Source: Candidatus Nanohaloarchaea archaeon (GTDB lineage: Archaea > Nanohalarchaeota > Nanosalinia > Nanosalinales > Nanosalinaceae). Taken from it: a DNA stretch of 64,000 nucleotides. The stretch covers positions 1,388 through 65,387 of the forward strand of contig JBDGRK010000018.1 in assembly GCA_042218075.1 (NCBI GenBank), in the 5' to 3' direction. The notes under the pieces were generated by a model. The model worked only from the letters and a program-made list of their open reading frames with translations, was not told the origin of the DNA and made no database searches. A program made the translations under genes and the position numbers. Positions 1 through 64,000 of this stretch are shown here, in pieces. Position 1 is the stretch's first letter. Each line of letters opens with the position of its first letter.

Positions 1-1166
1 ACTACTTCTATCCCGTCTATCTTTTCTTCCTGGTCCAGGGTGACTATCTTTGTTTCTTCAGGATTGAATTCTTCTTTCACTTCTTTTATGCCGTCTATCT
101 CTCTCTGCTTGTTTCTCTCGTTTAATCTGTAGCAGCTCTGGAACGCCTTGACTATCTCTCCGTCTTCTCTGACGAGGAAGTCGCATTCGTTTTCACCCTG
201 GTAGTAGTATATTTCGTTGTGCTGTCTTCTAAGGTGTAGAAATACTGCGTTCTCCAGTAGTCTTCCCCTGTCGGGGGAGGATGTGAGGGAGTGGGCTTTT
301 GAAAGTCCTGTGTCTATGGAGTAGACTTTTTTCGGGTTGACCATCTGTTTTTTTGGGGAGTGGTGGAACTGTGGGATGGTGAAGAGCAGGTATGATTCTT
401 TGAAGTGGGATATGTAGGAGCTTACGGTGTTCGTGGATCCCAGGTCGAAGTAGTCTCTCAGGCTGTTGTGTGTTATCTCGTTCCCTATGTTGGTCATCAG
501 GTAGACCGCCATCTTTCTCAGTGTTTCTGTGTCGCGGATGTTGTGTCTTACTGCTATGTCTCTTATGAGTATGTCCTGCATCAGCTCCTGTAAGATTTGC
601 TGGTTTTCGTATTTCAGGTATTCGGGGAAGCATCCTTTCTCAAGGTAGTGTTTGAAACTTTCCTTGGAAGCTTCTCTATCTTTTAGTTCAAGCATCTCTC
701 TGTAGGAGAATGGGAAGATCTCATAGGTGAGGTGTCGGCCTGTCAGCCTTGTCCCCAGTTCTTTTGAGAGCATTGAGGCGTTCGAACCTGTAATAAAGAA
801 TTTCTTTCCCTTCTCCTGCTGTTGCCTGACGTATTTCTCCCACTCTTCTACGTTCTGGATCTCATCAAGGAATACTGTTTCATGATCTTTAAACTCTTCC
901 TCGAAGATTTCCTGCAGCTTCTTGAAGTCTCTGAGTTCAAAGTCCGCCAGTCTCGTGTCCTCGAAGTTCAGGTAGGTATTAGTTTCGTCCATCAACTGCT
1001 TCAGCAAAGTGCTTTTTCCTGCTCTCCTGACTCCGGAGATAATTACAGCATGGGGAGATTCGGTATCCAGCTCTGCCTCTATTTCCCGTTCAATCAGTTC
1101 TTCTTTCCGCCCCATGTTCTCTCTCTGCGATTTTACCGCTGCTCTAAGGTTGTCCTTCAGCATCAT
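1..1166 (-). CDS. AAA+ ATPase (COG1373 / DUF4143-like); its 3' end runs off the left edge of the window
   Basis: My own minus-strand translation from ATG 1166 gives MMLKDNLRAAVKSQRENMGRKEELIEREIE...VIISGVRRAGKSTLLKQL (Walker A) and ...VFLDEIQNVEEWEKYV (Walker B). The frame stays open to position 1. It is absent from the ORF track because no stop lies in the window. Confidence 0.8.
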   Translation of the reverse strand, partial: MMLKDNLRAAVKSQRENMGRKEELIEREIEAELDTESPHAVIISGVRRAGKSTLLKQLMDETNTYLNFEDTRLADFELRDFKKLQEIFEEEFKDHETVFLDEIQNVEEWEKYVRQQQEKGKKFFITGSNASMLSKELGTRLTGRHLTYEIFPFSYREMLELKDREASKESFKHYLEKGCFPEYLKYENQQILQELMQDILIRDIAVRHNIRDTETLRKMAVYLMTNIGNEITHNSLRDYFDLGSTNTVSSYISHFKESYLLFTIPQFHHSPKKQMVNPKKVYSIDTGLSKAHSLTSSPDRGRLLENAVFLHLRRQHNEIYYYQGENECDFLVREDGEIVKAFQSCYRLNERNKQREIDGIKEVKEEFNPEETKIVTLDQEEKIDGIEV

Positions 1167-1223
1167 CTTTACATTCTAAGGTGTGCACTGATATTATAAA
1201 AAAGTGTGTATTCCTAATGCATA

Positions 1224-1250
1224 AAAGTTTGCATTTTTTTTGCAAACTTT
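1224..1250. promoter_or_regulatory. Perfect 10-bp inverted repeat AAAGTTTGCA-N7-TGCAAACTTT upstream of the ATPase start
   Basis: Read directly from the sequence. It lies about 60 nt upstream of ATG 1166 and could be an operator or a hairpin. Confidence 0.3.
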
Positions 1251-1310
1251 AATAAGGGTAGATAATCTCCGGGCACAACTCCTCGGACGACTCACTCGAC
1301 CTTGACTCAG

Positions 1311-1380
1311 CTGACCGCGACTTCGTGAGAGAAGACTGAAACACCGCTTCTAAACCTCCTGTCCAGAAACCACCTGATTT
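1311..1380 (+). repeat. Intergenic repeat family R1, copy A (core GACTTCGTGAGAGAAGACTGAAACACCGC)
   Basis: It aligns by eye with 2224-2310 and 6337-6423. All three copies read ...D(F/M)VRE(D/G)-TGA in one frame. Confidence 0.6.
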
Positions 1381-1594
1381 CCCGCGATCCTGGAACAAGT
1401 CCAAAACCTCTCCTAACCACCATTAACCTGCCTTCTAAGCCTTGAAAACCGTTTTCAGGAACCAGGTGATAGAGAATCACACATATCCGGAACAGCATTC
1501 CTTCATATGACACCGTCAACTTCTACTCTTGCCAGAACCGCCTGACAGTTGAAACGTCAAAACCGCATGATATCCACAGAACCTGGAACAGGAT

Positions 1595-1607
1595 ATAACA
1601 GTGTTAT
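1595..1607. promoter_or_regulatory. Palindrome ATAACAgTGTTAT followed by a TATA-like TTATAT, about 55 nt upstream of the 1665 start
   Basis: The same 13-mer recurs at 2496-2508 and 3302-3314, and with one mismatch at 4202-4214. Confidence 0.4.
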
Positions 1608-1664
1608 ATCAGATCTATATTTGATTCATTACTAATTTATTTCTTGTTCTTTTAGTTGTGTATT

Positions 1665-1871
1665 ATGAATCTGAAAACAGGTGATGATGTTGCCGGGTTG
1701 TTCGAGAAGCAGAATGATAACCTGGTGAGGGATCTAGTTTACTCCCGGATCAGCAGCGGTTCAATCTCGCCGGAGTTACTGAATATTATGCTGGAAGACG
1801 GAAAGAAGCTTGAAAACGAAAAGGAAGTAGCTGAATCACTAAGGGAAAAGTCAGGGGAAAGACTGGAATGA
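1665..1871 (+). CDS. Small antitoxin-like protein, paralog of the N-terminal part of 4273-4581
   Basis: MNLKTGDDVAGLFEKQNDNLVRDLVYSRISSGSISPELLNIM... is nearly identical to the 4273 product. Its stop overlaps the start of the downstream PIN gene (ATGA). Confidence 0.5.
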   Translation: MNLKTGDDVAGLFEKQNDNLVRDLVYSRISSGSISPELLNIMLEDGKKLENEKEVAESLREKSGERLE

Positions 1872-2185
1872 TTCTGGATACCAGTAAGGCTATAGAAAGA
1901 TACAATTCAGAAGATTCTATAGAACAGAACATCACGATAGTTACAGTAATAGAGTTCACACCCGTAGTTCAATATGAAAAATTCAGTGGGGAAATATATA
2001 CAGTCAAGCCAGAAGACCAGATAAAAGCAATCCAGATACAGCAGAAACTCAGAGAAAAAGGAGAACCAGCACCATTCCCTGACCTACTGGTAGCAGCAAT
2101 AGCAATCAACAGGAACGAAACACTGGAAACAGCAGATGAAGACTTCAAACCAATCGAAAAAGCAACAGAACTAGAGCTAGAATAA
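1868..2185 (+). CDS. PIN-domain (VapC-like) toxin
   Basis: N-terminal ILDTS, a mid TVIEF, and C-terminal PDLLVAAIAINRNETLETADEDF match the PIN acidic-residue pattern. It is coupled by a 4-nt overlap to the upstream small ORF. Confidence 0.6.
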   Translation: MILDTSKAIERYNSEDSIEQNITIVTVIEFTPVVQYEKFSGEIYTVKPEDQIKAIQIQQKLREKGEPAPFPDLLVAAIAINRNETLETADEDFKPIEKATELELE

Positions 2186-2223
2186 TTCAGAGGTATCGAG
2201 GTCTTTTGACATGCCAGATAGAA

Positions 2224-2310
2224 CTGTCAGGGACATGGTAAGAGAAGACTGAAACACCGCCTCACTCCCATACCGTCCGAAATGCGGATGAAATCAACTG
2301 CTTTCTGAAC
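2224..2310 (+). repeat. Intergenic repeat family R1, copy B
   Basis: AAGAGAAGACTGAAACACCGCCTCACTCCCATACCGTCCGAAATGCGGATGAAATCA aligns with 6337-6423 and 1311-1380. Confidence 0.6.
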
Positions 2311-2417
2311 AAAACTCCAGGACCTGAAAACATATAATGATCACCAAAAAACCTCCCGAGAACCTATTCCGCATACCAAAGCTCCAGAAACAGTCATCCG
2401 GAAATCGAACAGCCTAT

Positions 2418-2510
2418 ACAGGAAGCGAATAACCTCAAAAAGCGTTCAAAAACCGGAGGACAGAATGAATCCGAAAAATGGATGATCTGGAAAGTATAAC
2501 AGTGTTATAT
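2418..2510 (+). repeat. Intergenic repeat family R2, copy B, ending in the ATAACAGTGTTAT palindrome
   Basis: ACAGGAAGCGAATAACCTCAAAAAGCGTTCAAAAACCGGAGGAC...GGATGATCTGGAAAGTATAACAGTGTTATAT aligns along its whole length with 3231-3316. Confidence 0.65.
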
Positions 2511-2617
2511 CTGATCCAAATTTATGAGGTGTCTTGGCATATCTTCGAGCTGAGAAAAAATTGAGTTAAGTTCTGTATATGGAAAGATTTTAGTATCTTA
2601 AAACCGATTTCTGCAAC

Positions 2618-2797
2618 ATGACAACTTCTCTGGCACTGGAAAGACTTGATGATCTGAGAGAAGAGATAGGTAGTTTGAGGAAAAGTATTGAAGAGGAATC
2701 GGAAATAGTAGAGCTCGGAGGACTGTGGGAAGGTATCGAGATAGAAGATGAGGATATAGAGGATGCGAAAGACTCTCTTTTCGAAGAGGCGCGGTAG
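2618..2797 (+). CDS. 59-aa antitoxin-like protein upstream of a PIN toxin
   Basis: My own translation gives MTTSLALERLDDLREEIGSLRKSIEEESEIVELGGLWEGIEIEDEDIEDAKDSLFEEAR. It is below the ORF-track size cutoff. Its C-terminal half is homologous to the C-terminal half of 4273-4581. Confidence 0.5.
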   Translation: MTTSLALERLDDLREEIGSLRKSIEEESEIVELGGLWEGIEIEDEDIEDAKDSLFEEAR

Positions 2798-2799
2798 AC

Positions 2800-3177
2800 T
2801 TGTTTATAGTCGACACTCATTCGCTGATCTGGTACCTGACGGGAAATGAAAAGCTAAGCGATACTGCAGAGACATTGTTGAAACAGGCCGACAGCGGTGA
2901 AATAGATGCTGTAATTCCTACAATAGTACTGGCTGAAGCGCTTTTCATCTCCGAAAAGACAGGTGCTGAATTCAACTCTCTACTGGAGAAAGTCGAATCA
3001 GGCAGCAACTATCAAGTATACCCTCTCAACATCAGGATCATAAAAAAGATGAAAGATATTGAAGAAGACTACTCAATCCACGACAAAGTGATAGCAGCAA
3101 CATCCAAAATACTGGAAGCCGAAATCATAACGGGAGACGAAGAACTGAGAGAAGGAAAAGCAAATACAATATGGTAA
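2800..3177 (+). CDS. vapC: PIN-domain toxin VapC
   Basis: FIVDTHSLIWYL...PTIVLAEALFI...KVIAATSKILEAEIITGDEEL shows typical PIN motifs. It begins 3 nt after the antitoxin stop. Confidence 0.75.
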   Translation: MFIVDTHSLIWYLTGNEKLSDTAETLLKQADSGEIDAVIPTIVLAEALFISEKTGAEFNSLLEKVESGSNYQVYPLNIRIIKKMKDIEEDYSIHDKVIAATSKILEAEIITGDEELREGKANTIW

Positions 3178-3230
3178 AGAAAAAAATTAATGAAGCGTTC
3201 AGGTCGAGTAAAGATTAGATACAGGAAGCG

Positions 3231-3316
3231 AACAACCATGAAAAGCGTTCAAGAACCGGATGACGGATCAAAATCCAGGAAATGGATGATCAAAAGCTTG
3301 AATAACAGTGTTATAT
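3231..3316 (+). repeat. Intergenic repeat family R2, copy C, with the palindrome at 3302-3314
   Basis: It aligns with 2418-2510. Here it points into the 3' end of the convergent HEPN pseudogene. Confidence 0.65.
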
Positions 3317-3349
3317 TTAGCTGATCGTTTTGAAGTTGATATAGTTTTT

Positions 3350-3733
3350 CTATAATTCTGTTTCTTTTATCTGTTTCATTTTTTCTATGAACTGTTCTGC
3401 TTTATTCAGGTACTGTTCTAGATCTTTTCTTTCTATGTCGAGGTCTACCTGGTAGTCTGCTTTTTCTCTGTATGTCTGTTGCTGGGAGTAGAACCGGCCC
3501 CATTCCTTATCTAATTGGTCTTTGAGTACTATTTCTTCCCCGATTTTTACTTTGATGCCTGAGTGTGTGTTTACATCTATTCCTTTTGAGACAAGAGCTG
3601 CTCCCCCAGATTAGTAAATTGAATAGTATATCCTGTTCTGTATTGTAGATACAAGCATTTCCTGTTCATAGGCTTTCCTGGCATCATTTAACGTGGCTTC
3701 GGCTTTTTCCAGCAGTTTCTCTGATTCATGCAT
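3350..3733 (-). pseudogene. HEPN-domain toxin interrupted by one in-frame TAA (3611-3613)
   Basis: My own translation gives MHESEKLLEKAEATLNDARKAYEQEMLVSTIQNRIYYSIY*SGGAALVSKGIDVNTHSGI...TYREKADYQVD.... The span is 384 nt and in frame throughout. It is a homolog of the intact HEPN gene at 23357-23740. Confidence 0.6.
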
Positions 3734-3776
3734 ACTTTATACCTTCTTTCTGAATGTTTCTTAGGAATGAGCTTCC

Positions 3777-4046
3777 CTAGAAGCCATTGAATTCTTCTTT
3801 AACTGTACCCTGGACAGAGATTGAGACTCCATTCTCGAGAACTCCTATACTGTATGCCAGATCTCTTAATTTTTCCAGGTCTTGCCTGTTTTCTACTACG
3901 GCAAATACATCGACATCGCTGTGCTTTTCTTCTTCCTCTCGTGCAACGCTTCCGTAGAGAACAAGTTCTTTTATTGAATCATCCAGTTCCTTTCTCGCCT
4001 TCTCGGCAAACTTTTCAAATACTTCTCTATGTTTTGATCCTTTCAT
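3777..4046 (-). CDS. Minimal nucleotidyltransferase (MNT antitoxin partner of HEPN)
   Basis: LVLYGSVAREEEEKHSDVDVFAVV matches the GS...DxD nucleotidyltransferase motif. It lies directly upstream of the HEPN pseudogene. Confidence 0.8.
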   Translation of the reverse strand: MKGSKHREVFEKFAEKARKELDDSIKELVLYGSVAREEEEKHSDVDVFAVVENRQDLEKLRDLAYSIGVLENGVSISVQGTVKEEFNGF

Positions 4047-4201
4047 AGGTTAAGTAATATTCTAGAAATTTAAGAAAATAATTTTTCATCGAGTTCATAT
4101 AATTTCCATATCACAGGTAAACTTCATGCTTGAAGTTAAAATAGAGATATATATTTGAATAGAAATCTATGAATTTGAAACTAGGATTATCAAAGAAAAG
4201 T

Positions 4202-4214
4202 ATATCAGTGTTAT
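4202..4214. promoter_or_regulatory. Degenerate copy (ATATCAGTGTTAT) of the cassette palindrome, about 59 nt upstream of ATG 4273
   Basis: Read directly from the sequence. The following 5' leader (GATTTATTTCTTGTTCTT) matches the one upstream of 1665. Confidence 0.35.
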
Positions 4215-4272
4215 ATTTTACAGATAGAATCCTAGGCGACTGATTTATTTCTTGTTCTTCAAACGATATGTT

Positions 4273-4581
4273 ATGAATTTGAAAACAGGCGATGATGTTG
4301 CCGGACTGTTAGAGATGCAGAATGAGGACTTGCTGAGAGATCTAGTTTACTACCGGACCAGCAGCGGCTCAATATCGCCGGAATTACTGAATGTAATGCG
4401 GGAAAACGGGAAGAAACTTGAAAACGAGAAGGAAGTAGCTGAATCACTAGGGGAAAGGTCAAGAGAAAGACTTGATGATCTAAGAGAGGAGATAGGTAAT
4501 TTGAAGAAAAGTATTGAAAAGGATGCGAAGACGGTGGAGCTTGGAGGTTTGTGGAAAGTTTTGGGAATTGGGAAGTATTGA
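4273..4581 (+). CDS. Orphan antitoxin-like protein; a composite of the 1665 type (N-terminal) and the 2618 type (C-terminal)
   Basis: MNLKTGDDVAGLLEMQNEDLLRDLVYYRTSSGSISPELLNVM...LDDLREEIGNLKKSIEKDAKTVELGGLW. No toxin ORF follows it. Confidence 0.5.
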   Translation: MNLKTGDDVAGLLEMQNEDLLRDLVYYRTSSGSISPELLNVMRENGKKLENEKEVAESLGERSRERLDDLREEIGNLKKSIEKDAKTVELGGLWKVLGIGKY

Positions 4582-4734
4582 GAGATGATTTTGCTGACCG
4601 GCTGCTCGAAGAGTTTGAGAGGTAGTTCTTATGGTAAGTTCGGATCGGATTGAGATTTTCTTTGATGCGGAAGGAGTAACTGAATTAATTCCAGAGAAAG
4701 TTTTAAATATATTTTTTCCCTAATTTCTATTAAA

Positions 4735-5478
4735 ATGTCGGAGATTAAAAGGAAAAATTACAAATCGCTCTCAAAATCGGAGTACAAACTGGTAGAGTTC
4801 GTGTTAGAAAACGAGCTGAAGGTTTTTACCAGGGCCGATATGGAGAAAAACCTCGGTTTTGACACTGAAAATTGCTACAGGATTATCTCCGGCCTCAGGA
4901 AAAAAGATATGCTGGAATCTCCCATCAGAGGTTACTACGTTCTTGACATACCCAACTACAATGTCTCACTATATCAAGTGGCTACAAGGATCTACTGGCC
5001 ATCCTACATTTCTTTCTGGACCGCACTCTCATATCACAGTCTAACCGACCAGCTTCCCCGAACTGTCTATGTGGTCAATGCAGAAAATTCATCAGAGATA
5101 GAGTTCAGGGATCACAGAATAGACTTCGTCAGGTTCAAACCGGAGTACATCTTCGGATACGAAGACTCCAACGGCTTTATAGCCGACCCGGAAAAAGCCG
5201 TGATCGATTCCCTGCATCTTCCGCGCTACTCGGGAGGCATAACCGAAGTTGAAAAAGCACTTGAAAGAGATCTAAATATACAGAAACTAGAGGAATACGC
5301 CGAAAATATGGGTATATCCGCTGTAAAGAAGAGGCTTAAGTACCTGATGCAGCGAAAAGCTATAGATAACAGTCTTGAAGTCTCAGGAAGCTATGTAAAG
5401 CTCGATCCATCAAAGGGAGATGGAAAACGTATCAAAAACTGCCTTATCGAAGACAACGTCTACAAGGGTAGAGAATGA
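4735..5478 (+). CDS. AbiEi-like antitoxin / wHTH regulator (type IV TA)
   Basis: N-terminal wHTH-like segment. Its position and 4-nt overlap with the AbiEii-type gene fit the AbiE architecture. Confidence 0.6.
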   Translation: MSEIKRKNYKSLSKSEYKLVEFVLENELKVFTRADMEKNLGFDTENCYRIISGLRKKDMLESPIRGYYVLDIPNYNVSLYQVATRIYWPSYISFWTALSYHSLTDQLPRTVYVVNAENSSEIEFRDHRIDFVRFKPEYIFGYEDSNGFIADPEKAVIDSLHLPRYSGGITEVEKALERDLNIQKLEEYAENMGISAVKKRLKYLMQRKAIDNSLEVSGSYVKLDPSKGDGKRIKNCLIEDNVYKGRE

Positions 5479-6230
5479 TAACCGAGAGAAAACTGAAACA
5501 GATAGCTGACCAGAATAAAATAAATCCTTACTACCAGGAAAAAGACTACCTCCAGAACATCCTGCTGAGAGAAATATCCGGCGAAGACATGGTTTTCAAG
5601 GGAGGTACATGCCTCAAAATCTGCTACAACCTTCCCAGATTCTCCGAAGACCTGGACTTCAATACTGAAAAAGCTCCCGAGGAGATCGAAGAGATTATCA
5701 GGAACGGTGTAAAAGCATTTGGGAGGATGGGAATAGATACAGAGTTCGAAAGATCCGAGAAATTCGAACAAAATTCCTCCTACACCGCACACATCAGATT
5801 TGAAGGTCCTCTCTACAGAGGTAATCGAAGTTCGACAAACACTGTACAGGTCGACGCAGGCAAAAGAACAGGAACAATACTAGAAACAGATGTAAAACAG
5901 GTTACAAGTCCTTACCCCGATATACCATCCTACTTCCTCACCACAATACAACTAGAAGAAATACTCGCGGAAAAGATAGCAGCGATGGATGAAAGATCAA
6001 AAGGCAGAGACCTCTTCGACATCTGGTTCCTCATCGATAAAACAGGGATAAACGAAGATCTAATCGATCAGAAGACTTCAGGCAGCATTAGCGTAAGTTT
6101 TCCATCTGAGGAAGATTACAGGAGAGACCTGTCCGATCTTCTGCCCAACGTACCACCCTACGAAAAGGTAAGCAAGAGTGTAAAACAGAATCTAGAGAAA
6201 GAGGGATTAAAAGTAAATCTAAAACTCTAA
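5475..6230 (+). CDS. AbiEii/AbiGii-family nucleotidyltransferase toxin (DUF1814)
   Basis: FKGGTCLKICYNLPRFSEDLDF is the hallmark motif of this family. The C-terminal ...EKIAAMDERSKGRDLFDIWFL is also typical. Confidence 0.85.
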   Translation: MITERKLKQIADQNKINPYYQEKDYLQNILLREISGEDMVFKGGTCLKICYNLPRFSEDLDFNTEKAPEEIEEIIRNGVKAFGRMGIDTEFERSEKFEQNSSYTAHIRFEGPLYRGNRSSTNTVQVDAGKRTGTILETDVKQVTSPYPDIPSYFLTTIQLEEILAEKIAAMDERSKGRDLFDIWFLIDKTGINEDLIDQKTSGSISVSFPSEEDYRRDLSDLLPNVPPYEKVSKSVKQNLEKEGLKVNLKL

Positions 6231-6336
6231 ACACTAAAAATGAACTCCAAACTTACTCGAAAACTTTGCCGGGTTGAAGATTTCCAGAACCCGAAGGTTT
6301 CCCGGTAACGGTACATGACACCTCCAGAGCTCGTAA

Positions 6337-6423
6337 CTGACAGCGACTTCGTGAGAGAGGGTTGAAAGACCAGCCTACTCCGGTACCGTCCTAAATGTGG
6401 ATGGAATCACCTAATTCCTGAAC
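6337..6423 (+). repeat. Intergenic repeat family R1, copy E, upstream of the 698-aa gene
   Basis: CTGACAGCGACTTCGTGAGAGAGGGTTGAAAGACCAGCCTACTCCGGTACCGTCCTAAATGTGGATGGAATCAC aligns with 2224-2310. Confidence 0.6.
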
Positions 6424-6538
6424 CATAACTCACAGTCCTTCACCACAAGTGTTTGGTGATTGGAAAGATTCATGAAAAAGAACCTGAAAACCCTCTCGGA
6501 AGAATACAATTTTAAACAGTGGAGAGCTTAAAGACTGT

Positions 6539-8635
6539 ATGTGGAGCGGGTCGATGAGCGTTAGAGTCAAGACGTTACTCATCCTTCTTGGTATGACTGT
6601 ACTCTACTCTGTCTCGGTATCGGCGGAACCCCAGGTCGTGAGGCCGAACACGGAGGGAACATCGGAGATCGACGCGGACACTGTCGACGGTCAAGATGCC
6701 TCCCAGCTCGGGGGAAACCAGAACCTTTCCGAGGTTCTTGGCGAGGCGAACAAGGCAGGTACTCACGATATCAACCTGACCGGCAACGCAATTAGAGACG
6801 TCAGCGCTCTTTACGATGACTCGAATACGCAGTGCGGATCCGACGAGTTCCTCAACGGCCAGGGATCATGTACCACAGACTCTTTCGCAACCGACACCGA
6901 CAACCAGAATCTGGAGGATGTGCTCGCACAGTACAACGATGCCGGAGCCTACAACATCAACCTCTCCGGAAGCGAAATACAGGACACCGACGGAGCAATA
7001 ACCCTCGGAGGAGGAAACGTAGAAATACCCGACGGAAAACTAAAAATCTCAAACTGGAACAACGCCTCCGGACTCAACGCAACAGGAGCACCAAACGACT
7101 TCTCCAACGCAGGAGACCTCGGAAGCAGCGGAGACATAACAGATGGAAACGTGGAGAACGCAGAGCTAAACAATAATGATGTCTCAATCGCAGGAAACAC
7201 AGTCAACCTCGGAGGAAGCGTAACCTGCAGCAGCATAACAGGAAGCAGCGGACTATGCGACAGCACTGACAATGTAGACGACTCCGTAAGCGACTCCAAC
7301 CTCGAAGGAGCATTCTCAAGCAACGGATTTCTCAAAAGAACAAGCTCAAACACATACTCAACAGACAGCACCATAGACATCTCCGGAGAAACCAACCTCG
7401 GATCAGGAAACGCAATCAGCATCAGTGGAGATAACGTTGCTGTAAGTGAATCAGGAATAGGCCACGACAACATAGGAGGAGTATCCACGCATGATCACAT
7501 TAGCGAGAATGGTATAGAAGCTGATATTTTTGACACAGGCGACAACAGCCCCCAAAAAAACCTCGGGATGAACAACGATGATCTGGCAAACGCAAATAGT
7601 CTGGAAACAAACAACATCTACGACAACGACGACAACAAGATCAAGGTAAAAGACAACATCTCACTCGCTACATCAGGAGGAAGCGAAGTGAGCGAAATAC
7701 ACACGTACAACAGCGGAGAAAGCGGAGTCGACATCGGACTCCAAGGCGGAAAAAACCACATAGAATTCGAACACTACAACACACCATCAACAGACTTCCT
7801 CACAATAGACTATAATGGAGGAAGCGGAAGAATCGGCGCGGGAGCAAACCTAGACATGAACAACAACGATGTTGACGCAGCCAACCAGATCAACTTTAAC
7901 GGAGGCGCCTACATAGACGAGGGAGCGGCAAGTTACGGCAGTATCAGGGTCAGCGGTAGCTGTGATAACGGGTATTGCGGTGTCAATATCCAGGACAACG
8001 AGGACTATGTTTTCATGACAAGTGGAGACACGGTGGGTATATACGATGATAGTGATAACAACTGGGTGTGGGATAGGGATGACAGCCAGAACGTTCTCCG
8101 CGTGCATCACAATCTTGAGGTCACAGGATCAATAGATGAAACCGCTGACGTTGCCGAGGTAATGAGGCAGAAGGATAAAGAGGAAGAGATAGAGGCGGGT
8201 GATGTCGTCGCCATCAAGGAAGGCAAGGTAACCAAGAATACTACAGACTCCAGCCTGAACATGGTGGTATCAGCCAAGCCGGGTATCCGGCTTGGAGGTC
8301 AGGTAGCGCACAATATTTCGGAAGACACCAGAGAAATGCTGGAGGAGAAAAGACTTGATATTGCTTTCACAGGTAGGGTACCCGTCAAGGTTAGGGGAGA
8401 AGCGGAAAGCGGGGACTACCTCCTTCCCTCGGGAGAAAATGATGGTACGGCGGTAGCAGTTGATGAGAAAGAGATAAGCTTCCAGCAATACAGGAGGGCG
8501 ATAGGTGTTGTTCTACAGCCATTTGAAGTCCCAGAACACATGTCCAAGAATAACACAGAGGAGTATAGGGAAGTCCTCGAAGAGGCTGAGAAAAAGCCTT
8601 ACACCATCTACAATGTTGCGGTAGGAGTGAAGTGA
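6539..8635 (+). CDS. Secreted or membrane-anchored acidic surface protein with tail-fibre-like repeats and a conserved C-terminal module
   Basis: N-terminal hydrophobic signal VKTLLILLGMTVLYSVSVSA. DADTVDGQDASQL motif. Internal repeat NQNL(S/E)xVL...AG..(D/N)INL(T/S)G. C-terminus ...GRVPVKVRGEAESGDYLLPSGENDGTAVAV...IYNVAVGVK, a module I recall from the C-termini of bacterial tail-fibre-domain proteins. Confidence 0.75.
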   Translation: MWSGSMSVRVKTLLILLGMTVLYSVSVSAEPQVVRPNTEGTSEIDADTVDGQDASQLGGNQNLSEVLGEANKAGTHDINLTGNAIRDVSALYDDSNTQCGSDEFLNGQGSCTTDSFATDTDNQNLEDVLAQYNDAGAYNINLSGSEIQDTDGAITLGGGNVEIPDGKLKISNWNNASGLNATGAPNDFSNAGDLGSSGDITDGNVENAELNNNDVSIAGNTVNLGGSVTCSSITGSSGLCDSTDNVDDSVSDSNLEGAFSSNGFLKRTSSNTYSTDSTIDISGETNLGSGNAISISGDNVAVSESGIGHDNIGGVSTHDHISENGIEADIFDTGDNSPQKNLGMNNDDLANANSLETNNIYDNDDNKIKVKDNISLATSGGSEVSEIHTYNSGESGVDIGLQGGKNHIEFEHYNTPSTDFLTIDYNGGSGRIGAGANLDMNNNDVDAANQINFNGGAYIDEGAASYGSIRVSGSCDNGYCGVNIQDNEDYVFMTSGDTVGIYDDSDNNWVWDRDDSQNVLRVHHNLEVTGSIDETADVAEVMRQKDKEEEIEAGDVVAIKEGKVTKNTTDSSLNMVVSAKPGIRLGGQVAHNISEDTREMLEEKRLDIAFTGRVPVKVRGEAESGDYLLPSGENDGTAVAVDEKEISFQQYRRAIGVVLQPFEVPEHMSKNNTEEYREVLEEAEKKPYTIYNVAVGVK

Positions 8636-8674
8636 TCCACAAGAGATTTAATTCTTGGGTTAGAGATATTCTCT

Positions 8675-8836
8675 ATGTCTGAGGTTGCGGAATCTGATTA
8701 CAGCTGGCTTGTGAAGACAAGAGTAAAGGACCGTTCCCGTATCAAGAGAGCTATGGATAAGCAGGATGAGATAAGGGGTGAAACAGTTGAGGGAGATTTA
8801 AGCAGTGAGATCAGGAAGTGGCGTGACCGGAGATGA
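8675..8836 (+). CDS. 53-aa antitoxin-like protein (VapB position)
   Basis: My own translation gives MSEVAESDYSWLVKTRVKDRSRIKRAMDKQDEIRGETVEGDLSSEIRKWRDRR. Its stop overlaps the PIN gene start (ATGA). Confidence 0.5.
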   Translation: MSEVAESDYSWLVKTRVKDRSRIKRAMDKQDEIRGETVEGDLSSEIRKWRDRR

Positions 8837-9288
8837 GGATTGTTCTTGATTCTTCTGTTGTAGTAAAGTGGTTTAAGCAGGAGGAAGATAGCAATAAGGC
8901 TCTGAAGATCAGAGAGTCTTATTTCAAGGGCGATCTGGAGATTGCGATACCTGACCTTGTTTTCTACGAGATTTCAAATGTGATGAAATACGATGATGAA
9001 TTCGATGTTAATCAGATTAAAGATTCGATGGAGTCTTTAAGAGACATGGATTTTGAAGTTGTAGCTCCTTACACGGATCTTCTTGATAAAGCCATTGAAC
9101 TGGCTGAGCAGAACAGTATCACGATCTATGATGCGAGCTTTTTGGCCTTGGCCGAGCTTCTTGATGCCAGACTGGTTACAACGGATCAGGAGCTCTACAG
9201 GAAGACAGAGGAGTTGGGGAACACTAAGAAACTCGAGAGTTACGTCGAGGAGCTGGACACTGAAGAAGAGAGTCAGGAGGATGAATGA
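8833..9288 (+). CDS. vapC: PIN-domain toxin VapC
   Basis: MRIVLDSSVVVKWF...YEISNV...ITIYDASFLALAELLDARLVTTDQEL. Confidence 0.8.
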   Translation: MRIVLDSSVVVKWFKQEEDSNKALKIRESYFKGDLEIAIPDLVFYEISNVMKYDDEFDVNQIKDSMESLRDMDFEVVAPYTDLLDKAIELAEQNSITIYDASFLALAELLDARLVTTDQELYRKTEELGNTKKLESYVEELDTEEESQEDE

Positions 9289-9327
9289 CTGAGTTTTCTC
9301 TAGGTAACTTAATGTGAAACGCTGTCG

Positions 9328-9438
9328 GAAGTTCCGGTAAACTTCAACGAGCGGACATAGAAAAAGTACAGAGAACTCCTAAAGAAAGCTGAGGTTGAAG
9401 ATTGCCAGATCTACAACGTGGCGGTAGGAGTGAAGTAG
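9328..9438 (+). pseudogene. Copy 1 of the 3' end of gene 6539-8635 (degenerate)
   Basis: EVPVNFNERT*KKYRELLKKAEVEDCQIYNVAVGVK*, with an in-frame TAG. Confidence 0.75.
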
Positions 9439-9486
9439 TGTTTGGCAACAGTTATCTTTATGAGTTTGTATGAACTGTGTTTAGTT

Positions 9487-9669
9487 ATGGGAGATAAAGA
9501 AATTGCCTCTCCTGAAGACTTCGCTGACGAGGTTAAGAAGAAGTGGAGTGAAAAGGAGAGAGAGTTACGTGAGAAGGTTGAGGAAACTATTGAGCGTAGA
9601 GCAAGGGAGAGAGCTGCTGAGATACTTGATAGAGAGTCCAGAGAACTTAGAGAAGCTTCAACTGCTTAG
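9487..9669 (+). CDS. Small charged coiled-coil ORF, possibly the antitoxin of the convergent PIN gene
   Basis: MGDKEIASPEDFADEVKKKWSEKERELREKVEETIERRARERAAEILDRESRELREASTA. Its 3' end overlaps the 3' end of 9658-10140 by 12 nt. Confidence 0.3.
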   Translation: MGDKEIASPEDFADEVKKKWSEKERELREKVEETIERRARERAAEILDRESRELREASTA

Positions 9670-10140
9670 TTCTTCCGGAGATTTTATCTCTATTTCTGTC
9701 AACTCTTGTTCTTTCAGGAACTTATTAAGCTCTTTCTGCCGGTTCAAGAGATGCTTTTTGTCGAAGGTGATCAAGTGGCCCAGTTTCAATCCGCTGACAT
9801 AAAGGACTAGGTTCAGGTCTGATTCATTCATATTTTCTAGTCGATCCATTCCTTCTTCGATTATTTCTGATACAAGTTTGCCGGTTTCTGACTCGATCGA
9901 GTTTTCGAGTTCTCTCACATCTATAAGTTCCTTCGAATGCTTGAACTGGAACTCAGCTATTCTCGTCGCCAGATCACCGTGTTTCCATTCGTGAATTTGT
10001 TGAAATAGGAGTAGAGGAATGTGAAGTTCAATTTCTCCGTTCTCGATTTTCTTTAATACCTCTTCGGCATGCTCTTTCCTGTCGTCTTGCTTATCCCAGA
10101 GAGCTATCGTGAAAACGTCTATATCCACGACTGCTTTCAT
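9658..10140 (-). CDS. PIN-like domain protein
   Basis: From ATG 10140: MKAVVDIDVFTIALWDKQDD...HIPLLLFQQIHEW...LVLYVSGLKLGHLITFDKKHL. The acidic pattern and the C-terminal TFDK motif are PIN-like. Confidence 0.55.
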   Translation of the reverse strand: MKAVVDIDVFTIALWDKQDDRKEHAEEVLKKIENGEIELHIPLLLFQQIHEWKHGDLATRIAEFQFKHSKELIDVRELENSIESETGKLVSEIIEEGMDRLENMNESDLNLVLYVSGLKLGHLITFDKKHLLNRQKELNKFLKEQELTEIEIKSPEELSS

Positions 10141-10215
10141 AGAAAAAATCGCGGATTTATATTTAATTAGTTTGACTGAAATTCGATTTGACAATTTAAA
10201 AGAAGAAAGCATCAC

Positions 10216-10371
10216 TTTCGACTAGTACAGAAAGCGATTGGAGTAGTACTGGAAGAGTTCGAAGTCACTGGAAACGTGAACGAGAAGACAGCCATGAAGT
10301 ACAGACAACTGATGGAAGAAGCAGAAGATGAAAACTACAGTATATACAACGTAGCAGTCGGAGTGAAGTAG
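10216..10371 (+). pseudogene. Copy 2 of the 3' end of gene 6539-8635 (open frame, no start)
   Basis: FRLVQKAIGVVLEEFEVTGNVNEKTAMKYRQLMEEAEDENYSIYNVAVGVK*. Confidence 0.8.
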
Positions 10372-10403
10372 TTTTTATATAGTTTCTCTGATAATAGAAC
10401 TTT

Positions 10404-10565
10404 ATGCCCGAGACAATTAAGAGCGGTGAGAAGGATTTGGACGAACTTGAGGAGGAGTTTAGAGAGTCTTTGAAAGATGCCGCTGAGGGTAGAATTTCCA
10501 ATGATGTGGATGCTATTCGAGAACGGATCGAGCGTAAGCGAGAGCGTTCTGAATGCGACCGGTAA
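10404..10565 (+). CDS. 53-aa antitoxin-like protein, convergent with its putative toxin
   Basis: My own translation gives MPETIKSGEKDLDELEEEFRESLKDAAEGRISNDVDAIRERIERKRERSECDR. It is a homolog of the 11603-11752 product (...AIRERIRK). It overlaps 10513-10869 by 53 nt tail to tail. Confidence 0.45.
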   Translation: MPETIKSGEKDLDELEEEFRESLKDAAEGRISNDVDAIRERIERKRERSECDR

Positions 10566-10869
10566 GCTTCTTTGAGTCCTTCTTCGTCATTACTTTAAGG
10601 GCATATATTTTACCGTCTTCCAGTGTTTCAAGATATTCTCCTTCTAGAAACCAGGCTCTGAAGTCTCTGCCTAGGTTCATCTGGAGAAAAGGATGCATAT
10701 TACCCGACATTCTCTTGTTGAACGTTTGCTGGGGTGAAGCGTTTAGTTCGAGGTTTCTATCAGCTGCTGTAGCTTTGCTAAAGAAAGTTTCCTCAACCTT
10801 TGGAGGCAATTCAACCAGATCGTTTTCTGCTGTCTCTGTTATCTCTATATGTTTGAGTTTATCAACCAT
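10513..10869 (-). CDS. RelE/ParE-superfamily-like toxin (paralog of 11233-11628)
   Basis: ...HIEITETAENDLVELPPKVEETFF...MSGNMHPFLQMNLGRDFRAWFLEGEY...IYALKVMTKKD. ATG 10869 is preferred over the ORF-track TTG at 10917, by alignment to the paralog. Confidence 0.5.
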   Translation of the reverse strand: MVDKLKHIEITETAENDLVELPPKVEETFFSKATAADRNLELNASPQQTFNKRMSGNMHPFLQMNLGRDFRAWFLEGEYLETLEDGKIYALKVMTKKDSKKLTGRIQNALAYARSVLE

Positions 10870-10920
10870 GTACTCTGGTTTACCGTCTCGAAATATAAAT
10901 TCTAGTTTGAGAGTCAAAAG

Positions 10921-11192
10921 TTTTCACTGTTCACGTTTCGGTCAAAGTTAGAGGAGCCGCTTCCGAAGGAGATTATCTACTGCCTTCAGGAGAGAATGAT
11001 GGTACAGCAGTGGCTGTTCCGGAAAACGAGATCAGCTTCCAACAGTACAGAAACGCGATCAGAGTTGTGCTCGAAAAGTTCGAGATCCCGGAAAACGTGA
11101 ACAACAAGACAGCCAGGAAGTACACACAACTGATGGAAGAAGCGGAAGATGAAGACTACAGCATCTACAACGTGGCGGTAGGTGTGAAGTAA
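10921..11192 (+). pseudogene. Copy 3 of the 3' end of gene 6539-8635 (longest copy, about 90 codons, frame intact)
   Basis: FSLFTFRVKVRGAASEGDYLLPSGENDGTAVAVPENEISFQQYRNAIRVVLEKFEIPENVNNKTARKYTQLMEEAEDEDYSIYNVAVGVK*. Confidence 0.85.
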
Positions 11193-11232
11193 GAGAGAAA
11201 TAGTTATTAACCGGTTTGAGATTAATTTTTCT

Positions 11233-11628
11233 ATGGAAATTGTAGTAACTGAGAACGCAGTTAGAGATATTGCCGAACTTCCTGGCGAAGTTGAAGATAC
11301 TTTTTTCAGTGCGAAAAAGACGGCTGAGAAGAACCTAAATTTAGGTGCATCTCCTGATCAGGCACTGGAGAAGTATCTTTCCGGTGGTATGCATCCGATT
11401 CTTCAGGAAACTTTAGGAGCTGATTACAGGGCCTGGTTTATAGAGGGAGGTAGGGCAAATAAAATGCTTGGAAGAAATGAATTTGATGAAGACAAACTTT
11501 ACTGTTTCCGTGTCTTGACCGCTAAAGAGGCTCACAAGATAGAAGATGGCTCTAGGAACGCTCGCGCAATTCTTCAATTCGAAAATCACAGATTTTCTTC
11601 TCTTAGAAACTGCTACGCAGTTTCCTAA
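11233..11628 (+). CDS. RelE/ParE-superfamily-like toxin
   Basis: MEIVVTENAVRDIAELPGEVEDTFF...LSGGMHPILQETLGADYRAWFIEG...LYCFRVLTAKEAHK. Confidence 0.5.
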   Translation: MEIVVTENAVRDIAELPGEVEDTFFSAKKTAEKNLNLGASPDQALEKYLSGGMHPILQETLGADYRAWFIEGGRANKMLGRNEFDEDKLYCFRVLTAKEAHKIEDGSRNARAILQFENHRFSSLRNCYAVS

Positions 11629-11752
11629 TCCGCTCTCGGATAGCGGACTCTTTGCTGTAAACTTCGCTCTCTGCAGCCTGTTTGATTGATTCCTCTGTTC
11701 TCTCAATCAACTTTTTCAGGCTTAAATTTCGTTTTTCTATAGCTTCAGTCAT
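11603..11752 (-). CDS. 49-aa antitoxin-like protein, convergent with 11233-11628
   Basis: My own translation gives MTEAIEKRNLSLKKLIERTEESIKQAAESEVYSKESAIRERIRKLRSSF. There is a 26-nt tail-to-tail overlap with the toxin. Confidence 0.45.
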   Translation of the reverse strand: MTEAIEKRNLSLKKLIERTEESIKQAAESEVYSKESAIRERIRKLRSSF

Positions 11753-11811
11753 ATTTGTTAAGGATCGACTCAGTCTTTTAACCTTTACTCTTTCCTATTT
11801 AGGGATGTTAC

Positions 11812-12052
11812 AGGGCGATCGCCTTCACCGGTCAGGTTCCTGTGAAGGTGAGAGGTGACGCGGATGCCGGAGACTACCTCATGCCAAGCGGAAGGAATGA
11901 TGGAACTGCTATAGCGGTCAGTGAGGAAAACATAACCTTCGACCAGTACAGGGATGCAATCGAAGTGGTCCTGCAAGAATTCGAGAGACCTGATGGAGAA
12001 GGCCGAAAACAAAGATTACAGCATCTAAAATGTAGCAGTAGGAGTGAATTAG
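11812..12052 (+). pseudogene. Copy 4 of the 3' end of gene 6539-8635 (internal deletion/frameshift plus TAA)
   Basis: AIAFTGQVPVKVRGDADAGDYLMPSGRNDGTAIAVSEENITFDQYRDAIEVVLQEFERP. After a frameshift it continues LMEKAENKDYSI*NVAVGVN*. Confidence 0.8.
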
Positions 12053-12526
12053 TTACTGTCTCTCTTCCAGTTTCCGTATTGCCTGTTCTAGTATTTGGTC
12101 TGTTGTGAAAAGCGCTGATTCTTTCTGCAGCTGCCGCATTTTTTCGACTGCTTTCTCTAGAGTTAGTTTTCCTTTCTGCTGGTTGATCGCTATTATACCT
12201 ATTGATCCGTGTGTTTCAATTCCGAGTTCTCTGGATTTCTGTCTTGCTTCGAGGTCGTCGGTGATGAAGATAGCTTCCTCCTTTTTTGCTGTTTCCAGTG
12301 CGGTTGATTCTCCGGGATCGAGATTGTACTTATTTTGATCTGCATTCTTCTTCTGGTAGTTCATCTCTTCGAGGTCTTGAGGTATCTTGTATTCGGCTAG
12401 TTCGTCCAGAACGGTTTCAGTTATGAGAACTTCTTCGAATATTTCGAGCAGGTGTAGAGAATTTATCTGGTTTAGATGTATGATAGGTCCTGTGTCTAGG
12501 GCAGCTTGCTTTAGGCTGTCGCCCAT
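12053..12526 (-). CDS. DUF3368-type PIN-like toxin
   Basis: LDTGPIIHLNQI...DPGESTALETAKKEEAIFITDDLEARQKSRELGIETHGSIGII is the pattern of COG2405/DUF3368 proteins. Confidence 0.7.
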   Translation of the reverse strand: MGDSLKQAALDTGPIIHLNQINSLHLLEIFEEVLITETVLDELAEYKIPQDLEEMNYQKKNADQNKYNLDPGESTALETAKKEEAIFITDDLEARQKSRELGIETHGSIGIIAINQQKGKLTLEKAVEKMRQLQKESALFTTDQILEQAIRKLEERQ

Positions 12527-12756
12527 TCTATATCTTCCTCTACTGCTTCAACTTCCTTCTCCGCTCTCCTTATTTTTCCAGCGCCCAGTAGCTCCACTGC
12601 CTTTTCTCTGCTTACCTCGTCTTTCAGGTACTTGTCCAGAATATTTTTTTCCCAGAGCTGTTTCACGCCTTCTTCCAGTGCTTTCTCCATTACCTCTGAT
12701 TCTGTGATCCCGCGTTCGTGTGCTAGTTCACTTATCTGTTCTGTCAGGCCCGACAT
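12511..12756 (-). CDS. UPF0175-family antitoxin
   Basis: It lies upstream of, and overlaps, the DUF3368 gene. ...LDKYLKDEVSREKAVELLGAGKI resembles the UPF0175 core. Confidence 0.6.
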   Translation of the reverse strand: MSGLTEQISELAHERGITESEVMEKALEEGVKQLWEKNILDKYLKDEVSREKAVELLGAGKIRRAEKEVEAVEEDIEWATA

Positions 12757-12805
12757 ATTATTATCTTGTCTTTGAATTAATTTAAGCCTTGTTATTTGCG
12801 GAAAT

Positions 12806-13013
12806 TATCTATTACCTGGTGAGGAGATGGTCTGTTGTGGCAGAAAGCAAAGATCGGTTTCGGTGACTACCATAGAGCGATCGGAGTTGTGCCTGAAAAG
12901 GTGAAATTCTTGGAAACGTAAAAGAGAAGACAGCGGAGAAATAGAGGCAACTCCCTGAAGAAGCGAAGGACAAGCCCTACAAGATCTACAACGTGGTGGT
13001 AGGAGTGAAGTAG
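12806..13013 (+). pseudogene. Copy 5 of the 3' end of gene 6539-8635 (multiple frameshifts and stops)
   Basis: Nucleotide alignment by eye to 8415-8635. It ends ...KDKPYKIYNVVVGVK* and is followed by AGAGATTTAA, as the parent gene is. Confidence 0.7.
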
Positions 13014-13042
13014 CCAAAGAGATTTAACCCTGCGGGTTAAGA

Positions 13043-13315
13043 TTGAGGATGTGGTCTGTCATGACTGTTGATACTGCTGATGCCGTTGATTCAGCTATAA
13101 GGAAGGATCTGAATGAAGGCGAGTACATGCTGGAGAGATTCAGGAAGAGGTTGGAAGAGTTTGAGGAAGAATATGATATGAGTTCAGAGGAGTTTATGGA
13201 GAAGTTTGAATCCGGAGAGCTTGGTGATGATGAAGACTTCTTTGAGTGGTATGCTGTATATGAGAGCATGAAGTACTGGGAGGAGAAGACAGGTAAACTC
13301 ATGGAAGCCTTATGA
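13043..13315 (+). CDS. Antitoxin-like acidic protein (start probably ATG 13049 or 13061)
   Basis: ...RFRKRLEEFEEEYDMSSEEFMEKFESGELGDDEDFFEWYAVYESMKYWEE is a motif I recall from small archaeal TA-partner proteins. It overlaps the next ORF by ATGA. Confidence 0.45.
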   Translation: MRMWSVMTVDTADAVDSAIRKDLNEGEYMLERFRKRLEEFEEEYDMSSEEFMEKFESGELGDDEDFFEWYAVYESMKYWEEKTGKLMEAL

Positions 13316-13467
13316 TCCGAGGCTATTTCGCAGATAGGAAGCAGGAAATTCTGGATAACCCTTCTAAAGTTGATCTATCTTTTGATTCAACTGCCACAGA
13401 TGAAGACAGAGGCTTCTGGAAAGCCAGAATTACTTTCAGAGATGGTTCTAGACTTCACCTTTTTTAA
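13312..13467 (+). pseudogene. Truncated toxin-like ORF (51 codons), cut off at the junction with copy 6
   Basis: MIRGYFADRKQEILDNPSKVDLSFDSTATDEDRGFWKARITFRDGSRLHLF*. It resembles the N-terminus of DUF6516/TumE-type proteins, and that assignment is from memory only. Confidence 0.3.
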
Positions 13468-13491
13468 TTTTTACTAATCAATGAGAGTCTT

Positions 13492-13665
13492 GAAGTAGAT
13501 AAGTACAGCTTCGACCAGTACAGGCAAGCAATCGGAGCGGTCCTGCAAGAATTCGAGAGACCTGAAAACCTGAACGATAAGACAGCAAGAGAATAAAGGG
13601 AACTGCTTGAAGATGCAGAATATGAAGACTACCAAATTTACAATGTAGCAGTCGGAGCGAAATAA
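13492..13665 (+). pseudogene. Copy 6 of the 3' end of gene 6539-8635 (in-frame TAA)
   Basis: EVDKYSFDQYRQAIGAVLQEFERPENLNDKTARE*RELLEDAEYEDYQIYNVAVGAK*. Confidence 0.8.
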
Positions 13666-13706
13666 GCTTGTTCCACATGTAAACAATAAGAATTTTAAAG
13701 TTTGGT

Positions 13707-14234
13707 TTGTATACATTTGTCATGGATGAAGTGGTTCCGGATACTAACACTTTGATTTACTTGGCCAAGTCGGGGATGCTACCCATACTGGACAGATACG
13801 AAGTATATATTACCAGAGAAGTTTTTGATGAAGCTGTTAAGAGCGGGAAGAAAGAAGATAAATCGGACGCTTTCCTGCTTGAGAGACATATAGAAGAGAA
13901 CTGGAATAATGAGAAAGTTGATAAGGAAAAATTGGAAGAAGAGTTAGACTATTTCGGGGCTAGAGGAGAGACAAGTGTATACATGCTGGCAGATAAAAAA
14001 GATATTCCAGCTTTGACATCAGATAAAGTAGCTAGAAATAAAATGAGGAAAAAACAGGTTGATGTAATAAGGACAGACATGTTACTGTTGAAACAATTCC
14101 GCAATAATCAACTGGAAAAGTCCGAGTTGAGAGAAAAGCTTAACAGACTAAACTCAGTAAATGGAACAACAGGTCAGAGGATTAATTTCCTGATGAAAAA
14201 AGCTGAAGAACATGCAAGAGGTGAAGAAGAATGA
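13707..14234 (+). CDS. PIN-like (DUF3368-related) toxin
   Basis: VVPDTNTLIYLAKSGMLPILD...FGARGETSVYMLADKKDIPALTSDKVARNKMRKKQVDVIRT is similar in layout to 44771-45286. Confidence 0.55.
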   Translation: MYTFVMDEVVPDTNTLIYLAKSGMLPILDRYEVYITREVFDEAVKSGKKEDKSDAFLLERHIEENWNNEKVDKEKLEEELDYFGARGETSVYMLADKKDIPALTSDKVARNKMRKKQVDVIRTDMLLLKQFRNNQLEKSELREKLNRLNSVNGTTGQRINFLMKKAEEHARGEEE

Positions 14235-14539
14235 CTAAAGCTGTATCAACAAGAATATCGGAAGAAACAGTCGAAAAACTGGATGAAATAGCAGAAGAAG
14301 AACACCTAGACAGAGCTACACTGCTTAGGAAAATGCTGGAAGAGGATGTAGAAGAATACCTGAAAAGAAAAGCTGCAGAATCATATAGCAGAGGCGAGAA
14401 AAGTATAGAGGCTGCGGCAGCTCGGGCCGACGTTTCGGTATGGCAGATGATTCAATACACACAGAAACATAACATTGAATCGCCGTCAGATGATGTCGAA
14501 GGACTTGAACAAGAATATCGAGAATCCGAGGAAGTATGA
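14231..14539 (+). CDS. RHH/UPF0175-like antitoxin (here downstream of its toxin)
   Basis: TRISEETVEKLDEIAEEEHLDRATLLRKMLEE (RHH-like) plus ...SIEAAAARADVSVWQMIQY. It is a paralog of 44464-44778. Confidence 0.6.
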   Translation: MTKAVSTRISEETVEKLDEIAEEEHLDRATLLRKMLEEDVEEYLKRKAAESYSRGEKSIEAAAARADVSVWQMIQYTQKHNIESPSDDVEGLEQEYRESEEV

Positions 14540-14563
14540 GATCTACAGCTAGGAATGAAGTAG
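14540..14563 (+). pseudogene. Copy 7: a 24-nt stub of the 3' end of gene 6539-8635
   Basis: GATCTACAGCTAGGAATGAAGTAG compares with ATCTACAA(C/T)GT(G/T)GCGGTAGGAGTGAAGT(A/G)(G/A). It is followed by AGAGATTTAAACCGGG as in copies 0 and 5. Confidence 0.5.
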
Positions 14564-14595
14564 AGATTTAAACCGGGAACGACAATTTTGAATCA

Positions 14596-15135
14596 ATGAA
14601 GAAAGCAGTTTTCCTGACATCAGTTCTTTTCCTGGTGACTTTCGTGTCCGGATACCAGATAGACTCCACCAGTGATAATCTTGGTCATGAGTTCAATATC
14701 GATGGAGAAAACAATAAGACAATAGTCTATGGTGATGGGACAGCGAGGTACGGAAGAGTGCCGATGAACATCGAAGTGGAGAATGGATCTGGATTCGAGG
14801 TCTGTGCATCAGGCGGAAAACAGGAATACTCCTTCCGGCTGAAGTCGAACGGTACCGTGCTTGAATCGGGATGGAGCGAGAGCTCATGCAGGTCCTGGAA
14901 TCTGAACCACAGCTTCATGGGCGATAAGATGCACGTCCTCGTATGGTCGAGGAACAGCGACAGCAACTACACCCACAGCTCAGCCACGAGAAGCGACTCC
15001 TTCCTTCAGCTGAGGTACGAGAACGTGACAGTGGTGGAAGCGGAGGACAATCGGAGAGAAAGATCGGAAACCGGAGATCAAGGAAATAAAGGATTTCTGG
15101 CTGAACTCTTCAGGGCTATCTCAAATCTTCTTTGA
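14596..15135 (+). CDS. Secreted hypothetical protein
   Basis: N-terminal signal MKKAVFLTSVLFLVTFVSG. No motif recognised. A 50-nt fragment of this gene recurs inverted at about 22121-22161. Confidence 0.6.
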   Translation: MKKAVFLTSVLFLVTFVSGYQIDSTSDNLGHEFNIDGENNKTIVYGDGTARYGRVPMNIEVENGSGFEVCASGGKQEYSFRLKSNGTVLESGWSESSCRSWNLNHSFMGDKMHVLVWSRNSDSNYTHSSATRSDSFLQLRYENVTVVEAEDNRRERSETGDQGNKGFLAELFRAISNLL

Positions 15136-15181
15136 GAAAATCATTAAAACACAGGAGATAAAAACTAACTATTGGTCGCAA

Positions 15182-15478
15182 ATGGACGAGGAAAAGATCG
15201 AAGAGTTAGTTGAGCAGGAGGTTGAGGAAGTCATAGAGGAGAAGACTAATGATGCAGTAGAAACTCAAGGGAAGGGTCTTGAGAGAATAATAGAGGAGAA
15301 GATTGAAGAGAAGTATCGTAAAGCAGGAGGAAGCTTGGTAAACCTGGATGAAAAAAAGATATCGAGGCGGGGATTTCTGAAAGCTCTCGGTCTGGGAACG
15401 GGCGGTCTGGCTCTTTCATCAATAGCGTCAAGTGCAAGCCTACTGTCTGGAACCACTATAAATGGCAACACTGCATGA
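15182..15478 (+). CDS. Acidic leader plus twin-arginine (Tat) signal; the 5' part of a gene split from 15509-16270 by an in-frame TGA
   Basis: ...KKISRRGFLKALGLGTGGLALSSIASSASLL is a Tat-type signal. It is in the same reading frame as 15509-16270. Confidence 0.5.
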   Translation: MDEEKIEELVEQEVEEVIEEKTNDAVETQGKGLERIIEEKIEEKYRKAGGSLVNLDEKKISRRGFLKALGLGTGGLALSSIASSASLLSGTTINGNTA

Positions 15479-15508
15479 CATACAGGAAACGACGGCTCCG
15501 GTTCAGGC

Positions 15509-16270
15509 TTGAATGCCGACCAGCTTGACGGACATGATTTGAGCGTGGGAAGTTCCAGGCCTAGCTCGCCCTCCTCAAGCCACCTCTTCTTCGACACAGA
15601 TAGTTCGGTGGTGGAATATTACAATAGAAGCAGCTGGGTCACTATTATTTCTAGTAAGGTTACTGCTGGGCTCATATCCTGGTACAAATTAGAATCTGGG
15701 AGCGGAAGCACGGCTACAGATAGTTATGGAAGTAATAATGGTTCAATAAATGGAGCTTCATGGACATCAGGGAAGGTTGGAGATTACGCCTTAAGTTTCG
15801 ATGGAAATGTGAATGCGGGTAATAATGCCTGGGGATTCAGTAATGATGATGCCTTTACCTTTGCGGCATGGGTATACTTTGACGGAAATGATGGACATGT
15901 CGTCTCAATTACTAATGAACGTGCCACTATGAGTATAGGTACGCTCAGTGTCAATTCCGGTCAGCTAGGATGTCGAATGGACGACGGTAGTAACGGTTCT
16001 GCGGTAAGTTCCGGCACTTCATTCCCGACAAGTTCATGGACACATGCAGCCGTCACTTTTGACGGATTAACCGTACGTGTATACCAGGACGCAAGTGAGA
16101 AGAATAGCGGTAGCGATAGCTACGCCACAGTCAGCGCCGACTCCGGATTTGGAGCCGATCCTCACAGCCCTAACCGTTCTATATCGGCAGATATTGACGA
16201 TGTTCGAGTCTACAATCGAGCACTAAGTTCGGGCGAGATAGACACAATTTATAACCGCTATTCCTTTTGA
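15509..16270 (+). CDS. LamG / concanavalin-A-like lectin domain protein (3' part of the split gene)
   Basis: NADQLDGHD motif, then ...LISWYKLESGSGSTATDSYGSNNGSINGASWTSGKVGDYALSFDG...FTFAAWVY...DDVRVYNRALSSGEI, which is typical of Laminin_G_3 domains. Confidence 0.7.
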   Translation: MNADQLDGHDLSVGSSRPSSPSSSHLFFDTDSSVVEYYNRSSWVTIISSKVTAGLISWYKLESGSGSTATDSYGSNNGSINGASWTSGKVGDYALSFDGNVNAGNNAWGFSNDDAFTFAAWVYFDGNDGHVVSITNERATMSIGTLSVNSGQLGCRMDDGSNGSAVSSGTSFPTSSWTHAAVTFDGLTVRVYQDASEKNSGSDSYATVSADSGFGADPHSPNRSISADIDDVRVYNRALSSGEIDTIYNRYSF

Positions 16271-16303
16271 TTCATCTCCCTGACCCGTAAAGCGAGCCCT
16301 TTT

Positions 16304-16729
16304 ATGTTGAGCTGGAGATCTTTTTTAATATCAGTCACGGAAAGCTGCGGAGCACTAAAAGTAGAACCGCTAAAGAAGTTCGTTGAAGACCACAACTATG
16401 ATACATTAATCACCGGTATTAGGGGAAGCGACATGATAGCACAGGAAAACGGAGAAACAGAGATAGAACTTATTGAACAGAAAAAAGAACCAGCAAAATA
16501 CACAAGAGTAAACCCACTGAAAAACTGGGATGAAGCCAACGTCTGGGCATACCTCAAAGCAGAAACAGTATCATACCCGGAACTCTACGACCAGGGATAC
16601 AGGCACACCGACTCCAAATGCTGCACATCCAAAGAAGATCGGGAAGGAGCACAGGAATACGGAGAAGGCGGAATAGATGCGGAAAAACAGGCAGCCAAGG
16701 AAGATCTCCAGGACATGGGATATGTGTGA
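16304..16729 (+). CDS. PAPS-reductase-family protein lacking the N-terminal PP-loop part (probably a 5'-truncated remnant)
   Basis: CGALKVEPLKKFV...TRVNPLKNWDEANVWAYLKAETVSYPELYDQGYRHTDSKCCT matches the C-terminal half of PAPS/APS reductase-like proteins. There is a stop just upstream and a TTG start. Confidence 0.55.
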   Translation: MLSWRSFLISVTESCGALKVEPLKKFVEDHNYDTLITGIRGSDMIAQENGETEIELIEQKKEPAKYTRVNPLKNWDEANVWAYLKAETVSYPELYDQGYRHTDSKCCTSKEDREGAQEYGEGGIDAEKQAAKEDLQDMGYV

Positions 16730-16781
16730 TCTTTTCAGGATGTAAGGAAAAGAATACCAGATCTAAATGCAGTGATGTAAC

Positions 16782-17090
16782 TCAGTAGAATCTTTTGAGT
16801 CTTACAACTGTTGCTTCCAGATCTCCCTTACTCATATTTTTGACTACCTGTTCGATCGCAGAAACTATTTCATCCGGGTTTCTGTGATGCATTCTGGGGT
16901 CGAAAAGTATTCCAAAATGATTTTTACCATCTCTGTGTTTATTTTCAAAGTCCCAGTCCCTAGTTAGAATGGGCGCTTCCTTATTTTCCGAGAGTTCGAT
17001 TATTCCTTCGTCTGTTTCGGATATTTCAGGTCTTAGAGTCTCTATCCCAAGCTCTTTTTGAATTTTTTCTCCGATTACAGGATTTACCAT
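16782..17090 (-). CDS. DUF5615-like (PIN-like) toxin
   Basis: ...DEGIIELSENKEAPILTRDWDFEN...HFGILFDPR...PDEIVSAIEQVV. It lies downstream of a DUF433 gene. Confidence 0.55.
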   Translation of the reverse strand: MVNPVIGEKIQKELGIETLRPEISETDEGIIELSENKEAPILTRDWDFENKHRDGKNHFGILFDPRMHHRNPDEIVSAIEQVVKNMSKGDLEATVVRLKRFY

Positions 17091-17126
17091 TTCATCGCAG
17101 ATGATTGTAGAGATGTTCAGAAAGTA

Positions 17127-17402
17127 TCACGCTGCGGCTGAGCGGCTCTGTCTCTCAACTATCTGTTTCGTTAGTTCCGATGTTGCCTGTTGTCTTATCT
17201 CATCAGGATGTAACCGAGCGTATCTTATCGCCTGTCTTACTGCTTCTCTATCCAGTGCTTCGTACTTTTCAGCTATCTCTTCAACAGTCTCGCCGTTTAA
17301 TACATTCATCTCATATACCTGGATGACCGAGATACGCGAATTTTTAATCCTCGGGTTCTCTCTCAATTTCTCATCAAATCTAAGTTTGTCTATAGCTGAC
17401 AT
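17127..17402 (-). CDS. DUF433-family antitoxin
   Basis: RISVIQVYEMNVLNGETVEEIAEKYEALDREAVRQAIRYA is the characteristic DUF433 core. Confidence 0.7.
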   Translation of the reverse strand: MSAIDKLRFDEKLRENPRIKNSRISVIQVYEMNVLNGETVEEIAEKYEALDREAVRQAIRYARLHPDEIRQQATSELTKQIVERQSRSAAA

Positions 17403-17467
17403 ATTACCACATATACCAATTCATGGCTGAATCTAATTAATCTTTCGTTTACAGATAGCACTTCAAG

Positions 17468-17534
17468 GGAAGATGGAGTCGATGAAGAAAAACAGGCAGC
17501 CAAGGAAGAACTACAAGACATGGGATACGTATAA
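17468..17534 (+). pseudogene. Duplicate of the last ~20 codons of gene 16304-16729
   Basis: GRWSRXEEKQAAKEELQDMGYV* matches ...GGIDAEKQAAKEDLQDMGYV*. There is about 48 nt of near-identity, plus similar post-stop bases. Confidence 0.7.
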
Positions 17535-17649
17535 TCTCCTGATATACGACCTTGGTGAAAAACTTCTTGACCTGGATTAAACTAGAATAGCAAAGAAGAC
17601 TGGTTTCACACCGACTACGAAGGTTATGTAGGGATGAAGTAATCACCGG

Positions 17650-19314
17650 TCATATTTTTTGATCTGTGCTGGCCTGGTATCTGTTGAGGTGACCGGTTCT
17701 GTTTACCTCAATTAGATCTTCGTCTTCTAGTTTCCGCAGTTTGTTGTAGATCTGATGGTCGGGAAAGTCCAGTTCTTTGCGCAGGTCTTCTATTGTCTTC
17801 GGCTGTTCAAGGTAGACAAGTAATGCTTTCTCCAGGCAGTATGAGATCAGTTTCTGATGGATTGGCGGATCGATACTTTCTCGCTGTTTCAGAATATCGA
17901 TTGTGTCCAAGACTGCGAATGAGAAGAGCTGGCCTGTTAAGCTATCTTGCCGTTTGGTTTCTTCCAGGAGATCGTCCCATTTGATACCGGTTTGCCGGAT
18001 GATCAGTGCTGCATCCTCCAGGTCTCCTTCCCGCTCAGTAATCGATTTAAAAAGAAAGATGTCGGATAGAGAGATGAGATGAAGTTCGAGGTTTCCATAG
18101 TTGAAAGACCGGTCGACACGCTGTTTCATCGATTCTGTTAGTTCGAGTTTACCAGCAACCGCCTGTAAGAAGATATCATAACGTGGTGAACCCTCTTTCT
18201 CGAATACAACTGCCGGATCAAGCTCTTCGTACGCATCCTCCAAATCACTCCGTTCACTGTAACCAATGCTACGGAGTGCTTCACTCAGACTCTGAAAATC
18301 CTGTTCGCTGTCGACAACGATATCAAGATCCTTGGTCGAGTCCTTCAATTCTCGAAGAATCAAATTCCCGCCACCCAGAAGATAAGCGTCAACACTCTTA
18401 TCGAGTGATTCTCCTAACTCTCTGAGACCGTTCCGCAGGCTTTTCTCGGGATGGTGGCCACGGAGGAATACATCATAGTCCTGGGCCAGCGACGTAAATT
18501 CATCCCGGGGCAGGAAGCGGTCTTCTCGTTTCGGATCACGTTGATCGCTATAGGCCAGGGTATCAGCCCATTCCTCAACACACCCCCATTTGTTCGCAAG
18601 TTTCCACAGCTTCGAGGACTCCAGGATCGACCGATGCTTCAAGTAGAAAATAGCCGTCATCGAAGCCTGCTTCCTGTTATCGGCAGTCTTCACTGCGTGA
18701 ATCAGTACGTTCTCAATACCCGGTTCCTGGTTGCCAGGGTAAAACTGCTGTTTGACCGGATAGTAATCGATTCCATATCTTTGGAAGGCTGAGAACCCTG
18801 TAAGAACGCCTTCAACGTCTTCGCCTCCATCGGTGACGACGATCTGTTCTCCATCTGCCTCATAGACATTACCGGTATCTGAAGAGGTAGACGCAGTTAG
18901 GAAATCTTCCAGTGTCTGGTCTGCGATCCTATAACTGTCATCCTCAACTTTCTCTACCGCTCCGACTGTCTGGAGATCACTGAGCGCGGTATATGCAGTA
19001 GAGGCCGGGAATCCTTGTTTTTCAAGTTCAGAAACAGTTTTAGGTTGTTGATGAAGGCTTCGCAGGATTTCTTCTTTCTTCCCTGAGAGCAGTTGCCTGG
19101 CATCGTATTTCCTGAAGAGCTGGCCTAGCAAACGTGCCTCGAACGTATCCGCGTACTTGATCGACTGGTTTTTTTCCACGAGATTTACTTCAGAGAGCTC
19201 TTTGACGACCTCTGATATCCAGCCCTGATTCTTGTCCAACCTATCGGCTAATTCTGACACTGTACATGACCTGTGCTGGAGTTCTTCCAGTAGATCTAAC
19301 TCCACACGCCTCAT
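17650..19314 (-). CDS. Multi-wHTH protein fused to a nucleotidyltransferase-fold (DUF6036/AbiEii-like) domain
   Basis: wHTH segments at the N-terminus (CTVSELADRLDKNQGWISEVVKEL; KTVSELEKQGFPASTAYTALSDL) and the C-terminus (TIEDLRKELDFPDHQIYNKLRKLEDEDLIEV). Central YLLGGGNLILRELKDSTKDLDIVV nucleotidyltransferase motif. Confidence 0.6.
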   Translation of the reverse strand: MRRVELDLLEELQHRSCTVSELADRLDKNQGWISEVVKELSEVNLVEKNQSIKYADTFEARLLGQLFRKYDARQLLSGKKEEILRSLHQQPKTVSELEKQGFPASTAYTALSDLQTVGAVEKVEDDSYRIADQTLEDFLTASTSSDTGNVYEADGEQIVVTDGGEDVEGVLTGFSAFQRYGIDYYPVKQQFYPGNQEPGIENVLIHAVKTADNRKQASMTAIFYLKHRSILESSKLWKLANKWGCVEEWADTLAYSDQRDPKREDRFLPRDEFTSLAQDYDVFLRGHHPEKSLRNGLRELGESLDKSVDAYLLGGGNLILRELKDSTKDLDIVVDSEQDFQSLSEALRSIGYSERSDLEDAYEELDPAVVFEKEGSPRYDIFLQAVAGKLELTESMKQRVDRSFNYGNLELHLISLSDIFLFKSITEREGDLEDAALIIRQTGIKWDDLLEETKRQDSLTGQLFSFAVLDTIDILKQRESIDPPIHQKLISYCLEKALLVYLEQPKTIEDLRKELDFPDHQIYNKLRKLEDEDLIEVNRTGHLNRYQASTDQKI

Positions 19315-19770
19315 ATATTACAACTATACCAATAACACTTAAATATTTATTGCCATAGCTGAAATAAAACCCGAATTCAGCCAAAAACCCTCCTTACCAT
19401 CCTTCTTCAGTAACAAACTTGAATCAGAGTTTGAAAACCAGCCTAAAAAGGTCAAAACCACACCAACCTAGAGCCACAGCCGCAACATTCCACACCAAGA
19501 GAGGAGTGTCAGCCTACTCCCTTAATGGCAGTAATCGGGCTTGAGCGAAATACATACAGCCAGAAAATACATTCAGTCAAGTGAAGAAGCCGCAGCAAGG
19601 GAATCAGGAGCAAGCACCAATAATAGGCCAGCCAAACAAGTTTCCTGAAATGTCAAATATTTAAGAATTTTCCCATGAAGAAGCGGGAAGCGACATGATT
19701 AGAGAGGATTTAAACACCGGAAATGCAGTTCCTGTCCAACAATTTAAATATTTCGTTGTACTTAGTGATT

Positions 19771-19856
19771 AATGTGGGAGCCCTGTTGGCGAGCCCCGGA
19801 TAGCAGGGTGCAACCACAGGTATCGGCCCCTAAATACTACCGGGGCTTCCCACATT
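19771..19856 (+). ncRNA. Candidate structured small RNA of unknown class
   Basis: A GC-rich island in an intergenic region. AAUGUGGGAGCCC (19771-83) pairs with GGGCUUCCCACAUU (19843-56). Alternative perfect 8-bp pairing AGCCCCGG/CCGGGGCU, and a 7-bp pairing CCUGUUGG/CCACAGG. TTTAAATA box at 19743-19750, about 25 nt upstream. Confidence 0.35.
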
Positions 19857-19912
19857 CTACATTTCCAATTAACCATAAAATTATTTCGCCCAGTATCCCA
19901 CCCGTGGTATAG

Positions 19913-20392
19913 TTGGGCATACAAACTGCCGGAATTGATCAATCTGGAAAGGTAAATAAGTCCGAGCACGACACAGCTATCGTGTACTGTCCTCTTGACT
20001 CCAAGAAACCAAAATGTTCGGTTTTTATTCCAAAAGAGGTAACTATTAAGGTAGAGGACAGACTGAAGAAACCGTTCAAAAGAAACTACAGAGTATCCTG
20101 GTTCGGCCCCAAAATGTTCTCAATAGGCTTGTATTTCCTGTTGAGAGATGTTATAGAAGATATAAATCAAATACATATGGAAGACGAGTATCCAGGCAAC
20201 ATGGATGCAATCCTAGATACATTGTCAAACTGGTTCCGGGACGACAGAATTGAGTTTGATCGAGATATGATTACCTGTCCTCCGGCCCAGAACAACTTTA
20301 GAGCCCATGAACTTGCAAATGAGATCAGGAAGAATCCAGATAAATCAGGAATACAACTGGACTATTACCATTTCAAAAGAAAACTTCTTTAA
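19913..20392 (+). CDS. Hypothetical protein (possibly an RNase-H-like / DUF3800-like fold)
   Basis: N-terminal AGIDQSGK and C-terminal RAHELANEI are weakly reminiscent of DUF3800-type proteins. TTG start. Confidence 0.4.
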   Translation: MGIQTAGIDQSGKVNKSEHDTAIVYCPLDSKKPKCSVFIPKEVTIKVEDRLKKPFKRNYRVSWFGPKMFSIGLYFLLRDVIEDINQIHMEDEYPGNMDAILDTLSNWFRDDRIEFDRDMITCPPAQNNFRAHELANEIRKNPDKSGIQLDYYHFKRKLL

Positions 20393-20558
20393 TAACCAAA
20401 AAGTCCTTCTTGTAAGCTAACAAGGAGAAAACACTTTACTAATCATAAGTTGAAGAGACTAAGATTCGTGGGAGGTGAGGGAAAAATCTGTTATCATATC
20501 CAGATTAGTCATATCTAAATTAGTCATTTTTAAATAAGTTAAATTTCTACGTGTTTTC

Positions 20559-21935
20559 ATGGAGTTTTTGAACCGGGAGGCCGAGCTTGAAACTTTGAAC
20601 AGTATCTATGAAAAAGGAGGTTTTTTACCGATATATGGCAGGAGAAGGATTGGAAAGACGCGTCTGATACAGGAGTTCTTCAGTGATAAGAAGGGTGTCT
20701 ACTATCTCGCAGCCCAGGAACCTGAGGGTCAGCAGGTAGAGGAATTCAAGAATTTGATGGCTGAGCATCTTGAAGATGATTTTCTTGAAGAGTCGGACAT
20801 AAGTGACTGGAAGCAGCTTTTCAACTACCTGGAGCAGAATATGGACACTGAAAATAAGAGAAGTATCATTATAGACGAGGTCACCTACATTATCAAGAGG
20901 AGTGAATCTTTCCCTTCGTATCTCCAGAAGTTCTGGGACGGCTTCCTGAAAGATTCGGATACGAGCTTGATCCTTTCCGGTTCGCTTATCGGTTTGATGA
21001 AGGAGAGTATTCTAAATCGTTCATCTCCCGTCTACGGCAGAAGGTCGGCCCAGATCAACTTGAGGCCTCTGGAAATTAATCACCTACAGCATCTTTTCGA
21101 TGGTTTTGAGAAAACGATTAAAGTATACTCAGTTCTCGGGGGTGTTCCCAAATATTACGAGGAAGCCAATTACAGCTACGATTTCTCCGAAATGATCAAC
21201 GAAATGCTGGAGCCAGACAGCTTCTTCTTTGAGGAAGGCTTTTTCCTGTTAAGCCAGGAGTTCAAGGAACTGGGACAGTACAATGCCATACTCCGTTCCA
21301 TATCACAGGGACAGCATGAAGCACCTGAGATAGCCAACGATATAGGTATGGATAATCGGCAAATATACAACTACCTGGACAAGCTCTACGAGATAGGTCT
21401 GGTTGAAAGGCAAAAACCTGTCACGAAAGAAGGCAGTGGACGGGGACAGAGGTACTATGTAAAAGACCATTTTACACGTTTCTGGTTCAAGACCATCTTC
21501 CCGGAGAGAAGTCGTATACAGTCCAGAAAAACCGGCTTCAGGCATGTGAAGAAAAAGGTCAAGCACCTGACCGGCCAGACGTTTGAAGAGTTAAGCAGGG
21601 AAGCCACAGCGAAACAGGGCGAGTACCAGAAAACAGGTCGATGGTGGTACAGGGAAGATGAAATAGATGTGGTGGCGCTGAACGAGGAAAGTGAGAGAAT
21701 ACTGTTTGGAGAAGCCAAATGGACAAATCAAAAAGTAGGTATGAAAATGTTAACTGACCTTGAGGAGAAAAGCCAAAAGGTTAGATGGCATGATCAAGAG
21801 TCTCGGAACGAAGAGTATGCACTTTTCTCCAAAAACGGGTTCAGAGATGATCTAAAACGAGAAGCCGAGCAGCGGGAAGACCTGGCTTTATACAATCTGG
21901 ATGAGATATTTGATGTTTTGGCTGGAGCGAGGTAG
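20559..21935 (+). CDS. Archaeal ATPase (Arch_ATPase + DUF234 type, COG1672)
   Basis: FLNREAELETLNSIYEKGGFLPIYGRRRIGKTRLIQEF (Walker A) and SIIIDEVTYI (Walker B). C-terminal ...WWYREDEIDVVALNEESERILFGEAKWTNQKV is a DUF234-like nuclease-fold tail. Confidence 0.85.
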   Translation: MEFLNREAELETLNSIYEKGGFLPIYGRRRIGKTRLIQEFFSDKKGVYYLAAQEPEGQQVEEFKNLMAEHLEDDFLEESDISDWKQLFNYLEQNMDTENKRSIIIDEVTYIIKRSESFPSYLQKFWDGFLKDSDTSLILSGSLIGLMKESILNRSSPVYGRRSAQINLRPLEINHLQHLFDGFEKTIKVYSVLGGVPKYYEEANYSYDFSEMINEMLEPDSFFFEEGFFLLSQEFKELGQYNAILRSISQGQHEAPEIANDIGMDNRQIYNYLDKLYEIGLVERQKPVTKEGSGRGQRYYVKDHFTRFWFKTIFPERSRIQSRKTGFRHVKKKVKHLTGQTFEELSREATAKQGEYQKTGRWWYREDEIDVVALNEESERILFGEAKWTNQKVGMKMLTDLEEKSQKVRWHDQESRNEEYALFSKNGFRDDLKREAEQREDLALYNLDEIFDVLAGAR

Positions 21936-21936
21936 T

Positions 21937-22162
21937 TTACTGTAATTCTTCTGGCCTGTGAACTTCTAGTTCCTCGATCTTCTGGAAATCACAGTCTTGG
22001 GTAAATATAGAACATCCGTGACTGACAGCTATCCTTCTCTCTCTTCAAGTATTTCCTCTTTAACCTCTTCTATCCCAGGGTAGCGCCTTCAAGCTCGGTA
22101 ATGTTCTCTATCTCGACTTTCTATGGAACCCTGCCGTACCTCGCTGTTCCATCACCATAGAA
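21937..22162 (-). pseudogene. Decayed remnant: a PIN-domain C-terminus plus a fragment of a 14596-type gene
   Basis: The minus strand reads ...GDGTARYGRVP*... (matching 14726-14778) and then ...IAVSHGCSIFTQDCDFQKIEELEVHRPEELQ* (PIN C-terminal pattern). There are several stops. Confidence 0.45.
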
Positions 22163-22246
22163 ACGATTATGTATTATATAATTCTTGTTCTTTAGACTCC
22201 GGGCCAGAAACCGGGTTGAAACAGTTGGATGAATGAGTATCAAAAT

Positions 22247-22399
22247 CTACTTTTCCAAAACCGTCTTCTGCTGTCCGGACCAGTCTTCATCAGGATTGTC
22301 TCTGACGTACTCAGCCCATCTCTTTACAAAGTCGAGCCTCTGCTTCCTGTTCTTCCTCTTTTTCTCCTCAAGTTTCTCCAAGTCTTTCGAGTTCTCCAT
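22247..22399 (-). CDS. 50-aa basic/acidic small ORF downstream of the nucleotidyltransferase gene
   Basis: My own translation gives MENSKDLEKLEEKKRKNRKQRLDFVKRWAEYVRDNPDEDWSGQQKTVLEK. The (F)V..WAEYVR...D.(D/E)WS.QQ motif recurs in small archaeal proteins, as far as I remember. Confidence 0.3.
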   Translation of the reverse strand: MENSKDLEKLEEKKRKNRKQRLDFVKRWAEYVRDNPDEDWSGQQKTVLEK

Positions 22400-22958
22400 G
22401 TACACTCATTTCTCCTGCAATCTTTTCTAATTTTCCCTCATCTATATCCTCCCTGAAAACTGTAAAAAGATGGAGAGCATCTTCGAAATCTTTTTGCGAT
22501 CCAAGGTAAAGCTTGTAGGCTATCTGCAATTCAATGGGGCTAATATACAGTACCTCTTCTCCCATCTCAACCCTGACTCTCTGCTCAATACAGTCTCTAT
22601 CCCAGGAAGTAGACGGATAGAAAATCTCAAAATTAGGTACTGTCTCTCCATCCTCCGCCAACCGAATCGACAGATCATCTTCAAGCCTGTCCTCTGCTTC
22701 TTCCCTTTTTGTGGCATCTACACTCCAGTAACCAGAGTCAATTAACTTCCCAAACTTACTATTATCGAAAGTTGCCGGGTCCAGAAGTAAATCTACGTCT
22801 TCAGTACCTCTGCTTCTACCAGTGAGGATCGCAACATAACCGCTCACTACCACATACTTCACATCCAAACTTTCCAGCTTCTCTGTAAAATCAAGCACCT
22901 TCTGATCCAGATCAGTTAACTTCTTTCCCAGCACCAGTTTTTCGCCTTCAAGTTTCAT
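22368..22958 (-). CDS. Nucleotidyltransferase-fold protein
   Basis: From ATG 22958: MKLEGEKLVLGKKL...YVVVSGYVAILTGRSRGTEDVDLLL (GS...DxD) and ...ISPIELQIAYKLYLGSQKDFEDALHL. Confidence 0.55.
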   Translation of the reverse strand: MKLEGEKLVLGKKLTDLDQKVLDFTEKLESLDVKYVVVSGYVAILTGRSRGTEDVDLLLDPATFDNSKFGKLIDSGYWSVDATKREEAEDRLEDDLSIRLAEDGETVPNFEIFYPSTSWDRDCIEQRVRVEMGEEVLYISPIELQIAYKLYLGSQKDFEDALHLFTVFREDIDEGKLEKIAGEMSVHGELERLGET

Positions 22959-23061
22959 GAAACAACAATTAAGAACCAGTCTAATTAACATTACGTCAAT
23001 TTCTATTCTCAGGATTTTGCTCTGGAAAATTGATTTAATGATCAAGCATACCTGAACATTC

Positions 23062-23370
23062 ATGGAACTAGACAAACACACTCACAGGGAAGCCTTCGAA
23101 TCACTGGCCTCTGAGCTTACAGAATACCCAAGTGTGGAAAAGGTAAAGCTGTTCGGTTCAGTCGCAAGAGGAGAACACGGAGTAAACTCGGATGTAGATA
23201 TACTGGTAGAAATATCGGATCACTCAGATACAGAAAAAATCGAGGAAAAAGCCTTCCAGAAATCCTCCGAATTCGGAGTCTCGATCACACCCATCATAGT
23301 AGAAAAAGGCGAGAAAACACCGGTAACAGAAAAGGCAGAGAAAGAGGGGATAGAGTATGTCCCAGGTTGA
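23062..23370 (+). CDS. Minimal nucleotidyltransferase (MNT antitoxin)
   Basis: KLFGSVARGEHGVNSDVDILVEI. It overlaps the downstream HEPN gene. Confidence 0.8.
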   Translation: MELDKHTHREAFESLASELTEYPSVEKVKLFGSVARGEHGVNSDVDILVEISDHSDTEKIEEKAFQKSSEFGVSITPIIVEKGEKTPVTEKAEKEGIEYVPG

Positions 23371-23740
23371 AAAAGAACTCGAACTGTCAGAGGAGGCACT
23401 CGCGGACCTCGAATCCATGGAGGAGGTGTCGCTAAGAAGAAGGTACTCGACGCTTTACTACGCAGTCTACCACGGAGCGAGAGCCGCTCTTCTGTCAATA
23501 AAATACTCTCCGGAAACTCATGCCGGTCTCGACAGCCTGATCCACAATATAATGGTTAAAGAAAATGAAATACTGGAGGAAAACGAAGCATCAACTTTCT
23601 CAAAGATCAAGACCAGAAGAGAACAGGCAGACTACGAAACAGGATTCCTCGGAGATGAAGAAGAATTCAAGGAACTGAAGAATGATGCAAAAGAACTTGT
23701 AGAAAAATTCGAGAGGATAGCCAGGAAAAATACAGGATAG
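23357..23740 (+). CDS. HEPN-domain toxin (intact)
   Basis: ...YYAVYHGARAALLSIKYSPETHAGL...TRREQADYE (Rx4-6H-like region). Confidence 0.8.
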   Translation: MSQVEKELELSEEALADLESMEEVSLRRRYSTLYYAVYHGARAALLSIKYSPETHAGLDSLIHNIMVKENEILEENEASTFSKIKTRREQADYETGFLGDEEEFKELKNDAKELVEKFERIARKNTG

Positions 23741-23780
23741 AAGCAAAAATCACTTGAAATTCTAAAACAGATATGAAAGT

Positions 23781-24227
23781 ATGAGACAGCTACAAAACGG
23801 GAAAAGGATAAAAGAAAGATTCAGGGAGAATAGAAATGAAATAGTGGAAGTATTTGAAGAGACAGAGGGAGTTGAACTGGCCTATGTTTTCGGTTCCATG
23901 GTTGAAGGAGAGGTAGGAAGACTGAGCGACATCGACTTCGGTATCTATCTAAGAGAGGAGGAAAACTTTATAGAGAAAAAACTTGAACTCAGGAGGAAAC
24001 TTTCAGTCTTAGTGGGAGAAGACATGGACATAGTGGTAATGAATACATCTAACCGGCTTTTGAACTACAATATAATTTCAGGAGGCGAACTCCTCTATGA
24101 GAAGTTACAGCAGAAAAAGGTGGAAGTCGAAACCGATATTATGAGAAAATACCTGGACAGGAGATACCACGACAAAAGGCACACTGAGAAAAGACTGGAG
24201 AGATTCGTGGAGAAGGGATTGAAATGA
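23781..24227 (+). CDS. mntA: MntA-type nucleotidyltransferase antitoxin
   Basis: AYVFGSMVEGEVGRLSDIDFGIYL. ATGA overlap with the following DUF86 gene. Confidence 0.8.
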   Translation: MRQLQNGKRIKERFRENRNEIVEVFEETEGVELAYVFGSMVEGEVGRLSDIDFGIYLREEENFIEKKLELRRKLSVLVGEDMDIVVMNTSNRLLNYNIISGGELLYEKLQQKKVEVETDIMRKYLDRRYHDKRHTEKRLERFVEKGLK

Positions 24228-24643
24228 AGGAAGAACTCGAACAAAAACTTGAAGAGCTGGATGAAAGGGTTTCAAGATTGAGAGATCACTCGGATATAGG
24301 ACTTGAGTAACTGGAAGAGGACGTAATGCTGCAGAACGCTCTGGAGAGAAACTTCCAGGTTGCTCTGGAGATAGTTCTCGATATATGCTCCATGATAATC
24401 TCACACGAGGAGATGGAGAAGCCGGGAGAATACAGAGAAATGATCAAGAAGCTTGGAGAAACAGAAATTCTTCCTGAAGACTTCGCCGAGAGATTCCAGA
24501 ATGCAGCAGGGTTCAGGAACGTACTCGTACACCAGTACACAGAAATTCAGGTAGAAAGACTGCATGAGTACCTGACGGATAACCTGGAAGACTTTGACAC
24601 CTTCACCAAGAACATAGCAGAATACGCGAGAAAGCAGGAATGA
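24224..24643 (+). pseudogene. hepT: HepT (DUF86 HEPN) toxin interrupted by one in-frame TAA at 24308-24310
   Basis: MKEELEQKLEELDERVSRLRDHSDIGLE*LEEDVMLQNALERNFQVALEIVLDI...AAGFRNVLVHQY (RxxxxH motif). Both halves are in the same frame. Confidence 0.7.
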
Positions 24644-24725
24644 TAAAGAGGTTGAAGATCTTAAAAAATTCTCACCTCTAACTCACAACGCTCTCTTTAA
24701 ATGGGAGCGGCGGGAAATCAGTTAC

Positions 24726-27700
24726 ATGAAGAGCGTACTGTGGTTCGGCGAAATCGACGCTGACGACACTTCCAGAGTCGGAGGAAAAAGCGCAAACCTT
24801 GGAGAGCTGAAAAACGAGGTGGAAGTGCCGGTACTTCCTGGCTTCGCCACCACGAGCGACGCATACGACAAGTTCATACACGACACGGAGCTCAGGGACA
24901 AGATTGAGAGGCTCCTCAATGGGCTTGACACGGACGATGTGACAGAGCTGCAGAACCGGGGAGAAAAGATAAGAGCGCATATCAAGGAGGCGGAGATGCC
25001 GAAAGAGCTGAGGGAAGACTTCATCGAGGCATACGAGGGGCTGGAGGAAAGACTAGGGGTGGAAAACCCTAACGTTGCTGTCAGAAGTTCAGCAACAGCC
25101 GAGGACTTGCCTGGAGCGTCATTCGCAGGGCAGCAGGATACCTACCTCAACGTCTCAGGTAAAAAGGATCTGATCAAGAGGATAAAGGACTGCTTCGCCT
25201 CCCTGTTCACCAACCGCGCTATATCCTATCGAGAGGACAAGGGATTCTCCCACTTTGACGTGAAGCTGAGCGCAGTGGTTCAAAAAATGGGAAGATCTGA
25301 TATTGGAGCGGCGGGAGTCATGTTCACGCTGGATCCGGACTCAGGTTTTGACGATGTGGTCACCATCAACGGGAGCTACGGACTCGGAGATATGGTGGTC
25401 GCGGGAGAGGTCAATCCCGACGAGTTCACTGTCTACAAGCGCAACCTCGGCATAATCGAGAAAAAGCTCGGAGACAAGGAAGTCAAGCTGGTAAAAAACG
25501 AGGACCACCAGCAGGAGGATGGAATGGAAAACAAGGAGGTAAAAGTTCCAAAAGATGAGAGGGAAAAGTTCTGCATCACCGACAACCAGGTGAAAGAACT
25601 CGCGAGATACGGCATACAGATAGAAGATCATTATGGAAAGCCGATGGACATCGAGTGGGTGTATGATGGTCAGACAAAGGAGATGTACATCGTCCAGGCG
25701 AGACCTGAAACAGTCCAAGCGGAGAAAGACGAGAATATAATCGAAGAGTACGAGCTTGAGGAGGAATCAGAGGTGATCCTGGAGGGAGAGGCAATAGGAT
25801 CGAAGATCGGCAAGGGAAAAGCCCACGTCCTGAACTCGCCGAAGCAGATCGACCAGTTCGAGGAAGGCGAAGTGTTAGTTACAGATATGACAGACCCGGA
25901 CTGGGAGCCGATCATGAAGAAAGCGGGCGCAATTATTACAAACAAGGGAGGAAGAACATGCTTCACTGGCGACACCAAAATCCTGACCTCGGAAGGATTC
26001 ATGACCATGGCGGAAGCCCATCAAAGATTCCAGGATGGAGAAGATTTCAAACTGCTTTCCTACGACTATGAAAGTAAAGAACCAGCCTGGAAAGAGATTA
26101 AGGAGTCAAGCGTTACAGAGCTGGAGGCGATTGAAATATCCTGCTCACAGACAGGCAGAGCGACGAAAAACACAATAGGATTGACAAAAGACCACAGGAT
26201 GTACACATACGACGGTAGAGAACTGGTGAAGAAAGAGATACAGGATATACTTGAGGAAGATGAACATGTAAGTCTCATAGATAATCTTCCGGAAGGCAGT
26301 AAGAAAGCTGAAGATTTAGCCTATCTGGCTGGCGTAGTGATATCAGATGGACATACATTCTCGAACGAGAGAAGGGGCGGAGTAACTATCACGCAGAAAA
26401 AGACAGATCATAAAAGCCAATTCATCGAGACTGTGAAATCAAAGTTTGAGGATTTATTCAGCTACACCCTGAAAGAACAGGAAAAAATTTCTTCCGGACG
26501 ATTCAAGTCCGAACAGAGAACGGTAGAAGGAGTGGCGACAGACTTCAGGTGCCACAGGCGAGATATAGCTGATATATTCATAGAGATAGAGGAGAGCCTA
26601 GATGAATGGGTGACAGAACTCGACAGGGAAAGTTCGAAGGAATTCCTGACCGGACTGCTCGATGGCGACGGTTCAATAAACGAAAACAGGCTCCATATAT
26701 ATATTGAGAAAGACCATATACTGAGAGGTGCGGTTCTTGCTTGCCTCAAACTTGGAATAGTCCCACAGGTCACCACAAACAGGGAAATCTGGAACCTGCA
26801 GATAGTGGAGAAACAAGAGGAACTGGTAGAGGCATGCGAGAGGATAGATGGAGAGACTGGCGAGAAAAAGCTCTCTCCGAAGCTTTTCTCTGCAAATCAG
26901 CTACTTGGAGATGTAGTGAATCAGGTTAACCACGAAGGGAAGATAAAACCATATGTCCAGAAAAACTTGCTGCTTGGAGAAGACAAGATCAGGAAGCGTG
27001 TTCTTCCACTGGCATCAGAAGAATTAGAGGAGAAGCTTGAAACCGTTCTGAATTCCAACATTAGAATGTACAGGGTTTCAAAACAGGAGGAACTCGGTGA
27101 AAAAAAGGTATACAACTTCGAGGTGGATGAGGAAGAAGAAATGGAGAAGAACTACATCGTATTCACGTCACACTATACTCCGCTACTTGTCTCCAACAGT
27201 CACGCAGCGATCGTGTCAAGAGAGATTGGCGTTCCAGCTGTGATCGGCACAGAGAACGCTACATCCAGATTAAAAGATGGACAGGAAGTCACTGTGGATT
27301 GTTCAAGCTCCACCGGAAAGATCTGGAAGGGCGAGCTGGAATACAATGTAGATGAACACCAACTCGATTCCATACCCGATACCGAGACAGACGTGCAGGT
27401 GAACATCGGGGAGCCCAGCGAGGTGTTCCACGTTGCGCAGCTCCCTGTCGACGGCGTGGGACTCGCGAGAGAGGAGTTTATCATTTCATCGCACGTCGGA
27501 GAGCATCCACTCCACCTTATAGAGGAGGATAGAGAGGAAGAGTACGTACAGGCATTGAGGGATGGACTGGGGAAAATCGGAGCAGCATTCTACCCCGACC
27601 AGGTTGTCGTAAGGTTAAGTGACTTCAAATCGGACGAGTACGCCCAGCTGGAGGGTGGAGAAGAATACGAGCCTGAAGAGGCGAACCCCATGCTCGGCTT

Positions 27701-28490
27701 CAGGGGCGCATCCAGATACTACGACAAAGTTTTCTCCAGGGCGTTCGAACTGGAGTGCAAAGCTCTCAGGAAGGCTATAGACGAGCTGGAGCTCGACAAC
27801 CTGACGATCATGGTGCCCTTCTGCCGGACAGTCGAGGAGGGAAAGAACGTGAGAGCCAAGATGAAGGAGTACGGCCTCGACGAGGGCGACATCGATGTCT
27901 ACGTCATGGCGGAAATACCCGCGAACATAATAAGGGCGGAAGAATTTGCAGAAGTCTTCGACGGCTTTTCAATCGGGACAAACGACCTCACCCAACTGAC
28001 GCTCGGGGTCGACCGCAACTCTGATAAGTTGAAAGAATTATTCGATGAGAGAGACTCTGCGGTAAAAGAATCCATCCGGAAGCTGATCCAGCGAGCCCAC
28101 TCGAAAGATAGACACGTCGGTATCTGCGGCGACGCACCCTCCACGCATGAAGGATACGCCGAGTTCCTGGTGGACAACAGGATCGACGCAATCTCAGTCT
28201 CTCCCGACGTCGCTCTCGAAACAATAATCAAAGTGAGTGAAGCAGAGGAGCAGAGAGAGGAATCTCCGAAGTTCGAGTTCGAGGTGGAAGGTATGATCGG
28301 AAAGTCCGCGGGCAAAGTCTACGAGGCGCTGGAGTCGCATGGAAAGACCACCGCGGAGAAGCTGAAGGATTACACACCTAAGACTGTCGATTCCGACGCA
28401 TTGAACCAGGCTCTTGGATGGCTGGCAAAGGAGGACAAAGTGAAGATTGAAAACGAGGAAGGACAGGTCAAGTTTACACTGAACAAGTAA
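24726..28490 (+). CDS. ppsA: Phosphoenolpyruvate synthase carrying an intein, with a C-terminal wHTH (DUF2582-like) extension
   Basis: VLWFGEIDADDTSRVGGKSANLGEL... (ATP-grasp N-terminus). GGRT|C...N|SHAAIVSREIGVPAVIG (phospho-His loop). ...FSIGTNDLTQL (PEP-utilising C-terminal domain). Confidence 0.9.
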   Translation: MKSVLWFGEIDADDTSRVGGKSANLGELKNEVEVPVLPGFATTSDAYDKFIHDTELRDKIERLLNGLDTDDVTELQNRGEKIRAHIKEAEMPKELREDFIEAYEGLEERLGVENPNVAVRSSATAEDLPGASFAGQQDTYLNVSGKKDLIKRIKDCFASLFTNRAISYREDKGFSHFDVKLSAVVQKMGRSDIGAAGVMFTLDPDSGFDDVVTINGSYGLGDMVVAGEVNPDEFTVYKRNLGIIEKKLGDKEVKLVKNEDHQQEDGMENKEVKVPKDEREKFCITDNQVKELARYGIQIEDHYGKPMDIEWVYDGQTKEMYIVQARPETVQAEKDENIIEEYELEEESEVILEGEAIGSKIGKGKAHVLNSPKQIDQFEEGEVLVTDMTDPDWEPIMKKAGAIITNKGGRTCFTGDTKILTSEGFMTMAEAHQRFQDGEDFKLLSYDYESKEPAWKEIKESSVTELEAIEISCSQTGRATKNTIGLTKDHRMYTYDGRELVKKEIQDILEEDEHVSLIDNLPEGSKKAEDLAYLAGVVISDGHTFSNERRGGVTITQKKTDHKSQFIETVKSKFEDLFSYTLKEQEKISSGRFKSEQRTVEGVATDFRCHRRDIADIFIEIEESLDEWVTELDRESSKEFLTGLLDGDGSINENRLHIYIEKDHILRGAVLACLKLGIVPQVTTNREIWNLQIVEKQEELVEACERIDGETGEKKLSPKLFSANQLLGDVVNQVNHEGKIKPYVQKNLLLGEDKIRKRVLPLASEELEEKLETVLNSNIRMYRVSKQEELGEKKVYNFEVDEEEEMEKNYIVFTSHYTPLLVSNSHAAIVSREIGVPAVIGTENATSRLKDGQEVTVDCSSSTGKIWKGELEYNVDEHQLDSIPDTETDVQVNIGEPSEVFHVAQLPVDGVGLAREEFIISSHVGEHPLHLIEEDREEEYVQALRDGLGKIGAAFYPDQVVVRLSDFKSDEYAQLEGGEEYEPEEANPMLGFRGASRYYDKVFSRAFELECKALRKAIDELELDNLTIMVPFCRTVEEGKNVRAKMKEYGLDEGDIDVYVMAEIPANIIRAEEFAEVFDGFSIGTNDLTQLTLGVDRNSDKLKELFDERDSAVKESIRKLIQRAHSKDRHVGICGDAPSTHEGYAEFLVDNRIDAISVSPDVALETIIKVSEAEEQREESPKFEFEVEGMIGKSAGKVYEALESHGKTTAEKLKDYTPKTVDSDALNQALGWLAKEDKVKIENEEGQVKFTLNK
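25959..27197 (+). mobile_element. 413-aa intein with a LAGLIDADG homing-endonuclease domain in ppsA
   Basis: It starts CFTGDTKILTSEG and ends ...VYNFEVD...YIVFTSHYTPLLVSN, followed by +1 Ser. LAGLIDADG blocks LAYLAGVVISDGH and FLTGLLDGDGS. It is inserted one residue before the catalytic His. Confidence 0.85.
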
Positions 28491-28519
28491 GTTCTATGTT
28501 TATTTAGAAACTGTATATC

Positions 28520-29587
28520 TTAAAGTTTCTCAAGATTCTGCTTGAGGTTTTCCATGTTAGAGGATATCTTCTCAACATCTTCCTTCAGGTTCTTCTTCTC
28601 CTGCCTCAACTCGGATATATCCTTCTTCAATCCCTTCTTTCTCTCCTTCAAGCTCGTTGTTTTCTCATCAAGCTTCTGGACCTTCGACTTGATCTTCTTT
28701 CCCTTCTTCTTCAGTTCCTGGATATCCTCTTCCTTACTTTCCTTTCTTTCTTCAAGTTCCTCGATCTCTTCCTTTACCTGCTTCTTCTGCTCTCTCAGGT
28801 CTTCAAGCTCGTCTTCAGCTCTCTTCGCCTTCTCCTTTGCCTTGACAGCCTTGGCAATCTTCTCGTCCATCTCGTTTACTTTTTCAAGCAGATCTCCTAT
28901 TTCCTCACTTTCACCGGCTGCACCTTTTTCTTCCTCCTCTGCATCATCCAGCTCAAGATCGATATCTTCCTGACCATCATCCTGCTCTTCAACATCTTCC
29001 TCAGAATCTTCCACATCAATTTCATCGTCTTCATCAAAGCTTATGTCGTCCCAATCCTCTTCTTCATCGAGATTATCTCCGGAGTCGGCTTCCCCGCTTT
29101 CCTCCTCTTCTTCAGCCTCAATGCTCGAGTCAACTTCTCCTCTCCCAGATTCTCCAGCCTCATCATCTTCATCCTGTTCTTCGTCAGGTTCCTCACCCGC
29201 ATCTTCTCCATTATCTTCATCATCCCTGTCTTCATCTTCCGATTCTCCATCTTCAGTCCCGGAGCCTTCAGCCTCCGCTTCACCGGCTTCAGAATCATCT
29301 TCACTCTCCTCATCAACATCTTTATCTTCATTATCTTCCTTGACGTCTTCTTTCTCATCCTTCTCATCCCCGGATTCCTCATCGGATTGATCTGATTCTT
29401 CCTCACCAGCTTCATCCGCGGTACTCCCTTCCGTAGTTTGCTCCTCGTTAGTTTCCTCTTCATTTTCTTCATCCTGCTTTCTCTCTGCCTCCTCCACCTC
29501 TTCCTCGGTATGCTCTTTCTCCTCGTGGAGTTCTAGCCCCTTCTTGCTGCTCATCTTTTCATCGCAGACAGGACAGATATAGGCCAT
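28520..29587 (-). CDS. C2H2 zinc-finger protein with a hyper-acidic low-complexity centre and a C-terminal coiled coil
   Basis: MAYICPVCDEKMSSKKGLELHEEKEH, then about 200 aa of D/E-rich sequence, then heptad-like ...EELEERKESKEEDIQELKKKGKK.... Confidence 0.6.
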   Translation of the reverse strand: MAYICPVCDEKMSSKKGLELHEEKEHTEEEVEEAERKQDEENEEETNEEQTTEGSTADEAGEEESDQSDEESGDEKDEKEDVKEDNEDKDVDEESEDDSEAGEAEAEGSGTEDGESEDEDRDDEDNGEDAGEEPDEEQDEDDEAGESGRGEVDSSIEAEEEEESGEADSGDNLDEEEDWDDISFDEDDEIDVEDSEEDVEEQDDGQEDIDLELDDAEEEEKGAAGESEEIGDLLEKVNEMDEKIAKAVKAKEKAKRAEDELEDLREQKKQVKEEIEELEERKESKEEDIQELKKKGKKIKSKVQKLDEKTTSLKERKKGLKKDISELRQEKKNLKEDVEKISSNMENLKQNLEKL

Positions 29588-29620
29588 AAAGAATTATTGC
29601 TGACTCCGTTAAAAAAGGTT

Positions 29621-30058
29621 TCAATCCTCGTATTCCTCTTCCAGCGTCTCGAGAAGGAAAGGTTCCTGCTGTTCAAGAGTATCCCTGTGCTGCTTCAATT
29701 TATGCCTTAGAAGGCTCTTATGGAGCGCGAACTTCTCCTCGCAGTAATCACATTGCTCGAGCTCACCTGAGTGAACATCCTTTTTGTGCTCCTGCAGAGC
29801 CCTGGAAGATCTGAACCTCTGCATGCACATGTCGCAGCGGTACACCCTTATATCATCAGGTTCTATCTCCCTCTTCTCGAACAGCTCCATCAGCTCGGCC
29901 GGATCAAAATCGCTATTTCTGGCCGATTCCAGGACTTCTGCCGCATCCTGATCAAGAATTCTCCGCTTCTCCTTTTCTACTTCATCATGGACCTCTGCCT
30001 GGTGAACATGTAGACCTCTCTCAGTGTCAAAACTGTCTCCACAAAAGCTACACTGCAT
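29621..30058 (-). CDS. Triple C2H2 zinc-finger protein
   Basis: CSFCGDSFDTERGLHVHQAEVH; YRCDMCMQRFRSSRALQEHKKDVH; CDYCEEKFALHKSLLRHKLKQH. Confidence 0.65.
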   Translation of the reverse strand: MQCSFCGDSFDTERGLHVHQAEVHDEVEKEKRRILDQDAAEVLESARNSDFDPAELMELFEKREIEPDDIRVYRCDMCMQRFRSSRALQEHKKDVHSGELEQCDYCEEKFALHKSLLRHKLKQHRDTLEQQEPFLLETLEEEYED

Positions 30059-30129
30059 GCAAACCTATTTTTTTGTCTTCAATATAAATATAATTAAAGA
30101 ATACAGAATGATATCCGGTATTTCTTATA

Positions 30130-30537
30130 TCAATCTATCCTCACGATACTGGTGTGCACCTGCTTCCCGTCATGTGCCAGTTCAACAAGATATCTTCCGG
30201 GGTCAATCCTGGCGGTCTCCGCATCGTAAACCGCTACTGACCGGCAGTTGTCGAAAAAGTCGGTTAAACTGCTCTCATTCCTGGCGACTACATCCAGATT
30301 AATCCTTCCATCGCTAAGCTGGTAGCGGTAGGACAGTTCTGTCTCGGGGTTCTCCACCGGGAAATGACCTTCGAAACTCAGTTTCCTGTTCTCCAGTTCG
30401 ACACTTGACCCGGATTGCCTTTCATACTGGCATTCAGTCTCGAGATCCGTAAACTCTATCCTTTCACTAGAAGTTCCCAGGTTAAGAATAATACCTACCA
30501 TCAGCAAGAAGCTGACAAAAATCCAAAATTTATTCAT
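30130..30537 (-). CDS. Hypothetical secreted or membrane-anchored protein
   Basis: N-terminal hydrophobic MNKFWIFVSFLLMVGIILNLG. No known motif. Confidence 0.5.
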   Translation of the reverse strand: MNKFWIFVSFLLMVGIILNLGTSSERIEFTDLETECQYERQSGSSVELENRKLSFEGHFPVENPETELSYRYQLSDGRINLDVVARNESSLTDFFDNCRSVAVYDAETARIDPGRYLVELAHDGKQVHTSIVRID

Positions 30538-30576
30538 ATTGTCCCTAATGGGTAATTAAAGTTAAATACCTGGTTT

Positions 30577-30594
30577 AATTTCTTGCAAGAAATT
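30577..30594. promoter_or_regulatory. Perfect 18-nt palindrome AATTTCTTGCAAGAAATT in a divergent intergenic region
   Basis: Read directly from the sequence. It lies between 30130-30537 (-) and 30790-31197 (+). Confidence 0.25.
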
Positions 30595-30789
30595 ATCGAG
30601 AAACTACTGAGCAGGAGTTATAATAACATCTCATGGGCTGGTAAGGAAATTTGACAGTCAACCAACTGTGCGTTCTACCTCCGGACCATACATCTGATTA
30701 CACTTCTTGTAACTCAGCGAGTTCGGTTTCAATACTACTTCCAGCAGCCCGGTATCGGATTGATAAAGATTCTTGCACACGAATTCCTT

Positions 30790-31197
30790 ATGGCTGTAAA
30801 ACTCTGGATGGTTTTCGAAGCTTTAGGACCGACCAAAGAAGCAGTTGAGGAATCCATGGCGGATCATGTGGAAACGCTTGGAGAGGACGAAGGTGTGAAA
30901 GTTGTGGAGAGGGAAGAGGGTCAGACGGAAGAGATGGAGGACCCGCATCCAAACATGGAGAAGGGATACTCGAAGGTTGTGGAGCTGAAGGCGGAGTTCG
31001 ACTCTTTCTCGCTGGCGATAGATACAGTTATCAACTACGGTCCCACCTATGTGCAGTTCGAGCAGCCGGAAACTTACAATCTTGATCTAAAGGAGGCGCA
31101 GGAGACCCTCCAGTCGGTGGCAAACATGATGCACAAGTACGCCCAGATGGGAGCCGGCGGCGTGGTGGTTTCCAGAGAGACTGATGAGAGCCCTTAA
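30790..31197 (+). CDS. Hypothetical acidic protein
   Basis: ORF from ATG 30790 (MAVKLWMVFEALGPTKEAVEES...). No motif recognised. Confidence 0.45.
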   Translation: MAVKLWMVFEALGPTKEAVEESMADHVETLGEDEGVKVVEREEGQTEEMEDPHPNMEKGYSKVVELKAEFDSFSLAIDTVINYGPTYVQFEQPETYNLDLKEAQETLQSVANMMHKYAQMGAGGVVVSRETDESP

Positions 31198-31216
31198 GCA
31201 TATAATTCTGTAGAAA

Positions 31217-32107
31217 ATGATGATTTCCATGAGGAAGATTCTGCCGGTTTTTCTGGCGATTTTACTGATCTATGGGGCTGCCGCCACGAGTATAGAGTCC
31301 GAGAAAATGGTCATGGACCTTGAGGACTCAAAGGCGAGTGTGAGGGTGGAAATCTCGGAACTTACCTCCTCCAACTTCCACTACATCACCGGCGCAGACG
31401 TGAAATCGGTGAAGTCTTCAAATCCCGGGATGTCCTGCAGGGTGGAGTCACAGTCGATAGGAGATGAGATAATCTGCGAGACAGACAGGAAGAGAAATTT
31501 CAGCGTGGAGCTCTCCTTTAAGTTCGAGGATATAGTCGATAAAAATGGAGAAAAAAACGTATTCAAGTATACGCATCCGATCTACAGGCCTACCGATAGG
31601 TTCAGGCTGAAGGTGATACTGCCTGAGGGCTCCGGCCTGATGAACGATGAGAACATCTCGAGATCCATATCTCCGGCAAAGGGAAATATAGGTAGCACGG
31701 GGAGGAGGATATTTGTGGAATGGGATCAGAAGCCGAGAATCGGAGAAACACTGAGCTACGAGGTCAGGTACGAGGAGTTCAAGACCAGGGGTAACGGGCT
31801 GAGAATCCTGGCCGCACTGTTACTCGTCCTGATTATCGCGCCACTAGTCTATCTTTACTGGAAGAGGCTTAATAGGGAGGAGATCGAGAAACTCTACTCA
31901 GAGCTTTCAGATGACCAGATGAAGATAGTGGAGATGCTGAGGGAAAACGATGGAGAGATGCTCCAGAAGGAAGTGGTTTCGGAATCAGATTACTCGAAGG
32001 CGAAGATATCGGGCCTGGTATCCGATCTTGTCGAAGAGGATATCGTGATAAAGGAGAAAGATGGAAGGAGCAACAAGCTGAAGATTTCAAGCAGCTTCAG
32101 CTACTGA
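31217..32107 (+). CDS. Membrane-associated protein with a C-terminal cytoplasmic wHTH (COG2512-like)
   Basis: Signal/TM at the N-terminus, a TM segment LRILAALLLVLIIAPLVYLYW, then LSDDQMKIVEMLRENDGEMLQKEVVSESDYSKAKISGLVSDLVEEDIVIKEK. Confidence 0.6.
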   Translation: MMISMRKILPVFLAILLIYGAAATSIESEKMVMDLEDSKASVRVEISELTSSNFHYITGADVKSVKSSNPGMSCRVESQSIGDEIICETDRKRNFSVELSFKFEDIVDKNGEKNVFKYTHPIYRPTDRFRLKVILPEGSGLMNDENISRSISPAKGNIGSTGRRIFVEWDQKPRIGETLSYEVRYEEFKTRGNGLRILAALLLVLIIAPLVYLYWKRLNREEIEKLYSELSDDQMKIVEMLRENDGEMLQKEVVSESDYSKAKISGLVSDLVEEDIVIKEKDGRSNKLKISSSFSY

Positions 32108-32382
32108 TCCGATACCGTGACCGGATACAGCGTGCTTCCACTCTCGTCAATCTTCCTGCAGACACATCTCAGTCTGGAGGATTCGTTAACTTTTTCTGAA
32201 AGATTGACCTCAAGAACTCCAGGCGGATAACAACCGATAGATCCGTTAAACTTCTGCTGCTGTCTCGCCTCATCCTCGATCGAGCTGCAGTAGGAGGATC
32301 CTGAACTAACCAGATTTTGACCCAAGAAACCTGCCCCGAAACCGATAAAGGCCAGAGCAGCCAGAGCAACTTGTTTCTTCAT
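32101..32382 (-). CDS. Small secreted or membrane protein
   Basis: MKKQVALAALAFIGFGAGFLG signal. It is the last gene of the GT2 operon and overlaps the upstream gene by 4 nt. Confidence 0.4.
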   Translation of the reverse strand: MKKQVALAALAFIGFGAGFLGQNLVSSGSSYCSSIEDEARQQQKFNGSIGCYPPGVLEVNLSEKVNESSRLRCVCRKIDESGSTLYPVTVSDQ

Positions 32383-33020
32383 TCTATCACACTCCTGAGC
32401 CTCTTTAGTGAGACATATTCCCTGAAAGTCCTGTTTCCATTCACAACTACTGTAGGTCCATCAGTTACGTTGAAATCCTGCTTCAGTATCTCCATCACGG
32501 TGGAGTTTTTCGTATCCAGGTTGTAGCTGAAAATGTAGGTTTCATTGTCTACCTCTTCCCTGTACTCCGTGAGAACCGTTCCCTGCCTCTGTGACTGGAT
32601 TGATTCGTCGAAGAAGAAAAATATCGTGGTGGTGCTTGCGTTGCACCTTTTGTTGTACCCCTGTATTGTATTGTATAGCCTCAGCTGGTTCACATAGTAT
32701 TCCTCCTTCAGCAGCTTGTATCTCGCCCTGTTGCTGACGCTCTTGCTCGAGAAAGACTGTAGATCCCGCCCTATCTGTGCGTTTTTCTCCGCGATGTCGG
32801 GGATCTGCCTCGACACAACCTCGCAGTAGTTTTTGCTGGATTCGGAGAGATATTTTTCCGTCACCACGAAGGTCTGGGATCTGAGGCTTGATTCCTCAAG
32901 CTGCTGCTGTATGAAATCAGTTCTCATGTCGTCTGCCTGTAGCCCGGCCAGCAGACCAACCAGTAGTATGAGCAGGGTTATACTTCCTGCCTTCAGCATC
33001 GATTTCTTGACTAGTTCCAT
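32379..33020 (-). CDS. Membrane-anchored hypothetical protein
   Basis: N-terminal TM AGSITLLILLVGLLAGL. It overlaps the 3' end of the GT2 gene by 10 nt. Confidence 0.5.
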   Translation of the reverse strand: MELVKKSMLKAGSITLLILLVGLLAGLQADDMRTDFIQQQLEESSLRSQTFVVTEKYLSESSKNYCEVVSRQIPDIAEKNAQIGRDLQSFSSKSVSNRARYKLLKEEYYVNQLRLYNTIQGYNKRCNASTTTIFFFFDESIQSQRQGTVLTEYREEVDNETYIFSYNLDTKNSTVMEILKQDFNVTDGPTVVVNGNRTFREYVSLKRLRSVIE

Positions 33021-34234
33021 ACTCGTTTACTTCGAAGCATCTCTTTTATAATCGCTGATAGAGTGAAGAAACCCTGGATCGCGAAGAACCAGAGGAAGTA
33101 AACCATTACCGCCAGCGGATTTCTAACTTTCTTTCCTCCCGCCCTGTAAGCAGTCCTGATCATTACAGCCGAGATCACCATCCCGATCAGGAGAGGAACG
33201 TATATCTTGAACTGGAGTCCCAGTAAAATCCTGGATAGACTCATTGCCTCCAGGCTGGGAAGCTGAAACCCGACAGCGGAATAGCTTACAGCCATATTGA
33301 AGATGGATTCACCGAACCCGAATATTACAAGAACTAGTGAGGCTGAGGCCAGAAGGGGTGAGATAACGTGTACAGGTAGCTGCCACCTGCCGAACCATCC
33401 ATAATCTGAGTCCAGGAACATCTCCCTGTGCTTTATCGAGTTAACTATAGATCCTCTCTTCCATCGGACTCTCTGCCTGTAAAGGTCTCGAAAGCTCTCC
33501 GGGAACTCCGTCCTGGACTCGGCAGAGTACACCATTTCAAGGTTCCTGCCAAGTTTCCTGAGCCTCCATGCCATCTCGAGGTCTTCAGTAGGATTGCCCT
33601 CGTCGAAGCCTCCAACCTTTTCAAGGTCGGAGGTCCTGTAGAGGGAGAAAGCGCCGGGTGTAACGTCCAGTGTCTCGATCGAGGACATCAGGTTCCTGTA
33701 GAAGTTGGTCATCTGGTACTGGACTCTCTGTAGCTTCCTGACGAAGGTATCGGATTCAAAGTTCTGTATCGCTCCTATAACCGCTCCGAGCTCCGGATCG
33801 TGCTGGAATTTCCTCAACCCTTTTCTCAGAAGATTGGAATGGATCACAGTATCCGCGTCCTGCACAACCGCGTACTCAGAGTCTATCTCTTCAAGTCCCC
33901 TGTTCAGTGCCTGCGCCTTTCCTTCATTTTTCTCCTTCTCGATTATCTCAAGTCTTTCACTCTCCTCGAAGCTTCTAGCCTTTTCAAGAGTTGAGTCAGT
34001 CGATCCATCATCTATCATTAACACTTTAAGCGGCGAGTAATCGATTTCCAGTGCGCTCTCCAGCGCATCCTCGATAGTCTTCTCCTCGTTGTAAGCCGGT
34101 ATAAGTATTGAAACTGATGGATATGAATCCAGTTCCGGTAAACTCCCCTGCTGCCTGTTCATGAAAATATTCAGGTAGAAAAGCGCAAGGAAAGTTGCCC
34201 CGCCTATCAGCAGCCATGCAAGAAGAAAGAACAT
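33011..34234 (-). CDS. Processive family-2 glycosyltransferase (IcaA/PgaC/cellulose-synthase-like)
   Basis: VSILIPAYNEEKTIEDAL, MIDDGSTDST, VVQDADT, YRQRVRWKRG (QxxRW), plus C-terminal TM helices. Confidence 0.85.
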   Translation of the reverse strand: MFFLLAWLLIGGATFLALFYLNIFMNRQQGSLPELDSYPSVSILIPAYNEEKTIEDALESALEIDYSPLKVLMIDDGSTDSTLEKARSFEESERLEIIEKEKNEGKAQALNRGLEEIDSEYAVVQDADTVIHSNLLRKGLRKFQHDPELGAVIGAIQNFESDTFVRKLQRVQYQMTNFYRNLMSSIETLDVTPGAFSLYRTSDLEKVGGFDEGNPTEDLEMAWRLRKLGRNLEMVYSAESRTEFPESFRDLYRQRVRWKRGSIVNSIKHREMFLDSDYGWFGRWQLPVHVISPLLASASLVLVIFGFGESIFNMAVSYSAVGFQLPSLEAMSLSRILLGLQFKIYVPLLIGMVISAVMIRTAYRAGGKKVRNPLAVMVYFLWFFAIQGFFTLSAIIKEMLRSKRVWN

Positions 34235-34313
34235 TTTTTTGCACCACTGGAAAATCTTTGATCCCTCTATTTTTTATCATGTTGGTACAGTAGAGCGCAT
34301 GATGTGAACTAGA

Positions 34314-35471
34314 TCAGCTGTTCTTCATAATCTCTCTAAGGAAAACCGTGGCGTAGGCTCCCTTCGGAAGATCGAACTTTACGGTCATCATGTTCTTGTT
34401 CATGTTGAGATTGTCGTCTCCGATGTCAAGTACCTCAAAGTTCCGGAAGTCTGCGAACGCCCTCCTGTAACTCCCCTCCGACCTCAGTTCCGGGAAGTCC
34501 TGAAGCCTGAAATCTTCCTGGTCGACCCCCTCCTCCTCAAGCACTTCTTCTATCAGGTTCTCCGGCTTCTCATCCTTCAGCTCAGTCTTGTAACCTACGA
34601 GAGGGATCTCGTACTTTGGATCAAACCAATCTTCTTCGATCAGCTGCGAAAGCACCCGGTTGTAGACCCATGCCTGGTATGCGTGGATGAAAAGCTGCTG
34701 GAGGCCGTCCGGAAGTCTCTTCAGAGCACCCCTGTAGTCTTCTTCATTCTTTGTCAGGTGGTACAGCAGTGCTTTCTCATACCTGTACTGCTTCGGAAAC
34801 TTCTCAGCCGCGTCTTCTACTTCCCTGGTGTCCCAGAGCTCCTGCCTTATCTTCCTTATGCTCTTGTACTCCTGGTCGTATGGCTTCGCGATGTAGGTCC
34901 AGACCGCTTCCTCGAACTCTCCCCTCAGAATGTGTCTTCCGACCTGGTGGGTTATCGGTCGCGAGGAACCGAACCTCTGCCGCCCGAAGTAATTTGGAAA
35001 CTTTCCCTCAAGCTCATCCACGATTTTCAGTGTCCTGTCCCTGAGGTCCTCTATAGGCAGAGCCAGCTGCCTGACATTTATCTCGAACCTGTTCGCGTTC
35101 AGGTTGCCAAGTCCGATGTAACCGTTCCTGCCGACGACTTCAAGCTCAAACTCGTCTGTAAAAATCTGGTTGACATCCTCTTGGGAAACTCCCTGTATCG
35201 AGATGTACTGCTCCGTCACCGCTCTCTTATCCTTGTTGCCGGCGTAGCCGATCCTGTCCTTCGAGATGTGTAGCATGTTGGAGAGCTTGTCTATCCCCTC
35301 CATCGTGGTCATGTTCTGCTTCCTCAGTTTCACTATCAGGTGATCGCCTTCTTCGTCCGTCTGATGTGAAGCCAGTTCTGTGACTATGAAGTCGTTTACC
35401 TGTTCCTTTATCTCTCCCTTAATTCCCGGGAGTTCAGTGTAATAGTTCCAGTCCATTATCCTGTTTTCCAT
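34314..35471 (-). CDS. truD: tRNA pseudouridine(13) synthase TruD
   Basis: IGYAGNKDKRAVTEQYISI is the TruD signature. Start taken at ATG 35471 (MENRIMDWNYY) to avoid overlap with pth. Confidence 0.85.
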   Translation of the reverse strand: MENRIMDWNYYTELPGIKGEIKEQVNDFIVTELASHQTDEEGDHLIVKLRKQNMTTMEGIDKLSNMLHISKDRIGYAGNKDKRAVTEQYISIQGVSQEDVNQIFTDEFELEVVGRNGYIGLGNLNANRFEINVRQLALPIEDLRDRTLKIVDELEGKFPNYFGRQRFGSSRPITHQVGRHILRGEFEEAVWTYIAKPYDQEYKSIRKIRQELWDTREVEDAAEKFPKQYRYEKALLYHLTKNEEDYRGALKRLPDGLQQLFIHAYQAWVYNRVLSQLIEEDWFDPKYEIPLVGYKTELKDEKPENLIEEVLEEEGVDQEDFRLQDFPELRSEGSYRRAFADFRNFEVLDIGDDNLNMNKNMMTVKFDLPKGAYATVFLREIMKNS

Positions 35472-35517
35472 CGTTCCACCCTGAAATATTGCAACCCAAC
35501 TTTTGAAACACCCCGGG

Positions 35518-35865
35518 TCACTCCAGTAGCTGGAGTTCACCGGTGATTTGATCTATTTTTCCCGATTTTGCCGGCCCTATCGCCACCGCCGTTTTACTTC
35601 CCTCGTCGATTTCCGTCCTGCCCGCGTCCCTGACCTTATGAGCGGATAAATTGTTTCTCTCGGCCTCGGCATATAAATCTTCCATATCTCTGCCACCCGA
35701 AGAGAGTACTACTTTCGGAGAACCCTTTACCTCCCACTCCGATTTCACATCTTCGGAAACTTTTTCAACAGCCTTGAGGGAAGCATGGGCTACCTGAGCT
35801 GCAGTCTTCCCTCTTGACATGTTCAGCCGGGAATTCACCACAATAACCTGTTTGATATCTGACAT
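35518..35865 (-). CDS. pth: Archaeal-type peptidyl-tRNA hydrolase (Pth2)
   Basis: KQVIVVNSRLNMSRGKTAAQVAHASL...DAGRTEIDEGSKTAVAIGP. Confidence 0.9.
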   Translation of the reverse strand: MSDIKQVIVVNSRLNMSRGKTAAQVAHASLKAVEKVSEDVKSEWEVKGSPKVVLSSGGRDMEDLYAEAERNNLSAHKVRDAGRTEIDEGSKTAVAIGPAKSGKIDQITGELQLLE

Positions 35866-35943
35866 TTATCTGCCCTATTACATAATAACTCATGAAGTTT
35901 TTAATACTTATTGGTGACAACGGAAATTAACCTTTTTCTGAAA

Positions 35944-36057
35944 TGGGTTCGCCCGGATTCGAACCGGGGATCTTCGCCTTGTAAGGGCGACGTCATGATC
36001 CGGATCAGAACTCGTCTCTTAGACTGATACCCGGATAACCAACTAGACCACGAACCC
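35944..36057 (-). tRNA. tRNA-Val (anticodon UAC) with a ~40-nt intron in the D-loop region (about 35995-36034)
   Basis: The reverse complement reads GGGUUCGUGGUCUAGUUGGUUAU[CCGGGUAUCAG...CUGAUCCGGAUCAU]GACGUCGCCCUUACAAGGCGAAGAUCCCCGGUUCGAAUCCGGGCGAACCCA. The acceptor, anticodon and T arms are all canonical. Confidence 0.8.
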
Positions 36058-37032
36058 AAAGTTTGGTATACTAAAGTCGTCTTCTACTGAATTTTTAATG
36101 ATTTCCGACCCCGCTGCTGGTAACCTATCATTTTCCATGTAGAAGATATACCTTTTAATATTACGAGAATTACTGCTTCCTATTTCTCGATAGAAATCTC
36201 GTATATTTTCATAACCATAAGCCTGAAACTTATTATTTGAGAGTTTTAATGGTAAATCCAATATTTTAATTGCTTCAATCAAGAATTCACGGATCGAAGA
36301 ATTCATTGATGTTATATCAGCCATAATTTCTGAGTTAGGATGCGAGTATATTCCTCCATCGGTATCAAACAACCCTCTAACAACACTGCCAACCAGCCCG
36401 CTATTATAAAGAACTTCAGGTATTCTAAATTCGGCCTCCTTCTTTTCACCCTTTACAAATCCGGAATTAATCAAAAATTCTGCAACTTTACGGCTATTAA
36501 TTATAAGTCTAACCACATTTTCACCTTCACTAAAATAGAATTTAGGCTCGATATCAAAAATTGAGCGGCATAGATCGGCTAAATACCCTAAATATTCTTC
36601 ATCCAGGTCTGAATTACCCGAAATACAGACTGTATTCATATCGGAATATATACAACCATCCCCTAAAAGAGCACCATAGAACTCCGCCAATTCTGGACTC
36701 CATGTTTCAGGTATCTCTCCTCTTCTATTTGATATTTTCCCTCCCTTTCTCTGCCCATGCCAAGTTTGTTTGAACTCTTTTTCTACATTTTCCCCAGTTA
36801 TTTTTTCTAATCTTCTAACAATAGATAGCGGTAAAGAATCAGATTCTTTCCTCCAAGTTCTCCTTACTGTATATTCGGATACACCAAATTCTTCTCCAAA
36901 CTCTTTCCAAGTACATTCTTTTGCTTTCTTGGCTTCATTAATTAGACTTCTAATTTGTTTTTGGTTATCAAAAAAGACTCTTTGTTCTCTAAAACGGCCA
37001 TCAGTCGTTCTATTCGCTTTTACATCATTCAT
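36043..37032 (-). CDS. Free-standing LAGLIDADG-family protein with an N-terminal HTH
   Basis: FYGALLGDGCIY and VVRGLFDTDGGIY motifs. The segment is visibly AT-rich. Its stop lies 15 nt inside the 5' end of tRNA-Val. Confidence 0.75.
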   Translation of the reverse strand: MNDVKANRTTDGRFREQRVFFDNQKQIRSLINEAKKAKECTWKEFGEEFGVSEYTVRRTWRKESDSLPLSIVRRLEKITGENVEKEFKQTWHGQRKGGKISNRRGEIPETWSPELAEFYGALLGDGCIYSDMNTVCISGNSDLDEEYLGYLADLCRSIFDIEPKFYFSEGENVVRLIINSRKVAEFLINSGFVKGEKKEAEFRIPEVLYNSGLVGSVVRGLFDTDGGIYSHPNSEIMADITSMNSSIREFLIEAIKILDLPLKLSNNKFQAYGYENIRDFYREIGSSNSRNIKRYIFYMENDRLPAAGSEIIKNSVEDDFSIPNFGFVV

Positions 37033-37068
37033 AAAGTAAACTAATGTTTAAAAATATTATATTTCTTG

Positions 37069-38922
37069 CTAGATCTCTTCTCCCAGGATAGGGTCGAAAA
37101 CCTTCTCTCCCCTCGAATAATAGGGATAGTATACAATCCTTTCCGGCTCGATTCCCAGATCCTCCGGTTGCATCTCGATCTCTATCATTTTATCTTTCTC
37201 AACTTTCTCAGAATCTATACTCCTGTCAAATACCGTTTCAACCGGTTCGTTATCCTCGTCGATCCTCTGCTTCTGCTTCAGCGAATCAAAAACTGACGTC
37301 ACCTTAGAAATATTTAAGTCGAGCTCATCCATCACTCCGCTCTTATCTCTTCCTTCCGATAATAATTCCAGTACCTGTTGCTCCGTTCCCTCCGCTCTTT
37401 CGACCTCCGCCTTTTTCCCTCCCTTTACCGCATCGTAGAGAATTCTCTTTTTACCTCCATCAACCTCGTAAAGTGGATAATAGGCTTGATCGTATTTCTC
37501 ACCCTTCCTTGATTCCAGCTCCTCCAGCGATATCCCGGGTTCGAACACGAACACATCCTTCCTCTCAGAGTAGTTCTCCGCTGTCTGTGTCTCACCTCCA
37601 TGTTTCGACCTCCTGATTCTAACGTCGGTCATTACAGGGTACTCGTTGCCTAGAAGAAAACAGACTCCGGGAGGCAGGGACTTGATCATTGATTCAACCT
37701 CGGATGTCACGCCCTCGAAAGATTTGGAAATCGCCTTAAGGTCGTTCGGGTTGGTAACGCGGAGTATAAACTGGGTGTTGCACTGGCTGAGCACGTTTTT
37801 ATCAATTCTCGCCGGCCTCTGGGAGATGACTCCAAGGCCGAGGCCGAACTTCCTTCCCTCCGAGGCAATCTTCCTCAGTATCTTGTTGCTCAGTGCCTGT
37901 TCAAAACCTTTCTCAGGCGCAAAGTTGTGGGCTTCCTCAATCACCATCAAGAAGGGGGGTATCCTATCTTTCTTCCTCAGCTCAAACATCCTCTTCGCCA
38001 GGAGGAACATCGCCATCTCCGCGGTTTCCGGCTCCACCGCCTTCAGGTTTACGACCGTGGCCTCCCCCGGCTCCAGCAGATCCTGAAGTTCGATCGCATC
38101 TTCGGAGAAAAGCCCGGAGTTCTCCATCTGCTCCATCGAATTAAGCAGGTTCCACTTGGCCGTCGATTCTTCATGGGAAACCGCCTCCATGATATCCTTC
38201 AGGCTGTAATCCTCATCCTTCTCTCTCAACCTCTTCAGCGAGTTGTATAGAACCCCCATCTGTGAATTCGTCAGGGATTCCGGTATTACTTCCAGGAGCT
38301 CCTTTTTCCCCATGTTCTTGGAAGAAAAAGACAGTTTCAGAGCCTCTCTATTGATATCAGTGTTTGGCGAGTACTCTGTGATTTCATATCCCTTCGGATC
38401 CTCGCTATCCGGGTTAGGTTCCCTCAGCGATGAATACTCTCCATGCGGATCGATCACCATCACCGGGAGATCCTTCTCCAGCATTTCTTCGATCAAGACC
38501 CCTGTGAGATACGATTTCCCGGCTCCGGTCTGTGCCAGCACTGCAAAGTGCTTGTAGAAATCCTCCCTGTTGACATGTATGTCAATTTCTCCGTTGGTCT
38601 CCAGGTGTCCGATCCTCAGGCCTTCATCTTCCAGCCCAAGCGTATCTGAAATCAGTTCCTGGTCAGCCGCGTAGACTATCGATCCCGGCTCAATTACTCG
38701 CCTCGGAGCCTTTGTCAGTCCCTTGTCCCTATAACCGATTATATTGGCATCCGCGAGGGTTTCGCCGTCCGGCTTCTTGGTCACCTGCTCGACCTGGGCC
38801 AGTATCCAGTTATCGTCGCTCTTCACCGAGACAAAGTCGAACTTCTTCACCTCTTCAGTCGCCCTGAAGGAGAAACTCGACGTATCTACATCTCCCTCAA
38901 TCGTTCCCAGCTGCATAGGCAA
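37069..38922 (-). CDS. HerA-like (DUF87) ATPase/helicase
   Basis: HFAVLAQTGAGKSYLTGVLIEEML (Walker A), PFLMVIEEAHNFAP (Walker B), GLGVISQRPARID. Confidence 0.8.
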   Translation of the reverse strand: MPMQLGTIEGDVDTSSFSFRATEEVKKFDFVSVKSDDNWILAQVEQVTKKPDGETLADANIIGYRDKGLTKAPRRVIEPGSIVYAADQELISDTLGLEDEGLRIGHLETNGEIDIHVNREDFYKHFAVLAQTGAGKSYLTGVLIEEMLEKDLPVMVIDPHGEYSSLREPNPDSEDPKGYEITEYSPNTDINREALKLSFSSKNMGKKELLEVIPESLTNSQMGVLYNSLKRLREKDEDYSLKDIMEAVSHEESTAKWNLLNSMEQMENSGLFSEDAIELQDLLEPGEATVVNLKAVEPETAEMAMFLLAKRMFELRKKDRIPPFLMVIEEAHNFAPEKGFEQALSNKILRKIASEGRKFGLGLGVISQRPARIDKNVLSQCNTQFILRVTNPNDLKAISKSFEGVTSEVESMIKSLPPGVCFLLGNEYPVMTDVRIRRSKHGGETQTAENYSERKDVFVFEPGISLEELESRKGEKYDQAYYPLYEVDGGKKRILYDAVKGGKKAEVERAEGTEQQVLELLSEGRDKSGVMDELDLNISKVTSVFDSLKQKQRIDEDNEPVETVFDRSIDSEKVEKDKMIEIEMQPEDLGIEPERIVYYPYYSRGEKVFDPILGEEI

Positions 38923-38978
38923 AGATTTCCGGTGGAAGATTCATAAATTAAGCTGCAGGATTGCGATAATTTAAGAAG

Positions 38979-39440
38979 GTGAAGCACGACAGGAACTTCA
39001 TGGAGGCGGAAATCAGCGAGGGTCTGAGGCACAACCTGATCTATCTGGGTATAATTCTGGTAATGATAGCAGGATTCGCCGCTACCAAGAACCTTGTAAC
39101 TCCGGAAGAACCGGTGAAGGTCGGTTACACTGAAGTCCACACTGACTGTGTAGGGATGGATGCGGGCTTCTGCCTGGGGATGCAGAAGAGGGATCACGTA
39201 ACCTACAACTACGATAATTATACAGAAGTTAAGCCAGGGACTGAAAACTTTTACAGGCGGGTAGAGTCGGAACTGATGATCAGAGCCTACAATACCTGCG
39301 ATCACTCCATGTCGGGAATGGAATGGACCTCGGAAGTAAGCTACAGGAACAGGACAGCATCAGAGTGGATGCAGAGCCCTAATGTGCAGCTGCTTCCATG
39401 CGAGAAGACTTTCTACAGGAATCTGACAGCCTCGAGATGA
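38979..39440 (+). CDS. Hypothetical membrane-anchored protein
   Basis: One TM segment, LIYLGIILVMIAGFAAT. Several Cys residues. No motif recognised. Confidence 0.4.
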   Translation: MKHDRNFMEAEISEGLRHNLIYLGIILVMIAGFAATKNLVTPEEPVKVGYTEVHTDCVGMDAGFCLGMQKRDHVTYNYDNYTEVKPGTENFYRRVESELMIRAYNTCDHSMSGMEWTSEVSYRNRTASEWMQSPNVQLLPCEKTFYRNLTASR

Positions 39441-39486
39441 TTTCTTTAAAAATTTTCCTGCTTCATAAGCTTTCAAGGTGCAAAAA

Positions 39487-39978
39487 ATGAACGAGGGAGA
39501 ATACGTGGAGAGAACATTTGTCGCTATCAAACCGGACGCTGTGAAGAGAGGATTGATTGGAGAAATCGTATCAGTGTTAGAGGACGCCGGCTTCAAGATA
39601 ATGGGTATGAAGATGGTCCAGGCTACAGACCAACTTCTGGAGCAGCACTACGCTGAACACGTTGACAAGCCTTTCTACGAGGGACTCGCTGAATACATGA
39701 AACAGGGGCCGATAGTTGCGATGGTTCTTGAAGGCGTTCACGCACAGGAGAACCTCAGGAAGATCGTGGGAGATACTTCCAACCGGGAGGCGCATCCCGC
39801 CACCATCAGGGGAAGGTTCGCCCACATGTCGATGGAGCACGCTGACGCGGAGGGGAAGAAATACAAGAATATTATACACGCTGCTGAATCTGGAGAAGCG
39901 GAGCGCGAGATAGAGATCTGGTTCGAGGAAGAAGAACTACACGACTACCAAACGGTTCACGAGACAGAAGTACAGTAA
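39487..39978 (+). CDS. ndk: Nucleoside diphosphate kinase
   Basis: ERTFVAIKPDAVKRGLIGEIVSVLEDAGFKIMGMKMV...TIRGRFA...NIIHAAES. Confidence 0.9.
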   Translation: MNEGEYVERTFVAIKPDAVKRGLIGEIVSVLEDAGFKIMGMKMVQATDQLLEQHYAEHVDKPFYEGLAEYMKQGPIVAMVLEGVHAQENLRKIVGDTSNREAHPATIRGRFAHMSMEHADAEGKKYKNIIHAAESGEAEREIEIWFEEEELHDYQTVHETEVQ

Positions 39979-39983
39979 ATAAA

Positions 39984-40094
39984 AAGCGACGGATGATGAG
40001 CCCTGCGGGCAACTGCAGCGGCAGTTGGCAGCGCTGACCGGCCATGCCGGTCATATGTGAACTGGCAGCAGTTCTTTGAGTGCTGACGTCGCTT
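39984..40094 (+). ncRNA. Candidate box C/D (K-turn) small RNA, unusually long and internally structured
   Basis: 8-bp terminal stem AAGCGACG/CGUCGCUU, immediately flanking AUGAUGA (39993-39999) and CUGA (40083-40086). Internal CUGA at 40034-40037. Four perfect internal hairpins. A GC-rich island between convergent genes. Confidence 0.45.
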
Positions 40095-40107
40095 AAAATC
40101 TGTCTTC

Positions 40108-40400
40108 TTAATCCCGATCTATCTCCTTACCCACTATTTCTTCCTCAAGATCAATCGCTGTCTGTATGAGATAGTCTCCAAGTTCACGTCCTCTTCCCTC
40201 CGGTAAATCTCTCTCGCTGAAGAGACGTTCAAACTCCTCTTTAACCTCTTCCTCCCTTTCCCTATCGATAATATCCATGTCGTTCTGATGCTTGTACTCC
40301 GCTACTTTGACCACCAGCTCCATCTTTCATCCACGATATCGACGATTTCTTCGTTAAGTTCGTCAAGATCCTCCCTTATCTGATCCAGGTCTAAACTCAT
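40108..40400 (-). pseudogene. Chorismate-mutase-like (AroQ) gene split by a 1-nt frameshift
   Basis: MSLDLDQIREDLDELNEEIVDIVDER (frame A) continues as MELVVKVAEYKHQNDMDIIDREREEEVKEEFERLF (frame B, ORF 40108-40323). Together they match the AroQ helix pattern. Confidence 0.4.
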
Positions 40401-40412
40401 TTTTCTCCTCCT

Positions 40413-42074
40413 CTAGTCTTTCTTTTCGGTTTTCAGATAATTCTCCAATTTATACACATTTAGTTCGAATCCGGAAACCGGCTGTTCAAGTTCCCAGTCT
40501 TCAAGCACTTCCCCGGATAATTCACCTATTATACCTATCCTCTCTCCTCTACATCTGATCTCGCCCTGTCTTCCCTGCCTGAAACAGTCTTTCCCAACAT
40601 CTCTTACCTCCAGCTGAATACCTAAATCCCTTTCCAGAACCTGTAGAACTTCTCTAGCGTCTGTGAAATCTGCATCTCCATGAGATTCGACGTAGGCAAG
40701 TTTCCTACAGTTTCTCACACCGGTGTATGATGATTCTGAGGGTATTGAGACATCATCAACCTCAAAGAACTTCTGCGGGTAACTTCTATGCTTATTTCTC
40801 TTCAGCACATTCATCATGCTTGGTAACAGCCAGTTCCTCACAACAGTGTAATCCTCGGTTAATGCATTGCTCATCTCGGCAACCTCTTTTTCTTCGACAT
40901 TCATTCTCTTGAAAAGTTTCTCTTTGTTCGAGAGTATGTAAGTATTTGTCTCAAGTGCACCTGTTCCCTGAAGTACATCCCTCAAAATATTGCTGAAATC
41001 GCTTAATTGGTTTTCTTCAGCAGTCTGATCAACCTCAGGCAGTTCAGGCTGAATATTATCATACCTGTGCGCGATAACTATATCCTCTATCAGGTCATAC
41101 TGATGCATTATGTCGGTCCTGTAAGCCGGTACCTCAACCTTTATCTCATCACCCGCTTCCGCACCGAACTTCATCTGCTTCAGTCTATCCATCATCTCCG
41201 ATCTGGAAAGTTCAAGCCCTGAAATTCTATTGGCATATTCGGGATCGATCTTCCATTCCCCTGGGGAAAGCTCCGGCATTTTTTCACCATCTAATTCAAC
41301 TGACTCGATAACTCCTCCCCGCTCTTCCAGAGCAGTGACCAGAATGTTAAGCGCCTTTACAACCGATTTCCTATCATTCCCGGTAACATCTATGAAAATC
41401 TCACTCGTCCCTGTATCTACTTCGGTCAGCTGGTTGTTTATTATGGGGGGAAAACTAAGCACCTTGCCCTCCGAATCCTCGATAATTGGATATCTATCAT
41501 TATCCTCCAGTATCCAGGAGTACTTTATCCCTTTCTCGTGCTCGCTCAGGATTTCACCCAGCTGCATATGGCTGTCGTATTCCAGCGGTTTGAAGCTGAC
41601 CTTTTCGGGCTCGACCGCCCTGTAGGTGAAAGGAGGTTCTAAAACTGAGAGATCGTGAAGCCCAATAGCGAGTTTCTCCCTTCTTCTTCCTATCGTCTCG
41701 TGCAGCTTTTCCTGCATCTGGATGAGTCCGTTTATCATCCTGTCTGAAAGTTCTAAATTCCTGACAACAGCCCCGGCTATAACCGGCCTTACTTCATCTA
41801 CCGATTCATGGATATCTACAGATATATCGCCTCTTTTCACATTGTAACCCTCTATACCTGTATCAACGCCAAAGAATCCTCTGTAGGCTCTTGCCAGACC
41901 TTCAACCGATAGAAGATCTGGCCTGTTTGGATATACTTCTACATCCCATTTTTCACCTTCTACATGGTTCCAGTGGACTCCCAGAAAAGAAGCCTCCTCG
42001 TCCAGTCGCTGTTCCTCTATTTTTTGTCCAACCAGTTCATCGAATTCTCTCTTGTTGATCTTGATGTGCGCCAT
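40413..42074 (-). CDS. pheT: Phenylalanine--tRNA ligase beta subunit (archaeal type)
   Basis: The length and ...YPNRPDLLSVEGLARA...TSEIFIDVTG... pattern fit. It is adjacent to pheS. Confidence 0.9.
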   Translation of the reverse strand: MAHIKINKREFDELVGQKIEEQRLDEEASFLGVHWNHVEGEKWDVEVYPNRPDLLSVEGLARAYRGFFGVDTGIEGYNVKRGDISVDIHESVDEVRPVIAGAVVRNLELSDRMINGLIQMQEKLHETIGRRREKLAIGLHDLSVLEPPFTYRAVEPEKVSFKPLEYDSHMQLGEILSEHEKGIKYSWILEDNDRYPIIEDSEGKVLSFPPIINNQLTEVDTGTSEIFIDVTGNDRKSVVKALNILVTALEERGGVIESVELDGEKMPELSPGEWKIDPEYANRISGLELSRSEMMDRLKQMKFGAEAGDEIKVEVPAYRTDIMHQYDLIEDIVIAHRYDNIQPELPEVDQTAEENQLSDFSNILRDVLQGTGALETNTYILSNKEKLFKRMNVEEKEVAEMSNALTEDYTVVRNWLLPSMMNVLKRNKHRSYPQKFFEVDDVSIPSESSYTGVRNCRKLAYVESHGDADFTDAREVLQVLERDLGIQLEVRDVGKDCFRQGRQGEIRCRGERIGIIGELSGEVLEDWELEQPVSGFELNVYKLENYLKTEKKD

Positions 42075-42085
42075 TCACAATCACC

Positions 42086-43465
42086 TCAGAGATTCGGCCT
42101 CCAGACCGACGTGTTTTCCAGTAGTTCGATATCATTCCTGTAGAGTTCCCTGACATCTTCAAGACCGGCTGATCTCATCGCAATCCTTGGAATTCCAAGT
42201 CCCCAAGCCAATACCGTAGCCTCGAATCCTAACATGGGTTTTACCACCTCAGGCCGGAACATGCCTGATCCGCCGAGACCTATCCATTCCTTTTCCTGGG
42301 AATCCCAGACCTGGACTTCCACGCTCATCTCGGTGTAGGGGTAATAGCTGGGGATAAGCCTGAATTGATCGTATCCCATCTTTTCAAAGAACTGGCTCAA
42401 ATAGGCCTTAAGATTCACGAAGTTTAGATCTTCTCCCACCACAATACCATCCGACTGGTAGAACTCAGCATTATGATAACGATCAATAGTTTCATTCCTG
42501 AAAACTCTTGAAGTAGTGAAGAACTTGGCCGGAAGATCTTTCTTCTCAAGTTCCGCAAGTTTCTGCGCCGAGACACCTGTAGTATGAGTCCTTAAAACAT
42601 TTCTTGAAGCCTCCTTCTCCGACCAATCATATTCCCATCCAGAGCTTCCGGTCTCCCAGCCGTTCTCATGAGTTTGCTTTACTCTTTCAACGTAGTCTCC
42701 CTGCTCTGACAGATCTGATTTCTCAGGCTTTTTCATAAAGAATGTGTCCTGCAACTCTCTTGCCGGGTGATCCTGCGGTATGTAGAGCGAATCAAAGCAC
42801 CAGAAGCCCGGCTGAATGAAGGATCCTTCCATTTCTTTGAATCCCATTTCCCTCCATGTTTTGTTTGCATATTCTATTATCTGCTTGTAGAAGTGCTTCT
42901 TTCCCGTCCTGGGCGTCTTAGTCCTCGCCTCAACGTTGAAATCTTCTTCTATCTCATCCGGTTCTATCTCGTCTCCTCTCTCCGAAAGCAGAAGCTCTCT
43001 CCTGGTGGCTTTCTCAACCTCAACTAGCCCTCTTTCCTGAATCTCTTCATCAAATTCTCCTTCCTCCAGCCTCTGCCGGGTAACATCTTCAGCATCTTCA
43101 CCTGGTTCAGTCAGGTAAACTTCTCCTTGGTCGACTTCCACCCAATTCTTCTCACGGGCCTTCCCGAGCGCAACGTCCAGTTCGAGATTTTCAAGCTCCG
43201 AGAGTTGTTTCTCGCCTCTGCTGACCCTCTCCACCAGCCTGTACTCCGGCGACCCTTCTTCAACTATCTCCTCTCCCTCACCTGTTAGTTCGTAGCCGAT
43301 AACCTCTTCTTCCTCGACTTCTACAAGATCTTTCTCCTCCAGTTCTAAAGCCGCCCTGTTAACCATGCTCTGGTCGTATCCCATTGCTTCAAGGTCCTCT
43401 ACCGTAAGTTCGGAGTGATCCTTGAGCTCTTCCAGGATCTGGATGGCCTGGGAGGAAAGCCTCAT
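42086..43465 (-). CDS. pheS: Phenylalanine--tRNA ligase alpha subunit
   Basis: ...HPARELQDTFF...LRTHTTGVSA...FRNETIDRYHNAEFYQSDG...GLGIPRIAM. Start taken at ATG 43465. Confidence 0.9.
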   Translation of the reverse strand: MRLSSQAIQILEELKDHSELTVEDLEAMGYDQSMVNRAALELEEKDLVEVEEEEVIGYELTGEGEEIVEEGSPEYRLVERVSRGEKQLSELENLELDVALGKAREKNWVEVDQGEVYLTEPGEDAEDVTRQRLEEGEFDEEIQERGLVEVEKATRRELLLSERGDEIEPDEIEEDFNVEARTKTPRTGKKHFYKQIIEYANKTWREMGFKEMEGSFIQPGFWCFDSLYIPQDHPARELQDTFFMKKPEKSDLSEQGDYVERVKQTHENGWETGSSGWEYDWSEKEASRNVLRTHTTGVSAQKLAELEKKDLPAKFFTTSRVFRNETIDRYHNAEFYQSDGIVVGEDLNFVNLKAYLSQFFEKMGYDQFRLIPSYYPYTEMSVEVQVWDSQEKEWIGLGGSGMFRPEVVKPMLGFEATVLAWGLGIPRIAMRSAGLEDVRELYRNDIELLENTSVWRPNL

Positions 43466-43623
43466 GCGTGCACACCTCCGGAGTGAAGCTTTAATAACCC
43501 GGCCTGTATCCAAAAATCTATAGCTGAGTCCGAATAGAAATTTTCAATACTCGAAAAAACGTCCACCCTTCAAAGACAGACTCATGAAATACTTATGAAA
43601 ACAAAAACTTAAGTAGATTGGCT

Positions 43624-44385
43624 CTATGCAGTCTCGATTACCGCCGCAAGTAGTATAAGGCCTAGACCCAGGGACACCAGCTTTAGATAGTCGATCCAGG
43701 TGTCTCTCTCGAAGTGCTTTCTGTAGACCGCTGCGGAGATCAGAGATCCTGAAACACCCGCAACTATGAACCCTAACATCTCAAGTGTAGCATGTGGGAT
43801 ATAAACCACGGAATGGGCTGCAGACAGTTTCTTGGCTAAGAATCCCATGAATGTTCCTAGAACCGATGCGTTCCATACAAGTATGAAGGCTCCTGAAGAG
43901 CTTATTACGGCTGAAACAACGAGGATTATTCCAAAGACCAGTAAATTATTGATCAAAACCGATAGAAAAGCTGAAGGCGATGCTGCAGACCCGGTCACGA
44001 CTGCCTGGATACTTGAACCTCCAATAGTAGAAACTCCTAGCGACTCTAACTGGGCTGCATACTGTGAGACCTGTATTGAAAGGTTCTCCGGCGAAACCAG
44101 TATCGCTAGAAGGAAGAAAGCCGCTACCTCACCCAGGAACAGCGAGCCGTATATCCTGATCTCCTCAAAATGAGGTCTGCCATCCTCCCTTTCATCCTCC
44201 AGGAAAGTTCTGGTGAGGGGATAAAGGAGAGGAATAGATGCGAAAACTACAGCGAGAATCGATACATCCGAGGGAAAAGCAACGGTCGCGGCAATGTATC
44301 CCAACAGTCCGGATGAAAGTCCGAGCAGTGCCAGCAAAATGTAATTGTCCTGCTTTCCCTCCCTGTAGATCAGCTCCGGAAGCAT
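43624..44385 (-). CDS. SpoIIM/DUF95-like integral membrane protein
   Basis: Multiple TM helices and ...YIPHATLEMLGFIVAG, a PH(G/A)xxE motif. Confidence 0.55.
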   Translation of the reverse strand: MLPELIYREGKQDNYILLALLGLSSGLLGYIAATVAFPSDVSILAVVFASIPLLYPLTRTFLEDEREDGRPHFEEIRIYGSLFLGEVAAFFLLAILVSPENLSIQVSQYAAQLESLGVSTIGGSSIQAVVTGSAASPSAFLSVLINNLLVFGIILVVSAVISSSGAFILVWNASVLGTFMGFLAKKLSAAHSVVYIPHATLEMLGFIVAGVSGSLISAAVYRKHFERDTWIDYLKLVSLGLGLILLAAVIETA

Positions 44386-44463
44386 GTACAGGTTATAAAT
44401 TGCTAATTTAAAGGAGTTCAGACCAGAGTATTTTTATGTTTTAAATCCAATACATTATAACAC

Positions 44464-44778
44464 GTGATCGGAATGGGAAGCACTCTCACCGCCAGAGTAT
44501 CGGACGAGTTGAACGAAGCCCTCGACAAGATCAGCGAAAAGGAAAAACTTGAGAAGAGCGCTGTAGCCAGGAGATTTCTGGAGAAGGCGGTTAAAGATTA
44601 CCGTATGGATAGAGCACTTGAAGAGTACAGTGGAGGAGAAGCAACACTTAGAAAGGCGGCTGATACAGCTGGCGTCAGCCTGTGGGAGTTCATGGAGAGA
44701 GTGAAGCAGGAGGGAATCAAGCTTAACTACACGGAAAGAGACCTGGAAGAAGACTTGCAGGCTGTAAAGAATGAATAA
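44464..44778 (+). CDS. RHH/UPF0175-like antitoxin
   Basis: TARVSDELNEALDKISEKEKLEKSAVARRFLEKAV plus ...TLRKAADTAGVSLWEFMERV. It overlaps the downstream toxin. Confidence 0.65.
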   Translation: MIGMGSTLTARVSDELNEALDKISEKEKLEKSAVARRFLEKAVKDYRMDRALEEYSGGEATLRKAADTAGVSLWEFMERVKQEGIKLNYTERDLEEDLQAVKNE

Positions 44779-45286
44779 AGCTGTAGCCGATGCCACGGTG
44801 CTGATCTACCTCGCGAAGTTGGACAGGCTAGAAGTTCTGCTGGACGAATTTGAGAGAATACTTGTGCCGGAAAAGGTGGAGGAAGAAGTTATTGATGGAG
44901 GCAGAAAGGCAGGGAGGGAAGACTACCTGAAGATAGACAGCTTCATGGAAAATGACGAAGTGGAGCTAAATGAAGCAGAAATACCTGAAAAGGCGGAAAG
45001 ACTTGGTATGGAGCCGGGAGAGAGATCTGTCCTGTCTCTGGCCCTGAATATGGATGTGAATGTCGTACTCGTTGATGAAAGCAGTGTCAGGGAGGCGGCT
45101 AAAAGTCTTGATCTAGAGCCCAGGGGCACCCTATACCTTCTGCTGAAACTGGTTAGAAGAGGAGAGATAGATTTCGAGGGTTTCCTGGATATCATGGACA
45201 GGCTAACCGAATCAGGTTTTTACCTGGATGAAAGAGTTTACTCGAAAGCAGTGAGAGAAGCCAGCAAACTGGACTCTACAACATGA
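44771..45286 (+). CDS. DUF3368-type PIN-like toxin
   Basis: AVADATVLIYLAKLDRLEVL...EPGERSVLSLALNMDVNVVLVDESSVREAAKSLDLEPRGTLYLL. Confidence 0.7.
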   Translation: MNKAVADATVLIYLAKLDRLEVLLDEFERILVPEKVEEEVIDGGRKAGREDYLKIDSFMENDEVELNEAEIPEKAERLGMEPGERSVLSLALNMDVNVVLVDESSVREAAKSLDLEPRGTLYLLLKLVRRGEIDFEGFLDIMDRLTESGFYLDERVYSKAVREASKLDSTT

Positions 45287-45287
45287 T

Positions 45288-46391
45288 TTAAACCGAAAAC
45301 TCCAGCTCTTCCTCCACGTACTGCTCGACTCTCGGCGCTTTTTCTTCTCTTTTCTGCTGGTGTTCATTCAGGAACTCCTCCATTTTCTGCCTGGCGATCT
45401 GCTTGAGTTCACCGGAAAGCATTTTCCCGCTCGAGTACTCCTGCTTGATTCTCTGGAGCTCTGAATCATCCTCTACCAGGTGGAATGTCAGAAGCTCGAA
45501 AACCATATCTTCAGATAGATCGGCTCCCTTTTTCCTGTGTTCTTCAACGGAATCCTGTCCCCCGGTCTTTGCTTCATCGATCTTCTGCTTCGCCTCCTCG
45601 ATCGAATCCGTGAGCGCGATATAGCTCTTTGGGTCGCTGCTCGACATCTTGCCTCCCTGAAGGCCTCTCATGAACTTGTTGTAGGTGGAGGAAGGCTTCA
45701 CGAAATCCTGCCTTCTGTACTTCGATGCGACCTCCCTTGTCAGCCTGATATGCGGATCCTGGTCCAGACCGACCGGAACAACTGTAGGTTTCGGACCTCC
45801 GTTCTCCGGGAACTGTGGCCTCAGGATGTCAGCATACTGCGTGAGGGCCGAGGCTATCTTGCCGGGTTCCGCGTTTCCGTATGTTGCCTCCATTTCATTC
45901 TGCGTCAGGTGCTTGGCAAACATTTTGGATCTCGCAAGGTGGTCGTTTCCAGCCTGGCTCTGGAAGTAGAAATCCACGCTCTCAATATCAATCCCCAGAG
46001 CCGCATAATTCTTCAGGTACTGCTCCACCACCATCTCTCTCGCCTCTTCAAACGATATGTCTCGAGTATTATAGGATTCAATGTCCGCCGCCGCGATCGT
46101 GACCTCTGCACCCATCTGCTGGTACATCTTGATCTGGTCGACCACGCACTTGTGGCCGAAGTGGAAGATTCCGGAGGGCATTATACCGGTGATCATCGCA
46201 AAGTCCTCTCCATCCTCTTTCGCATCGAGAAGCACATCCAGGTCCCGGTGGCCGAAGACAATATTCCTCCTGATGAACCTGTGGTCCGGCATCCGGTCCT
46301 CTACTTCCTCTATAGGCTCGATACCAAACTTCTCCATCTTCTCTCGATAGTTTCCAATCTCAACATCTCCCCAAGGATCGATCTCAGGCAT
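45288..46391 (-). CDS. trpS: Tryptophan--tRNA ligase (archaeal/eukaryal type)
   Basis: DPWGDV..YREKMEKFGIEPI, FIRRNIVFGHRDLDVLLDA, PSGIFHFGH (HIGH), KMSSS (KMSKS). Confidence 0.85.
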   Translation of the reverse strand: MPEIDPWGDVEIGNYREKMEKFGIEPIEEVEDRMPDHRFIRRNIVFGHRDLDVLLDAKEDGEDFAMITGIMPSGIFHFGHKCVVDQIKMYQQMGAEVTIAAADIESYNTRDISFEEAREMVVEQYLKNYAALGIDIESVDFYFQSQAGNDHLARSKMFAKHLTQNEMEATYGNAEPGKIASALTQYADILRPQFPENGGPKPTVVPVGLDQDPHIRLTREVASKYRRQDFVKPSSTYNKFMRGLQGGKMSSSDPKSYIALTDSIEEAKQKIDEAKTGGQDSVEEHRKKGADLSEDMVFELLTFHLVEDDSELQRIKQEYSSGKMLSGELKQIARQKMEEFLNEHQQKREEKAPRVEQYVEEELEFSV

Positions 46392-46395
46392 TTTG

Positions 46396-47493
46396 TCAAC
46401 CTCTTACTTCGATTTTCTTCTCTGTAAACTTTTCAAGCTTCTTATGATTGATTTTTGACTCAAATTCTGGATTTGAAGGTATCTCGATATGGCCATTCTT
46501 CATCTCTGGCTTATCCATAATAGTTTCTCTGAAGTATCTCGACTGCGGAGCTATATCCGAAGGATGTGCAACCTGGCTCATGCTTGCAGCAGCTAATTGG
46601 TACATGGCGCCGATACCTGATTCAACCAAGCCCCCTATCCATAGATCAATATCTTTCTCTTCGCATATGGAGTTTATCTCCTTCGAGGCTTGAATGCCTC
46701 CTACTCTCTGAGGCTTCAGATTGATTATACTACAGGCATCAAGCTTAGAAGCTCTTCTTACATCCTCAGGACTTCTTATACTTTCATCCAGACAGATAGG
46801 AGTATCTAAATCCTGAGAAAGAATGGAGTGATTCACGATATCTCTGTGGCCGAGAGGCTGTTCAATCATCTGAAGATTAAACTCGTCAAATTTCTGAATC
46901 CTCTCTCTATCTTCAAGATTGTAGTTCGAGTTCGCATCCACCATCAGATCATAGTCAGGAAATTCGTCCCTCACAGCTTTGACATACTTGACATCGTTAC
47001 CAGACCTGATTTTTATTTTAGCCCTAGAATACCCCTTTTTCCTGTATTTTCGAACCTTATCAACGAGTTGTTCAGGATTTTCCTGTATTCCTATACTTAC
47101 ACCACATTCAGCTCTTTCTTCCTCTCCTTCAAACAGTTCAGAGAGATTTTTCTCTTCCTCGATCATTTTCCTGTTATGAAGAAGCATTTCACCTGCAGAC
47201 TTAGCCATCAGATTGCCTTTATACCCGGAAATTGATTCTCGATATTCCTCTATAGATTCAGCATTTCTTATAGCAGGTATAGCGAATCTTTCCATAAACT
47301 CAATTACAGCTTCCGTATATTCATGGTTATAGAGAGGAGCGAACTGAGCAGAAGCCTCACCATAGTAAAATCTCTCATCGTCAAAACACATCAAAATCAC
47401 TACTTCTCTGTTCCTAATCTCTCCAAAACCAGTCTCAAAAGGATTCTTCAAGGGAAGCTGGACCTTTCTAATCTCGAATTTCTCAAAATCCAT
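46396..47493 (-). CDS. Enolase-superfamily enzyme of the o-succinylbenzoate synthase / N-acyl(succinyl)amino-acid racemase subgroup
   Basis: SRAKIKI (KxK), LMVDANSNY, MIEQPL, ICLDESI, INLKPQRVGG. Confidence 0.75.
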   Translation of the reverse strand: MDFEKFEIRKVQLPLKNPFETGFGEIRNREVVILMCFDDERFYYGEASAQFAPLYNHEYTEAVIEFMERFAIPAIRNAESIEEYRESISGYKGNLMAKSAGEMLLHNRKMIEEEKNLSELFEGEEERAECGVSIGIQENPEQLVDKVRKYRKKGYSRAKIKIRSGNDVKYVKAVRDEFPDYDLMVDANSNYNLEDRERIQKFDEFNLQMIEQPLGHRDIVNHSILSQDLDTPICLDESIRSPEDVRRASKLDACSIINLKPQRVGGIQASKEINSICEEKDIDLWIGGLVESGIGAMYQLAAASMSQVAHPSDIAPQSRYFRETIMDKPEMKNGHIEIPSNPEFESKINHKKLEKFTEKKIEVRG

Positions 47494-48544
47494 CAGAGAC
47501 CTCCTCCAAGAAGGTTTGCAAGATTTTACAGTACTGTTCCATACTCTCTATCTCAACGTATTCATTCTCGCCGTGGAGATCGTATCCTTCAGGGCCGAAA
47601 CAGACCGCAGGTATTCCTCTCTCCGTGAAGAACCTCATGTCACTGGCAAAGTTTTCTCTTCTGAAACCTGCTTGACCTGAAACCTCTTCAGCAGAGCTCC
47701 TCAGACCCTGTACAAAGACATTATCTTCATCCGCCTCCATCATCGGAGCTTCTTTCAGGATCTCTGTATCAATTCCTTCTATACCTTCAATGTCCTCCAA
47801 TACCTGATCTCTCGGATATTGATTTGAGAAACGTATATCGAGCTGTACAGACGCCTTATTCGGAATTTTGTTTACAGGACCTTCTGAAGAAATTTTTCCA
47901 AGGTTGATAGTGGTTGAAAAATTTTTTTCGTGGTCGAAGTTTTCCCTGATTTCCTGGTATTTTTCCAAAAGTTTTTCTGCCGCGTTTTCACCTTTCTCCG
48001 GTTTTGATGAGTGCGCTGATTTTCCTTCAGTCGAGATTTCCAGCTGTAGCACTCCCTTCTGCCTGGTTACTATGGAGGGAAAGCTTCCTGAATCATCAGG
48101 CTCACCGGATACAACGAACTCGGGCTCGAGATCGGCCTCATCGATCACATAGCCTGTGCCGTTAAATCCTCCTCTCTCCTCATCTGAGGTCAAGAGAAGT
48201 GCGACATCTTCATCCTCTAACCCCTCCAAAACTTTCATCATGCAGGCCACGCCCGACTTCATGTCAGCAGCACCTCTCCCATAGATTCTGCCGTTTTCTA
48301 CCTCTGGTTCGAAAATTTCGTCTTCTGCTCCGATCACATCAAGGTGGCCATGAAGAAGTATCCGGGGGTTTTCACCCCTTGAGATCAGAACAGATTTCTC
48401 ATCATTTTTCTCGAATCGCTGAAAATCTAGCCCGGAATCAAGCTGTCCTTCTATGTAGTTCAGACAGTTTCCGAGTTCCTGAGCGTTTCCTTCAACGGTT
48501 TTGAACCGGATAAGATCTTTCGTGGTTTCCTCAACGGTTTTCAT
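47483..48544 (-). CDS. M20-family metallopeptidase / deacylase (ArgE/DapE-like)
   Basis: ILLHGHLDVIG, GRIYGRGAADMKSG, SDEERGG. Confidence 0.8.
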   Translation of the reverse strand: MKTVEETTKDLIRFKTVEGNAQELGNCLNYIEGQLDSGLDFQRFEKNDEKSVLISRGENPRILLHGHLDVIGAEDEIFEPEVENGRIYGRGAADMKSGVACMMKVLEGLEDEDVALLLTSDEERGGFNGTGYVIDEADLEPEFVVSGEPDDSGSFPSIVTRQKGVLQLEISTEGKSAHSSKPEKGENAAEKLLEKYQEIRENFDHEKNFSTTINLGKISSEGPVNKIPNKASVQLDIRFSNQYPRDQVLEDIEGIEGIDTEILKEAPMMEADEDNVFVQGLRSSAEEVSGQAGFRRENFASDMRFFTERGIPAVCFGPEGYDLHGENEYVEIESMEQYCKILQTFLEEVSDGF

Positions 48545-49275
48545 GCTACTCTCTCACCGTTTTCCCGGAACTCGTAGTCTGAGGCTCGGGCTGCTTTTGC
48601 TAGGCTTTGTGCAGCATCTACTTCGGAAACTTCTCCTGCCACTACTATTGCATCTCCATCTTCGAAGGACATATCTAGGCCTTCTTCTCCATACATGAAT
48701 TCTTCAAATTTATCGTTGGGAGGAACTTCCGAGTACATACCTCCGTCGTATATATCCGCGTAGGCTTCCCTCATTACTGCTCCATCCATTTCCTTGCTTG
48801 GATTAATCTCATTTCCCAAAGCCTGAATTTCCTCCATAATTTCATCGTCTTCTCTTTCAGGATGCGGGTAAAACTCGAAACAGTTGTCGGCGCACTGGAC
48901 CATATCGGGATTCTGAGTCCTGTAACCTACCAATTCCTCTCCATCAGCCAACTCCATTACTCCCCTACTCAGCAGTGTGCTTCCTACACATCTGCCCTGT
49001 AAATGATCACTTACGGCTAGTCCCTCCTCATAGATCGCATCAGCCTTCTTGGAGACACCTGAAAAGGCCACATACTCGCCGCTCTCATCCTTCGCAGTGA
49101 TTAAGAGAGGAACACGCAGATGAGCCTCGGCATCCTCTTCAGTAGGAACACCTTCCTTGGAGAAAGCATCCTGCGCCACATCAACAAGCTGGGACTCAGC
49201 CTCAGGATTCTCATCCAGAAAACTTTCAGGATTTTGATAAACCTCTATCTCAAGGCTGTTTCCAAAAGCGTCCAC
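48541..49275 (-). CDS. Putative GNAT-type acyltransferase
   Basis: GLAVSDHLQGRCVGSTLL resembles GNAT motif A. It is translationally coupled (4-nt overlap) to the M20 gene. Confidence 0.4.
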   Translation of the reverse strand: MDAFGNSLEIEVYQNPESFLDENPEAESQLVDVAQDAFSKEGVPTEEDAEAHLRVPLLITAKDESGEYVAFSGVSKKADAIYEEGLAVSDHLQGRCVGSTLLSRGVMELADGEELVGYRTQNPDMVQCADNCFEFYPHPEREDDEIMEEIQALGNEINPSKEMDGAVMREAYADIYDGGMYSEVPPNDKFEEFMYGEEGLDMSFEDGDAIVVAGEVSEVDAAQSLAKAARASDYEFRENGERVA

Positions 49276-49594
49276 CCTTCGGGGCTTCCGCTGTACCGTA
49301 GTCTTCTTGTGCTTTCATAATCAAATCACGTAACCAAACATAGTCACAAAAACCTTAAAAAGGTTCTCAGATGGTAAAAGAAAAATTGGTTATAGCTGAG
49401 TCTATTTCAGCGTAAATTAAAAGTTTAGATTCAGTCTTGGATCCAGAAAAATCTTGAGAACTAAATACCATGAGAAATTCTTGATGGAAGAAATTCGGAC
49501 GTAACTACGACTGATTAAATCAATAGATACAGCGGGTCCAAAAACATCCACCTTTCAGCCGCATATTAAATATTCCAAGAGAAAGCTTAAAAAT

Positions 49595-50356
49595 TCACTC
49601 CCATTCCATCTTCTTGGCCTTGTGACCCAGCATGCCATCGTAGCCTGAAGTCGACATCAGGACAGGATAGAATTCCTTCTCAGCTCTCATCTCTTCACTC
49701 TCTCCTCTCGCGAAAACTTCTCCTTTATCGACCTTCTCAAAGTTCTCCGCTACAAACTCCCAGTCGCCCATCACTGTTCCTATCCTCTTGAAATGTTCTG
49801 GAGAGGAAGTCTCGAACTCCTGTTCTATCACACCCTCGGATGCTAGAAAGTTCTTCATCACCCTATAGGCGTTCTCCGCAGCTTTTCCGGTTCCCTGCTC
49901 ACCGGCTTCAAGAGTAACTCCATCTACTTGCTCATTCAAAGCTCCTACACTCACAGGAAAATGGCACGAATAATCAACCCCTGTCGATTCAATAAGCGAT
50001 CTGACCTCAGTATTCTTCCTGCTGTGGTTTGCAAACGGTCTATCAAACGATTTTGTCGAATGGACGTCGAGAACCTTCGTGCCTTTGACTTTTTCTAGTA
50101 TTTTCGCCGCGAGCCTCTCCTCGTAATTTTCAGAATCTAAATTGCCGGGAAAAGACCTGTTAAGATCCACTTCAGTGAACCTCTCTCCCTTTTCTAGAGC
50201 TCTTTGATTCGCTACCAGGAACTGGACGGGTTTCCTGAACTCCCACTCCTTGTCGAGGAATCTTTCAATCGCCTCCTTGCCGCAGGGCTCGTCACCATGT
50301 ATGCATCCCGATACCGTGTACTCTGGATTTTCTTCTCCCCTTCTTTCTACTCTCAC
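49595..50356 (-). CDS. Succinylglutamate desuccinylase / aspartoacylase (AstE/AspA) family zinc hydrolase
   Basis: VSGCIHGDEPCGKEAIERFL, EVDLNRSFPG, VLDVHST. Confidence 0.7.
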   Translation of the reverse strand: MRVERRGEENPEYTVSGCIHGDEPCGKEAIERFLDKEWEFRKPVQFLVANQRALEKGERFTEVDLNRSFPGNLDSENYEERLAAKILEKVKGTKVLDVHSTKSFDRPFANHSRKNTEVRSLIESTGVDYSCHFPVSVGALNEQVDGVTLEAGEQGTGKAAENAYRVMKNFLASEGVIEQEFETSSPEHFKRIGTVMGDWEFVAENFEKVDKGEVFARGESEEMRAEKEFYPVLMSTSGYDGMLGHKAKKMEWE

Positions 50357-50380
50357 AGCTTAAGAATACTAAGACGGCAT

Positions 50381-51553
50381 TTAAGAATTCTTCTCGAGTG
50401 CCTGGATCGCTGGAAGATCCTCTCCGCTCATGAATCTCACGAAAGCTCCACCCGCAATCGAAACGTGTGAGAACTCGTCCAGTTCGTGATCGAAGCGGTG
50501 CACAAGCGAGGAAGTGTGGCCGCCTCCCAGCACGGTGAAGCAATCTGTCTCCGCTATGGCTTCAACTATTTTCCTCGTTCCTTCAGGGTGTTCCTCGAAT
50601 GCTCCCATCGGACCCTTCATCAGGATATCATCCGCCTCTCTTATCTCTGATACAAATTTTTTTGTAGTTCCCTCGCCGATGTCCCAGGTCATCTCTCCCC
50701 CGGGCACTTCCCCAACCTCGTAATCGCCAGAATCAGTCCTTACATCTGCGGGAAGAACAATCTTCTCGCCATGTTTATCCAGTATCTGTCTCAACTCTTC
50801 CTCCCTTGAGGAAAAGCTCTGCTCCTCTATCCACTCGCTCTTCTCACCCAGATCGTGCCCCTTGATCTTCAGCGCCAGTTCTCCGGGGATCCCGCCCAGA
50901 AGCACCTTATCCACGTCTTCAATCATTTCGTTCATAATCCCTATCAGATCTGAAGGTTTTTCTCCCCCTAAAACCATCAATCCGTCGTGGAATTCCTCAC
51001 TGACTCTGGAGCAGTTCTCATACTCCTTCTGCATTATGGGTCCGGCACAGGATTCCAGCCTTTCCGTAAACCCGACCATCGAGCCGTGGGATCTATGTGC
51101 GGCGGAGAAGGCATCATCGACATAGATATCGAAGTACTGGGATATCTTCTCAACAAAAAAGTCGTGAGCGTGGACCTGTGCGGGAGCGTTCTGGAGCTCT
51201 TCGGACAGGAACCGTATGTTCTCCAGCATCGCCACCTCACCATTATCCATCCTCGCAACTTTCTCCCCGAGTTCGGGACCGAAGAAACTTGGTACGAACT
51301 CAACTTCTCTTTCCATGGATTCTTCGAGTATTTCCGAATGTTTCTCCAAGGACAGGAAATCCTTCCTTGCCGGCCTCCCCTGGTGCGCGACTATCACCAC
51401 TTTCGCATCTTTTCCACTCAGTTCCTCGATAGTTTCCAGGTATCTCTCGAACCTCACAGTCTTCCTGGGTTCGCCATCCTCTATAGGAAGGTTCAGGTCC
51501 GTCCTGAGAAGTACTCTCCTTCCCTCTAACTCCACATCTTCAAAAGTCCGCAT
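50381..51553 (-). CDS. pgk: Phosphoglycerate kinase
   Basis: GRRVLLRTDLNLPI..., VIVAHQGRP, ...GGGHTSS.... Confidence 0.9.
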   Translation of the reverse strand: MRTFEDVELEGRRVLLRTDLNLPIEDGEPRKTVRFERYLETIEELSGKDAKVVIVAHQGRPARKDFLSLEKHSEILEESMEREVEFVPSFFGPELGEKVARMDNGEVAMLENIRFLSEELQNAPAQVHAHDFFVEKISQYFDIYVDDAFSAAHRSHGSMVGFTERLESCAGPIMQKEYENCSRVSEEFHDGLMVLGGEKPSDLIGIMNEMIEDVDKVLLGGIPGELALKIKGHDLGEKSEWIEEQSFSSREEELRQILDKHGEKIVLPADVRTDSGDYEVGEVPGGEMTWDIGEGTTKKFVSEIREADDILMKGPMGAFEEHPEGTRKIVEAIAETDCFTVLGGGHTSSLVHRFDHELDEFSHVSIAGGAFVRFMSGEDLPAIQALEKNS

Positions 51554-51611
51554 CAGTATTACGTTGTATTACCTCGATCGTTTTTAAGGCTTAACCGGGA
51601 AAAAACCAGAT

Positions 51612-52067
51612 ATGACAGAAGAACTGAAAATCAGGGTAGAGGACGAAAGTCGGGCCAAAAACAGGATTAAAGAGGTTGGAGCCGATCTAGAGAAAAAAGT
51701 TTCGGTGAAAGACACTTACTTCCAGGGACAGGGAGAAGACGAACTCAAAATAACGGAAACTGGTGAAGGAGAGTTTCTAAGGAAGTATGAGAAAAAAGAT
51801 TCCGGCTTTCAGCAGGTAAAAAATGATGAAGTTGAAAATCCTGATGAAAAGAAACAGCAACTGGAGCAGCAATTCGGCATAAAGACAGTACAGCAGAAAG
51901 AGATAAGCTACTATTCACTGGGAGACAAGACCATAATTCTGAACAGGATACGGAATACAGGAGTCTTCCTAATTCAGGGAGAAAACGTTAGGAAAGAGTT
52001 TCTGGAAGAAGAACTTGGTTTTGAGAACTCTGAGTATATTGAAGCACCGTTCAGCGATCTTGAATGA
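51612..52067 (+). CDS. CYTH-domain protein (CyaB-like class IV adenylyl cyclase / triphosphatase fold)
   Basis: EELKIRVED (ExExK), ...KDTYF..., ...IILNRIRNTGVFLIQGE. Confidence 0.55.
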   Translation: MTEELKIRVEDESRAKNRIKEVGADLEKKVSVKDTYFQGQGEDELKITETGEGEFLRKYEKKDSGFQQVKNDEVENPDEKKQQLEQQFGIKTVQQKEISYYSLGDKTIILNRIRNTGVFLIQGENVRKEFLEEELGFENSEYIEAPFSDLE

Positions 52068-52346
52068 CTATGCCTCAACTTTCCTAGAATTCTCAATCTC
52101 CTCATCCATAATTTTGCCAAGATAGTTCACGATCTCTGAATCCGGGTTCAGCCTGTAGAGGGTTGTTCCAACGTACTTCTTTTTCTCCATAACTATGCGG
52201 TTTTGTTCCAGTTTATCCCATATTTTGTAAAGTGTGGAGCGTGAAATCTCTGCTTTATCCGCCAGTTCTGTTTTGGAGTATCCTACGTTCGGATGATCGA
52301 GTAAAACATCCAAAACTTTTTCTATCCTGTCATCAATCAGAGTCAT
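52068..52346 (-). CDS. Small wHTH transcriptional regulator
   Basis: GYSKTELADKAEISRSTLYKIWDKLEQNRIVMEKK. Confidence 0.6.
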   Translation of the reverse strand: MTLIDDRIEKVLDVLLDHPNVGYSKTELADKAEISRSTLYKIWDKLEQNRIVMEKKKYVGTTLYRLNPDSEIVNYLGKIMDEEIENSRKVEA

Positions 52347-52427
52347 ATAAGGTAGGAAGAATCAAGATATATAATTGTTTTGATTTTCCAACACTGAACG
52401 TCCAGAAATATACACACAAGGGAAAAT

Positions 52428-52706
52428 ATGGACTCAGAGGAAAAGAAAATAGCCATTCTGGCGAAACTTGCGAGGAAGAAAAAGTTAGGCATGAACTACA
52501 TCCCTAAAGAAAAGGCTTTCAGCAAGATTCCATCTCACGACCGCGGAAATCTTGACAGTATTCTCAAAGAAATGCGTAGAAACGGACTGATCGAATTTCA
52601 CAAGAACCGGAAATGTATTTCCATCAATCCCGGAGCAGTGCCTGAAGTTATCGAACCAATTGGCGAGGAAGTTCCTGATTATATCATCGAGAGACTGGAG
52701 AGCTAG
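52428..52706 (+). CDS. Small hypothetical protein, possibly wHTH
   Basis: ...LDSILKEMRRNGLIEFHKNRKCISINP. It is divergent from 52068-52346. Confidence 0.4.
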   Translation: MDSEEKKIAILAKLARKKKLGMNYIPKEKAFSKIPSHDRGNLDSILKEMRRNGLIEFHKNRKCISINPGAVPEVIEPIGEEVPDYIIERLES

Positions 52707-52892
52707 TCAAACCATATTTAACTTCTTCCTCGTAAAACTTCAACACTAATGAAAGGTGAATATTTTGGATTGTCGCAGGTTCCATCTGGAAGCTGCGTTG
52801 AGAAGCAGAATTCCTGCTTCGAATCGGCGATCAAGTAAAGTTTCTATAAAACCAGCTGTAGCTATAAAAACTTCTTCTCCGAGTGATTCTGC

Positions 52893-54602
52893 ATGAGGCT
52901 AGGCGAGAAAGTCACCGAGCTTTCGAAGAGAAGAGGCTTCTATTTCCATACCTCCGGGGCTTATGGTGGAGTCGGAGGCTTCCAGACTTTCGGTCCAGAG
53001 GGAGCAGAACTGAAGAGAAATATTGAAGACTCCTGGAGAGATAAGTTCTCGCGCGAGCTTGGAAACAGGGAGATTGAAGCTCCGACAATCATGCAGGAAG
53101 ACGTTTTCCGGGCTTCTGGCCACCTGGAGACTTTCGATGATATGATCATCGAGTGCCCGGAATGCGGAGAGTCCATCAGGGCAGACCACCTGGTCGAAGA
53201 CAACACCGGTATAGAGGAAGCGGAGAGCCTTTCGACGGAGAGAATAGAAGAGCTGATCTCCGGGCACGACATCAAGTGCGGCTCATGCGGCAATGAACTC
53301 TCGGAAATCGAGGTGGAAGACTTCAACCTGATGTTCGAGACTTCTATCGGTCCGGGAGATTCACAGCCCGGATACCTGAGGCCAGAGACAGCGCAGGGCA
53401 TCTTCGTTGAGTTTCCGCAGCTGAAAGAATACGAGAGAAACCAGCTCCCGTTTGGTATAACCCAGATAGGTAAGGCGTACAGGAACGAGATATCTCCGAG
53501 GAAAGGGCTTGTCAGGGTCAGGGAGCTGACTCAGGCAGAACTGGAAAAGTTCATCGATCCGGTGGAGGATGAACCGCCGCTTGAGGAGGTAGATGACGTG
53601 GAGCTTAAGCTCTATCCGCGTGAAAGACAGGGAGAAGGAGAACAGGATTACCTCAGGCTCACCGTTAGAGAGGCAGTCGAAGAGGAAGTTGTTGAGTCTG
53701 AGTGGATAGCCTACTACCTCGCTCACGCCAAGCTCTGGTTCGAGTCGATTGGAGTCGACATGGAAAGGTTCAGGTTCCGCCAGCACCTGGAGGACGAGCT
53801 CTCCCACTACTCGACGGACTGCTGGGACGCTGAATCACAGGTGGATGGAGACTGGATAGAGATCGCGGGATTCTCATACAGGGGGTGCTACGACCTTTCA
53901 AAGCACGAAAAGTATTCCCAAGATGACTTCAAAGTCTTCAAAGAATATGAAGAGCCGAGGGTCGAGAAAAGAGCGAAGGTGGATCCCGACATGGGCTGGC
54001 TTGGTCCAACTTACGGAGACCACGCTTCAGAGATAAGTGAAGAGCTAGAGAGGATGGTGGAGGAAGAGCCAGAAGTCTTCGAGAGGAATGAAGAGCTGAG
54101 GCTGGAGATTGACGGAAAGATGTTTGAAGTTCCGGTTGAGAAGACAGGCTTCAAGATAGAAGAAGTTAAGAAGAACGGCGAGCACATTCTGCCACACGTC
54201 GCGGAGCCTTCCTTCGGCATCGACAGGGCAGTCTACACTGTGCTTGGCCACGCCTACGACGAGGACGAGGTTGATGGAGAAGAACGGAAGGTGCTCAGGA
54301 TGTCGAATGATGTTGTGCCGACGCAAGTAGCTGTCTTTCCACTAATGGACAAGCCGGAGCTGAGTGAAAAAGCCAGAGAGGTCGAGCAAAAGCTGAGGAA
54401 TGCTGGATTCTCTGTGAAGTACGATGAGTCGGGAAGCATCGGAAAGCGCTACAGGAGGCAGGACGAGATCGGGACTCCTTTCTGCATCACCGTTGACTAC
54501 GAAACCCTTGAAGAGGAGCCGGAGACAGTCACTGTAAGGTACAGGGATTCGACAGAGCAGGAAAGAATAGACATCAGTAAACTCAAAGAATACCTGGAGT
54601 AA
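52893..54602 (+). CDS. glyS: Glycine--tRNA ligase (archaeal/eukaryal alpha2 type)
   Basis: LSKRRGFYFHTSGAYGGVGGFQTFGPEGAELKRNI..., GYLRPETAQGIFV, FGITQIGKAYRNEISPR. Confidence 0.9.
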   Translation: MRLGEKVTELSKRRGFYFHTSGAYGGVGGFQTFGPEGAELKRNIEDSWRDKFSRELGNREIEAPTIMQEDVFRASGHLETFDDMIIECPECGESIRADHLVEDNTGIEEAESLSTERIEELISGHDIKCGSCGNELSEIEVEDFNLMFETSIGPGDSQPGYLRPETAQGIFVEFPQLKEYERNQLPFGITQIGKAYRNEISPRKGLVRVRELTQAELEKFIDPVEDEPPLEEVDDVELKLYPRERQGEGEQDYLRLTVREAVEEEVVESEWIAYYLAHAKLWFESIGVDMERFRFRQHLEDELSHYSTDCWDAESQVDGDWIEIAGFSYRGCYDLSKHEKYSQDDFKVFKEYEEPRVEKRAKVDPDMGWLGPTYGDHASEISEELERMVEEEPEVFERNEELRLEIDGKMFEVPVEKTGFKIEEVKKNGEHILPHVAEPSFGIDRAVYTVLGHAYDEDEVDGEERKVLRMSNDVVPTQVAVFPLMDKPELSEKAREVEQKLRNAGFSVKYDESGSIGKRYRRQDEIGTPFCITVDYETLEEEPETVTVRYRDSTEQERIDISKLKEYLE

Positions 54603-54629
54603 AGGCTCTGAATACTTTTTCCCTTTCTT

Positions 54630-55388
54630 ATGAAGCCAGAAAACATCGCTCCCTTCTTGAAGGAAATCCTGAGATCGGGACGTGAACTTGAAGGAGGCCT
54701 GTATTCGAACCCAGAACTCTACGATGCAGTATATACTCTGGATGCGGATTACCCGATCCTGGAAAGTAAAGTCAGGCAGAATATTGAGAAGGGTTCTTCT
54801 ATTCTTTACATCGGCTGTGGTACGGGAAACCTGATAAGGAGGCTGGAGAACGACTACGAGATATTAGGAATTGACAGGAGCAGTCAGATGACAGATTACG
54901 CTTCAGAGAAAGTTGACTCTGAGATCAGAAATAAGAGTTCTTTCGAGATGGATTTTCATGAAGAATTCGACGCTGTGATACAGTTCGGTCTTTCTCTCAA
55001 CTATATACTTTCGGAAAGAGAGATGGAGAGTCACTTCAGAAAGATAGGGGAGGCACTGAAGGAAGGAGGAGTATATCTGGCGGATTTCTGGACTTTGCTT
55101 GATAAGGGATCAGGATGGAAGACAGAATACGAGCTGGAAGGAGTTGATCTAGTTGTAGGATACAGCTTTGAAGAACTTGAGCATTGCATGGAGATGGAGA
55201 TCAAGTTCAGGATTTCCTCCGATTTAGGTTCAGAGAAATTTAACAACACCCACAGGATAAGGAGCTGGGAGGTCGCGGAAATCAAGCAAATTCTGGAGCT
55301 TGGTGGGCTTGAGGCCGTTGGTTCCGAAAAACTGTACGATCACCATAACTTCAGACTCGTAGAGGCAACCAGAGATAAAACAGGTTGA
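54630..55388 (+). CDS. Class I SAM-dependent methyltransferase
   Basis: SILYIGCGTGNLIRRL (motif I), ...FDAVIQF.... Confidence 0.75.
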   Translation: MKPENIAPFLKEILRSGRELEGGLYSNPELYDAVYTLDADYPILESKVRQNIEKGSSILYIGCGTGNLIRRLENDYEILGIDRSSQMTDYASEKVDSEIRNKSSFEMDFHEEFDAVIQFGLSLNYILSEREMESHFRKIGEALKEGGVYLADFWTLLDKGSGWKTEYELEGVDLVVGYSFEELEHCMEMEIKFRISSDLGSEKFNNTHRIRSWEVAEIKQILELGGLEAVGSEKLYDHHNFRLVEATRDKTG

Positions 55389-55414
55389 TAAAGAAGGGAG
55401 TCGTAGATTCTGGT

Positions 55415-56374
55415 ATGGCTGAATGCTCAAAATGCGGGAAGGAATCGATGAGCTTCACCTGCAAGTACTGCGGTGAAAAATACTGCTCGGAGCACCGTCT
55501 TCCCGAGAAGCATGATTGCGATGGGCTGGAGGAAAAGCTGGAGGAGGAAAAAGAAAAAGAGGAAGACCAGTGGTTCCAGGAGAATAAGGTGAAGAATCCC
55601 GCTCCCTCCCGGACGGAAAGAGAGTTCAGGAAGCCCTCTATCAAGCGTGATCTCAAGGAAATAATCACGAGTAATGTAACACTGTCTATAATCGGCTTCA
55701 CTACTCTTGTTTTCGCGGTCCAGTCGATAATAAGCTCTTCACCGGGTTCACAGGCCTACAGTGCATTCTACAGTCTGCTGATTCTTGACCCGGCACTTTC
55801 GAGTGTCCTCGCGAAACCATGGACGCTTCTGACTGTAATGATACTCCACGGAGGGCTCTTCCACCTCTTCGCCAACATGGTAACATTCTACTTCTTCGGT
55901 TCGCCGATTGAAAGACTGGTGGGAGGTAAAAAGCTGCTGAAGTTTTACGCCGGAGCTGGACTTGCAGCCAGCCTTGGATTCGTGTTTTTCAGAAACCTGC
56001 TTTTCCTTCTACACGGTGAGGCACTGAGATGTATTGTACCGGGAGCCTGCGGAGGCATGGGCGTTCTGGGTCCGGCAGTAGGAGCTTCAGGTGCGGTGGT
56101 CGCGTGCTTTGCAGCGGTCTCAAGGCTTTATCCGGACGCAGAGGTGCTGCTCTACTTCATCATTCCACTGAAGATCAGGACAGCTTTCCTGCTTTTCGCC
56201 GGTTTCGAGGGAATAAACATGCTTGTGATGCTTCTCGGTTACACTGTTCCGATTGTAGGCGGTCTTGCTTTCTCAGCACATTTCACTGGTCTGATAGTCG
56301 GACTCTGGTTCGGAGAGAGGATAAAGAAGAAGGTGAATACAAGGAGTTCAAGGTTCGAGCTACTGGCGAGATAA
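55415..56374 (+). CDS. AN1-type zinc finger fused to a rhomboid-family intramembrane serine protease
   Basis: CSKCGKESMSFTCKYCGEKYCSEHRLPEKHDC (AN1), then HGGLFHLFANM and GASGAV (rhomboid catalytic motifs) within TM helices. Confidence 0.8.
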   Translation: MAECSKCGKESMSFTCKYCGEKYCSEHRLPEKHDCDGLEEKLEEEKEKEEDQWFQENKVKNPAPSRTEREFRKPSIKRDLKEIITSNVTLSIIGFTTLVFAVQSIISSSPGSQAYSAFYSLLILDPALSSVLAKPWTLLTVMILHGGLFHLFANMVTFYFFGSPIERLVGGKKLLKFYAGAGLAASLGFVFFRNLLFLLHGEALRCIVPGACGGMGVLGPAVGASGAVVACFAAVSRLYPDAEVLLYFIIPLKIRTAFLLFAGFEGINMLVMLLGYTVPIVGGLAFSAHFTGLIVGLWFGERIKKKVNTRSSRFELLAR

Positions 56375-56404
56375 ACTTAATAGATTTCATGTCACTGAAT
56401 ATCT

Positions 56405-56851
56405 GTGGGAAAAAGATTCGAAAATGCCGCTGCCGATGGCATCGAGAGTGTCGAAAACCCGGAGATAGAAGGAGTAAACGCAAATATAAGCTCTGGTTAT
56501 AATATTCTGGATGCTTATATTTCGATCTCCACTTTACTCAATGAGTTTAATTCTCCGACAATGGTAGTTGAGGCTAAAAATAATACATGCTACGAAGCGG
56601 GAGATAGAGCAATCGCAGAAATAAAGGGATATGAAGATTGTGGATTGTTCAATCTTATTTTCAAAAATTCAGAGGAACTTCCAGGTCTTTACAGTGGTGA
56701 AGAGCCTGAAGCAGTGGTTGAAGATCGAGATGGAGATATACAAAGCGGCCAGGTAGTATATTACCAGATTTTACCATATGAAATGGTTGAAAATGATCCA
56801 GTTCAAATCACAGGCGAAAATCCAATAGTCCAGAGATTTTTCTCGGATTAG
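56405..56851 (+). CDS. Hypothetical protein
   Basis: ORF only, with a non-ATG start. No motif recognised. Confidence 0.3.
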   Translation: MGKRFENAAADGIESVENPEIEGVNANISSGYNILDAYISISTLLNEFNSPTMVVEAKNNTCYEAGDRAIAEIKGYEDCGLFNLIFKNSEELPGLYSGEEPEAVVEDRDGDIQSGQVVYYQILPYEMVENDPVQITGENPIVQRFFSD

Positions 56852-57393
56852 GGAGTTACCCTTTCCACCTCGTAATAAGTCACCTGCCTCTCCGCGTCGA
56901 CCACCGCCCAGAGCATCGTTGCTCGAATATTGTGTGCGAGCCTCACCGCCCTTGACATCTCTTGGAAGCTGGTGTTGTAATCCTCAGGTACTGCATGCAC
57001 AATCCACTTGGTATGCTCGTGGTCTTCCTTCGGCCCGTCCTTGTAAGGATTGACTCCCCTTGGATAGACCCTGAAGTGGGCTCCGAACTTGAAACCTGTC
57101 TTCACAATAAAACCTCTCTCCCTGAGATCAGAGTAGGCAGCGTACTTGTGGTCGAACTCGTCATCCTCGCTCGAAAAACGGTGGTAAATCTCCTCCCTCT
57201 CCAGTTTTTCACCATCCTCAACTATCTCAAGCTCCTCCCTATCGACGAGGTGGAGCGCTTCAACGAACGAAAGCTCCAGGTATTCCTCATCGTCAATAAA
57301 CTTCCCGTAGTAAACCTCATCGTGTATCTTCTCCGCTTCTTCCTCGTCCCAGACCTTGACCTTGGTGTCAGAAATTTTGCCTTCTGCAGTCAT
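56848..57393 (-). CDS. endA: tRNA-splicing endonuclease EndA (about 181 aa, the single-subunit size class)
   Basis: ...YSDLRERGFIVKTGFKFGAHFRVYPRG...HTKWIVHAV.... Start taken at ATG 57393 (MTAEGKISD). Confidence 0.85.
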   Translation of the reverse strand: MTAEGKISDTKVKVWDEEEAEKIHDEVYYGKFIDDEEYLELSFVEALHLVDREELEIVEDGEKLEREEIYHRFSSEDDEFDHKYAAYSDLRERGFIVKTGFKFGAHFRVYPRGVNPYKDGPKEDHEHTKWIVHAVPEDYNTSFQEMSRAVRLAHNIRATMLWAVVDAERQVTYYEVERVTP

Positions 57394-57424
57394 AGCAGAA
57401 AAAACACAGTGAACTTTTAAATTG

Positions 57425-58107
57425 TCAGAACTCTCCGAGCCCGCTCTGCTCAGACTCATCGATCAGGTCCTGTGAGGTACTCCAGCTCAACCTTGCCTCC
57501 GGCGGGAGTTCGCCTTTCTCTTTCAGGTATTTCTTCAGGAATTCTCTCGTCGGCTTGTCATGCGGGTAGCCCGACTTGAAGTCGTAGCCGTACTTTTTCT
57601 GAAGTTTTTCTACATGCTCCTCCCTTGCCGACTTTGCCACTATGGAAGCTGCTGATACTATATCATATTCTTCATCTGCCCCGTGCTCCGCCACAAACTT
57701 CATATCCTTGAACTTAACCGGCAACTGGTCTTTCAGCTTCCGGATGAATCGGTCTCCATCCGGCTCCGGCAGATCCACAAATACTTCATCCGCATCCGAC
57801 CTCCTTATGACGTCAACAAAACCTTTAACCTCGATCTCGTTCAGGTTCATCACCTGGCTGAGCTCATCTATCTCCGAGGCCTCTATCTCTTTCAGGAAAG
57901 TCCTTCCAAGACCATCAAGCTGCTCTCTCAGTCTTTCCCTTTTCGAATCAGAAAGCTTCTTCGAATCTTTAACTCCAAGTTCGTCCAGTTCGTCCATTCG
58001 GGCCTCATCAACCATGAAGCCTCCAATAAACATCGAGCCGATGACGGGGCCTTTAGGCCAAACAAGACCGGAGATCCCGTTTATCTGCCTGCCTCGTCAA
58101 CGCCCAT
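57425..58107 (-). CDS. rnhB: Ribonuclease HII, coding sequence interrupted by a 32-nt insert after codon 8
   Basis: Exon-like piece 1 is MGVDEAGR (58107-58084), followed by TAA. Piece 2 is GPVIGSMFIGGFMVDE...DSKKLS...SAASIVAK...SGYPHD. The joined sequence gives the canonical DEAGRGPVIG catalytic N-terminus. Confidence 0.8.
58053..58084 (-). other. Candidate bulge-helix-bulge (BHB) intron in the rnhB mRNA
   Basis: GACGAGGC-AGGC-[AGA]-UAAAC...GUUUG-GCCU-[AAA]G-GCCCCGUC. This gives an outer helix, a 4-bp central helix, an inner helix and two bulges. Excision restores the frame. Confidence 0.45.
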
Positions 58108-58118
58108 GATCTTTTTAG

Positions 58119-59174
58119 TCACAAAACGATCACCCTTTTATCAGTCTCAACAGTTTCCCATTCGTGATTCTGTTTTTTTATAAGCCCTAGTTCCTCCAGA
58201 CGATATAGGTTTTTGTACGCAGATTTCTTTCTGACAGAGAAATATTCAGCTATTTCACTCACTTTAAGCGGATTATCTCTAAGGAGATCGAGGTAATCTG
58301 ACTTAACTTCAGAAATGATTATCGCATTTTGATCTTCTCTTATCCAGTATGTAGATCCCTCAGTTTTGTAGTTCATCGCTTTTCCTTCTTCCTTTAGAAG
58401 CATTAAGACATCGCATAACCGGGCCTGAGATCTATCAAATTTTTCAGCCAACTCTCTGGTTTGCCATGGCGTATCCAGAAGTTCGAGGACTTCTTCCTTT
58501 AATTGACCTTTCTGATAGTGTGTCTCCTGAAAGCTCTCATAAATTCTCCAAAACTTATTTCTCTTTCTTAGATGTAGTTTAACAAGATCTAAATCAGCAA
58601 ATATGTCCCAGTTTCTCTTCCTAGTTATTACGTAGGATCTGCTCTCGGCTTTGAAATTATAGTCCAATTCAAAATGATCTAACATAGTTTCTAAGAACTG
58701 GTTCTGCGCTCCTTGAGATATCCTTAATCTCCGACTATTTCTGGCTCCTTCATAGATGCTTCCCTCACCAGCAAAGAAACCCTGAAGAATATATTGATAC
58801 AGTTCAGAATCAGATTTTCCCTTTTCAACCGTATTCTTCCACTTTTTAACAAAATCAGTTGAAGCAAGCCGCAGCAGATAATATGTCTGAGTAGCTCTCT
58901 CATCAAAGTAAAATTTAGTTTTAGCTTTTTCCAGAGAGTTGTAATCAGATCCTTCATTAGGTCTATAGACATACAGTCTGAATCTATCAAGACCGGAAAA
59001 ATCCCGAATAGTTCTATAGAATAGCTCAACTAGTTCAAAGCAATTATTTGTGAAAGTAACCTCTCTTTCAGTTTTTGTATCTCCTTCAGCTAACCGAAGT
59101 CCTATACATCTAGCTGAATCTTTTTTCATGCCTGAAAATTCTTTAAACAGCTTAAAAAGACTATTTAATATCAT
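58119..59174 (-). CDS. Free-standing LAGLIDADG-family protein with C-terminal wHTH domains
   Basis: CIGLRLAEGDTKT and ILQGFFAGEGSIYEG motifs. AT-rich. C-terminus ...LKVSEIAEYFSVRKKSAYKNLYRLEELGLIKK. Confidence 0.7.
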   Translation of the reverse strand: MILNSLFKLFKEFSGMKKDSARCIGLRLAEGDTKTEREVTFTNNCFELVELFYRTIRDFSGLDRFRLYVYRPNEGSDYNSLEKAKTKFYFDERATQTYYLLRLASTDFVKKWKNTVEKGKSDSELYQYILQGFFAGEGSIYEGARNSRRLRISQGAQNQFLETMLDHFELDYNFKAESRSYVITRKRNWDIFADLDLVKLHLRKRNKFWRIYESFQETHYQKGQLKEEVLELLDTPWQTRELAEKFDRSQARLCDVLMLLKEEGKAMNYKTEGSTYWIREDQNAIIISEVKSDYLDLLRDNPLKVSEIAEYFSVRKKSAYKNLYRLEELGLIKKQNHEWETVETDKRVIVL

Positions 59175-59315
59175 TCCACTAGTTCCGTGAGAAAAACTAC
59201 TGTCTCAGAATAATGGCCTAACAAGTTCGAAAATGATAGGAAGATGTCTTAGCTTTTAGTTCGGCCAAGTGATAGTTTAAAAGAATAAACACCGACTCTA
59301 TTTTTTACACTCTAA

Positions 59316-59390
59316 AGCGGGGTGGAGCAGCCAGGAGTGCTCGTCGGGCTCATAACCCGGAGGTCCCAGGTTCAAATCCTGGCCCCGCTA
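59316..59390 (+). tRNA. Initiator tRNA-Met (CAU)
   Basis: AGCGGGGUGGAGCAGCCAGGAGUGCUCGUCGGGCUCAUAACCCGGAGGUCCCAGGUUCAAAUCCUGGCCCCGCUA. It has an A1:U72 pair and a GGG/CCC anticodon stem, both typical of archaeal initiators. Confidence 0.85.
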
Positions 59391-59401
59391 TTTCAATATA
59401 T

Positions 59402-59941
59402 TCATTTTACTTTAGGCTTGTTGCGGGCAATCTCGTAGAGTTTTGAATACCTGTCAATTAAAGAAACATTCAAATAATAAGATTCATCACAGTTCGGCCC
59501 TGTAATATTTGTATTAATATTTAGAGATTCCATCATAAGTTTAACATCCTTTAAACCGAGTTTATTAACAGATTTAATCCTCATTCTATTGTATTTCTGT
59601 TCGAAATGTCCTTCATCTCTAATAAAGGCTCTTAACCATTAGTATTTCTTTTCTTCAGGTAAATCTAGAATTTGCTCCGATATTCTCCAACAATTCGACA
59701 AAAATCTTTCAAATTTCTCCTGAATCTGTTTAACTATTCCTACAGATTTCACCTTTACTTCATTCCGGTGTCGATACATATCAACACCGTACATTTCCTT
59801 CATATCTTTCCTGAACTCTCTCAGATTTGTCTCATCTTTATTTGTATATATTACAATTGCTCTTCTTTTTCTATCATCTTCATTAGTTTTGTAGAATGAA
59901 ATATAACCGTCTCCACAAAGCCTTGCGTGTATTCCTACCAT
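59402..59941 (-). pseudogene. LAGLIDADG-family gene interrupted by one in-frame TAA (59639-59641)
   Basis: MVGIHARLCGDGYISFYK...LPEEKKY*WLRAFIRDEGHFEQKYNRMRIKSVNKLGL.... Both LAGLIDADG-like motifs are present, in a single frame. Confidence 0.6.
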
Positions 59942-60255
59942 TTATTCTTTCGTAAAGTAGAAAATGTAGATAAATTTTATAACTTGATTTTGCGGCTTTC
60001 CACTTGTTCCGGTAACTTTAAGCTATCTTCCAGGTAAAATAATCTATGAAACTTATATTTAGAACGAATTAAGAATGAAAATCATCTTTTCAATTGAAAT
60101 AGCATTTTTAAGCATATTATAATGGCTATGAAATTGATCTGAACATTCGAAGGATTGAGCGCTTGTATCCGTTAGTTTAAATAAAGGTTGTGATCGAGTA
60201 TAATGTTGTAGGGGAATGATTCTTGAGGGGAGTGAAAAATGAAAAATGATCGATC

Positions 60256-60612
60256 ATGAAGAAGCTAGGAAACATCTTAATTGAGGTAATGCAGGATCTC
60301 TCCAGGATTTCTACAAACGGTTCAGCCTATGTTAAAGTCAACAATCACATATGCGACCCCGAGAGATTTGAGCAGCTATTCAATTATTTTTCCAGAGGGA
60401 CGATACTGGAAAGACTTGAGATTGAAGTAGATTCTCTCGAAACCAAGATGGAGTGTGCGTGCGGTTTCGAAGAGAAAGTGGAGGAAGCCGACCACAACGG
60501 ATACGATCGATGTCCTTCATGCGGAAGGTTCGCGGACATCAAGCAGGAAAACTATCGGCTGGAGAAACCCAACCCGGAAAGAGCGGGGAGAAGGGATAGC
60601 ATCCGTTTCTAG
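60256..60612 (+). CDS. HypA-like zinc-finger protein
   Basis: ...FNYFSRGTILERLEIEVDSLETKMECACGFEE...CPSCG matches the HypA layout, but the N-terminal MHE nickel site is absent. Confidence 0.5.
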   Translation: MKKLGNILIEVMQDLSRISTNGSAYVKVNNHICDPERFEQLFNYFSRGTILERLEIEVDSLETKMECACGFEEKVEEADHNGYDRCPSCGRFADIKQENYRLEKPNPERAGRRDSIRF

Positions 60613-60647
60613 GGATTAAAGATTTCGGAAACCTGATAGTAATTAAA

Positions 60648-60944
60648 ATGGTTCAGGCCTGGAGTCAGCAGGATCAAGATTCTGGAGGAATGACCGGTTC
60701 TAGATGGGAGGATTATGATGTTATTCTGGTGAAACTGGAAAACGGAAGCAACTTGGAAATAATAGAAGCTCTGGAACAGACTAGTATGCCTGAATACTTT
60801 ATAGGGGAAGCGGAAACAGATGATTATGACAGCAGGGTGGCCCTGAAGGGAAGATACACGGATGATTTAATCGATGAACTTGCTGCCAGGGAAGAAGTTC
60901 TGGATGCGAGGGAATTCTCCCTGCTCGAGGGAAATACTGTTTAA
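60648..60944 (+). CDS. Hypothetical acidic protein
   Basis: ORF only. Confidence 0.35.
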   Translation: MVQAWSQQDQDSGGMTGSRWEDYDVILVKLENGSNLEIIEALEQTSMPEYFIGEAETDDYDSRVALKGRYTDDLIDELAAREEVLDAREFSLLEGNTV

Positions 60945-60985
60945 AAGAGTTGGAAAGCCCAATTTATTTATCCTGATGAAACTTT

Positions 60986-61166
60986 GGGCCGGTAGCTCAG
61001 CCTGGCAGAGCACTAGGCTCTTACGCCTCATAGTGCGGATGAGCATCGCATTCGATTATTCTGGGACTCGAGCCGAAGGGCGAGAGTGGACCGCAGTTGA
61101 CCCAGAAGTCGAAGCGAACTGGCTTAGGATACCTAGCCGTCGCGGGTTCAAATCCCGTCCGGCCCA
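60986..61166 (+). tRNA. tRNA-Lys (CUU) with a 107-nt intron at the canonical 37/38 position (61024-61130)
   Basis: GGGCCGGUAGCUCAGCCUGGCAGAGCACUAGGCUCUUA[intron]ACCUAGCCGUCGCGGGUUCAAAUCCCGUCCGGCCCA. Confidence 0.85.
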
Positions 61167-61254
61167 ACTCCAGTTGAATCGGCGCCCAAACCATGCTCCG
61201 CATCGCTTCCAGTTACTTCCAACTTGAAAAGTCAAGAGTTCCAATTTTTATCTC

Positions 61255-62124
61255 ATGAAAATTTACGTTACCGGAGGTACTGGCTTCGTAGGTTCACACT
61301 TAACCCGGAAACTTCTCGAACAGGATCATGAAGTGACCGTTGGAGGATTGAATCCTGAAAATTCCGTACTGGAACTACCTGAAGAAATTGGAAGAGAAGG
61401 GATTGATGTTACTGATCCCGCCAGTCTTGACTTTGAGGGATACGACTGCGTAATTCATCTAGTGGCGCTCTCCCCGCTGAGGAAACCTCCTGCATCCTAC
61501 AGAGAGGTTCACGTCGAGGGAACCAGAAATGTCGTGGAGGAGGCCGAGAGATCAGGAGTCGACAAATTGGTTCACGTGAGTGCTATAGGTGCGGATCCTG
61601 AAGCAGAAACAGAGTACCTCAGGACGAAAGGAAAGGCGCAGGAAATTGTCGAGGAATCTGAACTTTCTTGGAGGATTTTCAGGCCCTCTATAATGTTTGG
61701 GGAAGGCGGAGAATTCATGGAATTCGTATCTAAGCTTGCGACCCCTTTCTTCACTGTACAGCCAGGCAGAGACACCCTATTCCAGCCTCTCTACGTGGAA
61801 GATATGGTCGAAATGGTTGAAGGGTCTCTACAAGATAAATACAATGGGAAGGTATTCGAGGTCGGAGGACCCGAGAAGCTTTCGCTTGGAAATATTGTAA
61901 GTATGGTTAAGAGGTCAGAGGGAAAGCCTGTGATGGTAGCGAAGCTTCCGGACACTTTCTTCAGGTTGGGAATGGAAGTCTCCGAGAGAATCCCGGTCTC
62001 ACCTTTCGGAATGGACCAGTACAGGTCTCTCCAGTCTCAAAACATAGTGGAGAACAACGACGCAGAAAGACTCGGGAAGAAAGAATCCGAGTTAAAAACA
62101 CTCCGAGAATATCTCGAAGTTTAA
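61255..62124 (+). CDS. NAD(P)-binding epimerase/dehydratase-family protein (NmrA/NDUFA9-like)
   Basis: MKIYVTGGTGFVGSHL Rossmann motif. Confidence 0.8.
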   Translation: MKIYVTGGTGFVGSHLTRKLLEQDHEVTVGGLNPENSVLELPEEIGREGIDVTDPASLDFEGYDCVIHLVALSPLRKPPASYREVHVEGTRNVVEEAERSGVDKLVHVSAIGADPEAETEYLRTKGKAQEIVEESELSWRIFRPSIMFGEGGEFMEFVSKLATPFFTVQPGRDTLFQPLYVEDMVEMVEGSLQDKYNGKVFEVGGPEKLSLGNIVSMVKRSEGKPVMVAKLPDTFFRLGMEVSERIPVSPFGMDQYRSLQSQNIVENNDAERLGKKESELKTLREYLEV

Positions 62125-64000
62125 AACCTTTTCCACGGGAAACCGACAACCCTGGTCTCGTATTCTCCTCCCTCTCCAGCAGGATTAAAGCCGTATTCCC
62201 GCGACAATTCGATCAGTTCCTCGACAGATTCTTCATCAAGCTTTCTGCCCACCCAGCTTTCATTTAGACCCCTCGCCGTTACATCAGTGATCTCTATCTT
62301 GAAGCCCTCATTCACAAGCCACTTCATGTAGTTCTCCTGGTCCTCGCTCCAGAGAGGCGTGAAAACTTTAAGCCCGAGTTCATCGGCTACTCTGTCAACC
62401 CTGTCTCTCTGGTAGGTAGAGGCCAGCGCTCCCGCGACAACTCCCTCAACACTGTATTCTTCAACAGCTCTCCTGAGACCCTCTCTCAGATCTTCCAGCT
62501 CCTCCTCCTTGACTCCTTCAGTCTCCCGAACTATGAGAGGCAACCCCAGCTTATCTGCCTGGTTTTCTATCGCTGATTTGCTCTTCTTCGAATCAAACAT
62601 GTAGCTGTCCTCATTTTCAGATCTCAGGGTCAGGAGGCAGGATATCTGATTGTTCCTCCTCCACATCCTGTAGAGAGCTGCGTTGGAATCCTTCCCGCCT
62701 GATGTCAGCGCAACCAACCGCTTGTTCGGTTCTTCTCTCATCGAGTTTAAGTATTCCTGCTTGTGTTCAAACCCTGCATTTTTTGCTAGCCTGGATATCG
62801 CCTTGTCGAAGTTGGAGCCGTACTGGGCCGCGGTCTTCTCCCTCCAGGCCACCTTCTCCGGAACACCAAGTTTCTCCGCTGCTTTCCTCAGCACGTACTT
62901 CCTGTACTCATTCTCGACCTTCATATCTTCAGGTAGATTGAGTGCGTGCTCCACCAGATCATGGTCCAGGAAGGGAACTCTCAGCTCATAGCCGTTCCTG
63001 AAGCTGATCACGTTATCCCTGTAGAGATCCCTCTCGAACAATGATCGTAGACCAGAGAGACATTCCCTGTTCAGGTAACCCTGGTGTCGATGATAACCCG
63101 CGTATAACTGCTCAGAGCCTAAACCGCTGATCACCACTTTCTCACTTCCATTCAGCGCAAGATGGAAAGGTAGGGCGACACCGTTCTTAACCACTGAAGT
63201 GGAGGAAATCCAGTCAGAGATTTGTGGAAGAGTATCCTCGACTTCCTCGAGATCTGACTCGTGAACCTCAAGATTGATATCCATTTCTTCCGCAACTTCT
63301 CTCGCCCACTCCACATCTCTAGGAGCATTGACGTTTCCATGCTGGATTCCCGAGGTGTAGGCTGTGAAATCTTTACCGAGTTCATGGAGCGATGCAGCTA
63401 TCATGGTGGAGTCAAGTCCGCCAGAGAAAAGAAGAGCAAGATCCTGATCCGGAATTCTCTTTTCCACCGCTTCAAGAAATCTCTGCTTTACTTCTTCCGC
63501 TGCCTCTTCTAGCTGCTTATCCTCATCTACATCAATTTCTAAAAACTCCCTATTCTCCAAACTGATCTCGCCTTCCTCAATATCATACTTCAGTACCTGC
63601 CTCGGATGAAGTTCTCTTATATCCTCAAAACCGGCCTTCTCAAGCGCCTTTTTCTCAGAGGCAAAGGCGAAAGGATTCTCAGAATACCAGACAGGGTTAA
63701 CACCCAGGATATCCCGGGCAAGTACCAATTCTCCCTTTCTTAGATATGTAAAGGCGTAGATTCCGTCCAGTTCCTCAAGAGCATCTAGGCCTTTCCTTTC
63801 AAGTAACTTCAGGAGTAGTTCAGCATCGTTCGCCACTTCCCATCCATACTTATTCGCCAGCTCTCTCCAGTTGTATATCTCGCAGTTGGCTGTTAGAGCA
63901 CCATCCTCCTCCACAGGCTGTTCAACATGACCGACTATAGAGTGTAGAACGTTTCCGAGCGTGAAGTCTTCTTTCTCCCTGAAATTAGAACTCTCTCCAC
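62121..64000 (-). CDS. Asparagine-synthase-like protein (GATase II + PP-loop) fused to a second PP-loop ATP pyrophosphatase domain of the MJ0570/Dph6 type; its 5' end is off the window
   Basis: The frame is open to position 64000 (...GNVLHSIVGHVEQPVEEDGALTANCEIYN). LALLFSGGLDST (AsnB PP-loop). C-terminal RLVALTSGGKDSNAA ... AGEGGEYETRVV (Dph6-like). Confidence 0.75.
   Translation of the reverse strand, partial: GESSNFREKEDFTLGNVLHSIVGHVEQPVEEDGALTANCEIYNWRELANKYGWEVANDAELLLKLLERKGLDALEELDGIYAFTYLRKGELVLARDILGVNPVWYSENPFAFASEKKALEKAGFEDIRELHPRQVLKYDIEEGEISLENREFLEIDVDEDKQLEEAAEEVKQRFLEAVEKRIPDQDLALLFSGGLDSTMIAASLHELGKDFTAYTSGIQHGNVNAPRDVEWAREVAEEMDINLEVHESDLEEVEDTLPQISDWISSTSVVKNGVALPFHLALNGSEKVVISGLGSEQLYAGYHRHQGYLNRECLSGLRSLFERDLYRDNVISFRNGYELRVPFLDHDLVEHALNLPEDMKVENEYRKYVLRKAAEKLGVPEKVAWREKTAAQYGSNFDKAISRLAKNAGFEHKQEYLNSMREEPNKRLVALTSGGKDSNAALYRMWRRNNQISCLLTLRSENEDSYMFDSKKSKSAIENQADKLGLPLIVRETEGVKEEELEDLREGLRRAVEEYSVEGVVAGALASTYQRDRVDRVADELGLKVFTPLWSEDQENYMKWLVNEGFKIEITDVTARGLNESWVGRKLDEESVEELIELSREYGFNPAGEGGEYETRVVGFPWKRF

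Follow-up and report, generated by a model that had tools for sequence, protein, structure and literature searches.

A nanohaloarchaeal fibre-like gene followed by seven displaced copies of its own 3′ end: a probable record of serial 3′-end displacement

Why should seven partial copies of a gene's 3′ end follow it on the same strand, with a small two-gene cassette between each copy and the next? This arrangement occurs in a stretch of 64,000 nucleotides (the window) from a metagenome-assembled genome of 'Candidatus Nanohaloarchaea archaeon', downstream of the gene ABEJ56_03455 (NCBI). The protein is 698 residues long and has an N-terminus that by eye resembles a signal peptide (MSVRVKTLLILLGMTVLYSVSVSA followed by EP), a fibre-like body rich in Asp, Asn, Ser and Gly, and a conserved C-terminal domain of approximately 170 residues (GSIDETADVAEVM...VAVGVK). 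This domain is found, at approximately 70% amino acid identity, in proteins with unrelated N-terminal parts, and its family has 2461 members. The domain model best matches the C-terminal autochaperone fragment of phi29 gp12, together with phage tail-fibre and preneck-appendage models. In phi29, this fragment is an assembly domain that is cleaved off. The stretch that recurs downstream is the distal half of the domain, and on these model matches it would be part of a gp12-like assembly-chaperone domain rather than a receptor or contact tip. The features of the locus are as follows, with c0 denoting the resident module and c1–c7 its displaced copies.

6539–8635, +: resident fibre-like gene
8120–8632, +: C-terminal domain (sequence family and model match)
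8363–8635, +: c0, resident terminal module, 90 codons plus stop, AFTGRVPVKV...IYNVAVGVK (tblastn, alignment)
8636–8674, +: spacer after the resident stop, homologous to 13014–13043 and partly to 14562–14576
8675–9288, +: cassette 1, 53-residue ORF and 151-residue VapC PIN toxin (PIN, 1.1e-16), stop and start overlapping
9328–9438, +: c1, last ~36 codons, one in-frame stop (repeat finder, tblastn)
9442–10215, both strands: cassette 2, 75-residue ORF (+) convergent with a 160–185-residue ORF (−)
10216–10371, +: c2, last ~52 codons, a stop and a frameshift (alignment)
10404–10917, both strands: cassette 3, 53-residue ORF (+) convergent with, and overlapping, a 134-residue ORF (−)
10921–11192, +: c3, full length, 90 codons, open, starting at the Phe codon of (I)AFTG
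11233–11752, both strands: cassette 4, 131-residue ORF (+) convergent with a 49-residue ORF (−)
~11815–12052, +: c4, (I)AFTG start, a stop and an internal deletion of 41 nt
12053–12756, −: cassette 5, 81-residue RHH-like ORF, then 157-residue DUF3368 / PDC-S70 PIN-like ORF
~12797–13013, +: c5, from about codon 15 to the stop, heavily decayed with several lesions, then a 30-nt spacer to 13043
13043–13467, +: cassette 6, 90-residue TumA-like antitoxin (TumA, 3e-10) and 51-residue ORF
13492–13665, +: c6, last ~55 codons, one stop; 5′ limit uncertain, possibly from 13474
13707–14539, +: cassette 7, 170–175-residue DUF3368 / PDC-S70 ORF and 102-residue RHH / UPF0175-like ORF
14540–14563, +: c7, 24-nt stub GATCTACA..GCTAGGAATGAAGTAG with an internal deletion, continuing into AGAGATTTAA
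14596–15135, +: gene for a secreted-type protein of 179 residues

The copies were recovered consistently. A repeat finder placed the last 78 nt of the gene in seven in-register copies, ending at 8634, 9437, 10370, 11191, 12051, 13012 and 13664. The terminal 29-mer occurs four times with at most three mismatches, where none is expected (100 shuffles), and seven times with at most eight, always on the + strand; the rest of the window has none. A tblastn search with the last 90 residues recovered every copy except the stub c7, with E values from 2e-35 to 1e-5. The initial annotation had described seven downstream copies on the same strand, and this is confirmed: the copies comprise the last 8–90 codons, and each reaches its own stop codon. 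It had also reported one cassette between consecutive copies, which holds throughout the array with no exception, and the motif AGAGATTTAA behind three of the ends, which we find after c0 (8642–8651), c5 (13018–13027) and c7 (14562–14571).

Only c3 retains an intact reading frame; the other six copies carry stops, frameshifts or deletions, and decay does not rise steadily with distance from the gene. One of the broken copies, c4, appears in public data annotated as an 86-residue ORF (P0031). The starts of the two longest relics, c3 and c4, both at (I)AFTG, lie within approximately 9 nt of each other, and a very distant AT-rich lineage contains an intact orphan module with the same start codon, located 21 nt past the stop of an unrelated gene. 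The (I)AFTG 5′ limit and the stop-codon 3′ limit could in part be conservation horizons; across lineages, both the linker preceding AFTG and the intergenic sequence beyond the stop vary.

The units measure 803, 933, 821, 860, 961, 652 and 898 nt from stop to stop. The initial annotation regarded every cassette as toxin–antitoxin-like; family matches support this for four of the seven (1, 5, 6 and 7), while cassettes 2 (called PIN) and 3 and 4 (called RelE-like) have no family match in Pfam, NCBIfam, PADLOC or PDB sequences. No family was matched by the 51-residue partner in cassette 6, which ends between a few and approximately 25 nt before c6, depending on the uncertain start of c6, and which we take to be a cut-off TumE-type toxin. 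Cassettes 3 and 4 are homologous (44% and 41% amino acid identity) and mutually inverted, and cassettes 5 and 7 are distantly related, with a different gene order; the remainder are unrelated. A toxin–antitoxin island upstream in the same window contains duplicated and chimeric cassettes.

The present copies are 55–75% identical to each other, and their best conserved stretch is the last 30 nt, at 77–97%. The longest exact match between any two, by inspection, is 20 nt. Two allele types can be recognized, in that c2 resembles c3 (82% identity) and c4 resembles c6. Differences at codon positions 1/2/3 number 21/14/56 between c0 and c3, 15/10/34 between c0 and c6, 13/10/36 between c4 and c0, 14/11/38 between c4 and c3, and 6/3/14 between c2 and c3. 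Because the differences are concentrated at the third position, the copies diverged under purifying selection, each having been a working coding sequence for most of that time, and because lesions are few relative to this divergence, their inactivation was recent. Judged by this pattern, the copies are former functional alleles from deeply diverged lineages rather than decayed local duplicates, as the initial annotation had supposed in calling them displaced alleles.

The stop-to-start spacing, the pairing of alleles with cassette families and a correlation in GC content suggest that each module belongs with the cassette on its right. After c0, c2, c3, c5, c6 and c7, the next start on the + strand lies approximately 30–55 nt past the stop codon, a range that depends on the start codon chosen for two of the cassettes. 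Past the stop, c0 and c5 have approximately 27 nt in common. The motif AGAGATTTAA after c0 is a candidate TATA-like element, 23–28 nt upstream of the ATG at 8675, and that after c7 lies 24–29 nt upstream of the ATG at 14596. The two clearest pairs of similar alleles each precede one cassette family, c2 and c3 preceding cassettes 3 and 4, and c4 and c6 the DUF3368 cassettes (p ~0.01 by a rough estimate). The GC content of the modules correlates with that of the downstream cassette at r = 0.74 (p = 0.06), compared with r = 0.26 for the upstream cassette. The argument for co-inheritance is weakened by the inversion of cassettes 3 and 4 relative to their modules and by the differing gene order of 5 and 7; moreover, c0 and c5, the closest pair by spacer, precede unrelated cassettes.

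We propose, with a probability of roughly 0.6, that the array consists of stacked scars left by serial 3′-end displacement, each event having brought a replacement end. In each event a foreign unit of approximately 0.65–0.96 kb would have entered at the junction of the fibre gene's body and the end that the gene had at that time. Such a unit would comprise a diverged functional allele of the 3′-terminal part of the gene, at most 90 codons long; its stop codon and a spacer of approximately 30–40 nt with a promoter-like element; and, as payload, a single small cassette of two genes (toxin–antitoxin in at least four of the seven). The new end would keep the fibre gene intact, and the old end and everything behind it would be shunted downstream, silenced and left to decay; we infer this direction of growth for the array. 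The oldest layout would have been gene, stop, AGAGATTTAA and gene 14596–15135, which probably lay next downstream of the fibre gene at the outset. We also count in favour of serial displacement the 51-residue ORF that resembles a cut-off toxin and ends just before c6. Toxin–antitoxin addiction may act as a one-way ratchet guarding the units against deletion: recombination between flanking copies would delete an antitoxin, so units of this kind would persist and only such units would be seen.

The same layout of gene, cassette and displaced 3′ end is found at a second locus in the window, with a wholly different repeat sequence:

16304–16729, +: PAPS-reductase-like resident gene (3e-18)
16782–17402, −: two-gene cassette, DUF433 (17127–17402) then DUF5615 (16782–17090)
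17466–17534, +: displaced copy of the last ~22 codons of gene 16304–16729 with its own stop (83% nucleotide identity)

This copy differs from the resident gene at codon positions 1/2/3 by 1/3/8. The locus is best explained if the displacement process has acted on at least one further gene, which appears from its sequence to be unrelated and of cytoplasmic type.

Two of the alternatives are an assembly artefact and local duplication. In the first, an assembler would have concatenated strain variants of one locus; the sequence does come from a metagenome-assembled genome, and the island in which the locus lies is variable. However, two Logan assemblies (7916 and 2960 nt), built from two sequencing runs with another pipeline, match the window at 7082–14997 and 9337–12296 with 100% identity across all junctions, and a third contig (14416–15346, also 100%) spans the junction at c7; nor would exact matches of at most 20 nt tangle a de Bruijn graph built at the usual k. 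The array is real, and we consider an artefact extremely unlikely. Tandem direct repeats usually arise by duplication, and the upstream island provides a local precedent, but local duplication in tandem of the gene end, or of the gene together with its cassette, with subsequent neutral decay and deletion in place and no entry of foreign DNA, is also very unlikely. The intervening cassettes are mostly unrelated, and neutral decay predicts an even spread of differences over the codon positions, contrary to what is seen. Neutral decay long enough to saturate third positions is furthermore incompatible with c3 remaining open over 90 codons.

The other two alternatives are site-specific capture and a functional store. 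In integron- or IMEX-like capture, a recombinase encoded in trans would insert promoterless or self-promoted mini-cassettes singly at a fixed site near the stop codon, each cassette bringing the repeat as its recombination site. The cassettes are small, uniform in size and accompanied by one repeat each, chromosomal integrons typically carry toxin–antitoxin cassettes in either orientation, and the last 30 nt are the best conserved; however, this conservation is at the protein level, with third positions varying freely, and a search of the whole module found no core conserved at the DNA level. The repeats correspond to as much as 270 nt of coding sequence, their 5′ limits vary, and attC-like hairpins are absent from them on both strands (z-scores −1.8 to +1.7). 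No integrase or recombinase adjoins the array or is present in the 20 ORFs tested, in agreement with the initial annotation, which saw none in the window. The second locus has a completely different repeat, and the allele–cassette association favours a module with its downstream cassette over a cassette with its following repeat. Overall, we regard such capture as unlikely. The initial annotation also raised the possibility of a store of alternative C-terminal tips for a cell-contact protein, analogous to pilS or Rhs orphans; on this reading, as with CDI orphans, the stored ends could be recombined into the expressed gene. The copies do lie in one orientation without a promoter or 5′ end, c3 and the distant orphan are intact, and occasional use and selection of silent copies would also produce a third-position bias. 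But six of the seven copies are broken, the domain matches an assembly fragment rather than a receptor tip, and the present copies, at their low identity and with no identical flanks, offer little substrate for gene conversion. Adenine bias of the DGR type was not found. The same layout also occurs at a PAPS-reductase-like gene, where variation makes no sense. Taken together, these points leave a functional store distinctly improbable.

For serial 3′-end displacement, several ways of joining can be envisaged. The units may have been integrative or trans-mobilized mini-elements with a site at the module start, later whittled down to toxin–antitoxin genes; circular intermediates may have inserted by single crossover, as for Rhs tips; or homology-facilitated illegitimate recombination may have been responsible. 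One of the two readings in the initial annotation was of mini-cassettes lacking an integrase that entered serially at an attachment site in the 3′ end. Its serial insertions, replacement ends and displaced alleles are retained here, but neither a core nor hairpins support the attachment site, and the layout is equally compatible with decayed larger elements or with homologous recombination by way of circles. Several points weigh against serial displacement. No close relative turned up whose array is shorter or otherwise different, all available copies being identical, and therefore no insertion event is seen directly. At 55–75% identity, the present copies are too diverged for ordinary homologous recombination with one another. 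The lack of a recombinase in the 20 ORFs tested and of a DNA-level core, the uneven course of decay along the array and the three cassettes with no toxin–antitoxin family match also count against it. In its favour, in three sister contigs (L005, L006 and L007), toxin–antitoxin cassettes likewise lie behind a homologous gene, and cassette presence or absence switches at short direct repeats of 10–67 nt.

The closest known models appear to be Rhs C-terminal displacement and the integration of e14 and phage 21 into icd. The explanation given for Rhs loci is that sequential insertion of laterally acquired ends shunts the incumbent end downstream, and circular intermediates have been proposed (Jackson et al., 2009, PMC2935791). 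As in Rhs and CDI systems, an intact gene is followed by a same-strand string of 5′-truncated copies of its 3′ region, each with a small set of genes. The Rhs repeat, however, is a core fragment identical within the locus, whereas the present module is conserved as protein and 25–45% diverged in DNA. What varies in Rhs is a toxin tip, accompanied by one immunity gene; the present module is instead assembly-chaperone-like with no toxin domain, and the payload, in the form of independent two-gene cassettes, lies past the stop codon. A further difference is the host, a DPANN archaeon, in which a non-surface gene has the same layout. At icd, the incoming diverged last codons keep the gene intact and the old end survives, as a pseudogene, beyond the insert, a displaced icd′ end of 163 bp in the case of e14 (PMC6379469, PMC13626634). 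Those elements are single 15-kb prophages with an integrase and a defined core, unlike the seven tandem units of less than 1 kb seen here, which carry only two-gene cassettes with no integrase or core detected. Chromosomal integrons share the small uniform cassettes, one per repeat, many of them toxin–antitoxin pairs in either orientation, but here no IntI, attI or attC structure was found, and the repeats are coding relics of the neighbouring gene. In integron arrays, toxin–antitoxin cassettes stabilize the array, addiction opposing deletion. In streptococci, the 3′ end of fda collects integrase-less CIMEs, which accrete in tandem with ICEs, again a pile of att-flanked elements at the end of one gene, some of them without a recombinase; their att repeats, however, are short identical cores read by the known integrase of the resident ICE, the elements are kilobases long, and no series of diverged alleles replaces the fda end. 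Set beside these systems, the array looks like a fossil record of repeated insertions, each with a new gene end that pushed the old one downstream.

The terminal module of the resident fibre-like gene recurs seven times downstream of it. A repeat finder gave seven in-register copies of the last 78 nt of the gene. Its terminal 29-mer occurs four times at up to three mismatches, where none is expected, and seven times at up to eight mismatches, always on the plus strand and nowhere else in the 64 kb. A tblastn search with the last 90 residues as query recovered every copy except the stub, with E values from 2e-35 to 1e-5. The downstream copies of the 3' end in the initial annotation are confirmed. 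Pairwise homologies of the copies were mapped by sensitive self-comparison, and their limits were set from the alignment and from three-frame translations:

6539-8635, plus strand: resident gene, 698 aa; terminal module c0 at 8363-8635, 90 codons and stop
9328-9438, plus strand: relic c1, one stop
10216-10371, plus strand: relic c2, a stop and a frameshift
10921-11192, plus strand: relic c3, open over 90 codons
about 11815-12052, plus strand: relic c4, a 41-nt deletion and a stop
about 12797-13013, plus strand: relic c5, several lesions
13492-13665, plus strand: relic c6, one stop
14540-14563, plus strand: relic c7, a 24-nt stub
14596-15135, plus strand: gene 14596, a 179-aa secreted-type protein

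The array is thus a same-strand row of 5'-truncated 3' regions downstream of an intact 698-aa ORF, with lesions in six of the seven relics. The 5' limits of the relics fall at about module codons 0, 0, 15, 35, 36, 54 and 82. The post-stop motif shared by c0, c5 and c7 was found again, as AGAGATTTAA.

Positions 7082-14997, 9337-12296 and 14416-15346 recur at 100% identity in three Logan contigs, which come from two other runs (SRR28304479, SRR36249263), and the longest exact match between any two copies is 20 nt by inspection. It follows that the array is not an assembly artefact, and a collapse of strain variants, which had been put forward as the case that would undo the observation, was not borne out, since independent contigs reproduce the array. 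The Logan contigs from the two other runs show no variation in it. No comparator with a different array was found, and an insertion event has therefore not been observed directly. Rfam gave no match in 1-17000.

The copies are 55–75% identical to each other and to the resident end over their whole length, rising to 77–97% over the last 30 nt. What is conserved in this terminal stretch is the protein, since it is the third codon positions that vary. The same bias holds for the differences between copies.

Differences between copies at codon positions 1/2/3, over all in-frame stretches
c0 and c3: 21/14/56
c4 and c0: 13/10/36
c4 and c3: 14/11/38
c0 and c6: 15/10/34
c2 and c3: 6/3/14

Third positions are close to saturation, and as different as those of c0 and a GC-richer sister lineage (20/11/51). 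A neutral relic of such age would have changed equally at all positions and would have kept no open frame. Judging by the codon positions, the copies must therefore have diverged while still serving as gene ends in different lineages, and their silencing must be recent. The spectrum rules out local duplication in place followed by decay, and bears out the description of the copies as displaced alleles. The spectra of c1 and c5 are flatter, and these two look older than the other copies.

Each interval between neighbouring copies holds one two-gene cassette, as had been described (cassette 1 follows c0, and cassette 7 follows c6). That every cassette is toxin–antitoxin (TA)-like holds by family for cassettes 1, 5, 6 and 7; cassettes 2, 3 and 4 have no match in Pfam, NCBIfam, PADLOC or PDB sequences. 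Cassette 1 has a PIN domain (1e-16). Cassettes 5 and 7 have DUF3368 / PDC-S70 proteins with RHH or UPF0175-like partners, and are distantly related with a different gene order. Cassette 6 has a TumA-like protein (3e-10) and a 51-aa partner, read as a cut-off toxin, which ends just ahead of c6. Cassettes 3 and 4 are homologous (44% and 41% amino acid identity) and mutually inverted; both partners are conserved between them. Cassettes 2 (9442-10215), 3 (10404-10917) and 4 (11233-11752) are convergent pairs with overlapping 3' ends, with a small ORF on one strand and an ORF of 131–185 aa on the other, a layout unusual for type II TA. The AlphaFold2 model of the 131-aa cassette protein has a pLDDT of 49.7, too poor for a fold search. 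At 90% identity all cassette proteins are singletons.

Several features point to native pairing of each module with the cassette on its right, and to a scar where a cassette meets the following relic. The next plus-strand start lies about 30–55 nt from the stop codon after c0, c2, c3, c5, c6 and c7, depending on the start codon chosen, and a TATA-like element ahead of these starts may represent a promoter. The motif AGAGATTTAA lies 23–29 nt upstream of the ATG codons at 8675, 13049 and 14596. Where alleles pair most clearly by similarity (c2 with c3, c4 with c6), the cassettes that come after the two members belong to the same family (rough p ~0.01). The GC content of the modules correlates with that of the downstream cassette (r = 0.74, p = 0.06) and not with that of the upstream cassette (r = 0.26), which is only suggestive. 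Against native pairing, the paired cassettes are inverted or reordered, and c0 and c5 have a spacer in common yet are followed by unrelated cassettes.

The start of the module is less simple to read. The starts of c3 and c4 lie within about 9 nt of each other, at (I)AFTG codons, and TTCAC alone is common to the starts of c0, c3 and c4. A 579-nt contig from a distant, very AT-rich lineage (L015, ENA ERZ23498356) contains at 113-388 an intact orphan module of 91 codons, which begins at the same codon (at A-F-I-G) as c3 and c4, 21 nt past the stop of an unrelated gene. The shared start could be a crossover point that is fixed, in which case deletions would since have shortened the other relics; this would also account for the apparently truncated toxin beside c6. 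A conservation horizon is as likely, since lineages differ in the linker immediately before the start. At the other end, the similarity of five copies stops exactly at the stop codon, where coding constraint ends. A 7-mer found to the left of both c3 and c6, GAGAGTC, is at about chance level and gives no shared motif.

The layout of gene, cassette and displaced 3' end recurs at another gene of the window:

16304-16729: PAPS-reductase-like gene (Pfam 3e-18)
16782-17090, minus strand: DUF5615 (4.7e-6)
17127-17402, minus strand: DUF433 (2e-10)
about 17466-17534: displaced end of the PAPS-reductase-like gene, its last ~22 codons with their own stop

The displaced end is 83% identical to the resident end, has an identical 22-nt block in common with it, and differs from it at 1/3/8 sites by codon position, again biased to the third. 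The second locus speaks against a site bound to the fibre module.

TA cassettes also lie downstream of the homologous gene in three sister-lineage contigs (L005, L006 and L007), which differ from each other at short direct repeats. Compared with L005 and L006, L007 has a 5.3-kb insert (1056-6460) about 45 nt past the stop of the homologous gene, flanked by the 10-nt direct repeat GAGCCGGATA and encoding an RCC1-repeat protein, a DUF5667 protein and a 197-aa protein. The sister lineage has two different VapBC cassettes, X and Y, each preceded by a 67-nt repeat (L005 4719-4785; L006 6260-6326 and 7126-7192; L007 8655-8721); one contig has X, another Y, and the third both in tandem. The repeat in L005 is of the Y type, yet it is joined to cassette X, which suggests recombination at the repeat. 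A DUF433 cassette in this lineage has an imperfect repeat of about 20 nt on either side. The gene end has no additional copies in any of the three contigs.

The resident protein matches ABEJ56_03455, encoded on a 114-kb contig of a 'Candidatus Nanohaloarchaea archaeon' MAG, at 100% identity; the cassette proteins have NCBI accessions in that MAG too. Pfam gave no match in the 698 residues of the resident protein. In JGI metagenomes, three proteins are related to its last 189 residues at about 70% identity; their N-terminal parts are unrelated, one being YadA-head-like. An exhaustive profile search found the domain in 2461 proteins, a subset of which likewise end in ...VAVGVK. The AlphaFold2 model of the domain has a pLDDT of 71.6, and its best PDB match is 3gqh_A, the C-terminal fragment of phi29 gp12 (probability 0.99, E 5e-3, TM 0.42–0.48). 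In the BFVD viral library the model matches tail-fibre and preneck-appendage proteins (E 1e-5 to 1e-3), and there is a match to PHROG 34132 at 1e-10. These matches give moderate support to a C-terminal autochaperone domain of the phi29 gp12 type at the end of a fibre-like protein, and so to the original description as tail-fibre-like. In phi29, the gp12 fragment acts as an autochaperone: it drives trimer assembly and is afterwards cleaved off. If the likeness is correct, the 90 codons that recur make up the distal half of a domain for assembly and not a contact tip. No toxin domain was found in the repeated module.

Wider searches gave few relatives. Exact-protein look-up of the resident gene and the LamG protein returned nothing, the genome contig scan returned just distant bacterial homologues of the domain, and the metagenome scan one short sister contig. 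Viral contig scans and tblastn of phage and plasmid collections found no relatives, and neither the sister nor the bacterial loci contain extra copies of the module.

A variable island takes up the first 17.5 kb of the window. It comprises a putative AAA_14/DUF4143-like ATPase gene at the window start, five TA-type cassettes between 1.6 and 6.2 kb (including AbiEi/AbiEii), the fibre-like gene, the array, secreted and LamG proteins, and the PAPS-reductase-like gene. Upstream of the fibre gene, 1200-6540 is a TA island with two PIN pairs, an MNT-type nucleotidyltransferase and AbiEi/AbiEii; the palindrome TATAACAGTGTTATAT lies ahead of four of its cassettes, and 4252-4581 is a chimeric antitoxin remnant made of its first two antitoxins. 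About 100 nt of the intergenic sequence upstream of the fibre gene (6335-6431) have relic copies at 2222-2317 and 1311-1350, which could represent a mirror-image accretion on the 5' side. Read on the reverse strand, positions 1-1115 presumably encode the AAA_14/DUF4143-like ATPase, whose gene runs off the window start; in L005 and L007, Pfam matches to AAA_14/DUF4143 mark a gene downstream of the homologous fibre-like gene. A 58-nt inverted repeat (79% identity) joins 14726-14783, inside gene 14596, and 22104-22161, 7 kb apart. Two low-GC patches adjoin tRNA genes: the ORF at 36043-37032, beside tRNA-Val (35944-36013), has a LAGLIDADG_3-like stretch (2e-6), and 58119-59174, beside tRNA-Met (59316-59390), has a LAGLIDADG_3-like stretch at 8e-3, below the Pfam cut-off, and a TrmB-type HTH.

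The best-supported explanation of the array is serial displacement of the 3' end with accretion of cassettes. A unit with a new end, followed by a spacer and a small cassette, would enter between the gene body and the old end, and the old ends would pile up downstream. The TA content would explain why only such units are seen and why recombination at the flanking direct repeats has spared them. The lesions in six of the seven copies argue against the other reading offered initially, a silent store of alternative tips of the pilS type, as do the probable identity of the module as part of an assembly domain and the same layout at the PAPS-reductase-like gene. A diversity-generating retroelement was rejected: mismatches affect all four bases as expected from composition, with no adenine bias, identity is only 55–75%, and there is no reverse transcriptase among the ORFs examined.

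For the joints themselves, simple homologous recombination is unlikely, given how far the present copies have diverged from each other. The absence of a recombinase gene held in the 20 ORFs of 200–620 aa examined across the window, none of which matches a Phage_integrase-type integrase. A sliding third-position scan of 7–11 aligned modules showed no conserved patch that could be the DNA core of a site-specific recombinase (maximum majority-third-position score 0.73). Single-stranded folds of seven copies on the plus strand and five on the minus strand gave z scores of -1.8 to +1.7, no better than shuffled controls, with no structure common to the folded copies, and an attC-like structure was rejected. 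The joints could have been made by decayed integrative elements, trans-mobilised mini-elements, single-crossover circles or illegitimate joining.

If serial displacement is right, the locus is a layered record of horizontal transfer into a DPANN episymbiont, with seven foreign alleles of one gene end that arrived in turn, each along with a small selfish module. It would be a concrete case of TA addiction making a recombination hot spot into a one-way ratchet in a very small genome. The layout of a gene, a small cassette, and then the gene's end again, 5'-truncated and with a separate stop, provides a search rule for further sites, which makes the mechanism testable with long reads or cultured Nanohaloarchaeota. 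A broader proposal, which we regard as rather unlikely, is that Nanohaloarchaea, and perhaps other DPANN (compare the orphan module in L015), carry an undescribed class of sub-kilobase mobile cassettes, consisting of a TA pair and a functional copy of the 3' end of the target gene, and swapped in at several genes without a recombinase of their own. If true, this would be an archaeal cassette accretion like integrons or Rhs displacement, in which the attachment site is a piece of coding sequence that stays functional because the host protein is under selection.

Integrons have attC sites that are imperfect palindromes folding as single-stranded hairpins, unlike the copies here, and where an integron has an IntI gene and attI by the first cassette, the upstream neighbours here are AbiEi/AbiEii. 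Serial displacement follows the C-terminal displacement model proposed for Rhs (PMC2935791) and the end replacement at icd with e14 (PMC6379469, PMC13626634). As at Rhs and CDI loci, same-strand 5'-truncated 3' regions lie past an intact gene. However, Rhs/CDI orphans have a near-identical core fragment, a variable toxin tip and an immunity gene, whereas the relics here are 55–75% identical throughout, lack a toxin domain, and have two-gene cassettes past the stop. As with e14 or phage 21 at icd, a displaced end is kept as a pseudogene beyond the insert: seven relics, which by their codon positions are diverged functional alleles, accompany an intact 698-aa resident ORF. The integrase and short identical core at both junctions of that system were not found, and may have been lost through later deletion. 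The locus differs from both Rhs and e14/icd in its host, its cargo, the kind of part that is repeated and the strong divergence of the copies; if our reading is right, C-terminal displacement, known from bacterial Rhs and CDI toxins, extends to archaea, to TA cargo and to an assembly-chaperone domain.

Follow-up and report, generated by a model that had tools for sequence, protein, structure and literature searches.

How can a gene for ribonuclease HII (rnhB) whose catalytic motif is broken by a stop codon and a frameshift still code for a complete enzyme, and how did the interruption come to lie there? These questions are raised by one locus in a 64-kb stretch of nanohaloarchaeal DNA (hereafter, the window; Table 1). 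A first-pass annotation had proposed that a short element folding into a motif of the bulge-helix-bulge (BHB) type interrupts the gene, with a tRNA-splicing endonuclease gene, endA, close by. Our comparative evidence strongly supports this core reading, and positions 58084-58053 are very probably a BHB intron that tRNA-splicing endonuclease removes from the rnhB pre-mRNA. Directly upstream of rnhB lies a LAGLIDADG gene (59129-58119) that the first-pass annotation had overlooked. Considering the locus as a whole, we regard a BHB intron accompanied by an endonuclease cassette as its best explanation, and a likely one.

Table 1. Features of the rnhB locus in window coordinates.
Feature	Position	Strand	Basis and remarks
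endA, 181-aa alpha-type tRNA-splicing endonuclease	56848..57393	-	Pfam tRNA_int_endo_N and tRNA_int_endo; PDB alignments 1a79, 3iey, 4fz2
rnhB exon 2	57425..58052	-	Third base of the Arg codon, then GPVIGSMFIGG...GLGEF and a stop codon
BHB-like motif, entire	58042..58099	-	MFE fold and covariation
BHB intron (predicted), 32 nt, AUAAACGGGAUCUCCGGUCUUGUUUGGCCUAA	58053..58084	-	In-frame UAA at 58083-58081; removal restores RNase HII
rnhB exon 1	58085..58122	-	Probable GTG start 58122-58120, alternative ATG 58107; sequence and homolog starts
Free-standing double-motif LAGLIDADG gene with two C-terminal winged helices, putative homing endonuclease	58119..59129	-	Motifs, AlphaFold, Foldseek
tRNA-Met(CAT)	59316..59390	+	Upstream neighbour of rnhB in the ancestral order; shares 96% identity with the tRNA of intron-less L003

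A ribonuclease HII gene split within its catalytic motif

Read on the minus strand from ATG 58107, the gene codes for MGVDEAGR and then encounters a TAA (58083-58081), and the open reading frame at 57425-58033, when extended upstream in a different frame, reads GPVIGSMFIGG. As first proposed, the two pieces are separated by exactly 32 nt, and removing them restores a full-length RNase HII: in silico deletion of 58084-58053 yields a 216-aa protein that covers positions 1-198 of the 199 in the Pfam RNase_HII profile (E 1.6e-47). Exon 1 codes for MTKKIMGVDEAG, followed by AG, the first two bases of an Arg codon, and the peptide spanning the predicted junction is DEAGRGPVIGSMF. The MGVDEAGR reading stands, but the start at ATG 58107 that went with it probably does not: homologs begin MSKKVMGIDEAGRGP, and the GTG at 58122-58120, probably the true start, gives MTKKIMGVDEAGR. 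This GTG overlaps the TGA of the upstream gene as GTGA, a stop/start overlap also present in two of the related loci discussed below (L014 and L016).

The minimum free energy (MFE) fold of the region (-31.4 kcal/mol, z = -2.45) contains an outer helix pairing 58099-58091 to 58050-58042 (with a single A.C mismatch) and a central 4-bp helix (AGGC 58090-58087 with GCCU 58058-58055, the GCCU of the intron being its 3' strand), followed by a 5' bulge AG/A at 58086-58084 and a 3' bulge AA/AG at 58054-58051 (slashes mark the predicted cuts). The geometry given by the first-pass annotation is thereby borne out for both helices and the bulges, but not for the inner helix, which has 11 bp instead of five and forms a hairpin inside the intron (58083-58059). 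Its cleavage rule agrees exactly with the reading frame: the predicted cuts, between 58085 and 58084 and between 58053 and 58052, both fall after the second bulge nucleotide and release precisely the frame-restoring segment.

The 5' bulge has 3 nt (A-G/N) and is conserved in the family of related introns. Because the register with the best-paired outer helix leaves 4 nt in the 3' bulge, the motif is relaxed rather than a strict hBHBh'; the alternative register, with a 3-nt 3' bulge, offers one C-G pair followed by a G.G mismatch. The fourth nucleotide, already noted as a caveat, is real but not peculiar to one copy, NN/AG being conserved family-wide. Alpha4-type EndAs are not known to cleave a motif with a 4-nt 3' bulge.

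From the sequence we infer both cleavage and ligation of the rnhB RNA, along the following lines. In the folded transcript, GAC GAG GC of exon 1 would pair with the codons for G-P-V in exon 2, and AGGC, which combines the third base of the Ala codon with the Gly codon, would pair with GCCU, the four intron bases that immediately precede the 3' bulge. EndA (57393-56848) would then cut at AG/A and AA/AG, and once an RNA ligase had joined ...GGC AG with A GGC CCC..., the catalytic motif DEAGRGPVIG would be whole again. In archaea, the RNA ligase for such joining is RtcB. An mRNA left unspliced would terminate at the UAA after 8-13 codons.

The same site in other DPANN genomes

The first-pass annotation had singled out related rnhB genes, with the presence or absence of the insert and compensatory changes in its helices, as informative, and both kinds of variation are found. 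Sixty non-redundant DPANN sequences are split at the same rnhB site by inserts of 20-52 nt that are otherwise unrelated in sequence, and rnhB is interrupted in 63 of 77 informative metagenome loci, with inserts in the same size range. All intron positions are confined to a 10-nt span. The insert of L001 (ERR11420197), a different organism with ~76% DNA identity over the aligned 1.8 kb, differs from that of the window by two substitutions, one in the loop and one that changes U.G to U-A. That of L016 also has 32 nt and is unrelated in sequence, L018 has an insert of 52 nt, and the 33-nt insert of L014 is in frame, yet contains stop codons; insert lengths span all three frame classes. An unbiased scan recovered insertion phases of -7, -1, 0 and +2, each of which restores D-[ED]-x-G-R-G if cuts are placed after the second bulge nucleotide. 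The longer motif D-[ED]-x-G-R-G-x-x-x-G is restored by the predicted cuts in the window and in nearly all relatives.

The exact BHB is the MFE structure in 26 of the 60 family members, most others being shifted by one register. Across the 60 sequences, pairing at the central-helix positions is 92-100%, the end positions showing 5-6 different kinds of pair, and the first five pairs of the inner helix are 83-97% paired with abundant compensatory changes; 0 of 2000 permutations reach the observed values for either helix. Pair counting used a gapless alignment of the introns at the main position (A3); a MAFFT alignment of 56 anchored sequences (A2) was dropped from it because position-shifted introns fell out of structural register. 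Cells are paired at 90.0% in the 51 main-position sequences and at 74.0% in shuffles (0/500), with covariation scoring 0.527 against 0.206 and double-sided changes numbering 149 against 45; register-slid controls are 36-52% paired. By the same counting, the central helix (helix 2) is 97.5% paired. The outer helix, 86.6% paired and mostly invariant, shows little independent covariation because it consists of conserved coding sequence. G.U pairs are frequent, so that the structure is that of the sense-strand RNA. Simply counting candidates with a 4/4 central helix proved uninformative, since 20-60 arise per locus by chance, and was rejected in favour of the permutation and slid-register controls.

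Different as they are in sequence, the inserts share a covarying helix and frame-restoring cuts.

EndA and the LAGLIDADG gene upstream of rnhB

EndA aligns end to end with the M. jannaschii enzyme (1a79) and, to judge by its sequence, fits the alpha4-type architecture, with ~180 aa, an N-terminal domain and a catalytic C-terminal domain. Compared with this M. jannaschii alpha4 enzyme, it carries a 7-aa insertion, YKDGPKE (within residues 113-126), at the position where the N. equitans and ARMAN-2 enzymes have theirs. By alignment, YKDGPKE corresponds to the L3 loop, which has been linked to relaxed specificity in DPANN alpha4 EndAs (PMC5829648), and the predicted enzyme is not of the classical strict, loop-less class. 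Its L3-type insertion therefore softens the concern about the 4-nt 3' bulge. A further reservation, that this EndA belongs to the strict alpha4 enzymes, holds for its size class of 181 aa, but the insertion weakens the presumed strictness. The position of endA directly downstream of rnhB (57393-56848) had been correctly noted, but its significance has not stood, as it reflects ancestral nanohaloarchaeal synteny: the two genes are adjacent in every nanohaloarchaeal locus, including those without the intron, and are not adjacent in the intron loci of Nanoarchaeota and Diapherotrites. We have consequently dropped this adjacency as evidence for splicing. The window holds a second candidate EndA substrate, a tRNA-Lys with an intron of ~107 nt, recognized by eye and by comparison with L005. 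An Rfam search of 60900-61300 returned nothing real.

The upstream gene codes for 336 aa from ATG 59129 (the longest ORF, from 59174, has 351 aa) and evolves with a dN/dS of 0.105. Its product contains the motifs GLRLAEGD (also given as GLWLAEGD) and LQGFFAGEG, and both catalytic acidic residues are retained in a 43-member alignment, E15 being at least 90% conserved and E122 invariant. Pfam LAGLIDADG_3 matches are faint and a profile search of the family against PDB sequences returned weak winged-helix regulators only, so that kinship with LAGLIDADG proteins had to be established by fold comparison. The AlphaFold model (pLDDT 93.2) predicts the double alpha-beta-beta-alpha-beta-beta-alpha fold of LAGLIDADG enzymes, and its best Foldseek matches are to I-DmoI (E ~1e-5, target-normalised TM 0.5-0.63). 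Unlike in the classical arrangement, the gene is not embedded in an intron or intein; its ORF ends at the rnhB start codon, upstream of exon 1.

The family is small and patchy, with members in Nanohaloarchaeota, Nanoarchaeota, Diapherotrites and Micrarchaeota. Among metagenome loci that carry the gene, from several DPANN phyla, rnhB follows it directly in 77 of the 77 that are informative, and the gene occupies the same place in L001, L014, L016 and L018; the other neighbours of the pair differ among loci. It is absent from nine nanohaloarchaeal genomes with intact rnhB, which came from an RNase HII scan of species-representative genomes (the genome of the window not included) and served as empty-site controls. 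In 14 loci, it stands beside an intron-less rnhB. Between the window and L001 its pS is 0.60, against 0.77 and 0.86 for flanking host genes (uncorrected for phylogeny or codon usage), and this lower divergence, together with the patchy distribution, points to mobility. Intact rnhB alleles beside the gene have on average 3.5 mismatches at the site, compared with 0.93 in spliced alleles (p = 1e-6) and 0.50 in alleles without the gene (p = 1e-4), again uncorrected for phylogeny or codon usage. Beside the LAGLIDADG gene, rnhB is either split by the intron or mutated at the site. In L008, an intron-less nanohaloarchaeal example, the site reads GATGAGGCGGGGAGAGGCCCCGTCATAGG, while L039, L042 and L054 show CGN or Gly-to-Ala variants of it.

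These observations lead us to favour, by a small measure, the idea that the intron and the upstream endonuclease together make up a selfish cassette of two parts. The I-DmoI-like protein would cut uninterrupted rnhB DNA at the conserved sequence coding for D-E-A-G-R-G-P, and when the break was repaired from an allele that carries the cassette, endonuclease gene and intron would be copied as a unit. The homology arms would be exon 2 of rnhB and the region upstream (in Nanohaloarchaeota tRNA-Met, possibly the conserved left arm of the cassette). By splitting the recognition site the intron would protect the carrier genome, and splicing of the RNA would render it harmless. A free-standing endonuclease-like gene does stand next to rnhB in all 77 loci, and beside an endonuclease-less intron in the 63 of them that bear one, and we propose that homing endonuclease and protective intron may together form a collaborative homing unit. 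Whether the cassette has spread horizontally among several DPANN phyla, with the intron as carrier immunity and the DEAGRGP-coding sequence as homing site, seems to us evenly balanced.

Alternatively, although we consider it unlikely, the LAGLIDADG/winged-helix protein might bind RNA as a maturase-like helper that offers the relaxed BHB to EndA, or might be a transcription factor expressed together with rnhB; in either case the intron would still be spliced. Its two C-terminal winged helices, which lie in tandem, match the domains with which SelB binds an RNA hairpin and also match TrmB, ArsR and MarR regulators, the LAGLIDADG maturase bI3 ranks seventh in the Foldseek comparison, the GTGA overlap implies co-expression with rnhB, and the 4-nt 3' bulge is non-canonical. 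However, maturases often lose the LAGLIDADG catalytic acidic residues, whereas this family conserves both, and the 14 loci that keep the gene beside an intron-less rnhB offer it nothing to splice. A helper or regulator would also leave aside the signs of mobility and the divergence of intact neighbouring alleles at the site, and we know of no cofactor requirement for BHB splicing.

Alternatives to splicing, significance and known systems

Splicing is the only satisfactory reading of the insert itself because the site is shared, the helices covary, a single cut rule holds over four phases and exon 2 is under purifying selection. The last of these bears on the notion, very improbable in our view, that rnhB is an ordinary pseudogene, disabled by a short insert or by what a mobile element left behind, with an incidental hairpin. 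In a single genome viewed alone, the stop codon and frameshift would indeed suggest as much. However, the substitution pattern indicates that exon 2 evolves under purifying selection: between the window and L001, synonymous sites are saturated (pS 0.77) and replacement divergence is low (pN 0.18), giving a dN/dS of at most ~0.07, the comparison with L014 gives 0.093, and in each of 53 loci the exon-2 ORF runs open for 197 codons or more. Nor would a decaying gene explain why unrelated inserts of such different lengths all keep a covarying 4-bp helix at a fixed distance from the frame-restoring cuts, and no second rnhB was seen within the window. We give equally little credit to programmed recoding, in which ribosomes would bypass the insert or shift frame over it. 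A stop codon at the break point followed by a stable hairpin bears a superficial likeness to the take-off site of phage T4 gene 60, but the junction lies inside a codon (AG/A), and in relatives after codon position 0, 1 or 2, so that there is no matched pair of take-off and landing codons from which DEAGRG could result; by length, the inserts represent all three frame classes (33 nt in L014), and a covarying helix with two bulges and cuts at fixed offsets is the signature of EndA, with no role in bypassing. A sequencing or assembly artefact, named at the outset as something that would undo the finding and conceivable a priori for any metagenome-derived sequence, is practically excluded by an independent read set (L002, SRR28304479) that is 100% identical over 5.9 kb and by homologous inserts in many independent assemblies from different projects.

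To our knowledge, confirmed splicing of archaeal protein-coding transcripts concerns essentially one gene, cbf5, in one phylum, and we know of no account of how archaeal mRNA introns originate and move. Our literature search found no report of an rnhB intron or of any DPANN mRNA intron, and a 2026 splicing review does not cover archaeal mRNA introns. The rnhB introns would constitute a second and much larger family of archaeal mRNA introns, with 60 distinct sequences from several DPANN phyla, a structure defined by covariation, a location in the catalytic motif of a housekeeping nuclease and a tie to a specific candidate mobility gene. If the cassette reading is true, it provides the first proposed, testable mechanism for the origin and spread of archaeal mRNA introns. 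If the endonuclease cuts empty rnhB sites, collaborative homing, known from the group I introns of phages, would also apply to archaeal introns that proteins splice, the placing of the intron in a part of rnhB whose DNA is among the most conserved would be accounted for, and a natural LAGLIDADG enzyme with winged helices and a predictable target would be at hand. The relaxed 4-nt 3' bulge offers a natural test substrate for L3-loop alpha-type EndAs. In practice, gene callers shorten intron-split rnhB (calls of 190-204 aa), and DPANN genomes are thereby misannotated as lacking the RNase HII catalytic motif.

The closest known counterpart is the cbf5 intron of Crenarchaeota (Watanabe 2002; Yokobori 2009, PMC2738675), likewise a short, ORF-less BHB-type intron in a conserved protein gene, of 16-44 nt (PMC2738675) compared with 20-52 nt in rnhB. 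Both show a relaxed cleavage motif (often, in cbf5), presence/absence variation among relatives and an EndA whose extra loop has been associated with looser specificity. They differ in gene, the rnhB intron lying 8-13 codons after the start, within the catalytic motif DEAGRG, and in host lineage, DPANN with an L3-loop alpha-type EndA as opposed to the heterotetramer of Crenarchaeota. No endonuclease gene accompanies the cbf5 intron, which has no known route of spread, whereas the rnhB intron comes with a LAGLIDADG gene; cbf5 splicing has been confirmed experimentally, and rnhB splicing is predicted from sequence. Like the canonical pre-tRNA BHB (hBHBh'), the rnhB motif has a 4-bp central helix, each strand of which is followed on its 3' side by a bulge, flanking helices and predicted cuts behind the second bulge nucleotide, but its 3' bulge has 4 nt (NN/AG), its exon helices are made of coding sequence and it has no tRNA body.

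The endonuclease half of the proposed cassette has parallels of its own. The rRNA BHB introns that encode LAGLIDADG proteins, such as I-DmoI in the 23S rRNA of Desulfurococcus mobilis, likewise combine a BHB intron with a monomeric double-motif enzyme. There, however, the ORF lies inside a long rRNA intron, while the rnhB-linked ORF is free-standing and ends at the start codon of a protein gene, its product has two extra winged helices, and the intron, ~30-40 nt downstream of the ORF, is too small to encode anything. A free-standing endonuclease gene beside an endonuclease-less intron is found in cyanophage S-PM2, where F-CphI neighbours the psbA group I intron (PMC6083498), and T4 mobE/I-TevIII (PMC2790892) provides a second phage parallel for collaborative homing. 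In these phages as in rnhB the intron occupies the presumed target site, which in rnhB carriers is split or diverged. The phage systems nevertheless rely on self-splicing group I introns and HNH or Endo VII-type enzymes whose cleavage at the intron site has been demonstrated, whereas the rnhB system would pair an EndA-spliced intron with a LAGLIDADG enzyme of inferred cleavage activity in a cellular archaeal host.

Interrupted rnhB in the window and its relatives

Our analyses indicate that the 32-nt insert in the RNase HII gene rnhB is, with high probability, a bulge-helix-bulge (BHB) intron. On the minus strand the gene reads ATG(58107) GGC GTT GAC GAG GCA GGC AGA TAA and, 32 nt past the break, A GGC CCC GTC ATC GGC TCG ATG..., running into ORF 57425-58033. 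Without 58084-58053 it yields a 216-aa product that matches positions 1-198 of the 199 in the Pfam RNase_HII profile (E 1.6e-47), as expected from the first-pass annotation of a gene split by 32 nt. The MGVDEAGR reading followed by TAA given there is correct, but the true start is probably GTG 58122-58120 (MTKKIMGVDEAGR) rather than ATG 58107, because homologs begin MSKKVMGIDEAGRGP. This GTG and the TGA that ends the upstream LAGLIDADG gene share bases, reading GTGA (58119-58122, minus strand), an arrangement also present in the comparison loci L014 and L016 that suggests co-transcription and translational coupling of the two genes. An A/T-rich cttataaaaaaac (~58192-58180), in the 3'-terminal part of the LAGLIDADG gene and inside a 90%-identity island against L001, could be an internal promoter.

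The RNase HII homologs place the lineage in Nanohaloarchaeota. Nearly all of the best 120 RNase HII matches are full-length (219-222 aa); the two N-terminally short ones come from the window's own organism and from L001, which is only 71% identical in protein and, over the aligned 1.8 kb, about 76% identical in DNA. L001 carries the same 32 nt with two substitutions (one in the hairpin loop, one changing a U.G pair to U-A). In L014, a Nanohalobium MAG, the loop is one base larger; the resulting 33 nt are in frame but contain two stop codons. Inserts lie at the same codon position in L016 (32 nt, unrelated sequence) and L018 (52 nt). Between L001 and the window, DNA identity peaks at 90-93% in 58020-58230 (LAGLIDADG 3' end, exon 1, intron and start of exon 2) against 57-75% in the rest of rnhB, a peak that fits constraint from RNA structure, conservation of the motif or a tract of gene conversion.

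Decay of rnhB into an ordinary pseudogene is argued against by exon 2, which is open over at least 197 codons in 53 of 53 related loci with enough sequence; between insert-bearing genomes its pS is saturated (0.73-0.77) and its pN low (0.18-0.21), so that dN/dS is about 0.09 or lower. An assembly artefact is ruled out by L002, a Logan assembly of another run, 100% identical to the window over 5921 nt.

Features of the rnhB region; intron phases are shifts in nt from the site used in the window
Feature	Position or loci	Strand	Description
rnhB exon 1	58122-58085	minus	
rnhB insert	58084-58053	minus	
rnhB exon 2	58052-57425	minus	
endA	57393-56848	minus	181-aa alpha-type protein
LAGLIDADG gene	59129-58119	minus	
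tRNA-Lys(CUU)	60986-61166	plus	intron ~107 nt (~61024-61130), another EndA substrate
Outer helix (fold)		minus	UGACG.GGC with GCC.CGUCA, one A.C mismatch
Central helix (fold)		minus	4 bp, AGGC/GCCU
5' bulge (fold)		minus	3 nt, AGA
Inner hairpin (fold)		minus	11 bp
3' bulge (fold)		minus	4 nt, AAAG
Intron phase -7	L096		BHB cut rule obeyed
Intron phase -1	L052, L056, L093, L095		BHB cut rule obeyed
Intron phase +2	L023, L051, L059, L082		BHB cut rule obeyed
Intron-less rnhB beside LAGLIDADG gene	L021, L037, L039, L042, L046-L048, L054, L055, L057, L058, L062, L076, L080		diverged site

RNA structure and the splicing endonuclease

The RNA 58107-58035 folds at -31.4 kcal/mol (z = -2.45). Its outer and central helices are those first proposed, whereas the inner helix, then given as 5 bp, is longer. 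Archaeal pre-tRNAs that carry their intron at 37/38 have a bulge 3' of each central-helix strand, and the cut by the endonuclease EndA follows the second nucleotide of each bulge. The same rule places the cuts in the window between 58085 and 58084 and between 58053 and 58052, exactly the deletion that restores the frame, as had been predicted.

Conservation of this structure was examined in 60 non-redundant sequences anchored at the splice sites. At the four positions of the central helix, 92-100% of sequences pair; its two end pairs, joining intron bases to synonymous third positions of Ala and Gly codons, occur as AU, UA, CG, GC and GU types (permuted means 42-47%, observed value reached in 0/2000 permutations), and the first five inner pairs are 83-97% paired (0/2000). 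When the 51 main-position sequences are aligned without gaps, 90.0% of cells are paired versus 74.0% in shuffles (0/500), 149 versus 45 are changed at both sides, and the covariation score is 0.527 versus 0.206; sliding the partners by 1-3 columns drops pairing to 36-52%. The compensatory changes sought are present in the central and inner helices, and the frequency of G.U pairs assigns the structure to the sense RNA. The outer helix, being conserved coding sequence, contributes little covariation; across the family it pairs best in the register leaving a 4-nt 3' bulge (cut between NN and AG). The exact BHB is the unconstrained MFE in 26 of the 60 elements; in most of the others the 3' bulge has slipped by one position. 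Frameshifting or codon-matched bypassing is excluded by the introns at -7, -1 and +2, since they obey the same cut rule: their 4-bp helix is perfect or near-perfect and cutting restores DEAGRG in each. These shifts point to intron sliding or independent insertions inside a 10-nt span.

The EndA protein can be aligned over its whole length with the strict M. jannaschii alpha4 enzyme, apart from a 7-aa insertion, YKDGPKE; extra residues occur at this position in the N. equitans catalytic subunit and the ARMAN-2 enzyme as well. This C-terminal insertion is termed L3 in PMC5829648, which reports it for alpha4-type EndAs from several DPANN lineages and associates it with cleavage of relaxed motifs. 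As the window EndA carries an L3-type insertion, the caveat of a strict size class is softened. The position of endA downstream of rnhB, once offered as support, is not evidence for splicing, because the two genes adjoin in all nanohaloarchaeal loci, with or without the intron. In L001 an extra 217-aa ORF without Pfam match (1910-2563) lies between both genes; as the window lacks it, the gene order is not entirely fixed.

The tRNA-Lys(CUU) intron lies at or beside the canonical 37/38 (uninterrupted homolog, L005 1573-1499); its splice sites are ambiguous by 1 nt, as a UCUU/AGGA central helix would put C at nucleotide 38, and neither ARAGORN nor Rfam reports this tRNA. Separately, tRNA-Val(TAC) 35944-36013 (minus strand) reaches no more than 31.4 bits with the tRNA model of Rfam, for which the gathering score is 29; its end is placed differently by Rfam and ARAGORN, and it may be structurally atypical.

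The upstream LAGLIDADG gene

ORF 58119-59174 codes for two LAGLIDADG-like motifs and C-terminal winged helices. Its family has only 47 database relatives, all DPANN (Nanohaloarchaeota, Nanoarchaeota, Diapherotrites and Micrarchaeota), and in every fetched context the very next gene downstream is an RNase HII gene called N-terminally short, while the remaining neighbours vary from phylum to phylum. Among the best 80 of 135 relatives from a metagenome contig scan with the family alignment, rnhB is next downstream in 77 of 77 loci with downstream sequence, interrupted by 20-52 nt in 63 and intact in 14. In nine nanohaloarchaeal genomes without the LAGLIDADG gene, rnhB is intact, usually with tRNA-Met directly upstream.

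Among the catalytic acidic residues, E15 (GLWLAEGD) is at least 90% conserved and E122 (LQGFFAGEG) invariant in a 43-member alignment. The AlphaFold model is confident (pLDDT 93.2). In the PDB its fold is closest to I-DmoI, a homing endonuclease with two LAGLIDADG motifs that belongs to an archaeal rRNA BHB intron; seventh place goes to a LAGLIDADG maturase, and the tandem winged helices look like the WH domains of SelB. A dN/dS of 0.105 shows purifying selection on the gene, and its pS against L001 (0.60), lower than that of rnhB (0.77) and endA (0.86), hints at transfer after the hosts diverged.

Beyond tRNA-Met, a second, small double-motif LAGLIDADG gene (59402-59941, minus strand; HARLCGDGY..., LRAFIRDEGH...) is broken by one in-frame TAA into ORFs 59639-59941 and 59402-59584; in all probability it once coded for a homing endonuclease and is now decaying. 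In L016, a 130-aa LAGLIDADG_1 gene likewise lies upstream of the main one, in divergent orientation.

Proposed homing model and comparison with known introns

Counted against the site consensus GAYGARGCNGGNAGRGGNCCNGTN, intact alleles beside the LAGLIDADG gene have on average 3.5 mismatches, spliced alleles 0.93 and alleles of genomes lacking the gene 0.50 (p = 1e-6 and 1e-4 for the first against the other two, uncorrected for phylogeny). Arg is CGN in 8 of 13 of these intact alleles and the conserved Gly of DEAGRG is replaced in three. Besides the CGN codons, the changes put Ser in the place of Ala, and either Ala or Arg in that of Gly. These are possibly endonuclease-resistant alleles. With intact alleles diverged and the others interrupted, carrier genomes have the site split or mutated. 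For this reason we lean slightly towards a model in which the LAGLIDADG protein would be a free-standing homing endonuclease targeting the uninterrupted DEAGRGP-coding sequence, and the intron, co-converted with its gene, would provide immunity to the carrier.

Searches of the full-text literature brought up neither an rnhB intron nor DPANN mRNA introns nor this LAGLIDADG family, in line with the novelty first claimed. The rnhB intron joins the BHB mRNA introns already known, and its coupling to a LAGLIDADG gene that stands free is new. Among archaeal mRNA introns, those of cbf5 (16-44 nt) are established; they have no endonuclease gene, and as of 2009 splicing was confirmed in no other gene (PMC2738675). 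By contrast, a putative endonuclease gene adjoins the rnhB intron. The proposed cassette would parallel the collaborative homing described in phages (PMC6083498, PMC2790892).
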